NCBI GenBank assembly: GCA_002104945.1 | Contig: MCFH01000014.1 | Location: forward strand, 310,001 to 374,000 | Length of the DNA stretch: 64,000 nt | Direction: 5' to 3' | Source of the DNA: Piromyces finnis finn | Taxonomy: Eukaryota; Fungi; Neocallimastigomycota | Shown here: positions 1-64,000 of the stretch, piece by piece | How positions within the stretch are numbered: position 1 is the stretch's first letter | Layout of the letters: every line of letters starts with the position of its first letter | Made by a program: the position numbers and the translations under genes | The notes under the pieces: model-generated | What the model was told of the DNA's origin: nothing | The model's database searches: none | The model's input: only the letters and a program-made list of their open reading frames with translations

Positions 1-984
1 AACAATGCTATTGGTCAAATTCTTTTAGCCAAGCGTCTTGGTAAGAAGAGAATTATTGCCGAAACCGGAGCAGGTCAACATGGTGTTGCTACAGCTACAG
101 CTTGTGCCAAATTTGGATTAGAATGTGTTGTTTACATGGGAGAGGTTGATGTTAAGAGACAAGCCTTAAATGTTTTCAGAATGAAGATGTTAGGAGCTAA
201 GGTTGTTGCTGTTACTTCAGGCAGTAAGACCTTAAAGGATGCTGTTAATGAAGCAATGAGAGATTGGGTTACTAATGTTACCACTACTCACTACTTAGTT
301 GGTTCTGCTATTGGTCCACATCCATTCCCATCTATTGTTCGTGACTTCCAATCTGTTATTGGAGAAGAATCTAAGAAGCAAATGATGGAACAAGCTGGTA
401 AGCTTCCAGATTACATTGTTGCTTGTGTTGGTGGTGGTAGTAACTCTATTGGTCTCTTCTATCCATACATTAATGAAAAGAATGTTAAGATGCTTGGTGT
501 TGAAGCTGGAGGTAGTGGTATTGAAACTGGTTTACACTCTGCTACTATTTCAGCTGGTACTCCAGGTATTCTTCATGGTGCTAAGACTTTCTTAATTCAA
601 GATGAAGAAGGTCAAATTATTGAAACCCACAGTATTAGTGCTGGTTTAGATTACCCAGGTGTTGGTCCAGAACACGCTTTCTTAAAGGATTCTGGTCGTG
701 CTGAATACATTGCTGCTACTGATGAACAAGCTTTAATTGGTTTCCGTAGATTAACCCAATATGAAGGTATTATTCCAGCTCTTGAATCTTCTCATGCTGC
801 CTATGCTTGTACTGAATTAGCCAAGACCTTACCAAAGGATAAAGATATTTTATTATGTGTTAGTGGTCGTGGTGATAAGGATGTTATTTCTATTGCTGCC
901 AACCTTCCAAAGTTTGGACCAAAGATTGGATGGGATCTTAGATTTGATGGAGCTGAAACTCTTGGTGTCCAAATCCCAAATTAA
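1..984 (+). CDS. TRP5: Tryptophan synthase beta domain, 3' part of a TRP5-type gene (copy 1), truncated by the window edge
   Basis: Frame is open from base 1 ([15 protein letters not shown]...). TrpB motifs [14 protein letters not shown] and [15 protein letters not shown] are present. Colinear with 11633-12616 at offset 11632. Confidence 0.95.
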
Positions 985-2499
985 ATTGAACCATTCAATT
1001 AATTTGAATTTATTGCTCTTTTAACTAAAGATCAACCAAATTTCACCAAAAATATGCAAATAATTGTAAATTCAATAATCATAACAATTGATCAAAAATA
1101 ACAATAAAATGTTTATACGATAAACCTTCCCAAAAAAAAAAAAAGGAAAAATAAAATATCAACACTAATTAACATTAAAGTATTATAAAATATTAACCAT
1201 CAATAAAATAATACCAAAAATTAATATATAATAAATTAAGAAATACAAAATTTTAATGCAAGACGTTAATAATGATTATTTGAAATATATATAAAAAAAG
1301 ATTTGAAACAATGAAAAAGTTTTAGACTTTAATAGAACATTGGATCGAATAGTTCAATTTATTTTTAACTATATTAATTTTAATATTGTTATATATATTA
1401 ATATTATATATATATAATGTATATATAAAAGAATTTTTAAACATAATATATGTAAAAATGTACTTTTTAATTTTATAATTTTTATAAATTCATAATTTAT
1501 TTAAATCAGTATTTTTATTAAAGATATATATTTCTTTTTTAAAAAGTAATAAAATAAAATAAAATAATAATAATAAAAAAAAAAAAGTCTTTAAAAAATC
1601 TTTTTACAGAGTGATAATAGTATTAAAGTACCAATTGCTAATTTTCTTTTGAATTGTTCTATTTATATATTAACTTTTTTCAAAAAAGAAAAAAGAAAAA
1701 AATAGCTATGAAAGAATTAGAGTTATTGATTTATATATATATATTTAATACAGATGTCATTGATCCTTGTTGAAACATGTTAAATTGTATTAATAATCAT
1801 TACTAATTCTAATGTATATTATTGGTATGTAAAAAATTTTTTTTATTGATTTTGAAAGTCCAATTAATTTATCTATTGAAGATTTAATTAATTTTATGAA
1901 ATATAAATATAATAAAAAAAGACTTTTTTTTTTAAAAAAATATATGTACATAAAAGGAGTATAACAGCAAAACAGAAATTATAGGTAGGTAAAATTAGTA
2001 TAGCAAAATGGTAAGTAGAAAATTATTTAATATTAATGATGATGAAAATATATACATATTTGTATATATATATATATATAAACTGTGACAATGTGACAAT
2101 ATGGTGGTTAATTATTTAATATAAAAATAAAAAATATACCAACAATATTTTATTATTATATTAAAAAAAAGTAGGTATACTAATTTTATTATTATATATA
2201 TTCATATATTCAATTTTTTTTTTATTGTATTATCTATTATTATTTTAGAAAATAAAATATTATTATATATATAAAATAAAATAAAATAAAAAAAAAAAAA
2301 AAGAAAATTATTTGGAAACTTTTTTTAATTAAAAAAAAAAAAAAAGTATAAGTTGAACATAAAAAAAAAATGCCACGAAATTTCCAAAGTTTTTAAAACT
2401 GGGTAAAAAAAAAATTAAACCAATAAAAATAATAGAATTTAATAATAAAAATTCTTTTTAAATATTAATTAAATAATTTCAATATGTGGAAACAATTTA

Positions 2500-2500
<1 letters not shown>

Positions 2501-2530
<30 letters not shown>

Positions 2531-5500
2531 GGCATCAAATATTTTAAACTTTATTATTAATTTAATTAAAATTATAATACATGTAATATAAAAAGTTAAA
2601 AATAAAAATAAAATAAAAAAAAAAAAACATGTTTAAATAAACACAAATGAATAAAAAATGGGTATAATGTATTCTAGTAATTTTAATTAAAGTAAGAAAG
2701 CCACTATTATACTAAGGTATAATAATTGTATTTGACTTCCAATGGGACACCGAGTCAAAGATCAAAATTTTATCATGGGATAAAATTATGATCTCCATTG
2801 GTTGCGCTGGCCCTCCTGGCCTGTCTTACTGTTTCTTCAGCATCGACGCTCTTGGATGTTGCTTCAAACCTTTGGAACATTGACCATTGCTGGCCAATAG
2901 CAAAAGGCATGATTTTGGTTAGAAGTTCCGCGGTTACCGTCAAGAATGGTGTTACTTCATTAGTACCAGATTGAATCTGACACTTGCAAAGTTCTTTCCA
3001 TTCCCTTGAATCGTAATTGATATTGTTAAAACTTCTTCCCCCAAGAAGGAATTTAAATATTTTACTGCACACACTAGAATAATCATACACATTAATATTC
3101 ACCGGATTATTAGAACTATTACTATCATTAACTAAATTACTATCTAGATTAGAATTATTATCTTCACTATTGCTATCATTACTAATATTATTATTTCTAT
3201 TATTGTTATTATTACTATTGTTACTATTACTATTGTTATTACTACTATTGTTACTATTACTATTAATGTTATTACTATCTCTACTGATATTAACATTTTC
3301 ATTATTATTGATAGGACTATTGGAATTACGTTGACTGAAAAAATTTAATAGCTGGACTATGGAATCATAATGTTTAATACGGATATCTCTAAATGTTGGA
3401 CAATCTAATAACCAATGTTTAATACTTTGATCTCCACACTTGCAACATGGACAGTAGTTAGGACAAACTGGATCAACAAATTTAGCAGATTTGGCAACTC
3501 TAGCATCCAACTTGTATCCGCTTCTTGCTTTCAATAGCCAGTAGAAGCCATAGGCAAACTCTGGGTACTCATAACATAATTTAATAAAATCTTTAGTTTC
3601 AATAAATTTATTATCATCATAATATTGCGCTTTGATTGAATTCCCTTTGAGATCTTTCCAATAAAAGTTTTTAACTGCTTTAACATCTCCATGTTTCTTT
3701 AATTTTTTATCAAGTGTCCTACTTGATTTGCACCACGTGTATTTTCTAAATTTAGGAATGTAATTGACAAGGTGTGAGATAATACAATTTGAGTTTTTCC
3801 ATTTGTTAAAACATCTAACCTGAGCTAACGCACATTTGGCTGACAATGGAGGAATATTCAAATCTTTTGAAATAGAGTATAAAGATATAAACGATACAGC
3901 TTTATGAACTCCGGCAACCCATCGTATTCCTTTGTTAACATGCTTCTGAGCAATCCTAGACCTAGCTTTGTTGGATCCAAGTAATGGTGCAAAGTATGAA
4001 ACTCTACTAATCACTTGTGAGTTAAGTACTAGTTTTTTGAAAGGAATAGGAATATTAGGATTTCTTAAGAATTTACTGACTGAGAAAAGTCCTTTCAAAA
4101 CCTTGTTATTAAGAGCTTTAATTACTGGTTTAAGGGACAGATTCTTATCAAATGGAACACCAAGATAAGTATAGCAATCAGTAGTTGGAATGGGTTGTCC
4201 TGCTAAGTAAAATGTTGGATCTCTCTTGTTCTGATTTTCTATTGATTCAGGACGAATCACCATCGTTGAACATTTCTGGATACCAAATTCCATTTCATTA
4301 TACAATGCCCATTCATTAACTCTTCTAAGCATCTTTTTTAAGCATCCTCTTGTTGGAGCACAAATAACTATATCATCTGCAAAAAGTCCACCACAGCATC
4401 GAGTGTCACCTAAACTGACTCCTAGATCTTCGCACTCTCTAAATATATCATTAATAAAGAGATTAAAGAGAATAGGAGAAAGAGGGCATCCTTGACGGAC
4501 TCCTTTCTTCACATCAAAAGATTTCGAGAATTGTCCATCTAATTTGACATTAGCCTTAGATGTTAAATATAAATTTTTGATAAATTGTAGACTCTTACCT
4601 CGGATTCCTAAACAATCTAATTTATGGAGAATATTACCGATTGGGACTGAATCGTATGCTTTCCTGAGATCTAAAAAGGCCAAATATGTCTCTTTATTAT
4701 CTAATTGACGTCTACGGCATATTTCTTGGATTGAAATGAAAAGACTAATACTTTCTTCCTTTTTTCGAAAACCAAATTGTTCAGGTCTAATGAAATTATT
4801 CTTTAAACCATATTCTGAGATTCTAGTGGTGACAATTTTGGAAATCAACTTAATGCCATTATTGATAAGTGATATACCTCGATAGTTATCACAATCTGTC
4901 AAATCTCCCTTCTTAGGAATAGAAACAATACTGGATTCATTCCATGAGTTGGGGAAATCTCCATCCCAAATACGGTTGAATAATTTAAGAATAAAATTTA
5001 AACCATGAGCATCATTATCTGAAGTAGTATTACCAGAAGAATTATTATCTGTAGCATTATTAGAATCATTACTTGATGGAACTAATGCTTTGTAAAATTC
5101 AATTGGAATACCATCCGGACCTGATGCTTTATAATTTGGAGTAGTGAGGATAGCTGACTTGACTTCATCAATACTAATATCTTGGTTGATATCCCACTCA
5201 TCAAGCATAGGAAGTGAAAAACGTTTATTCGTTGGTTCTTCATACCAATGCTCCAAATCAAGACTTACACCACTTGGGTCTGATGCAAGATTTTCGAAAT
5301 GATCATGCCACACATCTAGTTGTTCTTCCGTAGCAACAACTAATTCTCCATTTTTATTTTTAATTGGTTGAGCAATAAAGAAAGAATCTTTTCCAATTTT
5401 TGCAGTTTTCTTGATCCATTTCCAGGCCTTCTTAGGATTATGACTCTTCATATACTCACATCCTGTTTTAATCCAATGAAGATATTCTTGCTTCCTAAAT

Positions 5501-8169
5501 TCATTACATCTTTTGTGGATGTAATCAATGAGTTTACGGTAGATTTTAATTCTTTTAATAAATTCATCTATATCATAAATTCTTTCTTTTTTAAATCTCT
5601 TATACAACTTCATTTTGATTTTTTGAAGATTAAAAATTTGTTGTGAAATATGAAATGAAGACTTTATAACATTATTTGCTGAAGTAATACTGAGCTCGTC
5701 TGCAATTGAGAAAGCAGTTGAAGTAAACTCTTTGGAAAGTTCATCTGTAGAAACATTAGGATCGTTGGATTTTGCTGAAAGTATTTGGAATTTATTATGA
5801 CTGAGAATAGATTCCTTTTCCTCAATACATTTTAATCTATTCCATTTCAGAATTTTCTTAGGAACATTAAAGTCATTAGAAAAATCTTCCATAGGAATAA
5901 TTTTACCATTAATAAGAAGTGGCTTATGGTCTGATACAGGATAAAAATTATTTATAAATGATCCTGAGTGAATAAGATCTTTCATCTTCGAATTGATAAG
6001 AGCATGGTCAATGTCGGAAGATTGATCACCTCGAGTCCAAGAGATAGTAGACCCTCTAAGCGGAAGAATCTCCCAATCTCCTAATCTATTAGTTGATAAC
6101 CAGTTGGATAATTTTACTTTAGACATATTAAAATCACCAACAAGAATCGATGGATGGGATGAATGAGTTTGTAACCACAAGCGAACTTCTAACTTTGCAT
6201 GATCAACATAGATGTTGTGATGACTATGAGGCATATAAACATTACCAATCGAGCATTTGAATCTATTCCAGAGACTAAAAGTATAAATAGAAATAATATA
6301 CTTTCCAGAGAAGTTTTCAAGTGAGGCTTGACATGAATTGTGAAAACCTAAATATAAACCTCTCATTCCCGGAACTGATTCGTCAGCTTTCTTGAAAAAG
6401 TGTCTATAGTTTCGCAAAGTAACACGACAAGGATAATCTGTATTCGATCCAGAACCATTACCAGTTTCTTGGAAACATAAAAATAATGGTTTGAAAATAG
6501 CTGTGAAATAGCTAATACTATCTCTCTTTTCGTGATTCCACCCATTGGTGTTCCAACTAAGACAAAAAGAAAAGTTATCAGGCTTGTTGGATGAGGAAGA
6601 ATCGTTGCTATTATTATTATTATTAAAGTCATCGTTATTAATGGATGATGCATCAGAGGAATAAGTAGAACTATTACTAGATGGCTGTGAAACTGAAGAA
6701 CTATCAACTATTGAACTGTTATCAGAGTTGATAGAGCTATTAGAATTAATTGTTGAATGTTGAGATTGAAATTGTGTTTGCTGTAGATCTGGAATATTTT
6801 CATGATTGGAAACTTGTTGAAGATCTTGTTGAAGATCTAGTTGAAGATCGGATTGTTGATGAGATTGTTGAACTGATTGTTGAAATGATTGTTGAATAGA
6901 ATGTTGATGTTTATTAGAAACTAAAATTTTACGTTTGAGAGTGGAAAAAGTGTATTTGTGATTCCTTCTACTACGAGCTGAAAAGGAAATTGAGGTAACT
7001 GAAAGTTTCTTCTTTAACATGTGTAAGATTTTAATACAATCTTTCGATGAACCATGAACCTTGACTAAGAAAAAGTGATCATTGAAAGTCTGAAAATATT
7101 TAACACTAATAACTGAATTAAATTTATCTTCTAGAATAACCTCGAGTTTTTCCCATAGCATATTTACCGACCATGATCGAATACCACGGATAAAGAAGGA
7201 GCGAATATCATCTAAGGGGATACCATAAGACCGGGTACCACGTCTGATATAATTCTTGTCTTTAATATAAAGGACTGACATGATAATAAATTCTAATTAA
7301 AAATATTGAATATAAAATAAATACTAATAAAAATTATAAATATAACGTATATGGAAAAAAAAATCTGTCTCTCTCTCTCTTCTTAAAAGTACTGGATAGT
7401 ACAAAAATTGTTACGATGCTTTGTTAAAAGTTTCTTTTTTTGAATTCTAGTTGTAAATTTTCTTTAAAAATTCTAGTTTTGGTTTGTTGTTAGTAAATTC
7501 GAATCGCTTTTTGACACTAAACTTGTTTGACTTTACTTTTCATTAAATATTTAAATTGGTAAAAAATTTGAATCAAGAATGTCGACACCAGAAAGCTTGT
7601 GAATAGTATTTTTACATGATGTAGAGTGAATCAGTCTCTTACAAGAAACAATACAACAATAGCTACATGAATATAAAAATACAATGCAAATGCTAAAGTT
7701 GACTACATTGGATTCTTACAAGAGAAGAGTAGTACTACATGAATACATGAATAAAAGAAAAAATACAGCAACAAAATGTATTACTCTTCTAATTAAATAC
7801 TATACAAACTTACCTGAATATCAAACATTCAACTTATTCATCAAATACTCAATTCGATGAATAAAATGTTTTTTAATCGCTCAGTACCATGAGCTTAGTC
7901 CTAATAATTTTCCCTTAAAGACTAACCAAGCATCCATTGCGCAATGCTTGGATTTAATTCTTTCTACTCTCTCAGTACCATGAGCATGAGTAGACCCCCT
8001 TGATAAACTCCATTATTAAATAAATGAAGGCACGTTCCTAAGAGGGCACCAAGCATCCATTGCGCAATACTTGGATTTAATTCTTTCTACTCTCTCAGTA
8101 CCATGAGCATGAGTAGACCCCCTTGAGAAACTACATTTATTAAATAAATGAAGGCACGTTCCCAAGAGG
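2501..8169 (-). mobile_element. Full-length non-LTR retrotransposon (single-ORF APE-RT LINE)
   Basis: 15-bp TSD GTGGAAACAATTTAT at 2486-2500 and 8170-8184. Poly(A) tail (poly-T on + strand, about 2501-2527) with an AATAAA about 20 nt upstream. Intact 1502-aa ORF. Confidence 0.95.
2773..7281 (-). CDS. LINE polyprotein: AP endonuclease, reverse transcriptase and C-terminal Cys/His motif
   Basis: APE motifs SWNTNG, LCFQET, GDFN, SDIDH, SDHKP. RT motifs PGPDG-like SGPDGIP, YRGISL, FLDLRKAYDSV, GVRQGCPLSPILF, LFADD, YTYLG. C-terminal CPCCKCGDQSIKHWLLDC. No stop codons. Confidence 0.95.
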   Translation of the reverse strand: MSVLYIKDKNYIRRGTRSYGIPLDDIRSFFIRGIRSWSVNMLWEKLEVILEDKFNSVISVKYFQTFNDHFFLVKVHGSSKDCIKILHMLKKKLSVTSISFSARSRRNHKYTFSTLKRKILVSNKHQHSIQQSFQQSVQQSHQQSDLQLDLQQDLQQVSNHENIPDLQQTQFQSQHSTINSNSSINSDNSSIVDSSSVSQPSSNSSTYSSDASSINNDDFNNNNNSNDSSSSNKPDNFSFCLSWNTNGWNHEKRDSISYFTAIFKPLFLCFQETGNGSGSNTDYPCRVTLRNYRHFFKKADESVPGMRGLYLGFHNSCQASLENFSGKYIISIYTFSLWNRFKCSIGNVYMPHSHHNIYVDHAKLEVRLWLQTHSSHPSILVGDFNMSKVKLSNWLSTNRLGDWEILPLRGSTISWTRGDQSSDIDHALINSKMKDLIHSGSFINNFYPVSDHKPLLINGKIIPMEDFSNDFNVPKKILKWNRLKCIEEKESILSHNKFQILSAKSNDPNVSTDELSKEFTSTAFSIADELSITSANNVIKSSFHISQQIFNLQKIKMKLYKRFKKERIYDIDEFIKRIKIYRKLIDYIHKRCNEFRKQEYLHWIKTGCEYMKSHNPKKAWKWIKKTAKIGKDSFFIAQPIKNKNGELVVATEEQLDVWHDHFENLASDPSGVSLDLEHWYEEPTNKRFSLPMLDEWDINQDISIDEVKSAILTTPNYKASGPDGIPIEFYKALVPSSNDSNNATDNNSSGNTTSDNDAHGLNFILKLFNRIWDGDFPNSWNESSIVSIPKKGDLTDCDNYRGISLINNGIKLISKIVTTRISEYGLKNNFIRPEQFGFRKKEESISLFISIQEICRRRQLDNKETYLAFLDLRKAYDSVPIGNILHKLDCLGIRGKSLQFIKNLYLTSKANVKLDGQFSKSFDVKKGVRQGCPLSPILFNLFINDIFRECEDLGVSLGDTRCCGGLFADDIVICAPTRGCLKKMLRRVNEWALYNEMEFGIQKCSTMVIRPESIENQNKRDPTFYLAGQPIPTTDCYTYLGVPFDKNLSLKPVIKALNNKVLKGLFSVSKFLRNPNIPIPFKKLVLNSQVISRVSYFAPLLGSNKARSRIAQKHVNKGIRWVAGVHKAVSFISLYSISKDLNIPPLSAKCALAQVRCFNKWKNSNCIISHLVNYIPKFRKYTWCKSSRTLDKKLKKHGDVKAVKNFYWKDLKGNSIKAQYYDDNKFIETKDFIKLCYEYPEFAYGFYWLLKARSGYKLDARVAKSAKFVDPVCPNYCPCCKCGDQSIKHWLLDCPTFRDIRIKHYDSIVQLLNFFSQRNSNSPINNNENVNISRDSNNINSNSNNSSNNNSNSNNSNNNNNRNNNISNDSNSEDNNSNLDSNLVNDSNSSNNPVNINVYDYSSVCSKIFKFLLGGRSFNNINYDSREWKELCKCQIQSGTNEVTPFLTVTAELLTKIMPFAIGQQWSMFQRFEATSKSVDAEETVRQARRASATNGDHNFIP

Positions 8170-8170
8170 G
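7880..8170 (-). repeat. Two 123-bp hairpin-rich tandem units plus a partial third motif at the LINE 5' end
   Basis: Near-identical units at 7925-8047 and 8048-8170. CTCAGTACCATGAG recurs at 7880-7893. Confidence 0.9.
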
Positions 8171-10043
8171 TGGAAACAATTTATAATTAAAAATAAAAAT
8201 GTTTTTTTTTTGGAAAAAAAAGTTGTTTAATGAAACAAGTTTCAATAACTGTTATATTAAATAAACAAATAAAAATACTTTTCATGCTATGATACTATAA
8301 GCCTCCATTATAAACTATAAAAAAATATGAAATTTTAATAAACAATAATTATATATTTATATTCTTTTTTTCCTTTTTCAATTGTAGTATTTTTTTATGA
8401 AAAATTTTATATAAAACTAAAATATGATTTGGAGATAATGTTTAAAATAGTTTAATAGCATAAAACTGTTATTAGTATAAATACTATTTTATTAAATTAA
8501 TATTTATAATGTAAATGGAAGACATAAAAGTCAATTAGTTTTTAATAAATTATTACAAAAAATAAAAAATAAAAAGGCTAACTATTCAATAAAAATTAAA
8601 ATTGGAAAAAAAAACTGGAAATTAAAGGTTGCTTTGTAAGATAAGATTTTTATTTTTTTTTTTATAATATTCTTAGCTTATTTTTTATTTTTATTTTGGT
8701 AAATAAATTATTATTCAAAAATGAAATAAAAACAACTAAAATGCTTAATATACAAACTTTTCTTATAGATAGAAAACCATATAAAAACAAAAAAGAAATA
8801 AGATCACATTATTTTAATTAAAGATAACTTAATAAATATTTTTTTTTAAATAATCCTTTATGTAATGCTACGATATTTTATTTATTCATTTAGTAGTATT
8901 CAAGATACGTAAATTTATTTATATATAATTAGTAAAGTTATTTTAAAATAATATTATTTTTTAAACATGAAAATAAATGTTTTCATATGCATTATATTTA
9001 TAAAGTTTTCTTTTTTAAAAACTTTTATATTTCTTTAAATAAAGGTCTTTTTTTTAATGATAAAAAACAAAACAAAAAAAATTGCTAATATTGAAATTTA
9101 GTGTTTACTAAATATAATTCATGCTATGTTTTTATATTTTTAAAATTTGGAGTTCTAAAAGAATACATAATATTTTATAAATGATATCATGCCAAATGAA
9201 AACAGAAATATATATATATATATATTTGGTATGAATATTTGTGGTTTATTTAATAATAACAAAAAAAAGCTATAGAAATGAATTTTGTAATTTTTTTTTT
9301 CAATGTTTTAAAAGAGAAGAGGTAGAAATGAATTCTTTTTTTTTCTATGTTTTAAGAGGTTTAATAGTGATATTTATTTATTAAAAAATATACGCCATTT
9401 TAATTAAAACCAATATTGTATTAGTAATAGTGTTATTAAAGACTATTATACTTTTATTTTTAATACTTTTTAATATATGAATACAAAAAGTTTATTAGTA
9501 ATATGTTATACTGAATTATTAATAATAAAAAAAATCATTGGTGACTATTACTAATTTTTTTATATTTTATTATTAATAATTATTAATAAACAAATCTATC
9601 TTTAAAATAATATTACTACTTTTATATATATTTTATTAAATATTTCAATGAATATATAAGGAATTGGAGTTCCGCTTTATTTTTTTTAACCTTGTATAAA
9701 GTATTTTACTTTTAATTCTACTCTATTCATTGATTATAAAATAAACAAAACAAAAAACAAATAATATACCGAAATAAAATAATCTATTAAAAAAAATTAA
9801 AAAGGTAAAAAGTTCATTGCTTTAAGATAGTAATAAAGAAGATAAAAAAGAATATGGAATATAGAAAAAATATTTAAAAATACTCAAAATGAAAAATAAT
9901 AATAAAAAAGAAAAATAGTAATACTATTTGATAGTAAAAAAAAAAAGTATTAATTACTTTTATTTTGATCATTAATAATAAAAAAAAAAAAACACTTTAA
10001 TATATTTTTATATTAATTTTTTTCTTATTATAAAGTTTTCAAA

Positions 10044-12616
10044 ATGTCTCAAGCTTTATTAACTGTATTTAACGCTGCCAAGAAACAAAACCGTGCTGTT
10101 TTTATTTCTTTTATTACTGCTGGTTACCCAACCAAAGGTAAATATTAGCTTTAATTTGATTGTATCTTGTAAAAATAAATAAACAATCCTATTTATATAT
10201 TAAAATTAATACATTTTAATGGTTTTTTTTTTATATAATACAGATGAAACTGTTGATAATCTTCTTGCTTTACAAAATGGTGGTTCAGATATTATTGAAT
10301 TAGGTACCGACCAATAAGAAGAATAAAAATTAATTTATTATTAATAGAAATAGAAATATATTAAAATTTTTTAATCTATATTAAAATTAATAATTTTTTT
10401 TTTTTTTTTATTTTTAATTAATAAAGGTATTCCATTTTCTGATCCTACTGCTGATGGTCCTATAATCCAGCAAGCTAGCTATGTATGATATTATTTATTT
10501 ATTATTATTGACTTAATAAAAAATAGATGAATAATTTTAGTTTTATAAATAAATAAATGATTAATTAATGTATAATACATAAAATAAATAATATTATACA
10601 GATTTCTTTACAAAATAAAGTTAATCTTGAGGACTGCTTTGAATTTGTAAGAGCTGCTCGTGAAAAGGGTTTAGTTATTCCAGTTATTTTCATGGGTTAC
10701 GCCAATCCATTCGAACAATACGGTTTAGATAAGTTAATGCAAAAGTGTGTTGATATTGGTGTTCAAGGTTTCATTAACATTGATCTTCCACCAGAAGAAA
10801 GTTACGAATTCAGACTTAAGTGTGACAAATACAAGTAAATATCAATGAAAATAATAATATTTTTATATATTTGTATTAAAATTATTACTAATTATTAATT
10901 TTTAATATCATTATTGAAAATATCTTATTATTTGAAAATAGACTCAGTTTAATTCCACTTATTGCTCCAACTACTTCTGAAAAACGAATTGAAAGATTAG
11001 CTAAAACTGCTACTTCTTACATTTACGTCATGAGTGCTCTTGGTGTTACTGGTTACCGTGAAAAGGTTAACTCTGAATTACCACACTTAGTTGCTCGTGT
11101 TAGAAAGCACACTAGTGTTCCAATTGCTGTTGGTTTCGGTGTTTCTACTGCTGAACACTTCAAGATTGTTGAAAAGGAAGCCGATGGTGTTATCATTGGT
11201 TCAAAGATTATTAAGGTCTTAAACAATGCTTCCACTAAGGAACAACGTCTTGCTGATTTAGAAAAGTACTGTAGAGAAGTTTGCCACCGTGAAGGTGAAG
11301 AAATCATTCCAATTGATTACAAGAAGGAAACTCCAGCTGAAGTTCCAAATGTTAAGCAAATTGATTTCAGTCACCATATGGTCAATTCTAAATTCGGAGA
11401 CTTTGGTGGTCAATATGCTGCCGAATCTTTAATTGATTGTCTTGATGAATTAGAAAAGGTTTACCTTACAGCTAAGGAAGATCCATTATTCTGGGAAGAA
11501 TTCAGAAGTTACTATGATTACATGGGAAGAGAATCTAAGCTTCACCTTGCTGACAGATTAACTAAGGAAATGGGAGGTGCTAAGATTTGGTTAAAGCGTG
11601 AAGACTTAAACCATACTGGTTCTCACAAGATCAACAATGCTATTGGTCAAATTCTTTTAGCCAAGCGTCTTGGTAAGAAGAGAATTATTGCCGAAACCGG
11701 AGCAGGTCAACATGGTGTTGCTACAGCTACAGCTTGTGCCAAATTTGGATTAGAATGTGTTGTTTACATGGGAGAGGTTGATGTTAAGAGACAAGCCTTA
11801 AATGTTTTCAGAATGAAGATGTTAGGAGCTAAGGTTGTTGCTGTTACTTCAGGTAGTAAGACCTTAAAGGATGCTGTTAATGAAGCAATGAGAGATTGGG
11901 TTACTAATGTTACCACTACTCACTACTTAGTTGGTTCTGTTTTTGGTCCACATCCATTCCCATCTATTGTTCGTGACTTCCAATCTGTTATTGGAGAAGA
12001 ATCTAAGAAGCAAATGATGGAACAGGCAGGAAAACTTCCAGATTACATTATTGCTTGTGTTGGTGGAGGAAGTAATGCTATGGGTCTCTTCTATCCATAC
12101 ATTAATGAAAAGAATGTTAAGATGCTTGGTGTTGAAGCTGGAGGTAGTGGTATTGAAACTGGTTTACACTCTGCTACTATTTCAGCTGGTACTCCAGGTA
12201 TTCTTCATGGTGCTAAATCTTATTTAATTCAAGATAAAGATGGACAAATACAGGATACCTATAGTATTAGTGCTGGTTTAGATTACCCAGGTGTTGGTCC
12301 AGAACACGCTTTCTTAAAGGATTCTGGTCGTGCTGAATACATTGCTGCTACTGATGAACAAGCTTTAATTGGTTTCCGTAGATTAACCCAATATGAAGGT
12401 ATTATTCCAGCTCTTGAATCTTCTCATGCTGCCTATGCTTGTACTGAATTAGCCAAGACCTTACCAAAGGATAAAGATATTTTATTATGTGTTAGTGGTC
12501 GTGGTGATAAGGATGTTATTTCTATTGCTGCCAACCTTCCAAAGTTTGGACCAAAGATTGGATGGGATCTTAGATTTGATGGAGCTGAAACTCTTGGTAT
12601 CCAAATCCCAAATTAA
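10044..12616 (+). CDS. TRP5: Tryptophan synthase alpha-beta fusion (copy 2), 5 exons
   Basis: Exons 10044-10137, 10244-10303, 10427-10482, 10602-10834 and 10942-12616, with GT-AG introns that keep frame. TrpA motif [17 protein letters not shown] and TrpB PLP-lysine motif [12 protein letters not shown]. Confidence 0.95.
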
Positions 12617-13561
12617 TTAATTTTTTTTAACATTATATAATTTACACTTTGCAATGAATATGATATAATATAAGTTATAGTTTAAAAACAAAACTTTATT
12701 TTAAAAACTAATTATAAAATTTATATAATCATTAAAAAAGATCTATTTTATATTTATTTATAAATAAATTCTTCATAATTATAATTAACACTTATTGATA
12801 TGAAAATGATTATATTATATACCAATATTAATACATATTATATATATTTATTTAAGAAAATAAGAAAAGAAAAATAAAAGTGAAAAATAAATATAAAATA
12901 ATATTATTAATTCTTTAAATGTTATATAAATACTGTTCTAAAATTATTATTTTTATTTTTTTTTTTCATATTTAAATTTACTATTATTATCTCAAGATTT
13001 TTTCTATACTTTTATATAATAAAAAAACCTTTATATTTCCTAAAAATGATAAAATTTAATATAGTAACTTTTAATTAAACCAGTTCAATTAAATTTATTT
13101 TTAAAATTAAATATTTATTTTATTTTTTTGCTTAATAATAATAATATAAATAATAATTTAATATTTCTGGATATTTTCTTTTTTTTTAAAAAAATTAGTT
13201 TAATAGAACTATTGCTATATCAAAAATAAAAAGACACAATATTATTTATATTCTAATATGATTAATACTTTTTTTTATTAATTACTCAAAAATAAATAAA
13301 ATTAATTATTAATTATTACTATTACACTATTATTGCTAATTAAAATATACAATATTTCAATGCTTTTTTTTTTTTTTTCAAATTAATATATATTTTTTAT
13401 ATTTTTTTTTAATGATAAAATAATTTTGTTTTTTTAATGTAACTAATTATAGATTATTAATAATAGTTTTTATATATTTAAATGTAATATAACTTTTTAT
13501 ATCAACATTACTAATTTGGATCAATGGGGATTATAGATTAAAAGATTCATTATTATATACT

Positions 13562-15360
13562 TTAGTTAATTCCACACCAATTGCCATCTTCAACACCCCA
13601 ATCACCATCAGCATCTGTATAATAAACATATGAAGTCTTACTACAACATGGATAACCTAAGGTTTCAGACCAACATGAAACAGAATTTGATTTTTTTTCA
13701 ATACCGCACCATTCATTATTTTCAACACCCCAGTCACCACTTTCGTCAGTGTAGACAACAATATCTCCTTTACAACATGAATAACCGAGTTCACTAGACC
13801 AACATTTTGATGAGCTTTCTGAATTGGAGTCGGATCCAGAAGAACTTGTGCCATTGTTGCTGCTACTATCACCATTGTAACTGTCAACATTAAATGATGG
13901 TAATTCATCCATATTCATAACAATTTCATGGTTAAAGTATTCTTTAAGTTGAGCGTTAGTATGGTAAGAATCTTGTAAAATAAATTCACTGTTCCAAGTT
14001 TGGAAATAACCCCACCAAGCATCTTGATCAACACATTGTTGAATATCTGGAATACGTCCATTTTCAGATAAAACAACCATTTTCTTACCACCATAGAAAT
14101 CAAAGTGAGTATTGAAGGCAGTAGTTTGTGGTCCGTGATCATTTGCATAAATATCAACACCAATAATATCAATATAATCAATTGGGGTATATTCATCATT
14201 ATTACCATTCCAAAGCCAAATTAAATTATTTAAACCATGGTAGTTAACCATACGTTCGTATAAAATTTTCCATAATTTAGCACAAGACTTTGGATTGTTA
14301 CCCCACCAGAACCAATCACCATTGTTTTCATGAAGTGGTCTCCAAATTAATGGCATATTAATAGCTTGTAACTTTTTAATATGACCAGAAATACGATCAA
14401 TATCCTTAATAATCTTTTCATATTCCCATGAACCTTCGATTACTGCATTGTCAATATTGAAAGTGGTATCCTTTTTGTAAAAAGCAAAGTCACCAGTTTT
14501 ACCAGCAATATTCCAATGCCATTGGGCAGACATAATACCTTTTCCATCATACTTTTTCCACCAATTAATAGCCATTTCAGTAATATCAGGATTTTGTGGT
14601 CTCCAGGTACAATCATTTGATTCAAAAATGAAATCCATATTCCAAACAGCAGGTAATTTTCCAGAAGCATTCTTAATACGTTGAATTTCTTGACCTTCAT
14701 CACCAGCTTGACCGGCACCACCAACTTGACCAGAAAGAATTCTTTTACCATAATTAGACTTTAAGAAATCATAAAGTTTTCTAGCAGCTGGAATAGCTTT
14801 TGGATTGACTAATGATGAATTAATCTTTGAAGAAACATCCTTAGCAGGGTTTGGTGCATCATTAATGACAAAAGCATCAACCCACATCCAACCCCAGGAA
14901 GCAACAAGACCAATGGTATTCTTTCCTTTTTTTAAGTAAATAGTACCAATATTTTTGGATTCAAATGCTGTATTTTCAGTAAAAGTAATATCACCTGCAC
15001 TTTGACCATTGACTACAAGAGAATTTATTTTTTGACCCATATTAGCACAGTAAACAATAGACAAGTCATACATACCGGTTGATGGTGCATTAACAGTTAC
15101 TGTAACTGAATCACCTGGATTTTCAAATCTTCCAACATAACCAGTTCCAGAAAAACCACTAATATCACCATTCTTATAAGTAGTTACACCACTAAGTTCA
15201 CCATTTTCGGCTTCATAGAAAACTTTAATAAAAATAATTTTTTTTTTATTTAGTAATACTATCCATACTAATTATTTAATTATATTATTTATTAAATACC
15301 TTTTTCAGCAAAAGTTGTTAAAAAAGTTATACAAAGTAATAAAAAATTCAATAATTTCAT
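13562..15360 (-). CDS. Secreted cellulosomal endo-beta-1,4-mannanase: signal peptide, CBM35, GH26 and two fungal dockerins
   Basis: Exon 1 at 15360-15300 ([20 protein letters not shown]) and exon 2 at 15222-13562 (FYEAENG CBM35 start). GH26 motifs WRPLHE and LSENG. Two C-terminal CW..LGY.CC...WGVE..WCGI modules. Confidence 0.93.
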
Positions 15361-18300
15361 TTTAATTAATAAAATGATTCTAAAACTATTATATTTATAT
15401 TTTTAAAAATTAAAGTAATTTATTAATAATAATTATAAACAATAATAATATTTATTTAAAAAGGCTTTAATTTTTGAAATAATGAATATATATATTTTTT
15501 ATTATTCTTTTTTTTTCCTTTTATATCCTTTTTTTTTTTTTTTTTCAAATTAAAAGTATTAATTAGTTTTAAATTATTTGAACAATACTTAGTTATTTTT
15601 ATTCTTCCTTAATTAAATTGATTGTTTTTTATATTAAATAATATTAAATTAAAACAATATATAGATTAAAAAGGAAATTTTTTACTAATGAAAAACTCTA
15701 TTTTTTATTAAAATAACAATATTAATATTTTAAATATTTTCCTTGGAAAATTACAATTTTTATTATTCCAAATATAATTTCCGTATTATAATAAATAAAG
15801 TTTGATTTCAATAATAAATCTAAAAAATATAAATATTAAGGTTTATAATTTCTAAATATGAATTTTGTCATATGGAATATTTTATTGTTTTAATTATTAT
15901 TAACCAATCAAACATTTTTTGAATGATTAATTCTTTTTACTAATTTATTATTCATGTATTGTTAAAAGTAAATATTTATATTTAAAAAATATTGTAAATA
16001 TATACCTAATAATAAACAACCTGTATTGTTAAAATATAATAAAAGAAGTTAAATTTTTTAACAGTAATTATTATCTAAAATTAAAAAACATTATTTGTTA
16101 ATGAATAAAAACACAAATATATTATTATAATATAGAAAAATTGCAATTATGCATGTACAAAAGAATTAATTTTAAATAATTAATCAAAAAAAAAAGTGTT
16201 AAATAGTACAATTGTTTTGGCACATAAAAAATATTATAACATGTGGTGTCATTAAAGTTTAACATTAATTAATATTAATACGATTATAATAAAGATTATA
16301 TATATGACTATGTTAGTATTTTTTTTTTTTTTATTAGGTCAAATTTCCATAATTTCTACTGGTATTTGAAATCGTAAAATGAACAAATTAAATATAAAAG
16401 ATAATGTTGGTATTAAATTCCTTGATTAATTTTACTTAGATTGTTTAAATACTATAAAATTTTATATTATAATGGTTTTCAAAGAATCAAATATTAGTTA
16501 ATAAGTATCTTTTTTTAATGCTTTCTGTAGTAAACATCTAGTATTTCTCAACGATAGATTATTTTTTTTTTTTTTACCTTAATTTTCACTACAAAAAAAT
16601 ATAATGTAAACCCAACTTATTATAACAAAAACAATAATGTTTATATTATTTTACTCAGTTATTGAGTATTTAACCATATATTATTTATCAATTATTTTTA
16701 TTTGTATATAAATATTATAAAATGATTAATTTATTAAAAAGTATATATATAATACAAAAAGATAATAAATTCTGATACTTTCTTAAATGTTTTTTTATGC
16801 TTTTTTTAATATTTAATTTATTTCACCAAAAGTCATAATTAATAGTTATAATAAAATAATTAAACATAGACTAATATTTTTGTTCCTATTAATTATTTAG
16901 AAGTGAAATAACATCATCTAGCTTTTAGCATGATTTATTTCTAATAATTAAAAATCCATAAATTATAATAGCATTATATTAAATAGTGTATCATATAACT
17001 TTTATACTAATATTTTTTGTTAAAGAAAAAGGTTTCCTAAAAATTTTAATAAAATATTATAGTGAATTTGTCATATCATTAAAAGAATAATTTAAATGTT
17101 TAATTTAAATAATACAATCTATATTTTTAGTTAAGAATTAAAATTCTAACAATAATTGAAATCGAATACTACCATTAGTAGTTCATTTTGACCAATATTA
17201 TTATATTCCCTCTATATTTGATACTTTATTAAAAAAAATAGACATTATATGAATCTGGCTATTAATGTAAAGTCTATTCATCATTATATAAAAATATAAA
17301 AAATTTAATGAATATAAACTAATATTATTACTATATATATTTTATACACTCTTCAAAAATTATGTCTCTAGAAAAAAAGAAAAAAATTCTTTTGTCTATA
17401 TGAAACGGTTAAAGCTAAAAATTTTAAAAGAATAATTTAAATAAATTTCTTTTAGAGTAATTAAATGATATAACTGTAACTTTTTCTCTTTGTTAACCTT
17501 ATTAATAAAATTATTTATTAATAATTAGATTTACTTCACAATTAATTTTATTATATTTGTATTATTACTAGTACTAAATTAAATTTTATATTTTATATTA
17601 ATTACTCTTAAATATTTAATATATATTTTGAAAAATATGAATTATTGAAAAACACATCTTTTTATTGTCATTAATTAATTATCAAGTATTTTAATTGCAA
17701 AAACCCTTAAAAACAAAATTGTATTAAACCGAGTTATATCATATCATATGTATGATTTGAATTATCTAAGTTAGAATTTTAGGTTTTTTAATAGAAATTT
17801 TATTAATATTTCATTATACTAAAATTTATGGCTTATCCTAGAATACATACATTATCAATACACTACATTATATTAATTACATATTACTTGTAAAAGTTTT
17901 ACTAAACTTATAATTTAATATTAAAATATTAAATTAAATAAAAGATTAAAAGATAACTAGGTTAGAAAAAAAATGTTTTATTAAAATAAGCTTAATTGTT
18001 TTATAAATGAATAATTAAATTATGTATTATGGTTAAAATAATTTCTTTTATTTTATTTAAATAATATATATAATAATAAGATTATTTAATAGTAATACTT
18101 ATTAAGTATTAATAAGATAATAATCTTTACAAAGATTTAATTTCATAAAACTATTCTAAACTATTTATACTAATTGTAATTTTACATTTAATAATAAAAT
18201 AACTTTTTAATACATGATTATATTCATAATATATTTTATAATACTAAAACTAAACTTAAGACTTATTACTAATTATTAAAAATAACTATTGTTTATATAT

Positions 18301-18488
18301 TTATAATATTAATCATTTCTTAATTATAATATAATTCATTGAATATAATATTAATAATTATAATCTTTTGATTCAAAGATTATAAGTTATGATATTGAAA
18401 TAATAATTATAAAATAAAGTTGATTAATTCTGGAAAATAATTTTAATTTAATTAAAACAATAATTTTTGTCCTTTGAGTGAATGATTT

Positions 18489-19377
18489 ATGCTGAAAACA
18501 TATAATATATATACGCCATTGTCAATTATAAAAGCATTTGAATTCAATAGTATTAGAAACTATTGGCATTTATCTGAATCGTATGATAACCTTTCTAAAT
18601 ATATCGATATGGATTTTGATGGACTAAAAAATGATATTGTGTATCTAATGAGTGATAAAAAAAATAGAATAAAATTAGATAGGAATATTGATGATTACGA
18701 TAAAAATAGTGGAGAATATAATAATAAACACGATGTTTTAGTAAAACTTCTTCATCTTGGGTATTTAGCCTATGACCATAAAAGTAATCTTAAAATAGAT
18801 TATAATGATGAAAAATCTAATAAATTAATTGGAGAATTATTTATTCCTAATGAAGAAGTACTTACATCATTTAAGGTATCCACAGAAAATAATAATTGGA
18901 AAAAAGTATTTAAAAAAGTAGAATTATCTAAAAAACTTTTAAATGATACATGGAATGAAAACGAAAGTGGAGTAGCTAATTGAATATTTTCATAATGAAG
19001 CATCAAATATAGATTATTATAAAGAAGCAGTATTTAAACTTATTGTTCAAAATGCATATTTGGATGCACTTATTTATTATTCATGTACAATTATACCAGA
19101 GGTTGATTCAGGTAAAGGGTATGCAGATTTAATAATATTATCAAATGAAAATATGAATAAACCAACAATAGTTATAGAACTGAAATGTAATAAAGGAACA
19201 GAATATGGTATACAACAAATATATGATCGGAATTATATTCAAAGATTAGTCAATGATTATAAAGAAATATTATTAGTTTGTATAAGTTGCAATAAAGTAA
19301 AAGCAGGTAACCCAGGATACAAGAAGCATAATTGTAAAATAGTGAAATATAATGCAAAAAATATGTTAAAATTTTAA
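18489..19377 (+). pseudogene. 5'-truncated, frameshifted AAA-ATPase-like / PD-(D/E)XK nuclease gene
   Basis: YNIYTPLSI, LLHLGYLAYD and IPNEEV in the first ORF. Frameshift near 18978, then IEYFHNEAS... continues into EVDSGKGYADLII...IVIELK (PD-(D/E)XK motif). Resembles the bacterial-type AAA + PDDEXK_9 family. Confidence 0.75.
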
Positions 19378-19441
19378 ATTATAATTTATATCAATTATGT
19401 AAATAAAATTTAAATATTTTTAATTATAAATATTTTGATCC

Positions 19442-19489
<48 letters not shown>

Positions 19490-19789
19490 GTAATAATAAT
19501 AATAATAATCCTTATTTTTTTAAATTTAAATAGTTCTATTAAGATAATCTTTAAATTGTAAGACTTCAAATATACAAACGAATGTTAATATGAATGTAAA
19601 GATGCAAAATATTAAAATATTAATAAAAATTGAATTTGTAAATGTAGCATTTTTATTTACAAAAAAAAAAAAAACTTGAGGCAAGATATTTATAAATCTT
19701 TAATTTTTAGTTAAAAAAATATAAATAAATAAACAAATAAGAATGTATTAGCTTATTTATTTTCATTAGAGAAATCTTTCAAAGAGGAA

Positions 19790-20400
19790 AGTTTAAAGGA
19801 AAAGCCATTTATGTTGCTTTATTTGACATCAAAAAAGCATTACGACTTGGTTCCTATTTTCAATATCTTTACAAAGTTATATAAATTAGGTACACGTGGT
19901 AAATGTTCTGATTTTCTCAATAATCTCTACTCTACCTCAAAAGCCCATGCACATTTCTTGGATATGCTCTCTAATGAATTTCCTATCAACCGTAGTGTAA
20001 GGCAAAGATGTCCTCTTTCTCCTATTTTATTTTTTTATTTAATCTTTTCATCAACGATATTTTAAATAAATGTGAAAGGTTTAGTGTTAGTTTAGTAAAT
20101 AAACATTGCTGTGATGGCTTTTTTGCTAATGATATTGTTCTGATTACTCCTAGTCAGAAGAAACTTCAAAAGATGCTCAATTTAGTTCTTGATTGGGCTA
20201 ATTTAAATGAAATATTTTTTAGAATAAATAAATGTACAATTATTGTTATTAAATCTTTCAACCTTTAAAAGACTCCCTAATTATGTAGATCCAGCATTTT
20301 ACATCGGTATGTACTCGATCCATTATTATTCTCCTTTACTTGGTTCTAACGAAAATAGAACTCTTAAAGTTCAATCAATACAAACCTCATGTAAATTTAA
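19790..20400 (+). pseudogene. Decayed LINE reverse transcriptase fragment related to the 2501-8169 element
   Basis: Frameshifted pieces LGTRGK...NLYSTSKA, VRQRCPLSPILF, LFINDI, GFFANDIV and YYSPLLGSN match, in order, the intact LINE ORF, with an internal deletion. Confidence 0.85.
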
Positions 20401-21669
20401 AATTTATTTGAATTATTCTTATTCGATGCGGTTATGAAAACACTACCAGAGTTGTTATTATTAGTAATAGAGTTACACCCGACTGCTTTCGTGCCTGACC
20501 ATGTTGTAGATAGAATGAACAATTTTTTCACCACTAAATATTAGAATGCTGCATTAATTATATAGAATTTCTTTACTTAATTTTTTAGATGATCTTTTTA
20601 TCATTTATTAAACTGTAATGATTGTATAGAAATGAATAAAATAGTAAATTAAAATATAAAAAACTTTGAAATAATATATATTATATTTTTAAAATATTTA
20701 GTTTTGACCTTTTTTTAATCTATAGCATTTTTTTTAAAAGAAATATCAAATTAATATATGCCGTTAAAACAAGACTAGACATTTACAAATAAAATAATGT
20801 GTAATATATAAAAGAAAATAATATTAAACTGCTTAAGAAAATCATAATGTCATCATATAAGTAAAAATAAATATAAATAGTATTAATAAAATGAAATGAT
20901 AAAATTTTATTATTATATTTTATTTATTATTATATATTATTTAAAGTTTAAGGAATTAAATGGATCAATTTCATTAAATTTAAATGAATATTTATAGTTA
21001 TTTAGTAAAAAGAAAGGCTATTTTCATCATATAAAGAGTAACCGAATGACAGAATGTAATATAACTTTTAGAAATAATAAAATAAAATATTATTATAAAA
21101 AATATATTATATCAATGATTTTTTTTTGAGGAATAAATCAAAGTATTTTTATTAGAATTATTTGATAACTTATTAAATTTAGGTTAAGTCATGTAATATA
21201 TACATATATAAAACCATATAAATTAAGCTTTATTAAACTTTAACTTTTTAATTTAATTATAAAATAATAAAAAAAGTAGACATTACATTTACAACACTGA
21301 AATAATCACGTGTGTGTTCATAAATATATGATATAGATAAATAAAAATATATGTCCATAAATGTTCACAATATTCACCTAATATAATAAAATATTAATAA
21401 ACTAATATTAAATTACTACAACATAAAAGAAACATATATCACAAAACAATTCACGTGATTTGATCAGCTTAATTAAAAATCTTATTTTTTGTTTAAATAA
21501 TGATTTAGTTTGGTATAAAAAACAAATTGTGTGTCATTGTGTTATTTGTTGTTTTTCATATTATTAAATTATTATAATAATTTAATTCTAATTGTAATAT
21601 AGACCCTAATATATACATATATATCAAATATTGTTAAAAAGATATTTACAAATTAATTTAAATTATCAT

Positions 21670-21701
<32 letters not shown>

Positions 21702-21704
<3 letters not shown>

Positions 21705-24700
21705 ACAGTTGAAACTGAATCATCATCACAAGATGAACATAAAGGAGATTCTTCAATAAAAAATCGTTATTGGGCAAAAACAAACTTTGGATTATCCATA
21801 TCATACGAGTTTATAAAAAAATATTTTTTGAGAGATATTGTTTGCAAAAGATCATTAAAATTATATAAAAATGTTGAAATATACCAAAATGAACGTAATA
21901 ATTGCATGTTTCCAATACTGAAAGAATTTCTAGATAGAGAAGTATATAGACCTATGAATTTTATAGATAATCCACAATTCGCAGTGACGCTTTCTTTTAA
22001 TAATAATGATAGTGAATTAGTAATCATAGGACCTCTTTGTAGGTCAAAGGCTCAAGCCAAAATTGAAGCTTCAATGGCTTTATTTAAAATATTATATCAT
22101 TTCAATTGTAAATTACTTCCTTTTGTAGAAGGAAATAATATTATATTAAATAAACTTATGGCAAATAATAATACATCAGCTCAAGATTCAAATAAAAAAA
22201 ATGAAAGTAGTATAGAATTTCCATATGTTTTTTCGAGAAATGGTTGGGAAGATATAAAGTAAGTATAATTCTCTATATATATGTATATGTAAATTATTCA
22301 AATTATTTATTGCTTTTTCCATAATTAAAACAATAAATAAAATATAAATTAAACAAAAATATAGAAATAGCATAAAAAAAAAAATCAATTTAAATTTTAA
22401 ACTGCATGCATTTCAATTAATTACTTATTTTAAATAATAATAATAATAATAAATAAATAAAAATCAATATATTAATTCATTATAAATTTAAAAATATTTA
22501 TCAAAATGTTATTATTTAATATTCTTATAAAATAATACAAGTTCAGAATTTAATTGCTTCGAAAATTTATGTCATCCAAATAATACATTTTTTGTATCTA
22601 TCATTGATTTTATTGATGATCCCATGATGAATTTTGTGGATCCTACCACTAGAGAAAAAAAGAGAATGTATATAGGCTATTTAACAAAAAAGCCAATCCC
22701 AAGAATTGACGATAAATTTTCTTGTTATAATGGTACACAAAAATCAAATTTTTCGTTAACACCATGGGATAAATTCCATATGAATTATTCTCAAGAAGAA
22801 ATTAATGAATTATCCAATTATTTGCAGAATATTTTTGGGTACAAAACCATTGTTAAAAAAAACTCAGATATTCATAATGAAAATAAAGGAGAGAGTTATA
22901 TCATTGATAATAGTGATTGTCAAAGTTTTTTACCCGTTTACTTTAATAGTAATGAATTTTCAAAAATTAGACGATTCCAGGATAAATTATGGGGTTTACT
23001 TTGTGTGAGTTTAGAATTTAAAATGAATAAAGAAACTGATGATATGTATTATATTCTTCCATTTTACAAGTCTCTTGATCAAGAAGATTCAAAAATTAAT
23101 GTAGATTGGTATTACATAAATTATATTCTTCAAGAAAAAGCAAATCCAGATGAAATTACTGTTGCAGACTGGATCGCTACAGTTGACTATCATTTGCAAA
23201 ATAATCAAAAAGATATTATAAGTCCAACCAAGAGTTTTGAAGATAATTATAATGCAGTGAGGGATACCTTTGAAATATTAAAGAAGGATCCTTCCTTTAA
23301 AGAAGAATATAAAACTCGTAACATTAGTCAAGAAAATAAAAGTTATATTTCAGATACCCTTCATAACACCTATTTTAGAACATTGTATAATCGTCGATTA
23401 TATATTTTAAAAGATTTCCATGAAGAGTTAACTATGGATGATGAATTCACCGTTAAAAACTACAATAAAGACGAAGAACCCTATCAAATTTCCTACAAGA
23501 ACTATATCATGAAAAATTATTCAGATATAATGGAAAATTATGAGTATAAATATCCGCAATTTTCATTAGTTTGTGGTAAAGTTTTTTCCCTCCTAAAGAA
23601 TTTTGACTATCATTCCGAAAAAGAACTTGAAGTTCAACGCCGACAAAAAGAAAATAAATCCAAAAAAGAAGGAACTGGTTTCAAAGCTTGGTTCATTCCA
23701 GAATTATGTCATATTTTCCATCTACCGACCTATTGGTTAAAATTTTTACAATATATACCCATTCTAACCTATAAATTAAAAGCCTTTTGTTATATAAGTG
23801 AATTTAGATATGTTATTGGCATTAAACCTCTTAGTATCATAAATTTAACCTATGCTGCCACTTCTAAAAATTCTGATATAATTATGGGAAATCGTCATGA
23901 GCAATTAGAAATGCTCGGAGATACCATCCTTAAATACCTCACCACCATCTATTACTATAATCGTTATCCAGAAAAGGATGAATCTTTTCTTACCTCTATT
24001 CGTATGAAAAATGTCAGTAATGAAAATTTAATTCAATTAACTAATTATTATCAATGGAATCGTTTCTTTTTACAAAAAAAGTTTAGTATTAACTATTTCC
24101 ATCCACCTAACATTAGTATTATTGAAGGAATGCGAATTAGAGAATGTTCTAATGCAATGCATGAAAATAAACCAATAGCAGATTTCTTTGAATCCATTAT
24201 TGGTGCTTGCTTTATTGAAGGAAAAACAATAGCGCAAGGAATTCAAATTTGTCAACTCTTCCTTTCTCGTTCAAAATTAATTATCCCTATTCCGTTTAAT
24301 TATAAACCAACCATTGATGAATACGTTAGAGAACCAGGCTATGACTATGATGAGATAGTTAAAAAAATATGTAAATTTTTAAATCATACCTATTCAAAGG
24401 ATTCAACCCTTTACACCGTTCTTCATCTTATTTCATTAGCTACACCCACAATGCGAAGAGAGTAAGTTTTAACAAATAAATAAGTTTAAAAAAAAAAATT
24501 TTTTTTCTGTCGTTTTTTTTTTCGAACTTTTATACTATGCCATATATAAAATATTGGTTGATAACTATTTATTATGTATATCTATATTTTAGTCACTATT
24601 TTATACTTTAAGCTTATTGGTATAGATACTAATAATTATTTTTTTTTAAAAAAAAAAAAAAAAAAAGATATCAACGTTTAGAATATTTAGGTGATGCTGT

Positions 24701-25559
24701 TATTGATTTAATTACCATCAATTATTTCTTTAATCGATTTAAAGGAGCCAATCCAAAAGAATTAACACAATTTAAACATTTATCCGTTCAAAATCAAGTG
24801 TTTGCTGATATTATCTATAATTTTGGTCTTATTGAATGCCTGCCCTTCCCACCATCCACTAAAAAAGAAATCGATAAATTTATTGAAATGAAAAGTGTTC
24901 ATAAAGATTTCCCATTCCATAAAAATATTGCTGATTTATTTGAAGTATTTGTGGGAGCTATTCATATTGATAATGGTTATCAATTTGAAAAAACTAATGA
25001 AGAACTTGTCGACTTTTTAACAAAACATATTTTCCAGCATTCAGCGCAAAATCAATCTATTGAAAGGTTTGAAGTCATTAATGAAATTATTGAAATCTTA
25101 TCGGTTATTGGTCGTAAATATTCGCATCTTGAAGGTTTTCTTAGAAATCCAAAATCAGTTTATCAGTAAGTATAAAAAAAAAAAAATTTTTTTTTTCCTT
25201 ATTTTAGGATAACTTTATGAGAATTGTTATTGTTTTTATTGTTTTTAACATTATCAATGAATTAAAACTAATTTTATTTTTTCTTTCTTTCTTAATTTTA
25301 CATTTAATAAAGAACTATTAAAATTTCAAATTATGAATCCTCGTGTTCAATTCAAGTTGTTTTTAAAGAAAATGAATTTGTTACCCTATCAGAATTTACC
25401 TCTATTGGATTTAATAAAAAGCAAGCCAAACGTAAATTAGCACAAAAAATGATGGATATTTATCATCAATTAGGAGAAGAAATTTTTGAAGAAAAATTAT
25501 TAAAAAGAATTCAACAAGATAAAGATGCTAAAGTAACATTAGATTATTGGACAAATTAA
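21702..25559 (+). CDS. Dicer-like RNase III protein (dimerisation domain, PAZ, RNase IIIa, RNase IIIb, dsRBD), no helicase
   Basis: Exons 21702-22258, 22542-24461, 24668-25165 and 25313-25559 splice in frame. RNase III signatures EQLEMLGDTIL / IADFFESIIGA and QRLEYLGDAVID / IADLFEVFVGA. PAZ-like end FIPELC. dsRBD-like GFNKKQAKRKLA. Confidence 0.88.
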
Positions 25560-27687
25560 AAATGATATCTTTCCCGTTTTTTTTTTTTTTTTCACCATAA
25601 TTATTTATTTAGTTTTACTTAGCAGAAATTATCATTAATAAATTTAATAGTATTTAGTTTTAATTTTTTTTTTTTATATAAAATATCAATCAAGAATAAA
25701 TAGACTTTTATTTATTAATATTATTACTGTTGTTACTGCTGCTGTTTTATTTATTTCTATATATTTTGTAAATTAAAAACTATAAAGGTTTTATATAATA
25801 AATTTATATAAAGAGAGGTATTATAATACCGATTGAATAAACTCATTATTAAAAGTATAATTATCATCAATAATTTTTACCACCAATTTATACAATATTT
25901 CAATTCATATACTAAAATATTAATCTGTAGCTCTATTAATTCATTCAAAAGTTTTTTTTTTTTTTTTTTCATTAGATAAAATTTTTATAATGATAGTAAT
26001 ACTTTTTTTATTATAATTCCACATTAATAACCTAATGAATTTAATTGTTTAAATTTTTAATTCATAAGACTTTTATTATTATTATTATTTTATTTAATAT
26101 ATCCATGACTCCATGACATCTCACACTTGTAATATTATAAAATCAGGTCGAATAGAAATAAGTACTTTTCATTAAACCTGTCTATTTAATTTTTTATAAC
26201 TTTATATCCAATAGGTCTTTCATTATCATACTCATGTCTATTATAAAGTATTAAAACTAAATTTAATAGTTTATCATTATTTAAATCATTTATTAAAAGT
26301 TCATTTAATACATACAAACTTTATATGTAGCCTATTTGAAAGAAAATATTTAAATGATTTTTAATTTATAATATATATAGTTTTTATGGAATTCTATAGT
26401 ACTATATTATTATATACTTTTAAAATAATGTAAATATACGTATACTCTTTCTCTTTCTTAATATGTAAGGATTCTAATGATAATACTAAACTCATTAATG
26501 GAATATCAAGTAAGTTTATAGATGAATAAAACAATATTTAAAATTGCGTATTATTAACATTTAATATTCAACAATTTAACCTAATATCTATAATCGAAAA
26601 AAGTAATTCTGTTAAACAGAGAGCTTAATAATTTATTAAAATTATAAAGTCAATAAAAGTCTCTCATTCAGTAAGAAAGTTTCCTCAACAACAAATTATG
26701 GCATTATAGGGTTACAATGATGAAATGTTTATCCATTTTTTTAATTTCTTACATTTTGTATACATTATTTAAGCATTTAACTATGGATTATCCATTTTGT
26801 CCTATTTTATCTAGGATACACCATTCTTTTAGGTTTTGTATGACATTTTGTGATATTTCTATCAGAAAAAAAAAAAAAATCAATGTAATATGATTTGATT
26901 TAATAATAAATGAAACTGGGGAATTAAACACAAATAAATGATTTAATAAGAATAATATGATCCTATTAAATCTTTAATTTTTCTTTTTTTTTTTTATTAA
27001 ATTGGTGCTATTATTAGTTACAAATTAACATCCTTTTTTTTAATTTGAAAATTATTGGTGAAATTGATCATATGTTTATCTTTATTTAAAGTTTAATATA
27101 AAGTCTTTTTTTTCACAAACATTATAAATAAAAATAAATAATTATAATTATTAAAAAAAAAAAAAGACACTAGAATATTATTATATATTTTTATTTTTAT
27201 TTTTATTTTTTTTTTGGATATTTTATTGTTGAATATAACATGTAATAATTAATATAAATAAATATTGATATATTTAAAAAAAACACTTTTTTTTTTTTTG
27301 ATGTTAGTGTTATATTGAATTAATATAAATATTATATTAAATTTTAATTTTAAACTTTAATAAATTATCATGAACCTATGAACATGTCAAATGGTTTCAA
27401 TTTCAATATATTTATAAAAGCACAAAATGAAACAACTTTAATTATTATTCTTTTGTTTTTATTTGTAAACTTTTTCTTAATTGTAACAAAATATAAAAAT
27501 AAAATTAGTGTAGCATAATTGAACAAATCTAAATATATAATAAATTTATATAATAAACTTATATATAAAAAGATAATTTCCTCTTTTTTTTTTTATAAAA
27601 AGAAAAGTGAAAAGTAATTTACTTGAATATTACAAAAAAAAAAAAAGATAATAATAATAATAATATTTAAATAAACTTTTATACAAA

Positions 27688-27819
27688 ATGTTTTTCATTG
27701 ACATTATTCTTAAGAATGCTCTTATTATTAGTATTCTTTTCAGTTTTATTGAAATGATTAGCTGTGTTATCTCACCTTTAAGGACAAAGAATCTCACTTA
27801 TAAGGATAAAAATCAATAA
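27688..27819 (+). CDS. 43-aa small hydrophobic-leader peptide, paralog A (MFFIDIILKNALIISILFSFIEMISCVISPLRTKNLTYKDKNQ)
   Basis: ATG-to-TAA ORF below the track cutoff. Same length as, and colinear with, 29734-29865, including several synonymous differences. Confidence 0.75.
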   Translation: MFFIDIILKNALIISILFSFIEMISCVISPLRTKNLTYKDKNQ

Positions 27820-28212
27820 ATGAAATATAAAGCTTAAAAAAATATAGTATAAACTATCTCCTATCCCATATTCAATAATAAAATTAAATAAGAAACACAT
27901 AAAAAAGGAGAGAAGAAAAAAAAGAAAAAGATATTCAAATACATTATAATAAGTTTAAATTGATAGATTTATTAATAAAGAAAATTAAAATATTTAAAAG
28001 TAACATTGATACCTATCCATATTTTATTAAAATATGTCAAAAAAGAAAAGTTTGAATCATAAAACTTTTCCTTCATCTATAAAAATATATATTAATTCTA
28101 TTTAATAATACATACTATTATATATAAAAAAAACACAAAACACAAAACATTGTAAATATTTTATCATCTATTATATAATAAAAAAAAAATACTAAAATTA
28201 AAATATATAAAG

Positions 28213-28386
28213 TAATGCGTGGTGGTGATATAGGTATGGTGGTATGTATGTGGTATGTGTGTGGTATTAATACAAAGTAATGCGTGGTGGTGGTGATATA
28301 TGTATGGTGGTGTGGTGGTGGTATGTGTGTGGTATTAATACAAAGTAGGTGGTGTGGTGGTATGATGGTATGTGTGGTATTAATAC
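28213..28386. repeat. Three degenerate GT-rich tandem units of about 65 bp
   Basis: Units TAATGCGTGGTGG...GTGTGGTATTAATAC in an otherwise AT-rich background. Confidence 0.85.
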
Positions 28387-29733
28387 TATCAAATTGTCAT
28401 TGATAAATAAAAGGGGTTTTATAATTTTTTTTCCTATTTCTTCTTTTCCTTTTATTTTTTAATACAATAATACTTGTCACTAAAAGGTGAAATCATCCTT
28501 CCCTTTTTTACTACTTGAACTTTTGCTTTTTTTTTTTTTGCTGAGTTACAGTTACACCACCGTTTTTCAAACGGTTAACTAATTTGTAGTTGAAATGATT
28601 TAATAAAAAAATAAATTCTGATTTAACCAATAACCTATCACATTTAATTTAAATTAGCTAATATTTAGCAAATAAGATTTTGAATTTTATATTAAATAAA
28701 AATTTAAATTTGTAATTTTCCTATTAATTAATCCTAACCCTAATGATCATATTTTCTTTTTTTTAAATAATACAAAAAGAATGAGAAATGTATGGTAATA
28801 TGCTGATGATGCATAATGAAAAAAAAAAAAAAAAAGGTATTGTTTATTATTAAATGGAGTTAGCTATGCAGAATAAAATAAATATTTTAAAATAGTTTAA
28901 ATAACATAATCCAACGTTGAATTTTTTATTATAATAAAAATTAATTTCAATCTATTATGAGACAGCATTTATACTATTTAAATTATTAAATTCTTTAAGC
29001 ATATTCGTAAAATAACATTGTTACAATCTAAATTAACACTTTTTATATATTACTATAAAAAAAAAATATATATATTTTTTTAATATCCAAATAATAAGAA
29101 ATAAAAAGAATCTTATAAATCATTGTTATACTTTTAATCGTCACCCCCTCATATATCATATAAATTGCAAAACGGCCACTGATAAATAAAAGGCAATAAT
29201 GAATTTTTATAATGCAGCCATCTTTTTTCTTTAGCAATAAAATAAATCATAGTAGCAATAATTATAATAATAAGCCATTACTAAAGAAAGGACTGAGAAA
29301 TGGCGTTATGATTTCTTGGTTTTTTCATGTAAAAAAATCATGTAAAATAGCCTAACCTTTACTTCATTATATATTATATATTATAATATATATATAATTT
29401 ATTGATCATAGTAAGAGCTGAGTATGAATGATAAGTTTTTTTTTAATTTATTATTTTAATTTTGATTCGCTAAAAATTAAATAAGAATTATTTTATTTTT
29501 ATCCAATGAAAAAAGAAATAACAAATTAAAAATGGATGAATGACATTTAATTTATAAAAAAAAATCAAAAATTAAAAAATTGATTTGATGTAAAAAAAAA
29601 AAAAAAATCTTGGAATTAATATAAAAGTAAAGTAAAAACCTTTTTTTTTTTTTATTTCTTCACATTTTAAAACAATTCAAAAGAAAAAAAAGAAAAGAAA
29701 TTACTTTAATAAATTATAGCAAGATATACCAAG

Positions 29734-29865
29734 ATGTTCCTTATTGATGTTCTTCTTAAAAATTTCATTATCATTAGCATTATTTTCAGTTTTGTTGAAA
29801 TGATTAGCTGCGTTATCTCTCCTTTAAGAACTAAGAACTTTATTGCTGAATCTAAGAGCCAATAA
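29734..29865 (+). CDS. 43-aa small hydrophobic-leader peptide, paralog B (MFLIDVLLKNFIIISIIFSFVEMISCVISPLRTKNFIAESKSQ)
   Basis: Paralog of 27688-27819. Uses TTC/ATC/AAG/AAC codons typical of expressed genes in this window. Its 3' end is followed by a 48-bp tandem duplication. Confidence 0.75.
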   Translation: MFLIDVLLKNFIIISIIFSFVEMISCVISPLRTKNFIAESKSQ

Positions 29866-31621
29866 AGAAAATACTTATACTAGAACTTTATTGCTGAATC
29901 TAAGAGCTAATAAAGAAAATGCTTATACTAGAACTTCTTTGTATTGAAACCGTTAGAAAAAAAAAATTCAATTGAATTGAATTTAAATATCTTCTAAAGA
30001 TAAAAAAAGAAAATGAAAAATATATAATATACATGGAATTATAATTCCTAAACTATAGAATTGATAGATTCAATTTTATTCAGTAAAAAAAAAAAAAACT
30101 AACTTAAGATAAAATTATTCAGTACTTTATTATAAATTAATTAATCATAAATATATACCACACATACAAAAGAATAATATTTTTTTTAAAAAAAAATATG
30201 TATATAATGTTCTTTTGTATTAATTTTTATTTTTATTATTAATATCATAGTATTATAAAATAATTTATAATGTTATGTTATAATTTAAAAATTATGTACA
30301 AAATATATTAATGTAAAGAAAAAAGAAAAAAAGAATATTTAATTTATTACAGAATTTTTTATATATCATAACTTAAAACTATTCATATTTAATTTATTTA
30401 ATAAAGAATACCTATAGAATATTAAAAAATATATAAACGTGTATTTGTGCATTACTTCTAATAATTTTTAAAGTGTTTACTTTATTTATTGATGGGGTTG
30501 GTATGTAAGTTGTACATTGATGGTAAATTAATTTTAGGAAAACTGCCCTTTTACCTTTTTTTTTTTTTAAATAAAAATATTTAACTAATAACTAGTTAAA
30601 CTGATTAATATATCAATAGTTAATAAGCGTCAAGTAAATTAATATTTTAATTTTTTTTTTTTTAAAAAAAAATATAAAACTAGAGTAGGTTGGTAATATC
30701 AAAGTGTATAGAATAATGTCTTTTATATCTATCAAGATGTATGTATTTTTTTTTATTTTTTAAAAAAAAAGTAATGGCATTATTATTATTTTATAATATA
30801 ATAATAAATTCGATTCATTTTTATCAAGGAATTTTCTTTTTATTTTTCATTTTCTAAATCCCGGTTTTTAAATGCTAGTTGGAAAGATACAATTTAAATA
30901 AAAAAAAAAAATTTTTTTTTCATTATTAGCTTGTTATATATAACACAAAATGTCTAAATTGTAGTTCAAGTCATCGTTTAATCATGGAATAAGAGATTAT
31001 ATATATTATTTTTTAATTAGTTTTTATTTATTTATTTAATATGATGATGATTTTCATGACTTTTTTTGGTTTTAAAATGACCACAAAAGCAATTTTCTAA
31101 AATTTCTTTTATTCTTTTAATTTAACATACATTTATATATCCCATATTTCTAAAAGACGTATGGATTGTTTTATTATAGTTTTTTTTTCTTTAATGTTGA
31201 ATGCCTACTAAAAAATAAATAATATAATATATTAATATTACTTTTTTTTTTTTTCTTCATGAAAAATATCATAGTATTATCTTTACTAGTTTCCATATAT
31301 ATATGCTTATTTATTGCTTAGTAGTACCATCCATCCAAAAATTTCTTATAAGCATTGTTGTAATATACTTTTGAGAATCTTTTATTCTACATAAAATTTT
31401 AATTATACCCAAAAAATACATTACAATACGTAATGTGTTACATTACCACTAATTTTAAAATTATATTTCTTTGGTTGTAAAAATCAAATAAAAATTATAA
31501 ATTTTCTTTTTTTTTTTTTTAAAAAAAATATTTAAAGTTTTTTAAAAAAAAGAAAAGTTTTTATTTAAATAATAATAATAATAATAAAATTGATAAAAAA
31601 AAATAAAAATAAATAATTAAA

Positions 31622-32026
31622 ATGGTTACAATATTGTTAATTTCTTGTCTTTCAGTACTCTTTTTATTATTTATCATCTGCATAAAATTTGTTTATCTTC
31701 CTATAAGGAGTAAAAGAGAAAAACGAAGAGTCACACAAGATAGAAATGCCTTTTTTCAAAATGGAGAATCACCATTTGTTCAAGTAGATGTTCAAAGAAT
31801 TCAAGAAAATCAAGAAAATCAAAATATAGTTGAAGTAAATTACCAAGAAGAAGGAGAAGAAAATATTGAAATTTCAGTTAATTCCACATTAAATTCACCT
31901 TCCACTTCATATTATCAAAAAGTAAAACCTACTGTGGATATAGCCACACTCTATTCAAAATCTATTGTACCTATTATTTCAAATTCTAATTCAATATTTA
32001 AGCAAACAAATGTTATTATAAATTAA
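31622..32026 (+). CDS. Hypothetical 134-aa single-pass membrane protein
   Basis: A-rich start context, N-terminal hydrophobic segment followed by a basic cluster (RSKREKRR) and a Q/E/S-rich tail. No recognisable family. Confidence 0.55.
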   Translation: MVTILLISCLSVLFLLFIICIKFVYLPIRSKREKRRVTQDRNAFFQNGESPFVQVDVQRIQENQENQNIVEVNYQEEGEENIEISVNSTLNSPSTSYYQKVKPTVDIATLYSKSIVPIISNSNSIFKQTNVIIN

Positions 32027-33698
32027 AAAAAAATGATAAAAAAGAATATTAATATATAGTAAAAAGAAAAAAAAAAAAAAGTAATACTTGATGAATTAAC
32101 AAATAATACAATTAAAAATAATAGTAAAAAAAAAAAAAAGAAAAGGAAACACATTAATTTATACTACCTTTTTCTATAACAAAATACTAATAATCTTTTA
32201 TTTTCTATCTTTAATACTTTCACTATCAGTAATACCATTACTATTTAAAGTAATTTTTGGATACATTAATATAATAATACAACAAATTTAAATAAAATTG
32301 AAATGGTTTTAATTCCTTTTTTTTTTTACTTAAAATTTTGAAATTATAATAATGAAAAAAAAAAAATCATTTCAACTATTTTTAATTTATACCAATTAAT
32401 AATTGTATTATTATTTAAAAAAGCACAAAATAAAGCAATAATATTCTATGTAAAATAAATCAAGAAAAAAAAAGCTAATTTTAATTTAAAAGAATAAAAA
32501 AAAATACAACACTTTTTTTTTAAAATTACTTTATAAAAAATAGTTTCAATTCATTTATTTTAAAAGTTTTTTTAATGTAAATATAAGATACTGTAATAAT
32601 AATAATAAATAAAAAATTAAAAACTTTTAAATAAATAAAATATACACATTTATTTAATAGATATATATATATATACTTTTTTTTTTTGTAATGGACCATT
32701 TACTATTTCATTTTCATTCTCATTTCTTTTTTTTTTTTTGACTGTAAAATTTAAAAAAAAAGCGGGGTAGTAAATTAATATAATTAATATATTTTATATT
32801 AATTTCATCTTGTTTCAAAACTCTAAATGATATGATTTTTTAATCTGGAAAAATTAAAATATTTTATTTATCCTTTTTTTTTATATTTATATTTATTAAT
32901 AATTATTATTATTTATATTTAAAATTTGAAATGTGACGATTTTTTAATAATTAAAAAAATGGGACTAAAAGTCAGGTCAGGTCAGGTCAGGTCAATGGTG
33001 ATGATGAAGTTAATTACATTGAAATAAGTAATAAAAGTAACAATGCTACTGATGATGATGATAGTAATGTGATATGAAAAAAAACTATTCTTTATTACTT
33101 CATTGGAATGATAAAGTATTATAAAAAAAAATACATTTAAAACCATAAGATACTATGTTATTAAAAAAAAGAATTTACTATTGAATATAATAATTATAAT
33201 CATAATAAAAGAATCTTTTTATAAATTATAGATTCTTTCTTTCCTTTCAAGATAAGAGAATTGTAAATGTAGAAGAGAAAGAAATAAACTATTTATTTTT
33301 ATAAAATTTTAGATTCTTTTATTATTATTATTAAAAAAAGGTGTAAAGGCGAGTTGAAAGGATGATAAAAAAACTAATGATGATAACCTAACCCATTACA
33401 AATTTTTATTACTAAAAAAGATTGCTTCACCAAAATTTTTATTCTCACATAAATAATTGCAATGTTTCACAAGGTAAAAAAATTAGAAGGTATAAAGATA
33501 TACTAAATGAAGAAGGGTTTAAAATATCTTTTTTTTTTTTTTTTTACTTTATAATTTCTATTCAAAATAACTTTTTTAATCCATTACTTTTGTTATTAGG
33601 GGATTAGGCTTAATTTGTGGGATATAAATAATAGTAATGAGAATAGAAAAGAATTAGTAATATTCAAAGGGATATTTAAAAAAAAGATGTCCAAATTA

Positions 33699-33830
33699 TA
33701 TGTATAACAACTATAGTTAGGCATTTTAAAATAATAATAAAAAGTGTATGTATAATAGCTATAGTTAGGCATTTTAAAATAATAATAAAAAGTGTATGTA
33801 TAATAGCTATAGTTCGGCATTTTAAGATAA
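33699..33830. repeat. 48-bp minisatellite, about 3 copies
   Basis: Repeated ATGTATAATAGCTATAGTTAGGCATTTTAAAATAATAATAAAAAGTGT. Confidence 0.9.
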
Positions 33831-35127
33831 TGCATAATCAAGTTTTATATTAACTATTAATTAAATAGTATGATATGGAATGGTAGGTTAATCTATTTTC
33901 AATATAGCATAATGAATCAGATTCTCTTTTCCATATTAAAAATAAATATTAATACCAATATGGATGATTATTTATTATTATAATTATTTAAAAAAAATGT
34001 TTACTTCTTTTGTAGTGATGCCATGTTAACATTGCATATAAACTTTTTTTTTTAATTAAATGTTTACAAAAGTTTTTTTCTTTTTTTTTTTTTGGTAACT
34101 TTTAGGAAGATTAAAGTTACACAAAATGAAATTAAAATGGGAAAGGAGGAAAGTTTAAAAAAAAAAAAAAATTACATTATATGAATAGAAATAAAAGAAT
34201 GAAAGAATTTCGATAGAAAAAATGCATCTTACATGAAAGAAGAAGGAAAAAAAAAGAATGAAAATAATTTATATAGTTGTTTATAAATCATTAAACTTTA
34301 TTAGTAATGATAACTTTTAATTTTTGTAATAATAAACAACTCTTTTTTGTTTATGATATCACCATAATTCCATTCAACTGTTGTTGAAGGAATGTACTAT
34401 AGAATAAGACTTTATAATTTATTCAATAGTAAAAGAAAAAAAAAAAAAGAGCTAATGTAATAGAGTTTCCAATATATATATTTTCTTAATGCGTATATAT
34501 AAATACCTTTTTTATTTTAAATAGTGTTATGGTGTTGGTGTTAAAAAAAATTTGGGTATAAATTAATTTTTATATGAATATATTAAAAAAAAAAATGCTT
34601 TATTTTTTAAAAATTTAAAAGTAAATTTAATTATTCTCTAGTTTTTAAATTGACATGAATAATCCATTTAAAAAGTAAATCATATATATATTTACACAGT
34701 ATATTTATATGTAATGAACTATGGTGAAAATGTATAAATATATATATATATTAATTTTATTATATCTCAATAAAATATAAAATAAACGAATTGTTAAAAT
34801 ATATATAACAACCCATTGATATTTAAATATTACAAAACTTTTAAATAAAAGCATTCTATTCTACAAAATTCATTGCATTTCTTAAAAAAAAAAAAAAACA
34901 TATAAAAAAAAAAAAAAAAAAATTAAATTAAATATTACCTTTGACAAATAAACTGACCATTTTTTTTTTAAAAAAAGTTGAGATTTCAATTAATCATTAA
35001 AGAATTTCAAATTTCAATTTTGTAATAATTCAAAATATAGTATATACCTCCTACATATATTGCTAGGTATTAATTCTATGTCTTTTTTTTTTTTTTTTTT
35101 TTTAAAAAAAATTTAAAAAAAAATAGT

Positions 35128-35230
35128 TATAATATTAATAATAATAATAATACTAATACTAATAATAGTAATAAACATAATAATAATATTAATAATAATA
35201 ATAATACTAATACTAATAATAGTAATAAAC

Positions 35231-35305
<75 letters not shown>
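35128..35305. repeat. (AAT)n microsatellite
   Basis: Direct inspection. Explains the poly-I and poly-L ORFs. Confidence 0.95.
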
Positions 35306-35306
<1 letters not shown>

Positions 35307-35601
35307 TAAAAACAATAAATTTCAATTGTTAAAATAATATCAATATATCAATATTAATAATAGGGTATAATTTAATAATAGGATATAATTTAATAATAGT
35401 TTAAATTTTTATAATATTAAATATTATTATTTTTTTTTTAAATGTGAAAATACAAATTAACATTTCATTCTTGATAAACATCAATTTTTCTTTAATAATT
35501 ATAACAAAAACATATCAGAGATTTTTTTTTTTTTTTTTTTTTAAAATACTTTATTATAAAATAATAAAAAAGTAAAATTTTAAATTAAAAAAAAAAAAAA
35601 A

Positions 35602-36808
35602 ATGAAAATTTTAATTTCACCCATGTCAGCTATTGCTGAAACGGCTGGTCCTTTTTCCAGATGTAAAAAAATGGCAGAAGCTTTTACCAATGCTGGTATA
35701 GAAGTTGCTACGTGTATTGCAAAAGATGTCAACTATAGAGAAATTCAAGGAATTCCAAATTACTATTTGGATATTCCTATGCCTTTTGGTATGCCAAAAT
35801 TTATTGCCTCCAGAACTTTTCCAATGGCACAAAAATTAGGTATAACTTCTAGAAAAACGGTGAATAGTTTTGATCAAGTATTTTTATTTACCGGAAATTT
35901 AGATTATGATTATTTAAAAAAGAGTGCAAATAGTATTCGTAAAGCAATTAATCAATTTAATCCAGATATTGTTTATTCTGAATTTAATATTTCTGCTATG
36001 ATTGCTGCCAAGGTAGAGGGAAAAAAAACTTTTTACTACCATTAGTTATCCAACACAACATAGTTATGCGCATCAATCTAAATTAGCTAGAGGATTAAAT
36101 CGCTTGTTAAGAGAACTAGGCTTAGCACCAGTCGAATCTGCTTTACAATTATTCGATCGAGCGGATCATTGTTTTTGTCCTAGTATAAAAGAACTGGAAC
36201 CCATAGAAAAGGAAGGCGTTACCTTTTGTGGCACTTTAAATAGGATATCAATGGAAGAAACCAACGTCAACCCTATAAATCATGGTAGGGAAGATCAAGA
36301 AAATTCACCTAAAAAAGATAAGATTATAGTATATATGGGAAATGGTACTATTTCTGCTTCAAAAATGAAAAAAGAAATTACAAAAGCTTTTTGTGAATCC
36401 GAGTATAAAGTGTATATTGCCTCTCACTACTTACCGGAACAAACAGAACATAATATTCATATAGCTAAACGTTGGGATTTCAATAAACTATTGAAAGAAT
36501 CGGTTCTTTACATAAATCATGGAGGTCAAAATAGTATTATGGATGGCTTATTGCATGGTGTACCACAATTAATTGTTCCTGGAAAAGTATTTGAACGTCG
36601 TTATAATGCTGAATCCTTAGTTAAGAATCAAGCAGGGGCTACTATTTCTCATTTGGATTTTAAAGCCGCCACCATCTATGCTAAAGCAAACTATCTCATA
36701 CAATCCAAAGAAGTTCATGAAAATGTCGGAAAACTTTGTGAAAAACTTTGTTTACAAGGAGGCATTGAAAATATTATTCATTATATAAATTTAAATACTA
36801 CTAATTAA
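35602..36808 (+). CDS. Intronless GT-B fold glycosyltransferase (GT1/MGT-like, bacterial type), interrupted by a +1 A in an A8 run at 36021-36028
   Basis: Removing one A joins the 147-aa and 234-aa ORFs (GKKLFTTISYPTQHSYAH...). C-terminal UDP-sugar motif INHGGQNSIMDGLLHGVPQLIVP...ERRYNA and VYMGNG. Confidence 0.8.
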
Positions 36809-36825
36809 TACTACTCATAGCATAA

Positions 36826-37560
36826 CAATACGTTGTTTCAAAGGATAACTAATACAAGTAATCTCTCGTTCCAGTTTTTATCCTGGTTGTTAAGGCGTTT
36901 CCTTAGCATACATAAGGCTTCTGGTTCGACCCCGCAGATGTCAGTGCCTGTGGATTTTCCCACTGGGTTTGCCATGGGTTGGGTTATGATATTCAGGTAA
37001 GTATAAATGAACTTTCTAATTTACTACTATGATAATAACACTCGTCTAGCCGGCCTGAGAGGGTCTAGTGTACATGGTACATTCCAAATTAGAACTTAAT
37101 AAGTGGTGACTTAGGCTATGCCAAAAACACATAATATTCCTTAATCAATTTAAGTGTAAACATTAGGGGGCGGTTGACACGTGATCAAATTGACTATAAG
37201 AGGCTTAGCATTGTAGTTGTGAAATATCGTACAACGACATGCATCTAATGTACATGGATTAAGTGAGCGTCGAAGCTGAAGAAACAGTATGACAGACCAG
37301 GAGGGTCACAACCACCTAGCAATAGGAATGAGCCAACGTTTCTCTAAGAACCACCATTGGAGCTAACTCTGATCGATGGGAGAAATGCACTCGGAAGTTA
37401 AAAAAAAAAAAAAAATACAAGTAATCTACTAGTAGTAACATCTATATATGCAATACGTTGTTTCAAAGGATAACTAAGTAATCTACTAGTAGCAACATCT
37501 ATATATGCAATACGTTGTTTCAAAAGATAACTAATACAAGTAATCTACTAGTAGCAACAT
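36826..37560. repeat. About 60-bp tandem repeat downstream of the glycosyltransferase, interrupted by the SINE
   Basis: CAATACGTTGTTTCAAAGGATAACTAA...CAAGTAATCTACTAGTAG recurs on both sides of the insertion. Confidence 0.85.
36865..37413 (+). mobile_element. SINE-like retroposon with tRNA-like head and LINE-related 3' segment
   Basis: 14-bp TSD AATACAAGTAATCT at 36851-36864 and 37414-37427. Poly(A) tail. Pol III B-box GGTTCGACCCC at 36923-36933. 40/44-nt match (37265-37308) to the LINE sense strand (2808-2851). Confidence 0.85.
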
Positions 37561-38289
37561 ATACTTAAAAAATTTTAATTATAAATCAATATTTCAAATA
37601 ACACAACAATACTTTAAATACCAACTAATACTACAAATACTGTGATGATATAAATCTTAATGATTAATTATTAATACTAACAATAATTATAGTAAAAACA
37701 CTCAGTGGTGTAATACTATAAATTAGATATATTGTTTATTGCAATTTAATAAAGTGTAAAACAACTAAAAGGAACTTGGTTCCAACTAGTATAATCAATA
37801 CTATTTTATATCAAATAATTTGAAAAACACAATATACCTATATAAATATAATAAATAAGTAAATATATATATATATATATATATAAATATAATAAATACT
37901 ATTAACAATGCAATAACTAACCATGATTTGCAATAATAAGAACTAGTTAATAATTCATGAACTATTCAAAGATTTTATTACCTCTTTAAAATAATAATTT
38001 CTATTACAATAAAAAGTGAACATTTTTTTTATTATTATTCATCTTTATTATACATAATAATAATAAGTTGTGGATTCAATTTATTACTTCAATTTATTAT
38101 TATTAACGTACAAATTGTTCACGACAGATTGTTGTGGTTGTATTCTTCCTTCTTTTTCTTATTTTTAGTCACTCAAAAAAGAATAAAACTGTAGAGATGC
38201 CTTTCCAAATTTGTATGGTTTTACCAACCAATCAAGGCAAGCATTTTTTAAGAGATAAATTATATTATTTTTTAATAATCCTGTAATTA

Positions 38290-38452
38290 TTCACTTATTC
38301 ATTTATTTATTTAGTTATTTAGTTATTCACTTATTCATTTAGTTATTCATTTATTCATTCAGTTATTCACTTATTCATTCAGTTATTCACTTATTCATTC
38401 AGTTATTTATTCATTTAGTTATTTATTCATTTAGTTATTCATTTATTCATTA
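38290..38452. repeat. Degenerate TTATTCA(C/T)/AGTTATTC minisatellite
   Basis: Direct inspection. Confidence 0.85.
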
Positions 38453-39419
38453 TAAAATGTAATTTATTAATTCCTCTAGATATAAATATTTCAATAACTA
38501 TTTTAATTAAAATGTTACTTTTTAACTTTCTCATTAAACTGTTAGAATATGTGAAACGTTATGTCACATGTATTCAAATGTATTGAAATGTATTAAAACG
38601 TATTTGTATATATTGTATTTGATTATATGTTTAAGCCACAATGTAAATGTATAAATACATGTAGTTTTAGAAGAATGTAACGCAAGTAGTTCTTTATCAT
38701 AAAATATATTAATAAAGTTGACATAATTATAAACCTAAATTAAACAACTCTTAATAGATTAAGAGTCTCAATGACTCTCATGAGAGAATATCAATGACTC
38801 TCATTGACTCTCAGATGATTCTCTGAAAGATGAATCAAACCGCCGGACACAGTATGTCATAGGAGAAAACTATTGGAAACCCTAATCCCTACAATATAAG
38901 TTTTAATTGAAAATTATGAAATTTAGAGATCTAAAACTTTGAAATCTTGAAATCTCAAAAACTAAGTCACAAAATTGCCTAATTAACAATACTGACTATA
39001 TAGCGAAAGAAAACTCCGTCCAAGAAACATGGAACATTGATAATATTATACTTTAGACATAAATTAATTTATACTAAATAAAATAATTTAGATTTAGATC
39101 TTAAATTTAAGAATAAACAAACATTTAAATTTAAAAATTAAAATTTATAATTTAAATTTAAGAACAATTGAAATTCAGAAATTTAAGTTGAAATTTAAAA
39201 TTTAAAATAAATAAATTTATCCATTTTTAAAAGTAATTTAAATTTTAAACTAAACAATATGTTTATATTAGAAATAATAGAATTTCATTCTCAACTTACT
39301 TTATTCACCACAAATAGTATAAATTAGCTAATAAAATCCAAAATTTTATTTTATATAATTATTTACAATTGAGTTATTAAATTTCATCAAATATATTAAT
39401 ATTATAAATACTCCAAAGA

Positions 39420-40718
39420 ATGAGATTAAGAAGCAAAGTAATATATTTTTTAAATATTTTTTCGACAATTTTAATTCTACCATTGGTAATTGCTGAAAAT
39501 CAAAAATGTCATGTAACCAATGTCGGAACAGGTGTTTGCGTTGATGAGGATCAATGTAAATTAAATGGTAAACAAACTGGCAATGCTAAAGCATATCCAA
39601 AAATTTGTAAACATGACTCGGAAAAGATTAAATGCTGTATAAAAGATGTCGATACACTTACAGATGGAACAATTCTTCCAACAACAGGAAAATGTAAAAA
39701 TATAAATGAAGGTAACTGTTCAGAAGAATCTTACACGAGATATTTAAACCAATGCCCAGGAGATGATGTTGTTCAACTATGTGTTCCAAATACAAATCTA
39801 AATAATAATACAGATATTGATGATGTAAATTTAAATTTAAATGATAACTGTCTTGAAGTTACAGTTAGTCAAATGCTGCCAATGTTAGATCTATCATACA
39901 CAATTGCTGAAGTTACAATAAAATTTATTGAAGCGTATAAAAATTCTAGGCCATCTACATATGATTATATATCTGATTTAGCTATGGCAATTGGCCATTA
40001 TAGAGGAAAGTCTGGAAAAACAGTACCTGCAAGCAATACTCTAATTAATGAAGAAATGAAAAAGAGTTTGAAATACAAAAATATGAAAAAAGAACTAAAA
40101 AAAATAATTAAAGATAAAGTCACAGATGAAAAAATAAAAAATAAAACTGTAATAAGAAATGCAAAAAATTCAGGTAGAGGACTTTGGTGTTTAACGTTAG
40201 GAAGCTATTATGTCAATATTGATTATGCTTTTTATCCAAAATCCGGATGGAACACTGTTAAAATTCATTTTTCAGGATATGACACATGGGATTTTGAACA
40301 CATCAAAAAGGAGAAAGATCAAAATTTTCTTAAAAATTTTTGGAATGGAATAAAAACTGGAATACATAATATTCTTGATGAAGATATTCCAAGTTTTATC
40401 GCAGGAGATGGTAAAACATATGATATTACTTATGATTTTTATGACGAAGTAACTTTTTTTTATGGATACTCACCTTCAGAGTATTTTAATTTTGGGAAAA
40501 GATCTGTAGATGCATCAAGCGAAATATGTAATTTCTACACATTCAAATACATTGATACATACGACTACATTGATGAAGATGATAAAGATGAAAATGATTC
40601 TTCATTAAATAATAATGATGATTCAAACGGAACTGTAAACTTCAAATATATTTCTCTCGCAAATGTATTTATTATTTTAACGTTAGTAATGTTTTGGCAA
40701 ATAAACATTGTATATTAG
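39420..40718 (+). CDS. Secreted protein: signal peptide, two Cys-rich modules, putative colicin M-like domain, KR site and C-terminal hydrophobic (GPI/TM-like) tail
   Basis: Intact intronless 432-aa ORF. Order-conserved motifs AIGHY, LTLGS, GYDTWDFE and GDGKTYDI parallel colicin M ALAHY, YLGNI, YDDKYDFN and FSGKEYQI as recalled from memory. The ORF itself is certain; the domain call is tentative. Confidence 0.6.
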   Translation: MRLRSKVIYFLNIFSTILILPLVIAENQKCHVTNVGTGVCVDEDQCKLNGKQTGNAKAYPKICKHDSEKIKCCIKDVDTLTDGTILPTTGKCKNINEGNCSEESYTRYLNQCPGDDVVQLCVPNTNLNNNTDIDDVNLNLNDNCLEVTVSQMLPMLDLSYTIAEVTIKFIEAYKNSRPSTYDYISDLAMAIGHYRGKSGKTVPASNTLINEEMKKSLKYKNMKKELKKIIKDKVTDEKIKNKTVIRNAKNSGRGLWCLTLGSYYVNIDYAFYPKSGWNTVKIHFSGYDTWDFEHIKKEKDQNFLKNFWNGIKTGIHNILDEDIPSFIAGDGKTYDITYDFYDEVTFFYGYSPSEYFNFGKRSVDASSEICNFYTFKYIDTYDYIDEDDKDENDSSLNNNDDSNGTVNFKYISLANVFIILTLVMFWQINIVY

Positions 40719-42617
40719 AATTCTCCTAATTTACTCAATTTATTAAATTTATTAATTTGATTTTGATCTACTCACTATGTCAATTTACATTCATCATCAT
40801 TTAAAAATCCATATATTCAATTATGTAAATATTCATGAACACATAATTACATATATTTACCAATATTTCATCTTATTTTCAAAAGAACTAGTTTTATTAA
40901 CATTCATAAAATAGCATTATTGTTATTGAAAGCATAGCATACATATTTATTTCAAGTAAATAAATTGTTTGTGAAATATTCAAATACTTTAACTACTACT
41001 ATTTTAATGAGAAAATATTCTTTCCGCCATAGAGGAAAGATAGAACATAAAGAAAATACATAAAATTTATACAATTAGAAACATGAATTAGAATAATTAA
41101 ACATTATTTGATAAGTTTGTATAAAATACCCTATTGTAATGAAATTATGCAATAAACATTGAAACTATCCTTGTGAAAATGTCAATCAATTTCTTTATGA
41201 TAATTTCACTCAAATCAGTATTATATAATTTAATCCAGTATACTATTCTTTGAATTAAATCATTATAACAATACTTTAAGATAATATTTAGCCTCAAAAG
41301 CATTATTTAAATTATTGCTACCTATAAAGCAAATATATTACTGGTCAAATGCTCATCCCGTAGGCTGTTATTGCTAATATACATAGCAAATATTTCAAAT
41401 GAGGTAATTTATTAAAGTTAGAAATGCTTAGCGTGAAATGAGCATATTCTACATATATATATACTTTGAATAACCTAGCGTGAAATGGGTATATTCAATA
41501 ATATTTTAACAACTTATCATGATTTAACTTAGCGTGAAATGAGTTATATTCATAGATAATTATTAATGATGGTTTTAGACCTATATATATTTAATTTGGT
41601 CCCATCAATAACAATGTAGCACCTTCATAGTAAGGGCTCCTTAGATTTAGATGACATTGATTCATCATATTTATTTATTACCAACATTCAAGAATGTTGT
41701 GACGCCGTTTTAAAATATAATTTACGGTGATTTAGTAACCTCATATATAAATCGCCACTTTCAACGTAGTGAGTGATCGCCGACCAATTAGCTAACATTC
41801 TAATTAACCGAGCCGACTTCGATATAATTTAGAAGAACTTTATTCTCTTCAACAATCGATATTTTAAATGTCATTATCTTACAATATTAACTTGTTATAA
41901 TTTTACTGGTATATCTACTTATTTTAATTTGAAGTAAAGAAATACATAATTGAGGAATATTTTATTCATTAGTTTGATATTCACTACATTAAAATATATT
42001 ATCATGAAAATATTATTTCACTATATTTTAAAGGATAAGCAATTGAGAAAAATGAATGAAAACATTAGAATATGTTATTTATTATTTATATAGGTATTAA
42101 TACTTATCGTATATGTTATGGAAAATTATTCATTATTATGAAAATTTGATGCAAAATGAATGAAATTTTATGAAATTTAAATTTCTCTTTTTCAAATCTA
42201 AGTATTTATTACTAAACATCTAGATTTGAGGGGGAAGTAGTGAATATACGAAATTTAAAATTAAAGATAATAATTTTTGTTTCTAGTTAAACATTGGAAA
42301 TAACTAAAACATTGCATAGAAACTAAGGCTTAATAAATAGAATGAATTGAAATTCAAATTGTAAAAATTTATAAGATTCAATATGTAAAAATGAAAAGAA
42401 CAAAATTTCAAATACAAAGTAAAATATTCTTAAATATTATAAGAATAATTAATCAATACAAAAGGCATAAAAGGAAGGAAAAACACCTAAAAGAAAATGT
42501 TAAAATTCAATATACATATACTAAATAACTATTAAGGATTTAATTAAAATTTTACCATTATTAATTAGTATTTACAAATAGATTGAAATACAATTATGCT
42601 AATATTCTAAAGAAAAT

Positions 42618-42925
42618 TGTAATTATAAGGACATAAAACCAGAGAGTTATCCATAGGTTGTCCGAAGAACGTAAAACCAAGAAGATTAACCATAGGTTGT
42701 TAAGAGAACGTAAAACCAAAAAGAGTTATCCATATGTGTTGTCATAAGGACGTAAAATCAAAGGTTAACCATGAGTTGTTAAGAAAACGTAAAACCAAAG
42801 AGGTAAACCATGCGTTGTCATAAGGACGTAAAATCAAAGAGATAAACCATGTGTTATCTATAATTCTGTGTAAATCTCAGAGAGATTACCAATATAGTTT
42901 ATAGGATAATGTAAAACCGGAAGGG
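42618..42925. repeat. Degenerate tandem array of about 8 units of 38-40 bp inside the LTR element
   Basis: Recurrent TTGT...ACGTAAAA(C/T)CAA...(T/A)ACCAT. Confidence 0.85.
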
Positions 42926-44112
42926 TTTTCAATCCTTAATGGATGGTATAACAATTTATGAATATCCAATCCAAATTTTAAACTTTAATACTACCCAATT
43001 ATACAAAGGTTTTCAGTTTATCCATAAAAACGAAGTTATAGGGTAATATTTAAATTCTTTAAAGCAATTAGCGAATAATATATGTGAAATATTTTAAATT
43101 CCAATTAATGAAATATAAAAATTTTAAACATTAGATTTAGTTTATAGTTAATAGTTTAGAAATAATAAAATGCACATATTCACCAGCAAACCAAATTTTA
43201 CTTAGTAGAAAATTAGGTTTGAGGGGGAATGTTAGAATATGTGAAACGTTATGTCACATGTATTCAAATGTATTGAAATGTATTAAAACGTATTTGTATA
43301 TATTGTATTTGATTATATGTTTAAGCCACAATGTAAATGTATAAATACATGTAGTTTTAGAAGAATGTAACGCAAGTAGTTCTTTATCATAAAATATATT
43401 AATAAAGTTGACATAATTATAAACCTAAATTAAACAACTCTTAATATAAACTTTGAAAATTAATTTAAAAAATTTAATTTTGGCTTTTTTTTTTTTTTAA
43501 TATATAAAAATAAATTGATTTTTTGTTATTGTTTTATATTAAAAAATGATATTGAAGCCGCTGTTATGCTTTATTTTTATTATTCATGGAAAGGCTTTTT
43601 TTTTTTTTTAATCTATAAAATAATTATTAAAGTAAAAATAGTTTCATTGCCATATTACTCTATTTATTTTATATGAAATATGTGTTTTTTTTTTTTTTTT
43701 TTTTGAATTCTGTTAGTGTAAAAACAGGATATACAGAATTAAATAATTTTAATTAAAAAATTTATAAATTTTATAAAAGTTTAAAAAAAATTGATGAGTT
43801 TCTAAAAAACGTATTTTAATAATAAAATAATCATTATCAATAACTATATATGTTTATTCCTATTATTTTTTATATACCTTTTTTTCTTTTATACTCTTTT
43901 TTTTTTTTTTTTTTTTTAAATATCTTTAATAATCGTTAGTTTTATTATTTATCGATTTTTTTTTTTATCTGTCACAGGTAAAAATTATTTTAAATAACTA
44001 TTTTATGGTTATACAAAATATTTTCGTGTAACAAACCTCTTTTAATTATACCAAAATTGAACCTTAATTTAGGTATGACAAAATTTCATTTTCTGTTATT
44101 TTATTGGCTTAT

Positions 44113-44790
<678 letters not shown>

Positions 44791-47700
44791 AATACTTATT
44801 AAATAATAATTAATATATAATCGTCATAATATTAAAAATGCATCATTATAATTATTATAAAACCAAGCTTATCATTATAATAATTTTTTAGTTATAATAA
44901 TAATTAAAAAAAAAACTTTTCCCTATTTTTATTTAGTTTCTTTATTAAAATTAAATTCTTTTGTGGATTTCTAATTATTAAATAAACCTTTTTGTTTCAA
45001 CTATTTTCCCAAATAGTTTTAAATTTATTATTATCCGTAGTTTATGTTTTTTTTATTATTATTATGAAACATATAATTATTTTCTTTTCATCTCCACAAC
45101 GCTACTCTTACTATTTATGATATTAAATAAGCTATCTCAAACAACCTATTAAGAAATCCTTTTTTTTTTTATAATAAAAGAATAAACATTTGTTTTTTTA
45201 AATTAACAAATCAATATATATTCCTTTTTTTTTTGTATAAGGAGGTAAATAATCTTTCATAATTGAGTAGTATTAACAGTAATAACAGTAGAAGTGGTGG
45301 CAATGGTAATAGCAACAGCAGCAATAACAATTAATAAATAATAGTTCAATGGAAAAAGAATGATATGAATTTAATGAAATGAAAAAAGTTTATTTTTTAA
45401 TTTATGAATCATTTAATTTATCTAAAAGAATCTCTAATACACCTTCCTTTTATAATTAATTAAAAGTCTCTATTCAATAAAGAAATATTATCATTTTTTT
45501 TAAAAGGTCAAAATACACTATTTTTTTTTTTTAAAAAAGTCATTTTAAAGTTTTTCTTTTAATAAATATTCATTATCATATTATTAATTATTTGATTTCA
45601 TTGGTAAAAGTACATTTAATTAATATAATTTAAATAACTATTTTTTTTTACTTTATTTTATTTTGAAAAAGAAATAAATAATAAAGGTTTATTGAATAAA
45701 TAAAAAATTCAAAATAAATATGGGTATATTGATTGTGATAGTAAACTATTTATTATAATTAATTAATTATAAAATTCAATTAAGATACCATAAAATGTCT
45801 AAAAAAAAAAAGGTTTAATGGGTTATAGTGAAAGAGTGATGTATGTAATATTAATTAATTGATATTTATATATTTAAAATAAATAAAAGTAAATATTAGC
45901 ATTTTATTGTAGTTATATTTATAAGTATGACAATAATATTCTAATATACATTAATAGGTAATTAAATCTATCCATCTTTGTTTGTTAATGTCTATTTTGT
46001 TGATTTATTTCTTTTTAGAATTGTGGATTTAAAAATAGTATGAATTCTATACAGTATGCATAATAGAAATAATAATGTGTATTTGACGAACGCATACATT
46101 ATTTTTTTTTCTACCTTGCTTCATAGCATCCTTCCTTTGCTTGCCTACTATTTAAAGATTTCAATATTTAAAAAAATGTAGCATTTTAATAACTTCCTTT
46201 TATGGAAAGTTTTTTAGTATTAAAGTTTATATGATAATAAACAATATGAGTAATGATTAATTATAAACTTTAATTAATAATAAAATGCATAGAAAGATAA
46301 TGTTTAATTAAAATTAATTTTTAGATTCAAAATATACTTTAATTACAATTCATTCATATATTATTTCATATATTAATTTAAATTGAATTTAATTCAATGG
46401 AATATGACAATTTGGTATGACAAAGTGATTCAAAATTAAACTTTTAAAAAAAAATGGATCATTTTGAATAGGATAAAAAAAGATGGAGATGAGGAGGGAT
46501 GGAAGGTCATTTTTAGGTGGAGAGATTATTTTAGGAATAAGAGAAGAGGAAACTTTATAAAGATGTAAAGGAAGCATAATACATAATGGAATGAATAACT
46601 AAATGAATGAATGAATAGTTGAATGAATGATTAAATAAACATATATAAATAAATAAATAAATAAATAAAAATGATATATTGTATTTCTATAATTTAATTA
46701 ATAATGCATTCTTAATAAGAAACCTTACATATACAGAATAAACAAATGTAAGTATAGATGCATTATTTTCAATAGATATAATAATACAATACCAAACCTT
46801 TATTAACCTTCAAGAGGTTTGAGAAGGAAACTAAAGATGATTATTTGCTTTTTTTTTAGTAAAGTTGATATGATATTCTTTTACTTTTTTTTTCTTTTCT
46901 TTTAGGATTAATCCAATTTTCATTTTTTTTAATTGTGGTGTTTTTTTTTTTAAATTTCTTTTGTTTCAAAAAAGGTTGTACAATGCAATTAAAGGTATGA
47001 TCGCCTCTCTTGTGATACCATATTTATTTTGTTTAATCTTTAAATAATAACATATCTTAATGATCAGCCACAATCTATTTAGTGATGAAACATAGCATAA
47101 AACTTTTAATTAGGCATAATAATAGTAATATGAAAAACAACACCCTATAAAAAGGTCCACAGGTTCATTTTATTTTTTATATAATACCTATTATACATGT
47201 TTTTAGGCATAGAGGTATAAAAAGAAAAATGGATCAGCCATGCCTACATATAACTGAAATTTTAGAGTGGATGGCTAAATAATTTTCTTTATTAAATTTA
47301 AAAAACTTTTTTTTTTTTTATTTGATGATAAACCAGTAAAGCAGTAAAGCAACAATACTCTGCCCAACAACATTCAATTTCTAAAATGCTATTTTTTTAA
47401 GCAAAAGTTTTTCCCATCTTTTTTTTTTTTTTACCCAAAGTTCTGCCTGTTTTTTTTTTCAGACTCATCTATTCCAATATATTATTATAATATATTGGAT
47501 TAAATTCCATTTCAATTCAATTACTTTTTATTATTTCTGTTTCAAAACTATAAAAAATGAAATGACTCTAAAGTTTAATTTTAATATAATAAATTTAATT
47601 AAATAAATATATTACAATATACTGTAATATATTTATATAAAAGTATTCATTTTATTATTCATTTTATAGAAAGCCTACTGAAGAATTAATTAAAAAGCAT

Positions 47701-48717
47701 ATATTACATATTATTAAAATATATGATACTACATATAATAGAATGTATTCATATTATATCAGATGTATTGAATTGTAGGAAATAAAATAAGTTTAATTAA
47801 TACGAATAAAGATATATTTATTTTCTATTTAATATATTATATTTCATCATTAATTAGATTATATTCTAATATAAAGAGATATATATCATTGAATCGTATT
47901 TAATAGGAATCAATGCAAAACATTCCATAAAATTTAAATATTAAATTTTCTTGGTTGTCTTTTTTTTTTTTTTTTTTGGTAGGAAGAAGGAAGGTAAAAA
48001 AAGTATACCCAGAATCTACCAGCAACAATAATTTAAAGCGATGCTTGGGAAAAAAGCAAAGTTATAAAAGAGTTGAACAAATCAAAATTCCTTATTCAGA
48101 TCATCATCACTAAAAGTAATTGATTCTATGATGATTTAGGATGGTAATGAAAGAAATAAAAGGATCGTATTATAAGAGGTAAAGATGGTAAAGATTCTAT
48201 TGCCACATTAATGAATTCCATCCTAATTTATATACCGAAGAAGAATGATTTAGAATGATTATCCTTTACTTTTTTTAATCAGATTTGGTAAAAGTTGTGT
48301 ATTTTGGTATGAAATACCTTTTTATTATTTATGTTTTCTTTTTATCCATAATAATTATGTAATGGCCATTTTATTTCTTTTTTCTTTTTTTTTTTTTTTT
48401 TTGGATCTCTCTCTTTTTTTTTTTTTTAAAATATCACCACATTCATGGTTGTCTTTCTTTTTCCCTTAACATCTTTTAATTTATTTTTTTATTAATAAAT
48501 TTTATTTGATATAAAAATTTAGTTTTTATTAATTAATTTTAAAAAAAGGAAAAAATTAAAATTTTAAAAAAAAATAAATAGAAAAATAAAAAAATTTAAA
48601 TAAATTTTAATTTAAAAAAAATCCTCTTTTTTTCTCTTTTTTTTTTTTTTTTTTTTAAAAAGTAAAAATTCCTCTTTTTTTTAAAGAAAAAAAATAAAAA
48701 AGATTTCAACTAAATTT

Positions 48718-48752
<35 letters not shown>

Positions 48753-50380
48753 AGAGAAAAAAAAGAGAAAATAATTATTAAATAATAATAATAATAATAA
48801 AAAGGAAAGAATAATTGGTATATTCAATGCTTTTTTAATTTAGTATAAAATTGGTCTTTTTTTTTATTTTCTTTTTTTTTAAAAAAAAAAAGTCTTTTCA
48901 ATAAATATTTTTTTTTTTATTATTATTATTTCATTTTAATAATAATATATATTATTGTTAGAATTGTAATAGACAACACAACACTCACTGTCTATAAAGA
49001 ATATTTTTTATTGTTAAAAAAAAAATAGATAAATATTTTAATTTTTTTTAAAACAAAAAAAAAAAACAAAAAAGGTAAAATTGCGAAATTAAAAACAATT
49101 ATATAAAACATTAATTTTCAATAAATATTATTTCTTTTCTTTTTGAATGAAAGTTTGGTGAAACTAAAAACATATAGTTATTTGTTTATTTGAATATATA
49201 TATATGTATAAACAATTGAAAAGGAAATAATATTTTTTTTTTTTTTTTTGTAGTTTTTTAAACATTTTTATTTTGAGTAGAAAAAAAAATTGTAAAAAAA
49301 AATTGTAAAAAAAAAAAAAAAAAAATACGAAAAGAACAAAGACAAAAACAAATTAATATAGTATTTTCTTTTTTAAAAAAAGGATATATATAATGCACAA
49401 TATAATGGTTAATGTATTTATATACAAATACTTTCTATATTAAACTTTTAAATATCTATTACATGAAGGTATTACACATATTTTATAAAAGATAACAACA
49501 ATAGTCATTAATACAAAATTTATTGTATACTCATTTTTGAAAATAAAAACTAATTTTAAACTTTTTATATATATATTTTTTTATAACAAATATAAAATAA
49601 ACTTTTTTATAAAGATTTATAATATTACTTGATACAATAAAAAAAAATAAAAACGATAAAAAATAGTTGAGATTTTATAGTATATCATTTCTATATAGCG
49701 ACCGTTATCTAGCAATATCAAATATATATAATAATTAAGAAATATTTATATAATTTTATAATTGAAAAAAAAAGACAGTAATTTACACTACAAATTATCA
49801 AAAAAAAAAAAAAAAAAAAAAAAAAGAAATTCATTAATAAATAAAAAAAAAGACTTTTGTAAGTAGAAGAAGAAGAGAAAAGAATTTTTTTAAAATAGTA
49901 ATAGTAATTAAAACTATAGTATTTAAAGTAGTAACAACAACAACAACAACAAAACTTAAGAGTGACAACAAAAATATAGTTAGTTAATAATAATTGGGGT
50001 TTAAATTATAATATATTCCTTTTTTTTTTAATAACATTTGTACAGTATTTTTTTTTTTTTAAAAAAAATTAGATAAATCATAGTATAATATAATAATTAT
50101 TATATAAAACTATTTTCCAAACCATTAGATTTAATATTATAATATTGTTTCTAAATTGGAAAGTGTAAATTAAATATCATCTTAATAATTATATTAACTT
50201 TTAGTTGGGATAATATTTTTTTTTTTTTTTCTTGAACTCGAACAAATTGTATATTACGAATTGTCAAGAAAAGAAAATAAAAAAAATATATATTAAATCT
50301 GAGGATAATTATTAATAAAAAAATATATAAATAAAATTTGAGGATAATTAATAATAATATAAATATAAAATTATAAAATT

Positions 50381-53300
50381 ATGTATTCAGCATCGTTAAG
50401 TCAACCAGAATCTTTAAAACAAAATGATGAGGATGATAGTTTTGGAGGTTCATTCAGTTTAAGTCAACCAAATTTAACATTAAATTCTTATTTGACTTCC
50501 CCTGATTACTCACCAAGATTATCATCCTTTCAATCCAATATCCGATCACCACCAGCAATAATGATGACATCTCTCAATGGACCTAAATCTTTTAATAATA
50601 ATGAAAATAATACATTACAAAATAGGAACCATGATGGTAACTCATTTTCATCATCAAAAGTGATATCAATAGATAATTTTAAGCATTCTAATTATTATGT
50701 TTCTCCAATTACCACACCAAAAATAGTATCTCCTGTATTAAGTAATGATGCTTTGGATTCATTTTCTCCATCCATAAAGTATTATCCTTTGTCCCCAGAT
50801 CATCCTGGAAGAAAAAATAGTTCATATGAAAAAAGAGGTAGAAAAAAGTCAGTTGTTCACGCTCTTGAAAATATTATTGAACCCAATCATCAACTTGATC
50901 CTGTACAAAATGAAATAAAAAAATCAAAGTATGAACGGAATTTTGATGAATATCAACTTGGAAATAATAAAAAGTGCAAGGTTCTTTATGAAGGTCAATT
51001 TAATCGTTGGATTGAAGAAGATCCCTATTCTATTTATTCTGATGATGTCATTCGTTTCTCAACAAAACCTTCCTCAACCATTGAACAACGTAATGATCTT
51101 TCTTTTGAAAGAATTGTCAGCCAAAATAATAATGGTTACTGGCAAAAAAATAATTTTTTAATCACCAAAAATGAAATCATTCTTTTCCCTAATGGTAAAT
51201 GGGATAATCGAGTGGTGGAGGTCATGACCATCACAGATGATATTAATATTTCCATTTCTAGTATTCTTATTGCAAGATTGGAATGGATCATTGAAGTAAA
51301 AACAATTGAAAGTAATGTATATACCCAAAGTAATTTCATCTATCAGACCAGTCAAGCCCATCATCATGAAAAGGAGGCCAAATCAAATCATGGTGATAGT
51401 GTAGAATCTAAAATGAATAAGGATGCTAAATTAGGAAGTGAAAAAAATAGCAATAAAACCAATAATGCTTCTACCACTTCTAATTCATCTCGTTCCGTTC
51501 AATGGATTCTTAAATTTTATGATCGTGAATCCATGCTTTACTTTATCTCCCTCATAAAATACATTCAAACTAAAAAAAGTAATAGATTAGCAAATGAAGA
51601 AAAACAGGCATGGGATATCCTAGAAAGTGATATCAGTAGTTTTAGTAGTAGTGAAGATAATGAGGAAAAACATGCTGCTCTAACAAAATCAATGTTTAGT
51701 TCCTTGCCTTTGGAAACAAAGCCAACAAACAAATTTGAAACTGCCTTTTTACCAACATTTAATTATGCCACCGGTTTTTCTTTCAATTCAAATGAACTTG
51801 GCCAAAATTCACATCCACCTCGTCGTGAAAGAACTTCATCTCTTGGGGAACATTACTATAATCCAGGTCTTGAAAGAAAGGGTAGTACAAAAAAGACAAG
51901 TCCTTTTTCACCCGTTTTAGAAACAAAGGGTGAATATTCTGAGTTTAATCTTAGAAACAAGTCTACCACCTATCTCAAGAGTCAACAACAACAACAACAA
52001 CAACAACCAAACCATGAAGAAAAACGAACAACCAAAGATTTAGATAAAAAAGGTTTAGAAGCTCTCACTAATGATGTTAATGCTCTATTGAAAGATTCCA
52101 TTCAAAAAGCAGAACTAGAAATTATGAAACTTCAGAACTGGAGTAATAATAGGCCTCATTCATCTATTAATAATGGAGTAGGATCCACTTCTGTCATTAA
52201 AGAAGAAGAAGAAAAAGAAGAAAAAGAGGCGGAAGAAGAAAAAAAAGAAAATAGAGGAAGCGAAGGAGAAAAAGAAGAAAAAGAAAAACACGGCAATAAA
52301 TCATTGAGTTCACCGAAAACAAATTGGCAGGGTTCAAGAGATAGAACCGATAGAACTAGAAGATCAAAGATTAATAATTGGAATCCTAATTCAAGCGCTG
52401 CAATTTTTACCAACATTCAACTCTCTTATTTAGATATGTTGGAAAACAAAGCAAAGAATAAGATTATCAAGCTTAATAAAAGCTCAACCGCAACTTCAAA
52501 AGATACTACGGTTCAAACCAAATCGACCAACACCGAAAATCCTATAACAGAAGAAGAAAGCAATAGTAAAACAGAAAATTCAAAGTTAAAAACCTATTCT
52601 GTTCCACCCCAAAGACATCGTCGTAGTAGTTCTCTTACCCAAACTTTTATAAAGGATAATGAATTCATCGCCAGAAGAAGGGATAGTTTTTCTGCTGGAA
52701 GTAAAATTCATCCTATGGCTCTTCCACTTTCTTCCCCATCCTCAAAGTATAATTCCATTTCTACAGACCTCACCGGTATATCGGATGGTTCTTCTAGCAA
52801 TATTTTAAGAAAAGGTAGCTTAACAGGAATGAGTAATAATTCTAGTTTCTATTCACCTCGTTCTTCTTCCCTTTTCATGGACGATATTAACATTTTACAA
52901 AAGAATAGTCAAAAGAGAATATCTGGTGTATTTAGCCCAGATATGAAATCCAATTCCATGTTAAGCGCCTCGGCTGGCTCAGAAATACCGGTGGTAGATC
53001 AAAAATCATTAAATAATGACTTTAATTTATTCCAATATGGCATATCCTCTAATGATAGTGATGGTCCTATTCAGCGTCATTCAATTCAATCCAATGGCAG
53101 TCATAATTCCTTAGATAGTAGTGGTGAAGCTATCGGTTATAGTACTTCGAAATCAACACCTGATGTTGGTCAAGTCTTGACGGTATTACAAAAAAATGGT
53201 TTAGAAGGGATTGATTTACCTATTCCTCCAATAAAGGAAGATGATTATTCCACCCCATCTACTGGTGTTAAAAATACCATCACTCCTCCAAGACGTTCTT

Positions 53301-54193
53301 CAAGCTACCATAGAGTGTGTAATAGTACTGGTAGTATTAACATGATGGAACCATCATTATCTTTATCTCAGCCTTTGGCCACCATCACCACTTCTACCAT
53401 TTCCTCTTCGTCTAACCATTTAAATCCTAATACCGCTGTAACCGAAGGTCGTTCAAGAAGTGGAAGCAAAACTTTCCTTTATTCCCTCTATCGTTCAAAT
53501 AGTGCAAGAAGTGCAAGAAGTACGAGAAAGGGCTTTAATACTTATTTGGATACGAACGTAAAATTATCCAATAATGGTCATGTGTCATCAACAAGTATGA
53601 CACCGCTTGATACCAAAGATAGTGACAATCCTCGAATGAGTAATAAGGATAATGACATGAACAAAAATGAAGCTTTTTATACTTCGGATATAAATTATCA
53701 TCCTTATATGATGGATTTGAAATCCTCCAATGAGCTTTACCTTGCTTCCCTTCAACAACAAATTCAACAACAACAGCAACAGCAGCAACAACGTCAATTT
53801 TCAATGATGCCAAATTCACCACCTTTAAATAATTCCAATTATTCTTCTGTTTTGGTTTCACCAACCGTTCCAGGAAACACATCATTCTCCAATAGTCATA
53901 TCAATATTCATTCTCAACCTCAATCACCAGTTATTTCTCATATTCAACCAAATACATTTACTGGTGGTATGAATGATAATAATTATGATTCTTCATTTTC
54001 TTCTTCATCCAAATCATTACTTCTCAAGTATTCTGATTCCCAAAATCAATTAGTGACCGTTGATTTAAACGACGAATCCATAATTCCTACTTCCTTTTTA
54101 AAAAATTATCCAAAGAATAATTCAACAACCGTCAACCCAGTGATTAGAAATTCTTTAAAAATTTTAAATATATTGGAACAAACCTATCTTTAA
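50381..54193 (+). CDS. Hypothetical 1270-aa Ser/Asn-rich protein with a possible PH-like domain (about aa 205-400)
   Basis: Long single-exon ORF with raised GC. Folded-looking region VLYEGQFNRW...FLITKNEIILF...WILKFYDRESMLYFISLIKYI, otherwise low complexity. Confidence 0.8.
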   Translation: MYSASLSQPESLKQNDEDDSFGGSFSLSQPNLTLNSYLTSPDYSPRLSSFQSNIRSPPAIMMTSLNGPKSFNNNENNTLQNRNHDGNSFSSSKVISIDNFKHSNYYVSPITTPKIVSPVLSNDALDSFSPSIKYYPLSPDHPGRKNSSYEKRGRKKSVVHALENIIEPNHQLDPVQNEIKKSKYERNFDEYQLGNNKKCKVLYEGQFNRWIEEDPYSIYSDDVIRFSTKPSSTIEQRNDLSFERIVSQNNNGYWQKNNFLITKNEIILFPNGKWDNRVVEVMTITDDINISISSILIARLEWIIEVKTIESNVYTQSNFIYQTSQAHHHEKEAKSNHGDSVESKMNKDAKLGSEKNSNKTNNASTTSNSSRSVQWILKFYDRESMLYFISLIKYIQTKKSNRLANEEKQAWDILESDISSFSSSEDNEEKHAALTKSMFSSLPLETKPTNKFETAFLPTFNYATGFSFNSNELGQNSHPPRRERTSSLGEHYYNPGLERKGSTKKTSPFSPVLETKGEYSEFNLRNKSTTYLKSQQQQQQQQPNHEEKRTTKDLDKKGLEALTNDVNALLKDSIQKAELEIMKLQNWSNNRPHSSINNGVGSTSVIKEEEEKEEKEAEEEKKENRGSEGEKEEKEKHGNKSLSSPKTNWQGSRDRTDRTRRSKINNWNPNSSAAIFTNIQLSYLDMLENKAKNKIIKLNKSSTATSKDTTVQTKSTNTENPITEEESNSKTENSKLKTYSVPPQRHRRSSSLTQTFIKDNEFIARRRDSFSAGSKIHPMALPLSSPSSKYNSISTDLTGISDGSSSNILRKGSLTGMSNNSSFYSPRSSSLFMDDINILQKNSQKRISGVFSPDMKSNSMLSASAGSEIPVVDQKSLNNDFNLFQYGISSNDSDGPIQRHSIQSNGSHNSLDSSGEAIGYSTSKSTPDVGQVLTVLQKNGLEGIDLPIPPIKEDDYSTPSTGVKNTITPPRRSSSYHRVCNSTGSINMMEPSLSLSQPLATITTSTISSSSNHLNPNTAVTEGRSRSGSKTFLYSLYRSNSARSARSTRKGFNTYLDTNVKLSNNGHVSSTSMTPLDTKDSDNPRMSNKDNDMNKNEAFYTSDINYHPYMMDLKSSNELYLASLQQQIQQQQQQQQQRQFSMMPNSPPLNNSNYSSVLVSPTVPGNTSFSNSHINIHSQPQSPVISHIQPNTFTGGMNDNNYDSSFSSSSKSLLLKYSDSQNQLVTVDLNDESIIPTSFLKNYPKNNSTTVNPVIRNSLKILNILEQTYL

Positions 54194-56433
54194 AAAAAAA
54201 AATATATAAATGCCAATTGATACTAAAGATTTGAAAAAAAAACAAAAACAAAAGGTATCAAGAAACAAACAAATGAACAAAAAAAAAAAAAAAAAAAAAA
54301 AAAAACCTCTCCTTTTTTTGTTAACTTGAAATAATTAATTCCTACAATACTAATCTTTTCTCTCTTACAAAATTCTTCCTAAACTTTTGAACATTTTCAA
54401 AAAATCAAATTTAAAATCTTTTTTTTTTTTTTTTTTTTTTATTTCTTATTTATTGAAAAAAAAAAAAAGATAGTTATGTGTAAATATTACATAAAATTCT
54501 GTCTGTCTGTTACTAATTACATATAAATATATATGTATTTTTTTTTCTTCTTCAAATCATTCTTTTATTATTTGTTAATAGTCGATTTTTTTTTTTTTTT
54601 TTTTTTCATTGTGTTTTTATTATTATTTTATTTTTAAAAATATATATTCGTTTTATTATTATTATTATAGTTTTTATTAAAAAAAAAAAAAAATGTAAAT
54701 AGCTTAAGGAAGAGTAAAAGGATAACTAAAAAATATATATAAAAGTAAAAGAAAATTTTATATATATAGATGTATACCTTTTTGTAAAAAAAAAAAAAAA
54801 GTAAAATAATGATAATAATAATGCTGATAATAATAAATAATAATAAAATAATAATAATAATTGATCAATCATAATATTATGTATAAATATAAAGTGGAAA
54901 TAATTTTACATAAAAGAAAGAAAGAAAAAAAAAAAAAAAAGAAGATTACAATGAAAGAAAAATATTATTCTAAACAATATTCATAATTTTAATCAAGTAA
55001 AAAGACTAAATAAATTCTACTATAAATCCATTCAATAAAAACAAAAAACGAAAGAGAAAAAACAAAAAAAGACAAAGTAAATTTTATTATAAGCCAATTC
55101 AATAAAACAAAAAACAAAAAAAAACAAATAATAATAATAATAACAATAATAATAATTATCATAATAAAAGTTTTGAAAAAAAAAAAAAAAAAATGCAAAT
55201 ATAAAATGACAAAAAAAAAAAAAAAATATTATTAATATAAACACTATTCTTATATAATAACCATTTCTAATAATTATATAATATATATATACAAATGATT
55301 AAAATTTAAAAGTGATATCAAATAAATAAAGCAAATAATATTTTATAATAATATGATGATGATGCATAAAAAAAGTCATAATAATTTGTAGTGTAAGTGT
55401 TGTTTAAAAGTATAAGCATTAAAAAAAAAAAAGGAATTTTTTTGAATAATTATTCAATAATGAAAATAAAATCCTTTTTTTTATCTATGGAAATGGAAAT
55501 ATAGGTTTTATATATATATAGTTTTCAAAATTCTGAGACTTGTATAAAAATATTAATTATTTTTAATAAATTATTAAAAAAAAAAAAGTTATATTTCCAT
55601 TTCTTTTTTTAATTTTTATTATTATTAATATTTTTAATTAACATCTTTTAAAATGAACTTTAATAATATTAATAATTAAGAAATTATAAATTAATTTATT
55701 TTTTTTTTTTTAAATAATTAAAAGTAATCTTTTTTCTATTTTTTATTTTTTCCTTTATATATATGATATTTTAAACATTTTAAATCCACAAAAACAACAA
55801 CAACAAAACAAAAAAAAAAAACATTTAAATAATCTTTATTAATATAGTATAATCTAATTACTGAACAATAATAATAATAGTTTTATTATTATATACATAG
55901 CATCATTTCTTTGTAGTACAATACATCTATGTTCTGTCATTATTGTTAACCATTAAAGAAATCTCTATAAAAATTAAATAATATATTAAATAATAATTAT
56001 AATTAGGTAGCATCTACCTTTTTATATATTATATACTGTTAAAAAAAAAAAAAAAAGATAATGAATATTTGTAAAAAAAAAAAAAAAAAAAGAATTATAG
56101 TTTTCTTAGTGTTTCTGAATGATTCTATTTTGCACAAAAAAAAAAAATAAAAAAATTCTTAATTAAATAAAAATTAATTTTTTTTTTTTTTAATTATTTT
56201 AAAGTTTAAAAATATTATATTTTATATATTAATTTTTTTTTCTTTTTCTTTTCTTTTTTGTTATTTTATTTCTGCTTTTAAAAATTAAATTTAAATTTTA
56301 TCCTTAATAAAAAATTAATTCTTTCCTTTTTTTTTTTATTATAGATATTGTTTTTATTCAAGTTCACTTTTTATATATAATACATTATACCTATTTATTT
56401 AATTATTAATTTATACCTATCTAATATATAAAA

Positions 56434-59848
<3,415 letters not shown>

Positions 59849-60976
59849 ATGGTATTAATAAGAAAGGAAAATAAGTAAACAACCAAACAAAAAAAAAAGT
59901 AGAAAGATAGAAAGAGGGGGAAAAAAAAAAGATAGGATAAATGAGTTATTATAGAAATTTTATACATTTATAATATATCAACCTCTTTTTTTCTTTTTTC
60001 TTTCTTTCTTTCTTAATCACCGATTATAATCCTTTTTTATATTTAATTAATTATTTATTTATTTTGTTTTTTTTTTTTCTCCATTAATACTTTTTTTTTA
60101 AAAAAAAAAAAAAAAAGAATATATATATATAAATAGTTTTTAATAATAATTATATGTATTATTTATTTATTTATATATATATTATCATTTAACATTATTA
60201 ATTTTGATAATGACAATCATATTTTATTCTAATTATATAAATATATATATAAAAAAAATATCTATTAAAAATAATGATTTAAAAAAAAAAAAAATACTTT
60301 TCATTTAAAAATGAATGACCATTGATATCAAAAAATATATATATAAAAAAAAAAAAATAAATAAAAATATATAAAAAAAAAAAAAAAAAATGGATATTAC
60401 TTAAATATAAGGATGACATGTGTTTATATGAAGGTTGTAGGATTAAAGAAGTAATATTGGATTTTAATAGAGATTACCATAATATATGTATATTTTTTTT
60501 TTTTTTAAAAAAAAAAAAAGAATAATTCATTAAGATTAATAATATAATATTATTATTTTTAATGAAAATGTAAGTTATAAGATATTAAGAAAAATAACAA
60601 TTACATTAGAGGATCTATTCGATAAATTTCTTTTTTTTTCAAATGATATTCAAATAAAATTAAATCTTTTATTTTTTTTAAAAAAAAAGGTTTTACTAAA
60701 AGGATAATATTAATAAATAATATGTATATATGTATATGTGGTAAGATAGTGGCCATCAAATTCTCAATATGAGTTTTTTTAATAGCTTTATGGAGCTACT
60801 AATGATAGAAAGGATTGTAGTTTATTCAAATGTCTTTGCTTCACCATACCAATTTGTAGCACATCCTAAATCAAGAAGAAATGTAAAAAGAATAGTTATA
60901 AATTAAAAAAAAAAAAGAATTGTCAAGAAAATTAAATGAATAAGTTCGGTATTCTGTAAAAACCTCTAAAAATTCT

Positions 60977-61820
60977 AATAATAATAATAATAGTAATAGT
61001 AATAGTAATAGTAATAGTAATAGTAATAGTAATAGTAATAGTAATAGTAATAGTAATAGTAATAGTAATAGTAATAGTAATAGTAATAGTAATAGTAATA
61101 GTAATAGTAATAGTAATAGTAATAGTAATAGTAAATAGTAATAGTAATAGTAATAGTAATAGTAATAGTAATAGTAATAGTAATAGTAATAGTAATAGTA
61201 ATAGTAATAGTAATAGTAATAGTAATAGTAAAAAAAATAGTAATAGTAATAGTAATAGTAATAGTAATAGTAATAGTAATAGTAATAGTAATAGTAATAA
61301 TAGTAATAGTAATAGTAATAGTAATAGTAATAGTAATAGTAAAGTAATAGTAATAGTAATAGTAATAGTAATAGTAATAGTAATAGTAATAGTAATAGTA
61401 ATAGTAATAGTAATAGTAATAGTAATAGTAATAGTAATAGTAATAGTAATAGTAATAGTAATAGTAATAGTAATAGTAATAGTAATAGTAATAGTAATAG
61501 TAATAGTAATAGTAATAGTAATAGTAATAGTAATAGTAATAATAGTAATAGTAATAGTAATAGTAATAAATAGTAATAGTAATAGTAATAGTAATAGTAA
61601 TAGTAATAGTAATAGTAATAGTAATAGTAATAGTAATAGTAATAGTAATAGTAATAGTAATAGTAATATAATAGTAATAGTAATAGTAATAGTAATAGTA
61701 ATAGTAATAGTAATAGTAATAGTAATAGTAATAGTAATAGTAATAGTAATAGTAATAGTAATAGTAATAGTAATAGTAATAGTAATAGTAATAGTAATAG
61801 TAATAGTAATCGGTAATAGT
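60977..61820. repeat. (AGTAAT)n hexanucleotide satellite of about 840 bp
   Basis: Direct inspection. Explains the poly-L/poly-Y ORF. Confidence 0.97.
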
Positions 61821-62865
61821 AAAACATTTACAATTTTAAATTATTTAATGGATTAGCCTTGTTTCATAGTCCTTACATTTCAAAATTAAATCGAATAGTT
61901 CTTTTGGAGACATATAAAATGATTATAAATAAGATTATAAATAAATTAAATAGTTTCTCCAATTTCGATATATTTAAATATATATTAAAGAAATTTTAAC
62001 TTTAAATTTTATAAAAATGTTTTTATTAAAATTGCAAAATGTTATTAATCCTATAAAAATATACAAGAAGTAATTAAAAAATATTCAAATTTTCTCTCTT
62101 TTTCTTTTTTTATTACTAAATATATAAATATAAAAGAAATAAATAAAATATATTTTTATTATAAAATTGTATTAGGTATACTATATTTTATAAATTGAAC
62201 TATTTATTTTGATATGAAACATAGCTACAAATTAGTCCTATTTAAAATAATTTTTATTATTTAAAATATGTAATTTCATATTTAAAAATTTATATTAAAT
62301 ATTTTATAATAATAATATAATAATTGATATATATTATAATATATTATTTATATATTAATTACAAAATATATTTACATATTTAATTATTTAATTATATTCT
62401 TAAATATTAATATATATTAGTATTTATTTATTCCTATATTCATTATTAAATGTATAGTTACATTTTATTGTAATACTTATTTGTATTACATTATTTTTAC
62501 TTTTATAGTAATATTTCTTTTAAAAATACTGTAAAATATATTATATTATATCCTATTTAATAATTATTCATATATTATTCATATATTACATTTTATAATT
62601 GATATTCAATTATATTTAATTATAGGAATTTTATAATATAAAGATATTCATGAAAAATAATTAATAATAAAAGAAAGATTTAATATTTAATAATAAAATA
62701 TAATAATTAAATAAGTGAAATTATTAGTAAGATAATTATAATAGTAAAATATTTTCACATAATATAATAAATTATAAATAAACTAATATTAAATGACTAC
62801 AACATAAAAGAAACATATATAAGTTTGTATATCATTTATTAATTTCTATGTTAAATTTTATTTTT

Positions 62866-62988
62866 AACATTAAATCAATTTACGTAATACGATAATTGGT
62901 TAAAAAGGTACATTATATATAAATGTACATTATTAAACATTAAATCAATTTACGTAATACGATAGTTGGTTAAAAAGGTACATTATAG
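62866..62988. repeat. About 52-bp direct repeat, period 70 bp
   Basis: AACATTAAATCAATTTACGTAATACGATA(A/G)TTGGTTAAAAAGGTACATTATA occurs twice. Confidence 0.85.
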
Positions 62989-63756
62989 TATTTAACATCA
63001 GCTTATATCTTTAATTTTATATATCCCATTGTTACTACTTATTGTGTATATTACATTATACAAAATTTATTCCATTTTATAATATATAATGTAATTTTAT
63101 ATAAAAATAAAAATATAAGTAATGCATGTTATATTAATTTATTTTTCAGTTTACATAGTTTACATGTATAATTTTAAAGTTACATCATATAGTTAATTTT
63201 ATTTTCGGTTTTAATATATTAAATATTGTTCGGTAATATGTCTTTTTTTTTTTTTTTATGATGAAGTTTTATATAAAAATATTATATAATTACTAATGGA
63301 AATAGAATGTGTAGAAGATATAAGATTTGTATTTGTAATATCAAAAAGTTTAATATAAGCTTTTTTCAATGATGCCTTCAAGTTCAAAATAATTGAACTT
63401 TATGCAAATTTAAATTTAATTTAGTATTTAATATAAATAAACAATAAAATGTAATCATTTTTTTTTATTTTCTATATATCATTACTTTTCATATTTGTAT
63501 AAATTAAGGAAATCATTTTTATTATTATAATAATTAAAAACTATAACCATTTTTATTATACTACATATAGAAATAACTATAAATTTAGTTCAAGAAAATG
63601 ATTTCCTTTCGCATCTTATAGGACTAGCTGATAATATTTAATGAATTTTTGAACTATTTCTGAATAAAACTTTTATCGATAAAACCTAAATAAATTAGTA
63701 TTTATTAACTTCAAAATTAATAAAATACTACTGTATTAGTAGAGGTATTTTCCAAA

Positions 63757-63979
<223 letters not shown>

Positions 63980-64000
63980 ATCATAATGTTTTAAAATAAA

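What the first reader, a model, noticed from the sequence alone, without database searches (positions are those of the whole stretch)
38540..43446. Recently inserted LTR element whose only gene is a secreted cargo protein
Seen: identical 217-bp LTRs, a TAAAC TSD, a polypurine tract, no gag/pol ORF, and one intact, intronless, sense-oriented 432-aa secreted-protein gene. Established: LTRs are identical at insertion, and non-autonomous LTR elements are mobilised in trans. Inference: a spliced host effector mRNA was captured and is being spread by copia machinery, making this an LTR-borne vehicle for effector genes in a gut fungus.
Basis: partly seen in the sequence, partly recalled or inferred. 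Interest (0 to 1): 0.85.

Follow-up and report, generated by a model that had tools for sequence, protein, structure and literature searches.

The report
Retrotransposon carrying swappable antibacterial toxin genes
In the gut fungus Piromyces finnis, a very young jumping element with no replication genes of its own carries an intact, fast-evolving gene for a surface or secreted protein with a colicin M-like (bacterial cell-wall toxin) fold, and its roughly 25 sister copies hold a lysozyme, a second wall-cutting enzyme or a dead copy of a spliced host gene in the same slot.

Summary
There are identical 217-bp LTRs, a TAAAC target-site duplication and a polypurine tract. There is no gag/pol, and there is one intact 432-aa ORF.

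This is one copy of a non-autonomous, copia-type LTR family in Piromyces finnis, and the family was active recently:
- At least 25 full copies and 9 solo LTRs were found. Of these, 28 of 29 have their own 5-bp duplication.
- The primer-binding site is a perfect 15-nt complement of the anticodon arm of the host tRNA-Lys(CUU). Many RVT_2 (copia) elements share it.

The family is built as backbone, then one exchangeable slot, then 2.5 kb of conserved non-coding DNA. The slot holds one of:
- this ORF (3 copies);
- the same N-terminal domain and C-terminal tail around a GH24 lysozyme (6 copies);
- a colicin M-like plus NlpC/P60-fold protein (1 copy);
- an unrelated ORF;
- a dead, intron-less retrocopy of a class II aminoacyl-tRNA synthetase gene (11 copies).

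The window's toxin domain has a colicin M-like fold and occurs in this genome only inside these elements.

The cargo ORFs stay open, carry only in-frame indels and have dN/dS above 1.

The autonomous partner is unresolved, and expression could not be tested.

The scan had already found this family on sister copies elsewhere in the genome.

The parts
38535..38539 (+). Target-site duplication, left copy (TAAAC)
   Evidence: Read directly. It is identical to 43447-43451.
38540..38756 (+). 5' LTR, 217 bp, TGTTAG...TTAATA. TATAAATA at LTR position 111 (window 38650-38657) and AATAAA at LTR position 172 (window 38711-38716).
   Evidence: 100% identical to the 3' LTR. At least 41 genomic copies at 98-100% identity. 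Motifs found by script.
38756..38770 (+). Primer-binding site AGATTAAGAGTCTCA, complementary to the anticodon stem-loop of tRNA-Lys(CUU). It overlaps the last LTR base. The LTR end and the PBS together form a 9+9-nt palindrome.
   Evidence: The genome's tRNA-Lys(CUU)-like gene at C227:117743-117783 contains TGAGACTCTTAATCT, the exact complement. The same PBS follows varied LTR ends: 227 places match the 19-mer at up to 3 mismatches, and several lie about 3.2 kb upstream of RVT_2 hits.
38757..39419 (+). 663-nt AT-rich 5' leader that belongs to the element backbone. It contains 9 upstream ATGs.
   Evidence: Shared at 92%, up to about 13 nt before the start codon, with subfamily E (L047), which carries an unrelated ORF. 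ATG count.
39420..40718 (+). Cargo ORF, 432 aa. Signal-like segment at residues 1-25. Cys-rich N-domain at residues 26-137. Colicin M-like toxin domain. Acidic/Asn linker. Hydrophobic C-terminal tail at residues 411-432.
   Evidence: ORF list. 99% identical to Piromyces finnis BCR36DRAFT_371635, which is the sister copy on C157. No Pfam hit. Hydropathy.
39495..39830 (+). Cys-rich N-terminal module made of two small disulfide-type units. Its function is unknown; it may be a targeting or binding module.
   Evidence: Shared at 75-88% aa identity with the lysozyme-bearing cargo. Similar units are repeated three times in metagenomic relative P0003. No Atlas or word-search relatives.
39942..40463 (+). 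Toxin-type domain with a colicin M-like fold. It belongs to a family of about 160 aa that has no Pfam model.
   Evidence: Profile hit at these coordinates. AF2 model with pLDDT 84.6. The best PDB matches are all colicin M-family bacteriocins or the T6SS effector BtpeA, with Z 5.3-7.5 over 131-147 residues. Atlas shape hits are Colicin_M, DUF3289, RHS and MuF toxin tips.
40650..40715 (+). C-terminal hydrophobic tail, preceded by DSNG. It looks like a GPI-anchor or membrane-anchor signal.
   Evidence: Highest hydropathy window in the protein. The tail is conserved at 73-83% in the lysozyme cargo (B) and the colicin M-like + NlpC/P60 cargo (C). The GPI reading is inference.
40749..43220 (+). Conserved non-coding 3' backbone, about 2.5 kb. 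It starts about 31 nt after the cargo stop codon. It contains a 3x repeat around 41413-41545 and 5 tandem 39-nt units at 42646-42881.
   Evidence: 93-98% identical in about 25 copies, whatever the cargo. No open piece over 60 aa and no Rfam family. Repeats.
43221..43229 (+). Polypurine tract GAGGGGGAA
   Evidence: Read directly. The 17-mer TTGAGGGGGAATGTTAG is exact in 38 places, including next to copia RT hits.
43230..43446 (+). 3' LTR
43447..43451 (+). Target-site duplication, right copy (TAAAC)

Best explanation
The stretch is a freshly inserted copy of a non-autonomous Ty1/copia-type LTR retrotransposon family of Piromyces finnis.

How the element most likely moves:
- It keeps only cis parts: LTRs with a TATA box and a poly(A) signal, a PBS that pairs with the anticodon arm of tRNA-Lys(CUU) (half-tRNA priming), a long leader, a 2.5-kb conserved non-coding 3' region and a PPT.
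- It is reverse-transcribed and integrated in trans by the proteins of a resident copia element (inferred).

The cargo slot:
- Between the leader and the 3' region lies a slot whose content has been exchanged repeatedly.
- The exchange most likely happened by template switching or recombination during reverse transcription (inferred from the mosaic pattern).
- In one subfamily the slot shows direct traces of a captured spliced mRNA (shown).

The cargo in this copy:
- The slot holds an intact gene for a signal-peptide-bearing, probably surface-anchored protein.
- The protein is built like a polymorphic toxin: a Cys-rich N-terminal module, an exchangeable enzymatic domain and a common C-terminal tail.
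- Here the enzymatic domain has a colicin M-like fold. It most likely attacks the bacterial cell-wall precursor lipid II or a related polyprenyl-linked substrate (inferred).
- Sister copies carry a GH24 lysozyme, or the colicin M-like domain plus an NlpC/P60-fold peptidase.

The cargo is kept functional and is diversifying (shown statistically). The element therefore acts as a copy-number amplifier and domain shuffler for antibacterial-type genes that this rumen-type fungus holds nowhere else in its genome.
For: Vehicle:
- Identical LTRs, TSD and PPT.
- At least 41 LTR copies.
- 19 of 20 elements and 9 of 9 solo LTRs have their own 5-bp TSD, and LTR pairs differ by 0-2 substitutions in the 16 pairs compared in register.
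- The PBS is an exact 15-nt complement of the tRNA-Lys(CUU) anticodon arm and is shared with RVT_2 elements.
- There is no coding remnant outside the ORF.

Slot:
- The backbone is 93-98% identical among copies while the slot content differs.
- A and E share everything up to about 13 nt before the ATG. A and B share the N-domain and the tail but not the middle domain.
- The D cargo matches a chromosomal class II aaRS gene in four blocks. These are contiguous in the element but separated by about 160, 95 and 92 nt in the gene.

Cargo function:
- Pfam Phage_lysozyme, E 1e-23 to 1e-25, in B copies.
- NlpC/P60 fold for the extra domain of C, with all of the top 50 Foldseek hits in that family and an invariant Cys.
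- Colicin M-family and BtpeA entries take the top 13 Foldseek hits, the top 12 VIA re-alignment hits and the top 5 of 48,161 representatives.
- Atlas feature and shape hits are DUF3289, Colicin_M, and RHS and MuF toxin tips. [quoted passage not shown]
- Relatives are fused to ricin-B or hevein lectin modules, a toxin-like A-B layout.

Selection:
- All 9 toxin-type ORFs examined are intact.
- ORF indels are only 3 or 6 nt, against arbitrary lengths in the flanks. In three of the five pairs compared, the ORF substitution rate exceeds that of the flanks.
- dN/dS is 1.6-2.6 among B copies and for the N-domain between A and B.
- Neutral simulations keep the frame open in only 0.5-2.8% of runs.

Only inside the element:
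- The colicin M-like profile hits 4 places, all LTR-borne.
- PF00959 hits the 6 LTR-borne copies plus one weak hit elsewhere.
Against:
- The 663-nt leader has 9 upstream ATGs, so translation from the full-length element RNA would be poor. No internal promoter was shown.
- The colicin M relation rests on fold only, with Z 5.3-7.5, which the tool itself calls middling.
- There is no sequence-level link: no Pfam hit and no PDB profile hit.
- The catalytic motif DxYD(x5)HR (PMC8469651) is not present. Only a YDF core is conserved.
- Some relatives carry chitin-binding modules, which could mean a non-bacterial target.
- The autonomous partner was not identified. One copia family (about 1542 aa) shares the LTR end plus PBS 19-mer, and another shares the PPT plus LTR start 17-mer. 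None shares the 38-nt leader.
- NG86 dN/dS may be biased in an 80% A+T genome.
Confidence: 0.65

Rival explanations
1. The ORF is a mere passenger with no function for the fungus or the element. It would be a recently captured sequence that has not yet had time to decay, like the synthetase pseudogene in subfamily D.
For: The most abundant subfamily (D, 11 copies) carries a dead cargo, so cargo function is not needed for mobility. No expression evidence could be obtained. There are many upstream ATGs.
Against: Copies differ by up to 8.5% in the ORF, yet all 9 toxin-type ORFs examined are open. Indels are in-frame only, and neutral simulations keep the frame open in at most 2.8% of runs. dN exceeds the divergence of the non-coding flanks.
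Confidence: 0.1
2. The cargo is a toxin or effector aimed at eukaryotes (other fungi, protists or the animal host), as the first reader's word 'effector' implies, and not at bacteria.
For: Relatives of the domain are fused to hevein-type chitin-binding or ricin-B lectin modules. Relatives occur in gut eukaryotes such as Tritrichomonas musculus. Polyprenyl-linked sugars also exist in eukaryotes (PMC8469651). The colicin M catalytic motif is not conserved.
Against: The two other enzymatic cargo types in the same slot and the same protein frame are peptidoglycan hydrolases: GH24 lysozyme and the NlpC/P60 fold. Peptidoglycan is a substrate found only in bacteria. All structural neighbours are antibacterial toxins.
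Confidence: 0.15
3. The ORF is not captured cargo. It would be an ancestral gene of this element lineage (for example an env-like surface protein that serves the element), with the other cargos as later replacements.
For: The signal peptide plus C-terminal anchor layout resembles a surface glycoprotein. Older, diverged LTR elements with the same PBS and a near-identical PPT (C152:619538-623379 and C208:151351-155192) carry a 483-aa ORF whose N-domain is 41% identical. A gene of this type has therefore travelled with this kind of element for some time.
Against: The middle domains have enzyme or toxin folds, not fusion-protein folds. Paralogues of the N-domain also exist in a tandem cluster (C184:236-249 kb) that gave no LTR, PBS or PPT hit in the listed results. 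ORF-less D copies are the most successful.
Confidence: 0.08
4. The LTR pair is an assembly or segmental duplication artefact, not a transposition.
For: None beyond the perfect identity of the two repeats. One pair of solo-LTR loci (L008 and L022) has identical flanks, so some duplicated assembly does exist.
Against: There are dozens of copies on different contigs with their own TSDs, a PBS and PPT in the right places, and solo LTRs with TSDs.
Confidence: 0.01

Closest known systems
Gene-carrying LTR retrotransposons of plants (maize Bs1; surveys in rice and sorghum, PMC3726574; TRIM gene capture, bioRxiv 10.1101/010850)
   Same: An LTR element that holds host-derived sequence between its LTRs and spreads it by retrotransposition. 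In the D subfamily the captured sequence has lost its introns, as expected for capture at the RNA level.
   Different: To my knowledge, plant cases mostly carry gene fragments or chimeras of doubtful function. Here the cargo is a complete ORF that is kept open and is diversifying. The same slot has been refilled at least five times. For the toxin domains there is no chromosomal parent at all. I found no such case reported for Neocallimastigomycota.
LARDs (large retrotransposon derivatives), non-autonomous LTR elements
   Same: Several kb long, no gag/pol, a long conserved non-coding internal domain, mobilised in trans.
   Different: To my knowledge LARDs are non-coding. This family has a coding slot.
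Acutely transforming, replication-defective retroviruses (transduced spliced cellular genes, helper-dependent) - own knowledge
   Same: gag-pol is replaced by a cellular or foreign ORF between the leader and the 3' end. The element depends on a helper. Cargo is taken up as processed RNA.
   Different: This is an intracellular copia-type element, not an infectious virus. The cargo is a toxin-type enzyme. There are many cargo variants.
Colicin M family (PF14859) and DUF3289 type VI effectors (PMC8469651; PMC11148199)
   Same: Fold of the catalytic domain: Z 5.3-7.5 with 131-147 of about 176 residues aligned. A conserved YDF near the C-terminal strand. Modular toxins with exchangeable delivery parts.
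   Different: 12-15% identity and no Pfam hit. The DxYD(x5)HR motif is absent. The protein is eukaryotic, with a signal peptide and an anchor instead of bacterial receptor and translocation domains.
Bacterial polymorphic toxin systems (own knowledge)
   Same: A constant N-terminal part and a swappable C-terminal toxin domain (colicin M-like, lysozyme, NlpC/P60). Rapid diversification.
   Different: The swapping takes place in a eukaryotic retrotransposon. No immunity gene is expected or seen.
Horizontally acquired antibacterial genes of eukaryotes (GH25 lysozyme, PMC4241558; bivalve GH24 phage lysozyme, PMC5303276; Trichomonas NlpC/P60, PDB 6biq)
   Same: A eukaryote holds bacterial or phage-type cell-wall hydrolases.
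   Different: Here these genes reside only in an active retroelement. Horizontal origin was not tested by phylogeny.
Half-tRNA priming of copia/Ty5-type elements (own knowledge)
   Same: The PBS pairs with the anticodon stem-loop of a tRNA, not with its 3' end.
   Different: The known cases use initiator tRNA-Met. Here it is tRNA-Lys(CUU).

Membership tests
LTR retrotransposon (class I, order LTR) | Two direct long terminal repeats, near-identical at insertion | tested here: met
   217 bp, 100% identical.
LTR retrotransposon (class I, order LTR) | Target-site duplication of fixed length that differs between copies | tested here: met
   TAAAC here. 19 of 20 elements and 9 of 9 solo LTRs have their own 5-bp TSD.
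LTR retrotransposon (class I, order LTR) | PBS next to the 5' LTR, complementary to a host tRNA, and a PPT next to the 3' LTR | tested here: met
   15-nt complement of the tRNA-Lys(CUU) anticodon arm. GAGGGGGAA abuts the 3' LTR.
Ty1/copia superfamily (as a non-autonomous derivative) | Cis signals shared with RVT_2-type elements of the same genome, and a 5-bp TSD | tested here: met
   The 19-mer of LTR end plus PBS is exact about 3.2 kb upstream of RVT_2 in a copia family of about 1542 aa. The 17-mer of PPT plus LTR start is exact next to other RVT_2 hits.
Ty1/copia superfamily (as a non-autonomous derivative) | An identified autonomous partner with homologous LTRs and leader | tested here: inconclusive
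   LTR copies at 98% or more belong only to the non-autonomous family. A 38-nt leader pattern hits no copia. Copia LTRs could not be read.
Non-autonomous LTR element (LARD-like) | No gag, protease, integrase or RT coding capacity | tested here: met
   There is one ORF of 80 aa or more, and it has no retroelement domain. The 3' region has no open piece over 60 aa.
Colicin M family (PF14859) | Sequence match to the family model | tested here: not met
   No Pfam hit at E up to 1 for the ORF or up to 10 for 28 family members. The profile against PDB sequences finds no colicin M.
Colicin M family (PF14859) | Fold of the catalytic domain | tested here: met
   Top 12 VIA hits and all 5 cluster representatives, Z 5.3-7.5, 131-147 residues aligned; the next unrelated hit is Z 3.1 in the re-alignment, or aligns only 67-80 residues in the wide search. 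Atlas TM 0.54 to a Colicin_M cluster. The support is moderate.
Colicin M family (PF14859) | Catalytic motif DxYD(x5)HR (PMC8469651) | tested here: not met
   The alignment of 28 relatives conserves ITYDF but has no His-Arg 7-8 residues downstream. No residue-level structural superposition was available.
Colicin M family (PF14859) | Cleavage of lipid II between undecaprenol and the pyrophosphoryl group | not testable with these tools
   Needs a biochemical assay.
GPI-anchored or secreted fungal surface protein | N-terminal signal peptide and C-terminal hydrophobic anchor signal | tested here: inconclusive
   Hydropathy maxima lie at residues 10-25 and 411-425. No dedicated predictor was available.
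Retrocopy of a spliced mRNA (for the window's ORF) | An intron-containing parental gene elsewhere in the genome | tested here: not met
   The domain profile finds only the 4 LTR-borne copies. The feature is met only for the sister D cargo.

The most novel reading that the evidence does not exclude
The family is a eukaryotic, retrotransposon-based counterpart of bacterial polymorphic toxin systems. Reverse-transcriptase template switching between co-packaged element RNAs would shuffle toxin domains (colicin M-like, GH24 lysozyme, NlpC/P60) behind a constant targeting module. Retrotransposition would amplify the domains, and selection on the fungus for antibacterial warfare in the gut would keep them intact. 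A parasitic element would thus have become the sole carrier and diversity generator of horizontally acquired weapons.
Probability: 0.35. Interest if true: 0.9.

Novelty: new variant of a known kind. Interest (0 to 1): 0.78.

Why it matters
Gene capture by LTR retrotransposons is known mainly from plants, and mostly yields fragments. Here a fungal element carries whole, selected genes, and its slot has been refilled several times. One refill still shows the missing introns, which catches the mechanism in the act.

If the cargo is antibacterial, this shows how an anaerobic gut fungus that competes with dense bacterial populations can multiply and reshuffle cell-wall-attacking enzymes. It would also add a eukaryotic branch to the colicin M-like fold.

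The backbone (LTR, half-tRNA PBS, leader, 3' region, PPT) is in effect a natural retro-vector. That is of practical interest for a group of fungi with few genetic tools.

Tried and rejected
I did not try to fetch these letters by other tools, so all statements about those places rest on coordinates only.
No letters of 38344-38381 were sent to any search tool afterwards; later searches used 38540-43446 or parts of it.
- A 38-nt leader pattern searched for a helper with the same leader. It hit only D- and C-type copies of this family.
- Pfam on the ORF, on 28 relatives and on the N-domain context found nothing consistent.
- A profile search against PDB sequences found only noise.
- Atlas and word-index searches with the N-domain found no relatives beyond the LTR-borne proteins.
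- Contigs of metagenomic relatives (L051-L055) showed no LTR context.
- L056 shares only the 25-mer, probably by chance.
- A possible splice donor GTATGT in the leader was rejected because it is not conserved among subfamilies.
- No poly(A) remnant lies at the 3' edge of any cargo. Capture therefore did not simply retain an mRNA tail.
- Rfam found nothing in the element.
- One reference-frame slip was corrected.

Full report
**Observation**

- Window 38540-38756 and 43230-43446 are 217-nt direct repeats, 100% identical.
- They begin TGTTAG and end TTAATA.
- TAAAC stands immediately outside both repeats.
- GAGGGGGAA abuts the 3' repeat.
- The only ORF of 80 aa or more between 38000 and 44000 is 39420-40718 (+), 432 aa.
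- The 2.5 kb behind the ORF has no stop-free piece longer than 60 aa on either strand and no Rfam family.

**Organism and setting**

- The ORF is 99% identical to Piromyces finnis BCR36DRAFT_371635, which is the sister copy on another contig.
- The window also holds a GH26 gene with CBM10 dockerin modules, typical of anaerobic gut fungi.
- The window is G000:C46:310001-374000 of a 56.5-Mb assembly in 232 contigs.

**A real, young, multi-copy retroelement family**

- The LTR has at least 41 copies at 98-100% identity on many contigs. Many are paired 4.4-4.7 kb apart.
- I fetched 20 full elements.
- 19 of them have their own 5-bp target-site duplication. Sixteen LTR pairs differ by 0-2 substitutions; the remaining four were compared out of register because of indels or a truncated LTR. 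All keep the same PPT.
- Nine further hits are solo LTRs, all with duplications.
- This rules out an assembly artefact and shows repeated, recent retrotransposition.
- The LTR has TATAAATA at position 111 and AATAAA at position 172, as expected for U3/R/U5.

**Primer site and superfamily**

- The 15 nt AGATTAAGAGTCTCA, which begin with the last LTR base, are the exact complement of the anticodon stem-loop of a tRNA-Lys(CUU)-like gene of this genome (C227:117743-117783).
- Priming is therefore from an internal tRNA site. This is the copia/Ty5 style, but with tRNA-Lys rather than initiator tRNA-Met (the comparison is my own knowledge).
- The same PBS follows many different LTR ends. The 19-mer has 227 places at up to 3 mismatches, against 35 for the control.
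- In several families it lies about 3.2 kb upstream of RVT_2 hits.
- Among these, a copia family of about 1542 aa shares the whole 19-mer, including the LTR end TTAATA (C227, C123, C191, C159, C155).
- Another copia group shares the 17-mer of PPT plus LTR start exactly (C206, C229, C198, C188, C159).
- No copia shares a 38-nt leader pattern.
- LTR copies at 98% or more belong only to the gene-less family.
- The element is thus copia-type and must be mobilised in trans.

**Modular anatomy**

Pairwise comparisons show this order:
1. LTR.
2. Leader.
3. Variable slot.
4. Conserved 3' region, which starts about 31-60 nt after the cargo stop codon.
5. PPT.
6. LTR.

The backbone is 93-98% identical among copies whatever the slot holds. 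The slot contents are:

| Subfamily | Cargo | Copies |
|---|---|---|
| A | this 432-434-aa ORF | 3: window, C157, C192 |
| B | 400-401-aa ORF | 6 |
| C | 514-aa ORF | 1 |
| D | no ORF | 11 |
| E | unrelated 196-aa ORF | at least 1 |

There is also a deletion derivative.

The break points are sharp:
- A and E are 92% identical from the LTR to about 13 nt before the start codon, and then unrelated.
- B and C behave the same way.
- A and B share the signal peptide and the Cys-rich N-domain (78-80% DNA identity, 75-88% aa identity) and the C-terminal tail, but have unrelated middle domains.

This mosaic is what template switching between co-packaged RNAs would give. That mechanism is inferred, not shown.

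**Capture of a spliced mRNA is shown, but in subfamily D**

- The D slot contains frame-broken pieces that match the class II aminoacyl-tRNA synthetase core (tRNA-synt_2b, E 7e-5 and 2e-3, consecutive profile positions). By eye it looks like seryl-tRNA synthetase.
- Its DNA matches one chromosomal gene, C1:662516-663663, in four blocks of 83-89% identity.
- The blocks are contiguous in the element but separated by about 160, 95 and 92 nt in the gene.
- The element copy therefore lacks three introns.
- No poly(A) remnant sits at the cargo's 3' edge.

**The window's cargo**

The protein has five parts:
- a hydrophobic signal-like start;
- a Cys-rich module of two small units (residues 26-137);
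- a middle domain;
- an acidic/Asn linker;
- a strongly hydrophobic last 22 residues preceded by DSNG.

I read the last part as a GPI or membrane anchor signal; this is inference.

Evidence on the middle domain:
- It has no Pfam match.
- It has 50 representative relatives in a library of 1.84 billion proteins. Most are metagenomic. One is from the gut protist Tritrichomonas musculus.
- Several relatives are fused to ricin-B or hevein-type lectin modules.
- An AlphaFold model built on 28 relatives has pLDDT 84.6.
- The top 13 Foldseek hits are all colicin M-family bacteriocins or the Bacteroides T6SS effector BtpeA (E 1.4e-3 to 0.17).
- VIA re-alignment gives Z 5.3-7.5 over 131-147 residues for these 12 entries, and Z 3.1 for the next unrelated one.
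- In a Foldseek-independent pass over 48,161 representatives, the five best are again colicin M-family bacteriocins (four) and BtpeA.
- ESM Atlas shape hits (TM 0.53-0.59) are a Colicin_M cluster, DUF3289, RHS/YD-shell tips and MuF toxin tips. Feature hits agree.

Against membership:
- Identity is 12-15%.
- The catalytic motif DxYD(x5)HR (PMC8469651) is absent. Only ITYDF is conserved at the corresponding C-terminal strand.

I therefore call it colicin M-like in fold. It is a probable cell-wall-precursor hydrolase, but not a demonstrated family member.

**The theme across cargos**

- B copies carry a Pfam-significant phage-type (GH24) lysozyme in the same frame (E 1e-23 to 1e-25).
- The C copy has the colicin M-like domain plus a further domain.
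- That further domain's model (pLDDT 85) hits only NlpC/P60 peptidoglycan hydrolases among the top 50.
- It has an invariant Cys and a conserved His-containing GDIITDG-H motif.
- Three different enzymatic modules, all pointing at bacterial cell walls, in one protein frame, make the antibacterial reading coherent.

**Only inside the element**

- A profile of the colicin M-like domain finds four places in the genome, all LTR-borne.
- PF00959 finds the six LTR-borne lysozymes and one weak hit.
- There is thus no chromosomal parent for the window's cargo.
- Paralogues of the N-domain alone exist in a tandem cluster on C184.
- They also exist in two older LTR elements with the same PBS, C152:619538-623379 and C208:151351-155192.

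**Selection**

- All 9 toxin-type ORFs examined are intact.
- Between copies, ORF indels are 3 or 6 nt only. The flanking backbone of the same pairs has indels of 1, 2, 4, 5, 7, 10 nt and so on.
- In three of the five pairs compared, the ORF substitution rate (5.5-8.5%) exceeds that of the flanks (0.2-5.4%).
- dN/dS is 1.8-2.6 among B copies and 1.6-2.4 for the N-domain between A and B. It is 0.4-0.8 among A copies overall.
- Simulations used the substitution spectrum of the non-coding backbone. They keep the frame open in only 0.5-2.8% of runs.
- This argues for maintained function with diversification.
- Caveat: the NG86 estimates come from an extremely A+T-rich genome.

**What is missing**

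- Expression. The runs holding the ORF are of uncertain type.
- The leader has 9 upstream ATGs, so how the ORF is translated is open.
- The helper element is unresolved.
- The role of the conserved 2.5-kb 3' region is unexplained. It contains a 39-nt tandem array whose copy number varies between copies.

**Comparison and verdict**

- The vehicle is a member of a known kind: a non-autonomous, LARD-like copia derivative with captured genes, as in plants (PMC3726574).
- What is unusual is a reusable slot with whole, selected, toxin-type genes that exist nowhere else in the genome, in a fungus. A literature search for retrotransposons in Neocallimastigomycota gave nothing comparable.
- Earlier notes of this scan on sister copies reached the same picture.

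Noticed in passing
G000:C152:619538-623379 and G000:C208:151351-155192 (coordinates only): Two elements of about 3.8 kb with the exact LTR-end/PBS 19-mer and a PPT one mismatch away. They carry a 483-aa ORF whose N-terminal part is 41% identical to the window ORF. This looks like an older sister family of cargo-bearing LTR elements.
   Followed up: partly
G000:C184:236173-248934 (coordinates only): Tandem cluster of six genes or pseudogenes (open frames of 364-385 aa, two with a stop). Their N-terminal part is 37-41% identical to the Cys-rich module. They may be chromosomal relatives of the cargo's targeting module.
   Followed up: no
window 38747-38766: The last 9 nt of the LTR and the first 9 nt after the next two bases form a perfect palindrome (ACTCTTAAT / ATTAAGAGT). 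The U5 end therefore mimics the tRNA-Lys anticodon loop that the PBS binds. The meaning is unknown.
   Followed up: no
window 42646-42881 and 41413-41545: A tandem array of 39-nt units and a triple repeat containing TAGCGTGAAATG lie inside the conserved non-coding 3' region. Indels of 76-80 nt between copies fit the gain or loss of two 39-nt units. It could be a cis signal; this was not tested.
   Followed up: no
L057 (metagenome contig Ga0138317_1061349): A 1.4-kb contig with 20% G+C is 67-71% identical to the LTR, the leader and the end of the 3' region. They are arranged as 3' region-LTR-leader. This is a diverged relative of the family in another organism or sample.
   Followed up: partly
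L008 (C203:114669) and L022 (C81:12451): Two solo-LTR loci have identical flanks and the same TSD. They are probably the same locus assembled twice, or a segmental duplication.
   Followed up: no
window 2776-7281 (-): A 1502-aa ORF with an RVT_1 reverse transcriptase domain and no other Pfam hit. It is a different retroelement (LINE-like or gypsy-like) in the same window.
   Followed up: no
window 50381-54193 (+): A 1270-aa ORF with no Pfam family at E up to 0.001.
   Followed up: no
window 13565-15073 (-), 11030-12616 (+), 22624-24465 (+): Three ordinary genes near the element: a GH26 mannanase-type gene with CBM35 and two CBM10 dockerins; a tryptophan synthase gene (PALP plus part of the alpha chain); and an RNase III-domain gene.
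   Followed up: no
window 38240-38475 and 44092-44500: Degenerate short-period tandem repeats (8/12-nt and 9-15-nt periods) flank the insertion.
   Followed up: no
L047:1441-2028 (G000:C196): The subfamily E cargo is an intact 196-aa ORF with no signal peptide and no Pfam hit. It is unrelated to the toxin cargos. Its origin was not sought.
   Followed up: partly

What the first reader, a model, noticed from the sequence alone, without database searches (positions are those of the whole stretch)
39420..40718. Fungal secreted protein resembling colicin M-type lipid II hydrolases
Seen: signal peptide, two Cys-rich modules, then AIGHYRGKSG...ELKKIIKD...LTLGS...GYDTWDFE...GDGKTYDI, a dibasic FGKR site and a hydrophobic C-terminus. 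Established, recalled from memory: the colicin M catalytic domain reads ALAHYLWGNG...IKDIIKS...YLGNI...YDDKYDFN...FSGKEYQI, with D226 essential, and it cleaves lipid II. Aligning the DF pair keeps D226 and D229 equivalents, while Y228 becomes W and H235/R236 have no clear match. Inference: a surface-anchored, Kex2-releasable antibacterial enzyme of bacterial origin, used against rumen bacteria. The Cys modules resemble those I recall on fungal cell-wall-lytic enzymes.
Basis: partly seen in the sequence, partly recalled or inferred. Interest (0 to 1): 0.82.

Follow-up and report, generated by a model that had tools for sequence, protein, structure and literature searches.

The report
Fungal colicin M-like antibacterial enzyme gene
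A gut fungus of herbivores carries, inside a recently jumped retrotransposon-like element, a gene for a secreted protein. Its working domain has the fold and core motif of bacterial toxins that destroy the cell-wall building block lipid II, so bacterial weaponry appears to have been borrowed by rumen fungi and also by rumen ciliates.

Summary
It is 99% identical to a Piromyces finnis hypothetical protein.

No Pfam, NCBIfam or PDB sequence search names the 170-aa C-terminal domain. Three lines of evidence still link it to colicin M (ColM):
- **Fold.** In an exhaustive alignment of its AlphaFold model against 48,161 PDB representatives, the five ColM-fold entries take ranks 1-5 (Z 5.0-7.1, 130-145 residues aligned).
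- **Profile comparison.** A 92-sequence family profile aligns end to end with the ColM catalytic domain (P 7e-5). D-x-W-D-F lands on ColM D226-x-Y228-D229-F.
- **Motif limit.** The ColM H235/R236 pair is not conserved.

Bacterial relatives are C-terminal toxin domains of Rhs proteins, each followed by a small lipoprotein gene. This fits a periplasm-acting toxin with an immunity partner. Other relatives sit in anaerobic fungi and on telomere-capped rumen-ciliate nanochromosomes.

The N-terminal Cys modules and the C-terminal hydrophobic tail are shared with P. finnis GH24 lysozyme paralogs. A third paralog carries the tail but no Cys modules. It joins a ColM-like domain to an NlpC/P60-like domain.

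The gene is the only ORF of a 4.9-kb element with identical 217-bp LTRs and a 5-bp target-site duplication.

Enzyme activity and expression are untested. I file it as a new variant of a known kind.

The parts
38535..38539 (+). Target-site duplication TAAAC, upstream copy
   Evidence: The same 5-mer follows the 3' LTR at 43447-43451.
38540..38756 (+). 5' LTR, 217 nt, starting TGTTAG
   Evidence: It is 100% identical to 43230-43446. It is 98.6-99.5% identical to the LTRs of three other P. finnis elements.
39420..40718 (+). Intronless ORF of 432 aa, the only ORF of the element
   Evidence: It is 99% identical to P. finnis BCR36DRAFT_371635.
39420..39491 (+). Predicted signal peptide (aa 1-24)
   Evidence: Read directly from the sequence: basic n-region, hydrophobic core, VIA|EN. 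The same leader occurs on paralogs P0002 and P0004. No predictor was run.
39507..39782 (+). Two Cys-rich modules (C30-C73 with 6 Cys; C92-C121 with 4 Cys)
   Evidence: The AF2 model has pLDDT 91.4 and is all-beta. The modules are shared with GH24 lysozyme paralogs. Atlas shape matches fall on fungal GH24 and NlpC/P60 proteins.
39960..40475 (+). ColM-fold domain (aa 181-352)
   Evidence: AF2 pLDDT 84.7. Foldseek, VIA-align and exhaustive VIA-align all put ColM-family structures on top. hhalign P 7e-5.
40281..40298 (+). Motif D288-T-W290-D291-F292-E293, aligned with ColM D226-K-Y228-D229-F-N
   Evidence: Across the 92-sequence family the first position is D in 64 (N in 9, E in 8). The aromatic position is W in 71, Y in 13, F in 8. 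The second D is D in 65 (N in 13). F is present in 89.
40497..40502 (+). Dibasic K360-R361 followed by Ser, a candidate Kex2-type cleavage site
   Evidence: A dibasic pair plus Ser at the equivalent place in P0005, P0006 and P0023. Cleavage was not tested.
40620..40715 (+). C-terminal tail (aa 401-432): small residues S-N-G, a short spacer, then a 22-residue hydrophobic end. Candidate GPI-attachment signal or membrane anchor.
   Evidence: The same tail occurs on P0002, P0004 and P0006. DNA homology to the paralogous elements resumes at 40617-40621. No GPI predictor was run.
40719..43229 (+). Non-coding 3' internal region of the element, with purine tract GAGGGGGAA at 43221-43229 next to the 3' LTR
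   Evidence: No ORF longer than 52 aa. It is 96-98% identical in the three other elements. Sequence read.
43230..43446 (+). 3' LTR
43447..43451 (+). Target-site duplication TAAAC, downstream copy

Best explanation
The gene encodes a secreted protein of the anaerobic gut fungus Piromyces finnis. Its warhead is a distant, sequence-distinct branch of the colicin M catalytic fold.

Proposed mechanism:
1. The signal peptide sends the protein into the secretory pathway.
2. The disulfide-rich N-terminal modules, which also sit on the fungus's GH24 lysozymes, act as a targeting or stabilising module for bacterial cell walls.
3. The C-terminal tail holds the protein at the fungal surface, either through a GPI signal or as a membrane anchor.
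4. A dibasic site between domain and tail allows release by a Kex2-type protease.
5. The domain uses the acidic D-x-W-D-F site to bind a divalent cation. Like ColM, it then cleaves the phosphoester between the polyprenyl carrier and the pyrophospho-sugar of lipid II, or of a related undecaprenyl-linked envelope precursor, and so blocks bacterial wall synthesis. The most accessible targets would be Gram-positive rumen bacteria, whose lipid II faces outward.

The domain came from bacterial Rhs polymorphic toxins. It now rides in fungal LTR elements that carry alternative anti-peptidoglycan warheads.

Shown here: ORF, architecture, predicted fold, profile homology, bacterial Rhs and immunity-like context, presence in fungi and ciliates, and LTR element structure.

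Inferred: substrate, cation use, anchoring, cleavage, expression and ecological role.
For: **Fold.** The Foldseek PDB top 13 hits are all ColM-family structures plus the B. fragilis T6SS effector BtpeA C-terminal domain (prob 0.51-0.98). VIA-align gives Z 4.9-7.8 over model residues 1-170 against ColM 119-271, and the next unrelated hit has Z 3.9. In an exhaustive search of 48,161 chains, ranks 1-5 are pectocin M1, BtpeA, syringacin M, PaeM and ColM with 130-145 residues aligned; later hits align 65-72. Atlas shape and feature hits include Colicin_M and DUF3289 clusters. DUF3289 has been proposed as a ColM homolog that is toxic in the periplasm (PMC11148199).

**Profile.** hhalign P 7.2e-5 end to end with the motif in register. 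Controls are much lower. The bacterial subset alone gives P 6.3e-5.

**Motif.** D226, Y228 and D229 are essential in ColM, and D226 is a cation ligand in its orthologs (PMC8469651). Their equivalents are the best-conserved polar positions of this family and are intact in the window protein.

**Toxin context.** Homologs end RHS-repeat proteins. They are followed by overlapping ORFs of 136-139 aa with lipoprotein signal sequences. This is the usual layout for a periplasm-acting toxin and its immunity protein.

**Association.** Paralogous elements carry a GH24 lysozyme, or a ColM-like plus NlpC/P60-like domain; the GH24 copies share both the leader/Cys modules and the tail, the NlpC/P60 copy the tail only.

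**Independent retention.** The domain is kept in two rumen eukaryote lineages.
Against: - No sequence-level hit to Pfam Colicin_M, DUF3289 or DUF6402, even at E up to 10, and none to ColM chains in the PDB.
- The ColM H235/R236 pair, essential in ColM, has no conserved counterpart.
- Structural Z scores are middling (5-8), and the model's residues 112-150, next to the motif, have low confidence.
- The eukaryotic subset alone aligns to ColM only weakly (P 0.009).
- No RNA evidence: the runs holding the sequence are contigs of uncertain library type.
- ColM-type enzymes need access to the outer face of the cytoplasmic membrane, and no import domain is present.
Confidence: 0.6

Rival explanations
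1. The domain has the same ColM-type fold and the same bacterial toxin ancestry, but a different activity. It might attack another envelope molecule, such as an undecaprenyl-linked teichoic acid or polysaccharide precursor or a phospholipid. It might instead bind such a lipid without cleaving it.
For: The HR dyad of ColM is missing, and the family has its own conserved positions (N317, E321, P324, H193, R195). There is no Pfam membership. The lipoprotein immunity-like genes show only that the target is outside the cytoplasm.
Against: The acidic D-x-aromatic-D-F site essential in ColM is the most conserved polar feature and aligns in register. All characterised members of this fold that I could check in the literature act on lipid II or the cell wall.
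Confidence: 0.25
2. The ORF is a passenger of a selfish LTR element with no function for the fungus. It would be a captured gene drifting towards decay.
For: It is the sole ORF of a non-autonomous LTR element with identical LTRs. The two ColM-like copies differ by 5 non-synonymous changes against 3 synonymous, plus one codon indel. Expression is not shown.
Against: The ORF is intact in both copies, with every family-conserved residue kept. Related intact genes with varied architectures occur in other anaerobic fungi and in ciliates. The lysozyme-cargo elements share this gene's leader, Cys modules and tail, and the NlpC/P60-cargo element shares the tail, which suggests maintained modular design.
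Confidence: 0.07
3. The enzyme works on the fungus's own or on other eukaryotes' polyprenyl-linked glycan carriers or cell wall. It would then be a remodelling enzyme or an anti-eukaryote toxin rather than an antibacterial one.
For: Some relatives carry chitin-binding CBM18 modules (P0023, P0033, P0046). The protein may be anchored in the fungal wall.
Against: Bacterial homologs are Rhs toxins with exported immunity-like lipoproteins. Paralogs carry lysozyme and NlpC/P60 domains that act on peptidoglycan. The ColM review says the carrier lipid differs between organisms in the hydrogenation of its alpha-isoprenyl unit and calls this difference of great importance; from my own knowledge, not read here, this is what keeps saturated dolichol carriers from being ColM substrates. 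Chitin binding can equally serve to anchor the protein on the producer.
Confidence: 0.05

Closest known systems
Colicin M and ColM-like bacteriocins (PaeM, syringacin M, pectocins M1/M2; Pfam PF14859)
   Same: The predicted fold covers the whole catalytic domain. The block order matches (A-x-x-H-Y...G, LG, D-x-aromatic-D-F, G-K-x-[YF]-x-I). The acidic motif equivalent to D226/Y228/D229 is present. The likely target compartment lies outside the cytoplasmic membrane.
   Different: There is no detectable HMM-level similarity. Y228 is W. The H235/R236 pair is absent. There are no TonB-box, translocation or receptor domains and no Cmi-type immunity gene. The protein is eukaryotic and secreted, with Cys modules and an anchor.
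ColM-fold type VI / polymorphic toxin effectors (DUF3289 T6EC1 of PMC11148199; BtpeA C-terminal domain, PDB 9jdi)
   Same: A ColM-like fold is used as a detachable C-terminal warhead of interbacterial toxins with an adjacent immunity gene. The bacterial members of this family are built the same way, on Rhs proteins.
   Different: It is a different sequence family: no member hits PF11692 or PF19940. The window protein is delivered by eukaryotic secretion, not by a bacterial injection system. I could not find BtpeA's biochemical activity in the papers held.
Antibacterial genes transferred from bacteria to eukaryotes (GH25 lysozymes, PMC4241558; tae-derived dae amidase genes, from my own knowledge, not checked here)
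   Same: A bacterial anti-cell-wall weapon is acquired by eukaryotes that live among bacteria, and it gains a eukaryotic signal peptide.
   Different: The warhead class here, a ColM fold acting on the lipid-linked precursor, has not to my knowledge been reported in eukaryotes. The gene is carried and copied by an LTR element and shares a chassis with other warheads.
TelC, the LXG lipid II phosphatase of Streptococcus (PMC5555719)
   Same: It is a toxin acting on lipid II from outside the membrane of Gram-positive cells. This is the most plausible access route for a secreted fungal enzyme.
   Different: No sequence or fold relationship was detected or tested here. The analogy concerns mode of action only.

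Membership tests
Colicin M family (Pfam PF14859, lipid II-degrading bacteriocins) | Significant match to the Colicin_M profile | tested here: not met
   No hit for the protein or for any of 92 family members, even at E up to 1-10. No ColM chain was found by phmmer or hmmsearch against the PDB.
Colicin M family (Pfam PF14859, lipid II-degrading bacteriocins) | ColM catalytic-domain fold | tested here: met
   For the predicted model (pLDDT 84.7), ColM-family structures take ranks 1-5 of 48,161 (Z 5.0-7.1, 130-145 residues aligned). Searches agree. This rests on a prediction, not on a solved structure.
Colicin M family (Pfam PF14859, lipid II-degrading bacteriocins) | First half of the active-site motif, D-x-Y-D | tested here: met
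   D288-T-W290-D291 aligns with D226-K-Y228-D229. The aromatic residue is W here and Y in 13 of 92 family members.
Colicin M family (Pfam PF14859, lipid II-degrading bacteriocins) | Second half of the motif, (x5)-H-R | tested here: not met
   The aligned positions are variable, or Y in the bacterial members. The window protein has K297-E298 at that spacing and a 14-residue insertion.
Colicin M family (Pfam PF14859, lipid II-degrading bacteriocins) | Cleaves lipid II into undecaprenol and 1-pyrophospho-MurNAc(pentapeptide)-GlcNAc | not testable with these tools
   This needs a biochemical assay.
Colicin M family (Pfam PF14859, lipid II-degrading bacteriocins) | Bacteriocin architecture (translocation and receptor-binding domains) with a Cmi-type immunity gene | tested here: not met
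   The N-terminal part is a signal peptide plus Cys modules. There is no other ORF longer than 52 aa inside the element downstream of the gene.
Rhs-type polymorphic toxin C-terminal domains | The domain occupies the extreme C-terminus of RHS-repeat proteins | tested here: met
   P0060, P0068, P0082, P0114, P0142 and P0144 have RHS_repeat followed by this domain at the C-terminus. This applies to the bacterial homologs, not to the window protein itself.
Rhs-type polymorphic toxin C-terminal domains | A small immunity gene lies immediately downstream | tested here: inconclusive
   Overlapping ORFs of 136 and 139 aa with lipoprotein-type leaders follow the toxin in L014 and L015. Position and export signal fit, but protection was not tested.
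LTR retrotransposon (non-autonomous) | Identical long terminal direct repeats, 5-bp target-site duplication, purine tract before the 3' LTR | tested here: met
   The 217-nt LTRs are 100% identical. TSD TAAAC. GAGGGGGAA sits at 43221-43229. Two other copies have their own TSDs, ATTTT and ATTAC.
LTR retrotransposon (non-autonomous) | gag/pol genes and a tRNA primer-binding site | tested here: not met
   No ORF other than the cargo. There is no TGG-type primer site after the 5' LTR; instead a near-palindrome spans the border. The element must be mobilised in trans.
GPI-anchored fungal surface proteins | N-terminal signal peptide plus a C-terminal omega site, spacer and hydrophobic tail | tested here: inconclusive
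   The pattern is visible by eye (S-N-G, 6-residue spacer, 22 hydrophobic residues to the end) and is conserved in paralogs. No predictor or experiment was available.

The most novel reading that the evidence does not exclude
Anaerobic gut fungi would possess a eukaryotic counterpart of bacterial polymorphic toxin systems. In this reading, a family of non-autonomous LTR retroelements each carries one secreted, surface-anchored protein built on a shared chassis: leader, in most copies disulfide-rich wall-targeting modules, and an anchor tail. The anti-bacterial warheads are interchangeable (ColM-fold lipid II hydrolase, GH24 lysozyme, NlpC/P60). Retrotransposition and recombination between co-packaged element RNAs would copy and shuffle the arsenal. 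The ColM-fold warhead was taken from bacterial Rhs toxins and is also used by rumen ciliates.
Probability: 0.4. Interest if true: 0.88.

Novelty: new variant of a known kind. Interest (0 to 1): 0.72.

Why it matters
If the enzyme is active, this would be the first ColM-type toxin aimed at the lipid-linked cell-wall precursor known from eukaryotes. It would add a new weapon class to the short list of antibacterial genes moved from bacteria into eukaryotes.

It defines an unannotated domain family of about 130 representatives at 50% identity, with no Pfam model. That family links Rhs toxins of bacteria, anaerobic fungi and rumen ciliates.

It offers a naturally import-independent, eukaryotically secreted ColM-like enzyme. 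Such an enzyme is of practical interest for modulating rumen microbiota and as an antibacterial scaffold.

The LTR-element carriage, with alternative warheads built on shared leader, Cys-module and tail parts, suggests a mechanism by which a fungus can amplify and diversify its antibacterial arsenal.

Tried and rejected
- **Sequence searches.** Pfam, NCBIfam and PDB searches with the protein, the 15-sequence profile and the 92-sequence profile gave only noise.
- **Small-profile hhalign.** hhalign of the 15-sequence alignment against ColM was insignificant and out of register, so the sequence link needs the bacterial members.
- **Related loci.** The search for related loci on the 92-sequence alignment failed because no stretch was conserved enough. 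No named bacterial species could therefore be assigned.
- **Cluster names.** The listing of cluster members returned no names or taxa.
- **Expression.** The only runs holding the stretch are Logan contigs whose RNA label is a guess, so expression could not be shown.
- **RNA scans.** Rfam and tRNA scans of the element found nothing.
- **Cys-module fold.** Foldseek of the Cys-module model against the PDB found nothing.
- **BtpeA.** I could not find its biochemical activity in the held literature.
- **Bacterial contamination.** Rejected. The gene has fungal AT-rich composition, is fused to fungal modules, and lies inside an LTR element with target-site duplications in a P. finnis assembly.
- **YDG-repeat hits.** The giant proteins P0064, P0110 and P0135 from the profile search look like spurious repeat hits. 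They never qualified for the 92-sequence alignment, which took only domain hits covering at least 125 profile positions, so they are in neither the alignment nor the tree.
- **Tree caveat.** The tree used the quick method and is midpoint-rooted. Group labels for 40 rows rest on composition or motifs only.
Full report
**Observation.** All quoted strings are present at residues 190, 225, 258, 286, 329 and 358, and the hydrophobic tail ends the protein. I fetched the real cma gene from plasmid pAPEC-O1-ColBM.

**No named family by sequence.** Pfam, NCBIfam and PDB sequence searches gave nothing for the whole protein. The word-index search found two kinds of relatives. The first kind is P. finnis GH24 lysozyme-like proteins that share only the N-terminal 125 residues (77-88% identity) and the last ~30 residues. 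The second kind is proteins that share a ~150-aa domain (window aa ~183-350). I aligned 15 such domains as A1. Profile searches of the PDB and per-member Pfam scans again gave only noise.

**Fold.** AlphaFold2 on A1, run without templates, gave pLDDT 84.7 and pTM 0.75. Confidence is low only for residues 112-150, an insertion peculiar to the window protein.
- Foldseek against the PDB put syringacin M, pectocin M1/M2, ColM, PaeM and the Bacteroides fragilis T6SS effector BtpeA C-terminal domain in all of the first 13 places (E 7e-3 to 0.18, prob 0.51-0.98, 0.8 or more for 10 of the 13, TM by query 0.30-0.50). Unrelated folds at E around 1 followed.
- VIA-align gave Z 4.9-7.8 with 127-145 aligned residues. 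These cover model residues 1-170 and ColM 119-271, which is the whole catalytic domain. The next hit had Z 3.9.
- The Foldseek-independent search of 48,161 representatives put the five ColM-fold representatives at ranks 1-5 with 130-145 residues aligned. Rank 6 onward aligned about 65-72 residues.
- The absolute Z values are middling, but the exclusivity and full-domain coverage make a chance match unlikely.
- ESM Atlas feature and shape searches also returned Colicin_M and DUF3289 clusters. DUF3289 has been proposed as a ColM homolog that is toxic in the E. coli periplasm (PMC11148199).

**Family and profile comparison.** An exhaustive HMM search of 1.84 billion representatives found 133 proteins. 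I aligned 92 full-length domains as A2. No member hits Colicin_M, DUF3289 or DUF6402.
- I gathered 52 ColM-family proteins with the cma catalytic domain and built a 40-sequence catalytic-domain alignment.
- hhalign of A2 against it gave probability 62.7%, P 7.2e-5, score 32.7 and 140 columns end to end. The reversed template scored 16.2. Thirty shuffled templates had mean 13.4 and maximum 20.2.
- The 60 rows outside the fungus-ciliate clade, mostly bacterial, give P 6.3e-5 on their own. The 32 rows of that clade alone give only P 0.009. The sequence bridge therefore runs through the bacterial members.
It puts D288-x-W290-D291-F292 on ColM D226-x-Y228-D229-F230.
- In the family the first position is D in 64 of 92 (N or E in 17). 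The aromatic position is W in 71, Y in 13 and F in 8. The second D is D in 65 (N in 13). F is present in 89. Further conserved positions are N317, E321 (acidic in 90 of 92), P324, H193 and R195.
- ColM H235/R236 are essential in ColM and part of its DxYD(x5)HR motif (PMC8469651). They have no conserved counterpart here.

**Bacterial relatives are Rhs toxins.** Many hits begin with the Rhs core-end motif and carry RHS_repeat or YD-shell Pfam domains, with this domain at the extreme C-terminus. On two long metagenomic contigs the toxin gene overlaps a downstream ORF of 136 or 139 aa. These two ORFs are similar to each other and start with a lipoprotein-type leader ending in Cys. An exported immunity-like protein implies a target outside the cytoplasm, as for ColM and its immunity protein Cmi.

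**Eukaryotic relatives.**
- *Fungal-type proteins.* These carry one to six copies of a Cys module and one or two copies of the domain. Some carry chitin-binding CBM18 modules.
- *Stand-alone ciliate proteins.* Proteins of about 165 aa (P0012-P0017) lie on contigs of about 810 bp from rumen metagenomes. These contigs are capped by (CCCCAAT)n and (ATTGGGG)n. That is the rumen-ciliate telomere (PMC6211341; bioRxiv 10.1101/2022.01.05.474053). They are gene-sized nanochromosomes.
- *Second ciliate group.* P0029, P0037 and P0038 have a signal peptide and a hydrophobic tail.
- *Tree.* A quick maximum-likelihood tree puts all fungal, ciliate and similar AT-rich rows in one clade (SH-aLRT 88) among Rhs-toxin clades. 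The root is at the midpoint and many labels are heuristic. A bacterial origin is therefore the parsimonious reading, not a proven one.

**Rest of the protein.** The two Cys modules fold with high confidence as one all-beta unit (pLDDT 91.4). Neither Foldseek nor the exhaustive aligner found a convincing solved counterpart. The only chain with Z of 2 or more is human beta-defensin 4, at Z 2.2. The Atlas holds the same shape at the N-terminus of several protein groups:
- Basidiomycota GH24 lysozymes (TM 0.65)
- Ascomycota VldE secreted proteins (TM 0.64)
- Mucoromycota NlpC/P60 proteins (TM 0.56)
- SH3_3 proteins (TM 0.81)

A dibasic pair followed by Ser lies 10-25 residues after the domain in the four fungal members that continue beyond it. 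The last 32 residues look like a GPI signal or membrane anchor and are shared with paralogs.

**Paralog P0006.** Its gene model is truncated. The in-frame upstream sequence supplies a signal peptide and the missing start of the domain. Its residues 150-345 are NlpC/P60/CHAP-like by structure.

**Genomic setting.**
- Perfect 217-nt direct repeats lie at 38540-38756 and 43230-43446.
- They are flanked by the 5-bp duplication TAAAC, and a purine tract sits before the 3' repeat.
- Apart from the cargo gene, no ORF exceeds 52 aa in the element's 3' internal region.
- The whole 4.9-kb unit recurs in the P. finnis assembly. L012 is 98% identical, carries the P0001 gene and has different flanks. L011 carries a GH24 lysozyme cargo. 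L013 carries a ColM-like plus NlpC/P60-like cargo.
- The LTRs are 98.6-99.5% identical across copies. The 5' part is about 76% identical in L011 and L013. The 3' 2.6 kb is 96-97% identical from position ~40617, exactly where the shared tail begins.
- L012 and L013 have their own duplications, ATTTT and ATTAC, so these are independent insertions.

**Mechanism.**
- *Shown:* architecture, predicted fold, profile homology, toxin and immunity-like context in bacteria, association with peptidoglycan hydrolase warheads, and mobility.
- *Inferred:* the domain binds a divalent cation through D288/D291 and cleaves lipid II or a related undecaprenyl-pyrophosphate-linked precursor. The Cys modules target or stabilise the protein. 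The protein is displayed on the hypha and can be released at K360-R361. The fungus needs no immunity protein because it has no lipid II. The ColM review notes that eukaryotic carrier lipids differ in the alpha-isoprenyl unit.
- *Access:* targets are most plausibly Gram-positive cells, by analogy with TelC (PMC5555719).

**Known versus new.** The protein works like, and is probably homologous to, ColM. It fails two membership criteria, the profile hit and the HR dyad, so I do not file it in PF14859. A full-text search found no paper combining colicin M with anaerobic fungi or rumen ciliates among the top-ranked results. Transfers of lysozymes into eukaryotes are known (PMC4241558).

**Limits.** There is no biochemical evidence and no expression evidence. 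The structures are predictions. Bacterial donors remain unnamed.

Noticed in passing
window 38535-43451; L011, L012, L013: The gene is the only ORF of a 4.9-kb non-autonomous LTR element with identical 217-nt LTRs, TSD TAAAC and a purine tract. Three more copies exist in P. finnis, two checked for their own TSDs, with different cargo (ColM-like, GH24 lysozyme, ColM-like plus NlpC/P60-like). All share a 96-98% identical 2.6-kb non-coding 3' part.
   Followed up: partly
window 38745-38775: The end of the 5' LTR and the first internal bases form a near-palindrome (ACTCTTAATA|GATTAAGAGT) where a tRNA primer-binding site would be expected. This may indicate self-priming.
   Followed up: no
L013:4600-6317: The annotated P. 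finnis protein BCR36DRAFT_584070 (P0006) is N-terminally truncated. The in-frame upstream sequence adds a signal peptide and the start of the ColM-like domain. Residues 150-345 look like an NlpC/P60/CHAP peptidoglycan hydrolase (Atlas TM 0.52-0.60).
   Followed up: partly
L002-L005 (about 810 bp each); L017, L018: These are complete rumen-ciliate nanochromosomes capped by (CCCCAAT)n and (ATTGGGG)n that encode nothing but a 165-aa ColM-like domain without a signal peptide. A second ciliate group has a signal peptide and a hydrophobic tail.
   Followed up: partly
window 39507-39782; P0003, P0007, P0020: The short Cys modules of related fungal proteins have spacing C-x6-C-x5-C-x8-C-x7-CC, close to the beta-defensin pattern. 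The only solved chain with Z of 2 or more to the module model is human beta-defensin 4 (Z 2.2), which is too weak to claim a relationship.
   Followed up: partly
window 39398/40730: Contigs in three public runs join 39398 to 40730, with only 21 matching letters on one side and unknown content between. The skipped stretch is the ORF plus 21 nt upstream and 11 nt downstream of it. This may come from elements with another cargo in the same frame.
   Followed up: no
P0062, P0067, P0071, P0073, P0080, P0086, P0087, P0098, P0102, P0104 (L016): A well-supported clade (SH-aLRT 99) of ColM-like proteins has short signal-peptide-like N-termini and comes from unknown organisms. L016 has 33% G+C and no ciliate telomere. 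These may be further eukaryotic acquisitions.
   Followed up: no
window 44014-44800 and 38240-38475: Long low-complexity tandem arrays flank the element, with periods of 9-15 nt and 8-12 nt. Similar arrays occur near the L012 copy.
   Followed up: no
L014:9755-14830: Downstream of the Rhs toxin and lipoprotein pair lies a second Rhs C-terminal fragment followed by several small ORFs. This looks like a typical array of orphan toxin-immunity cassettes.
   Followed up: no
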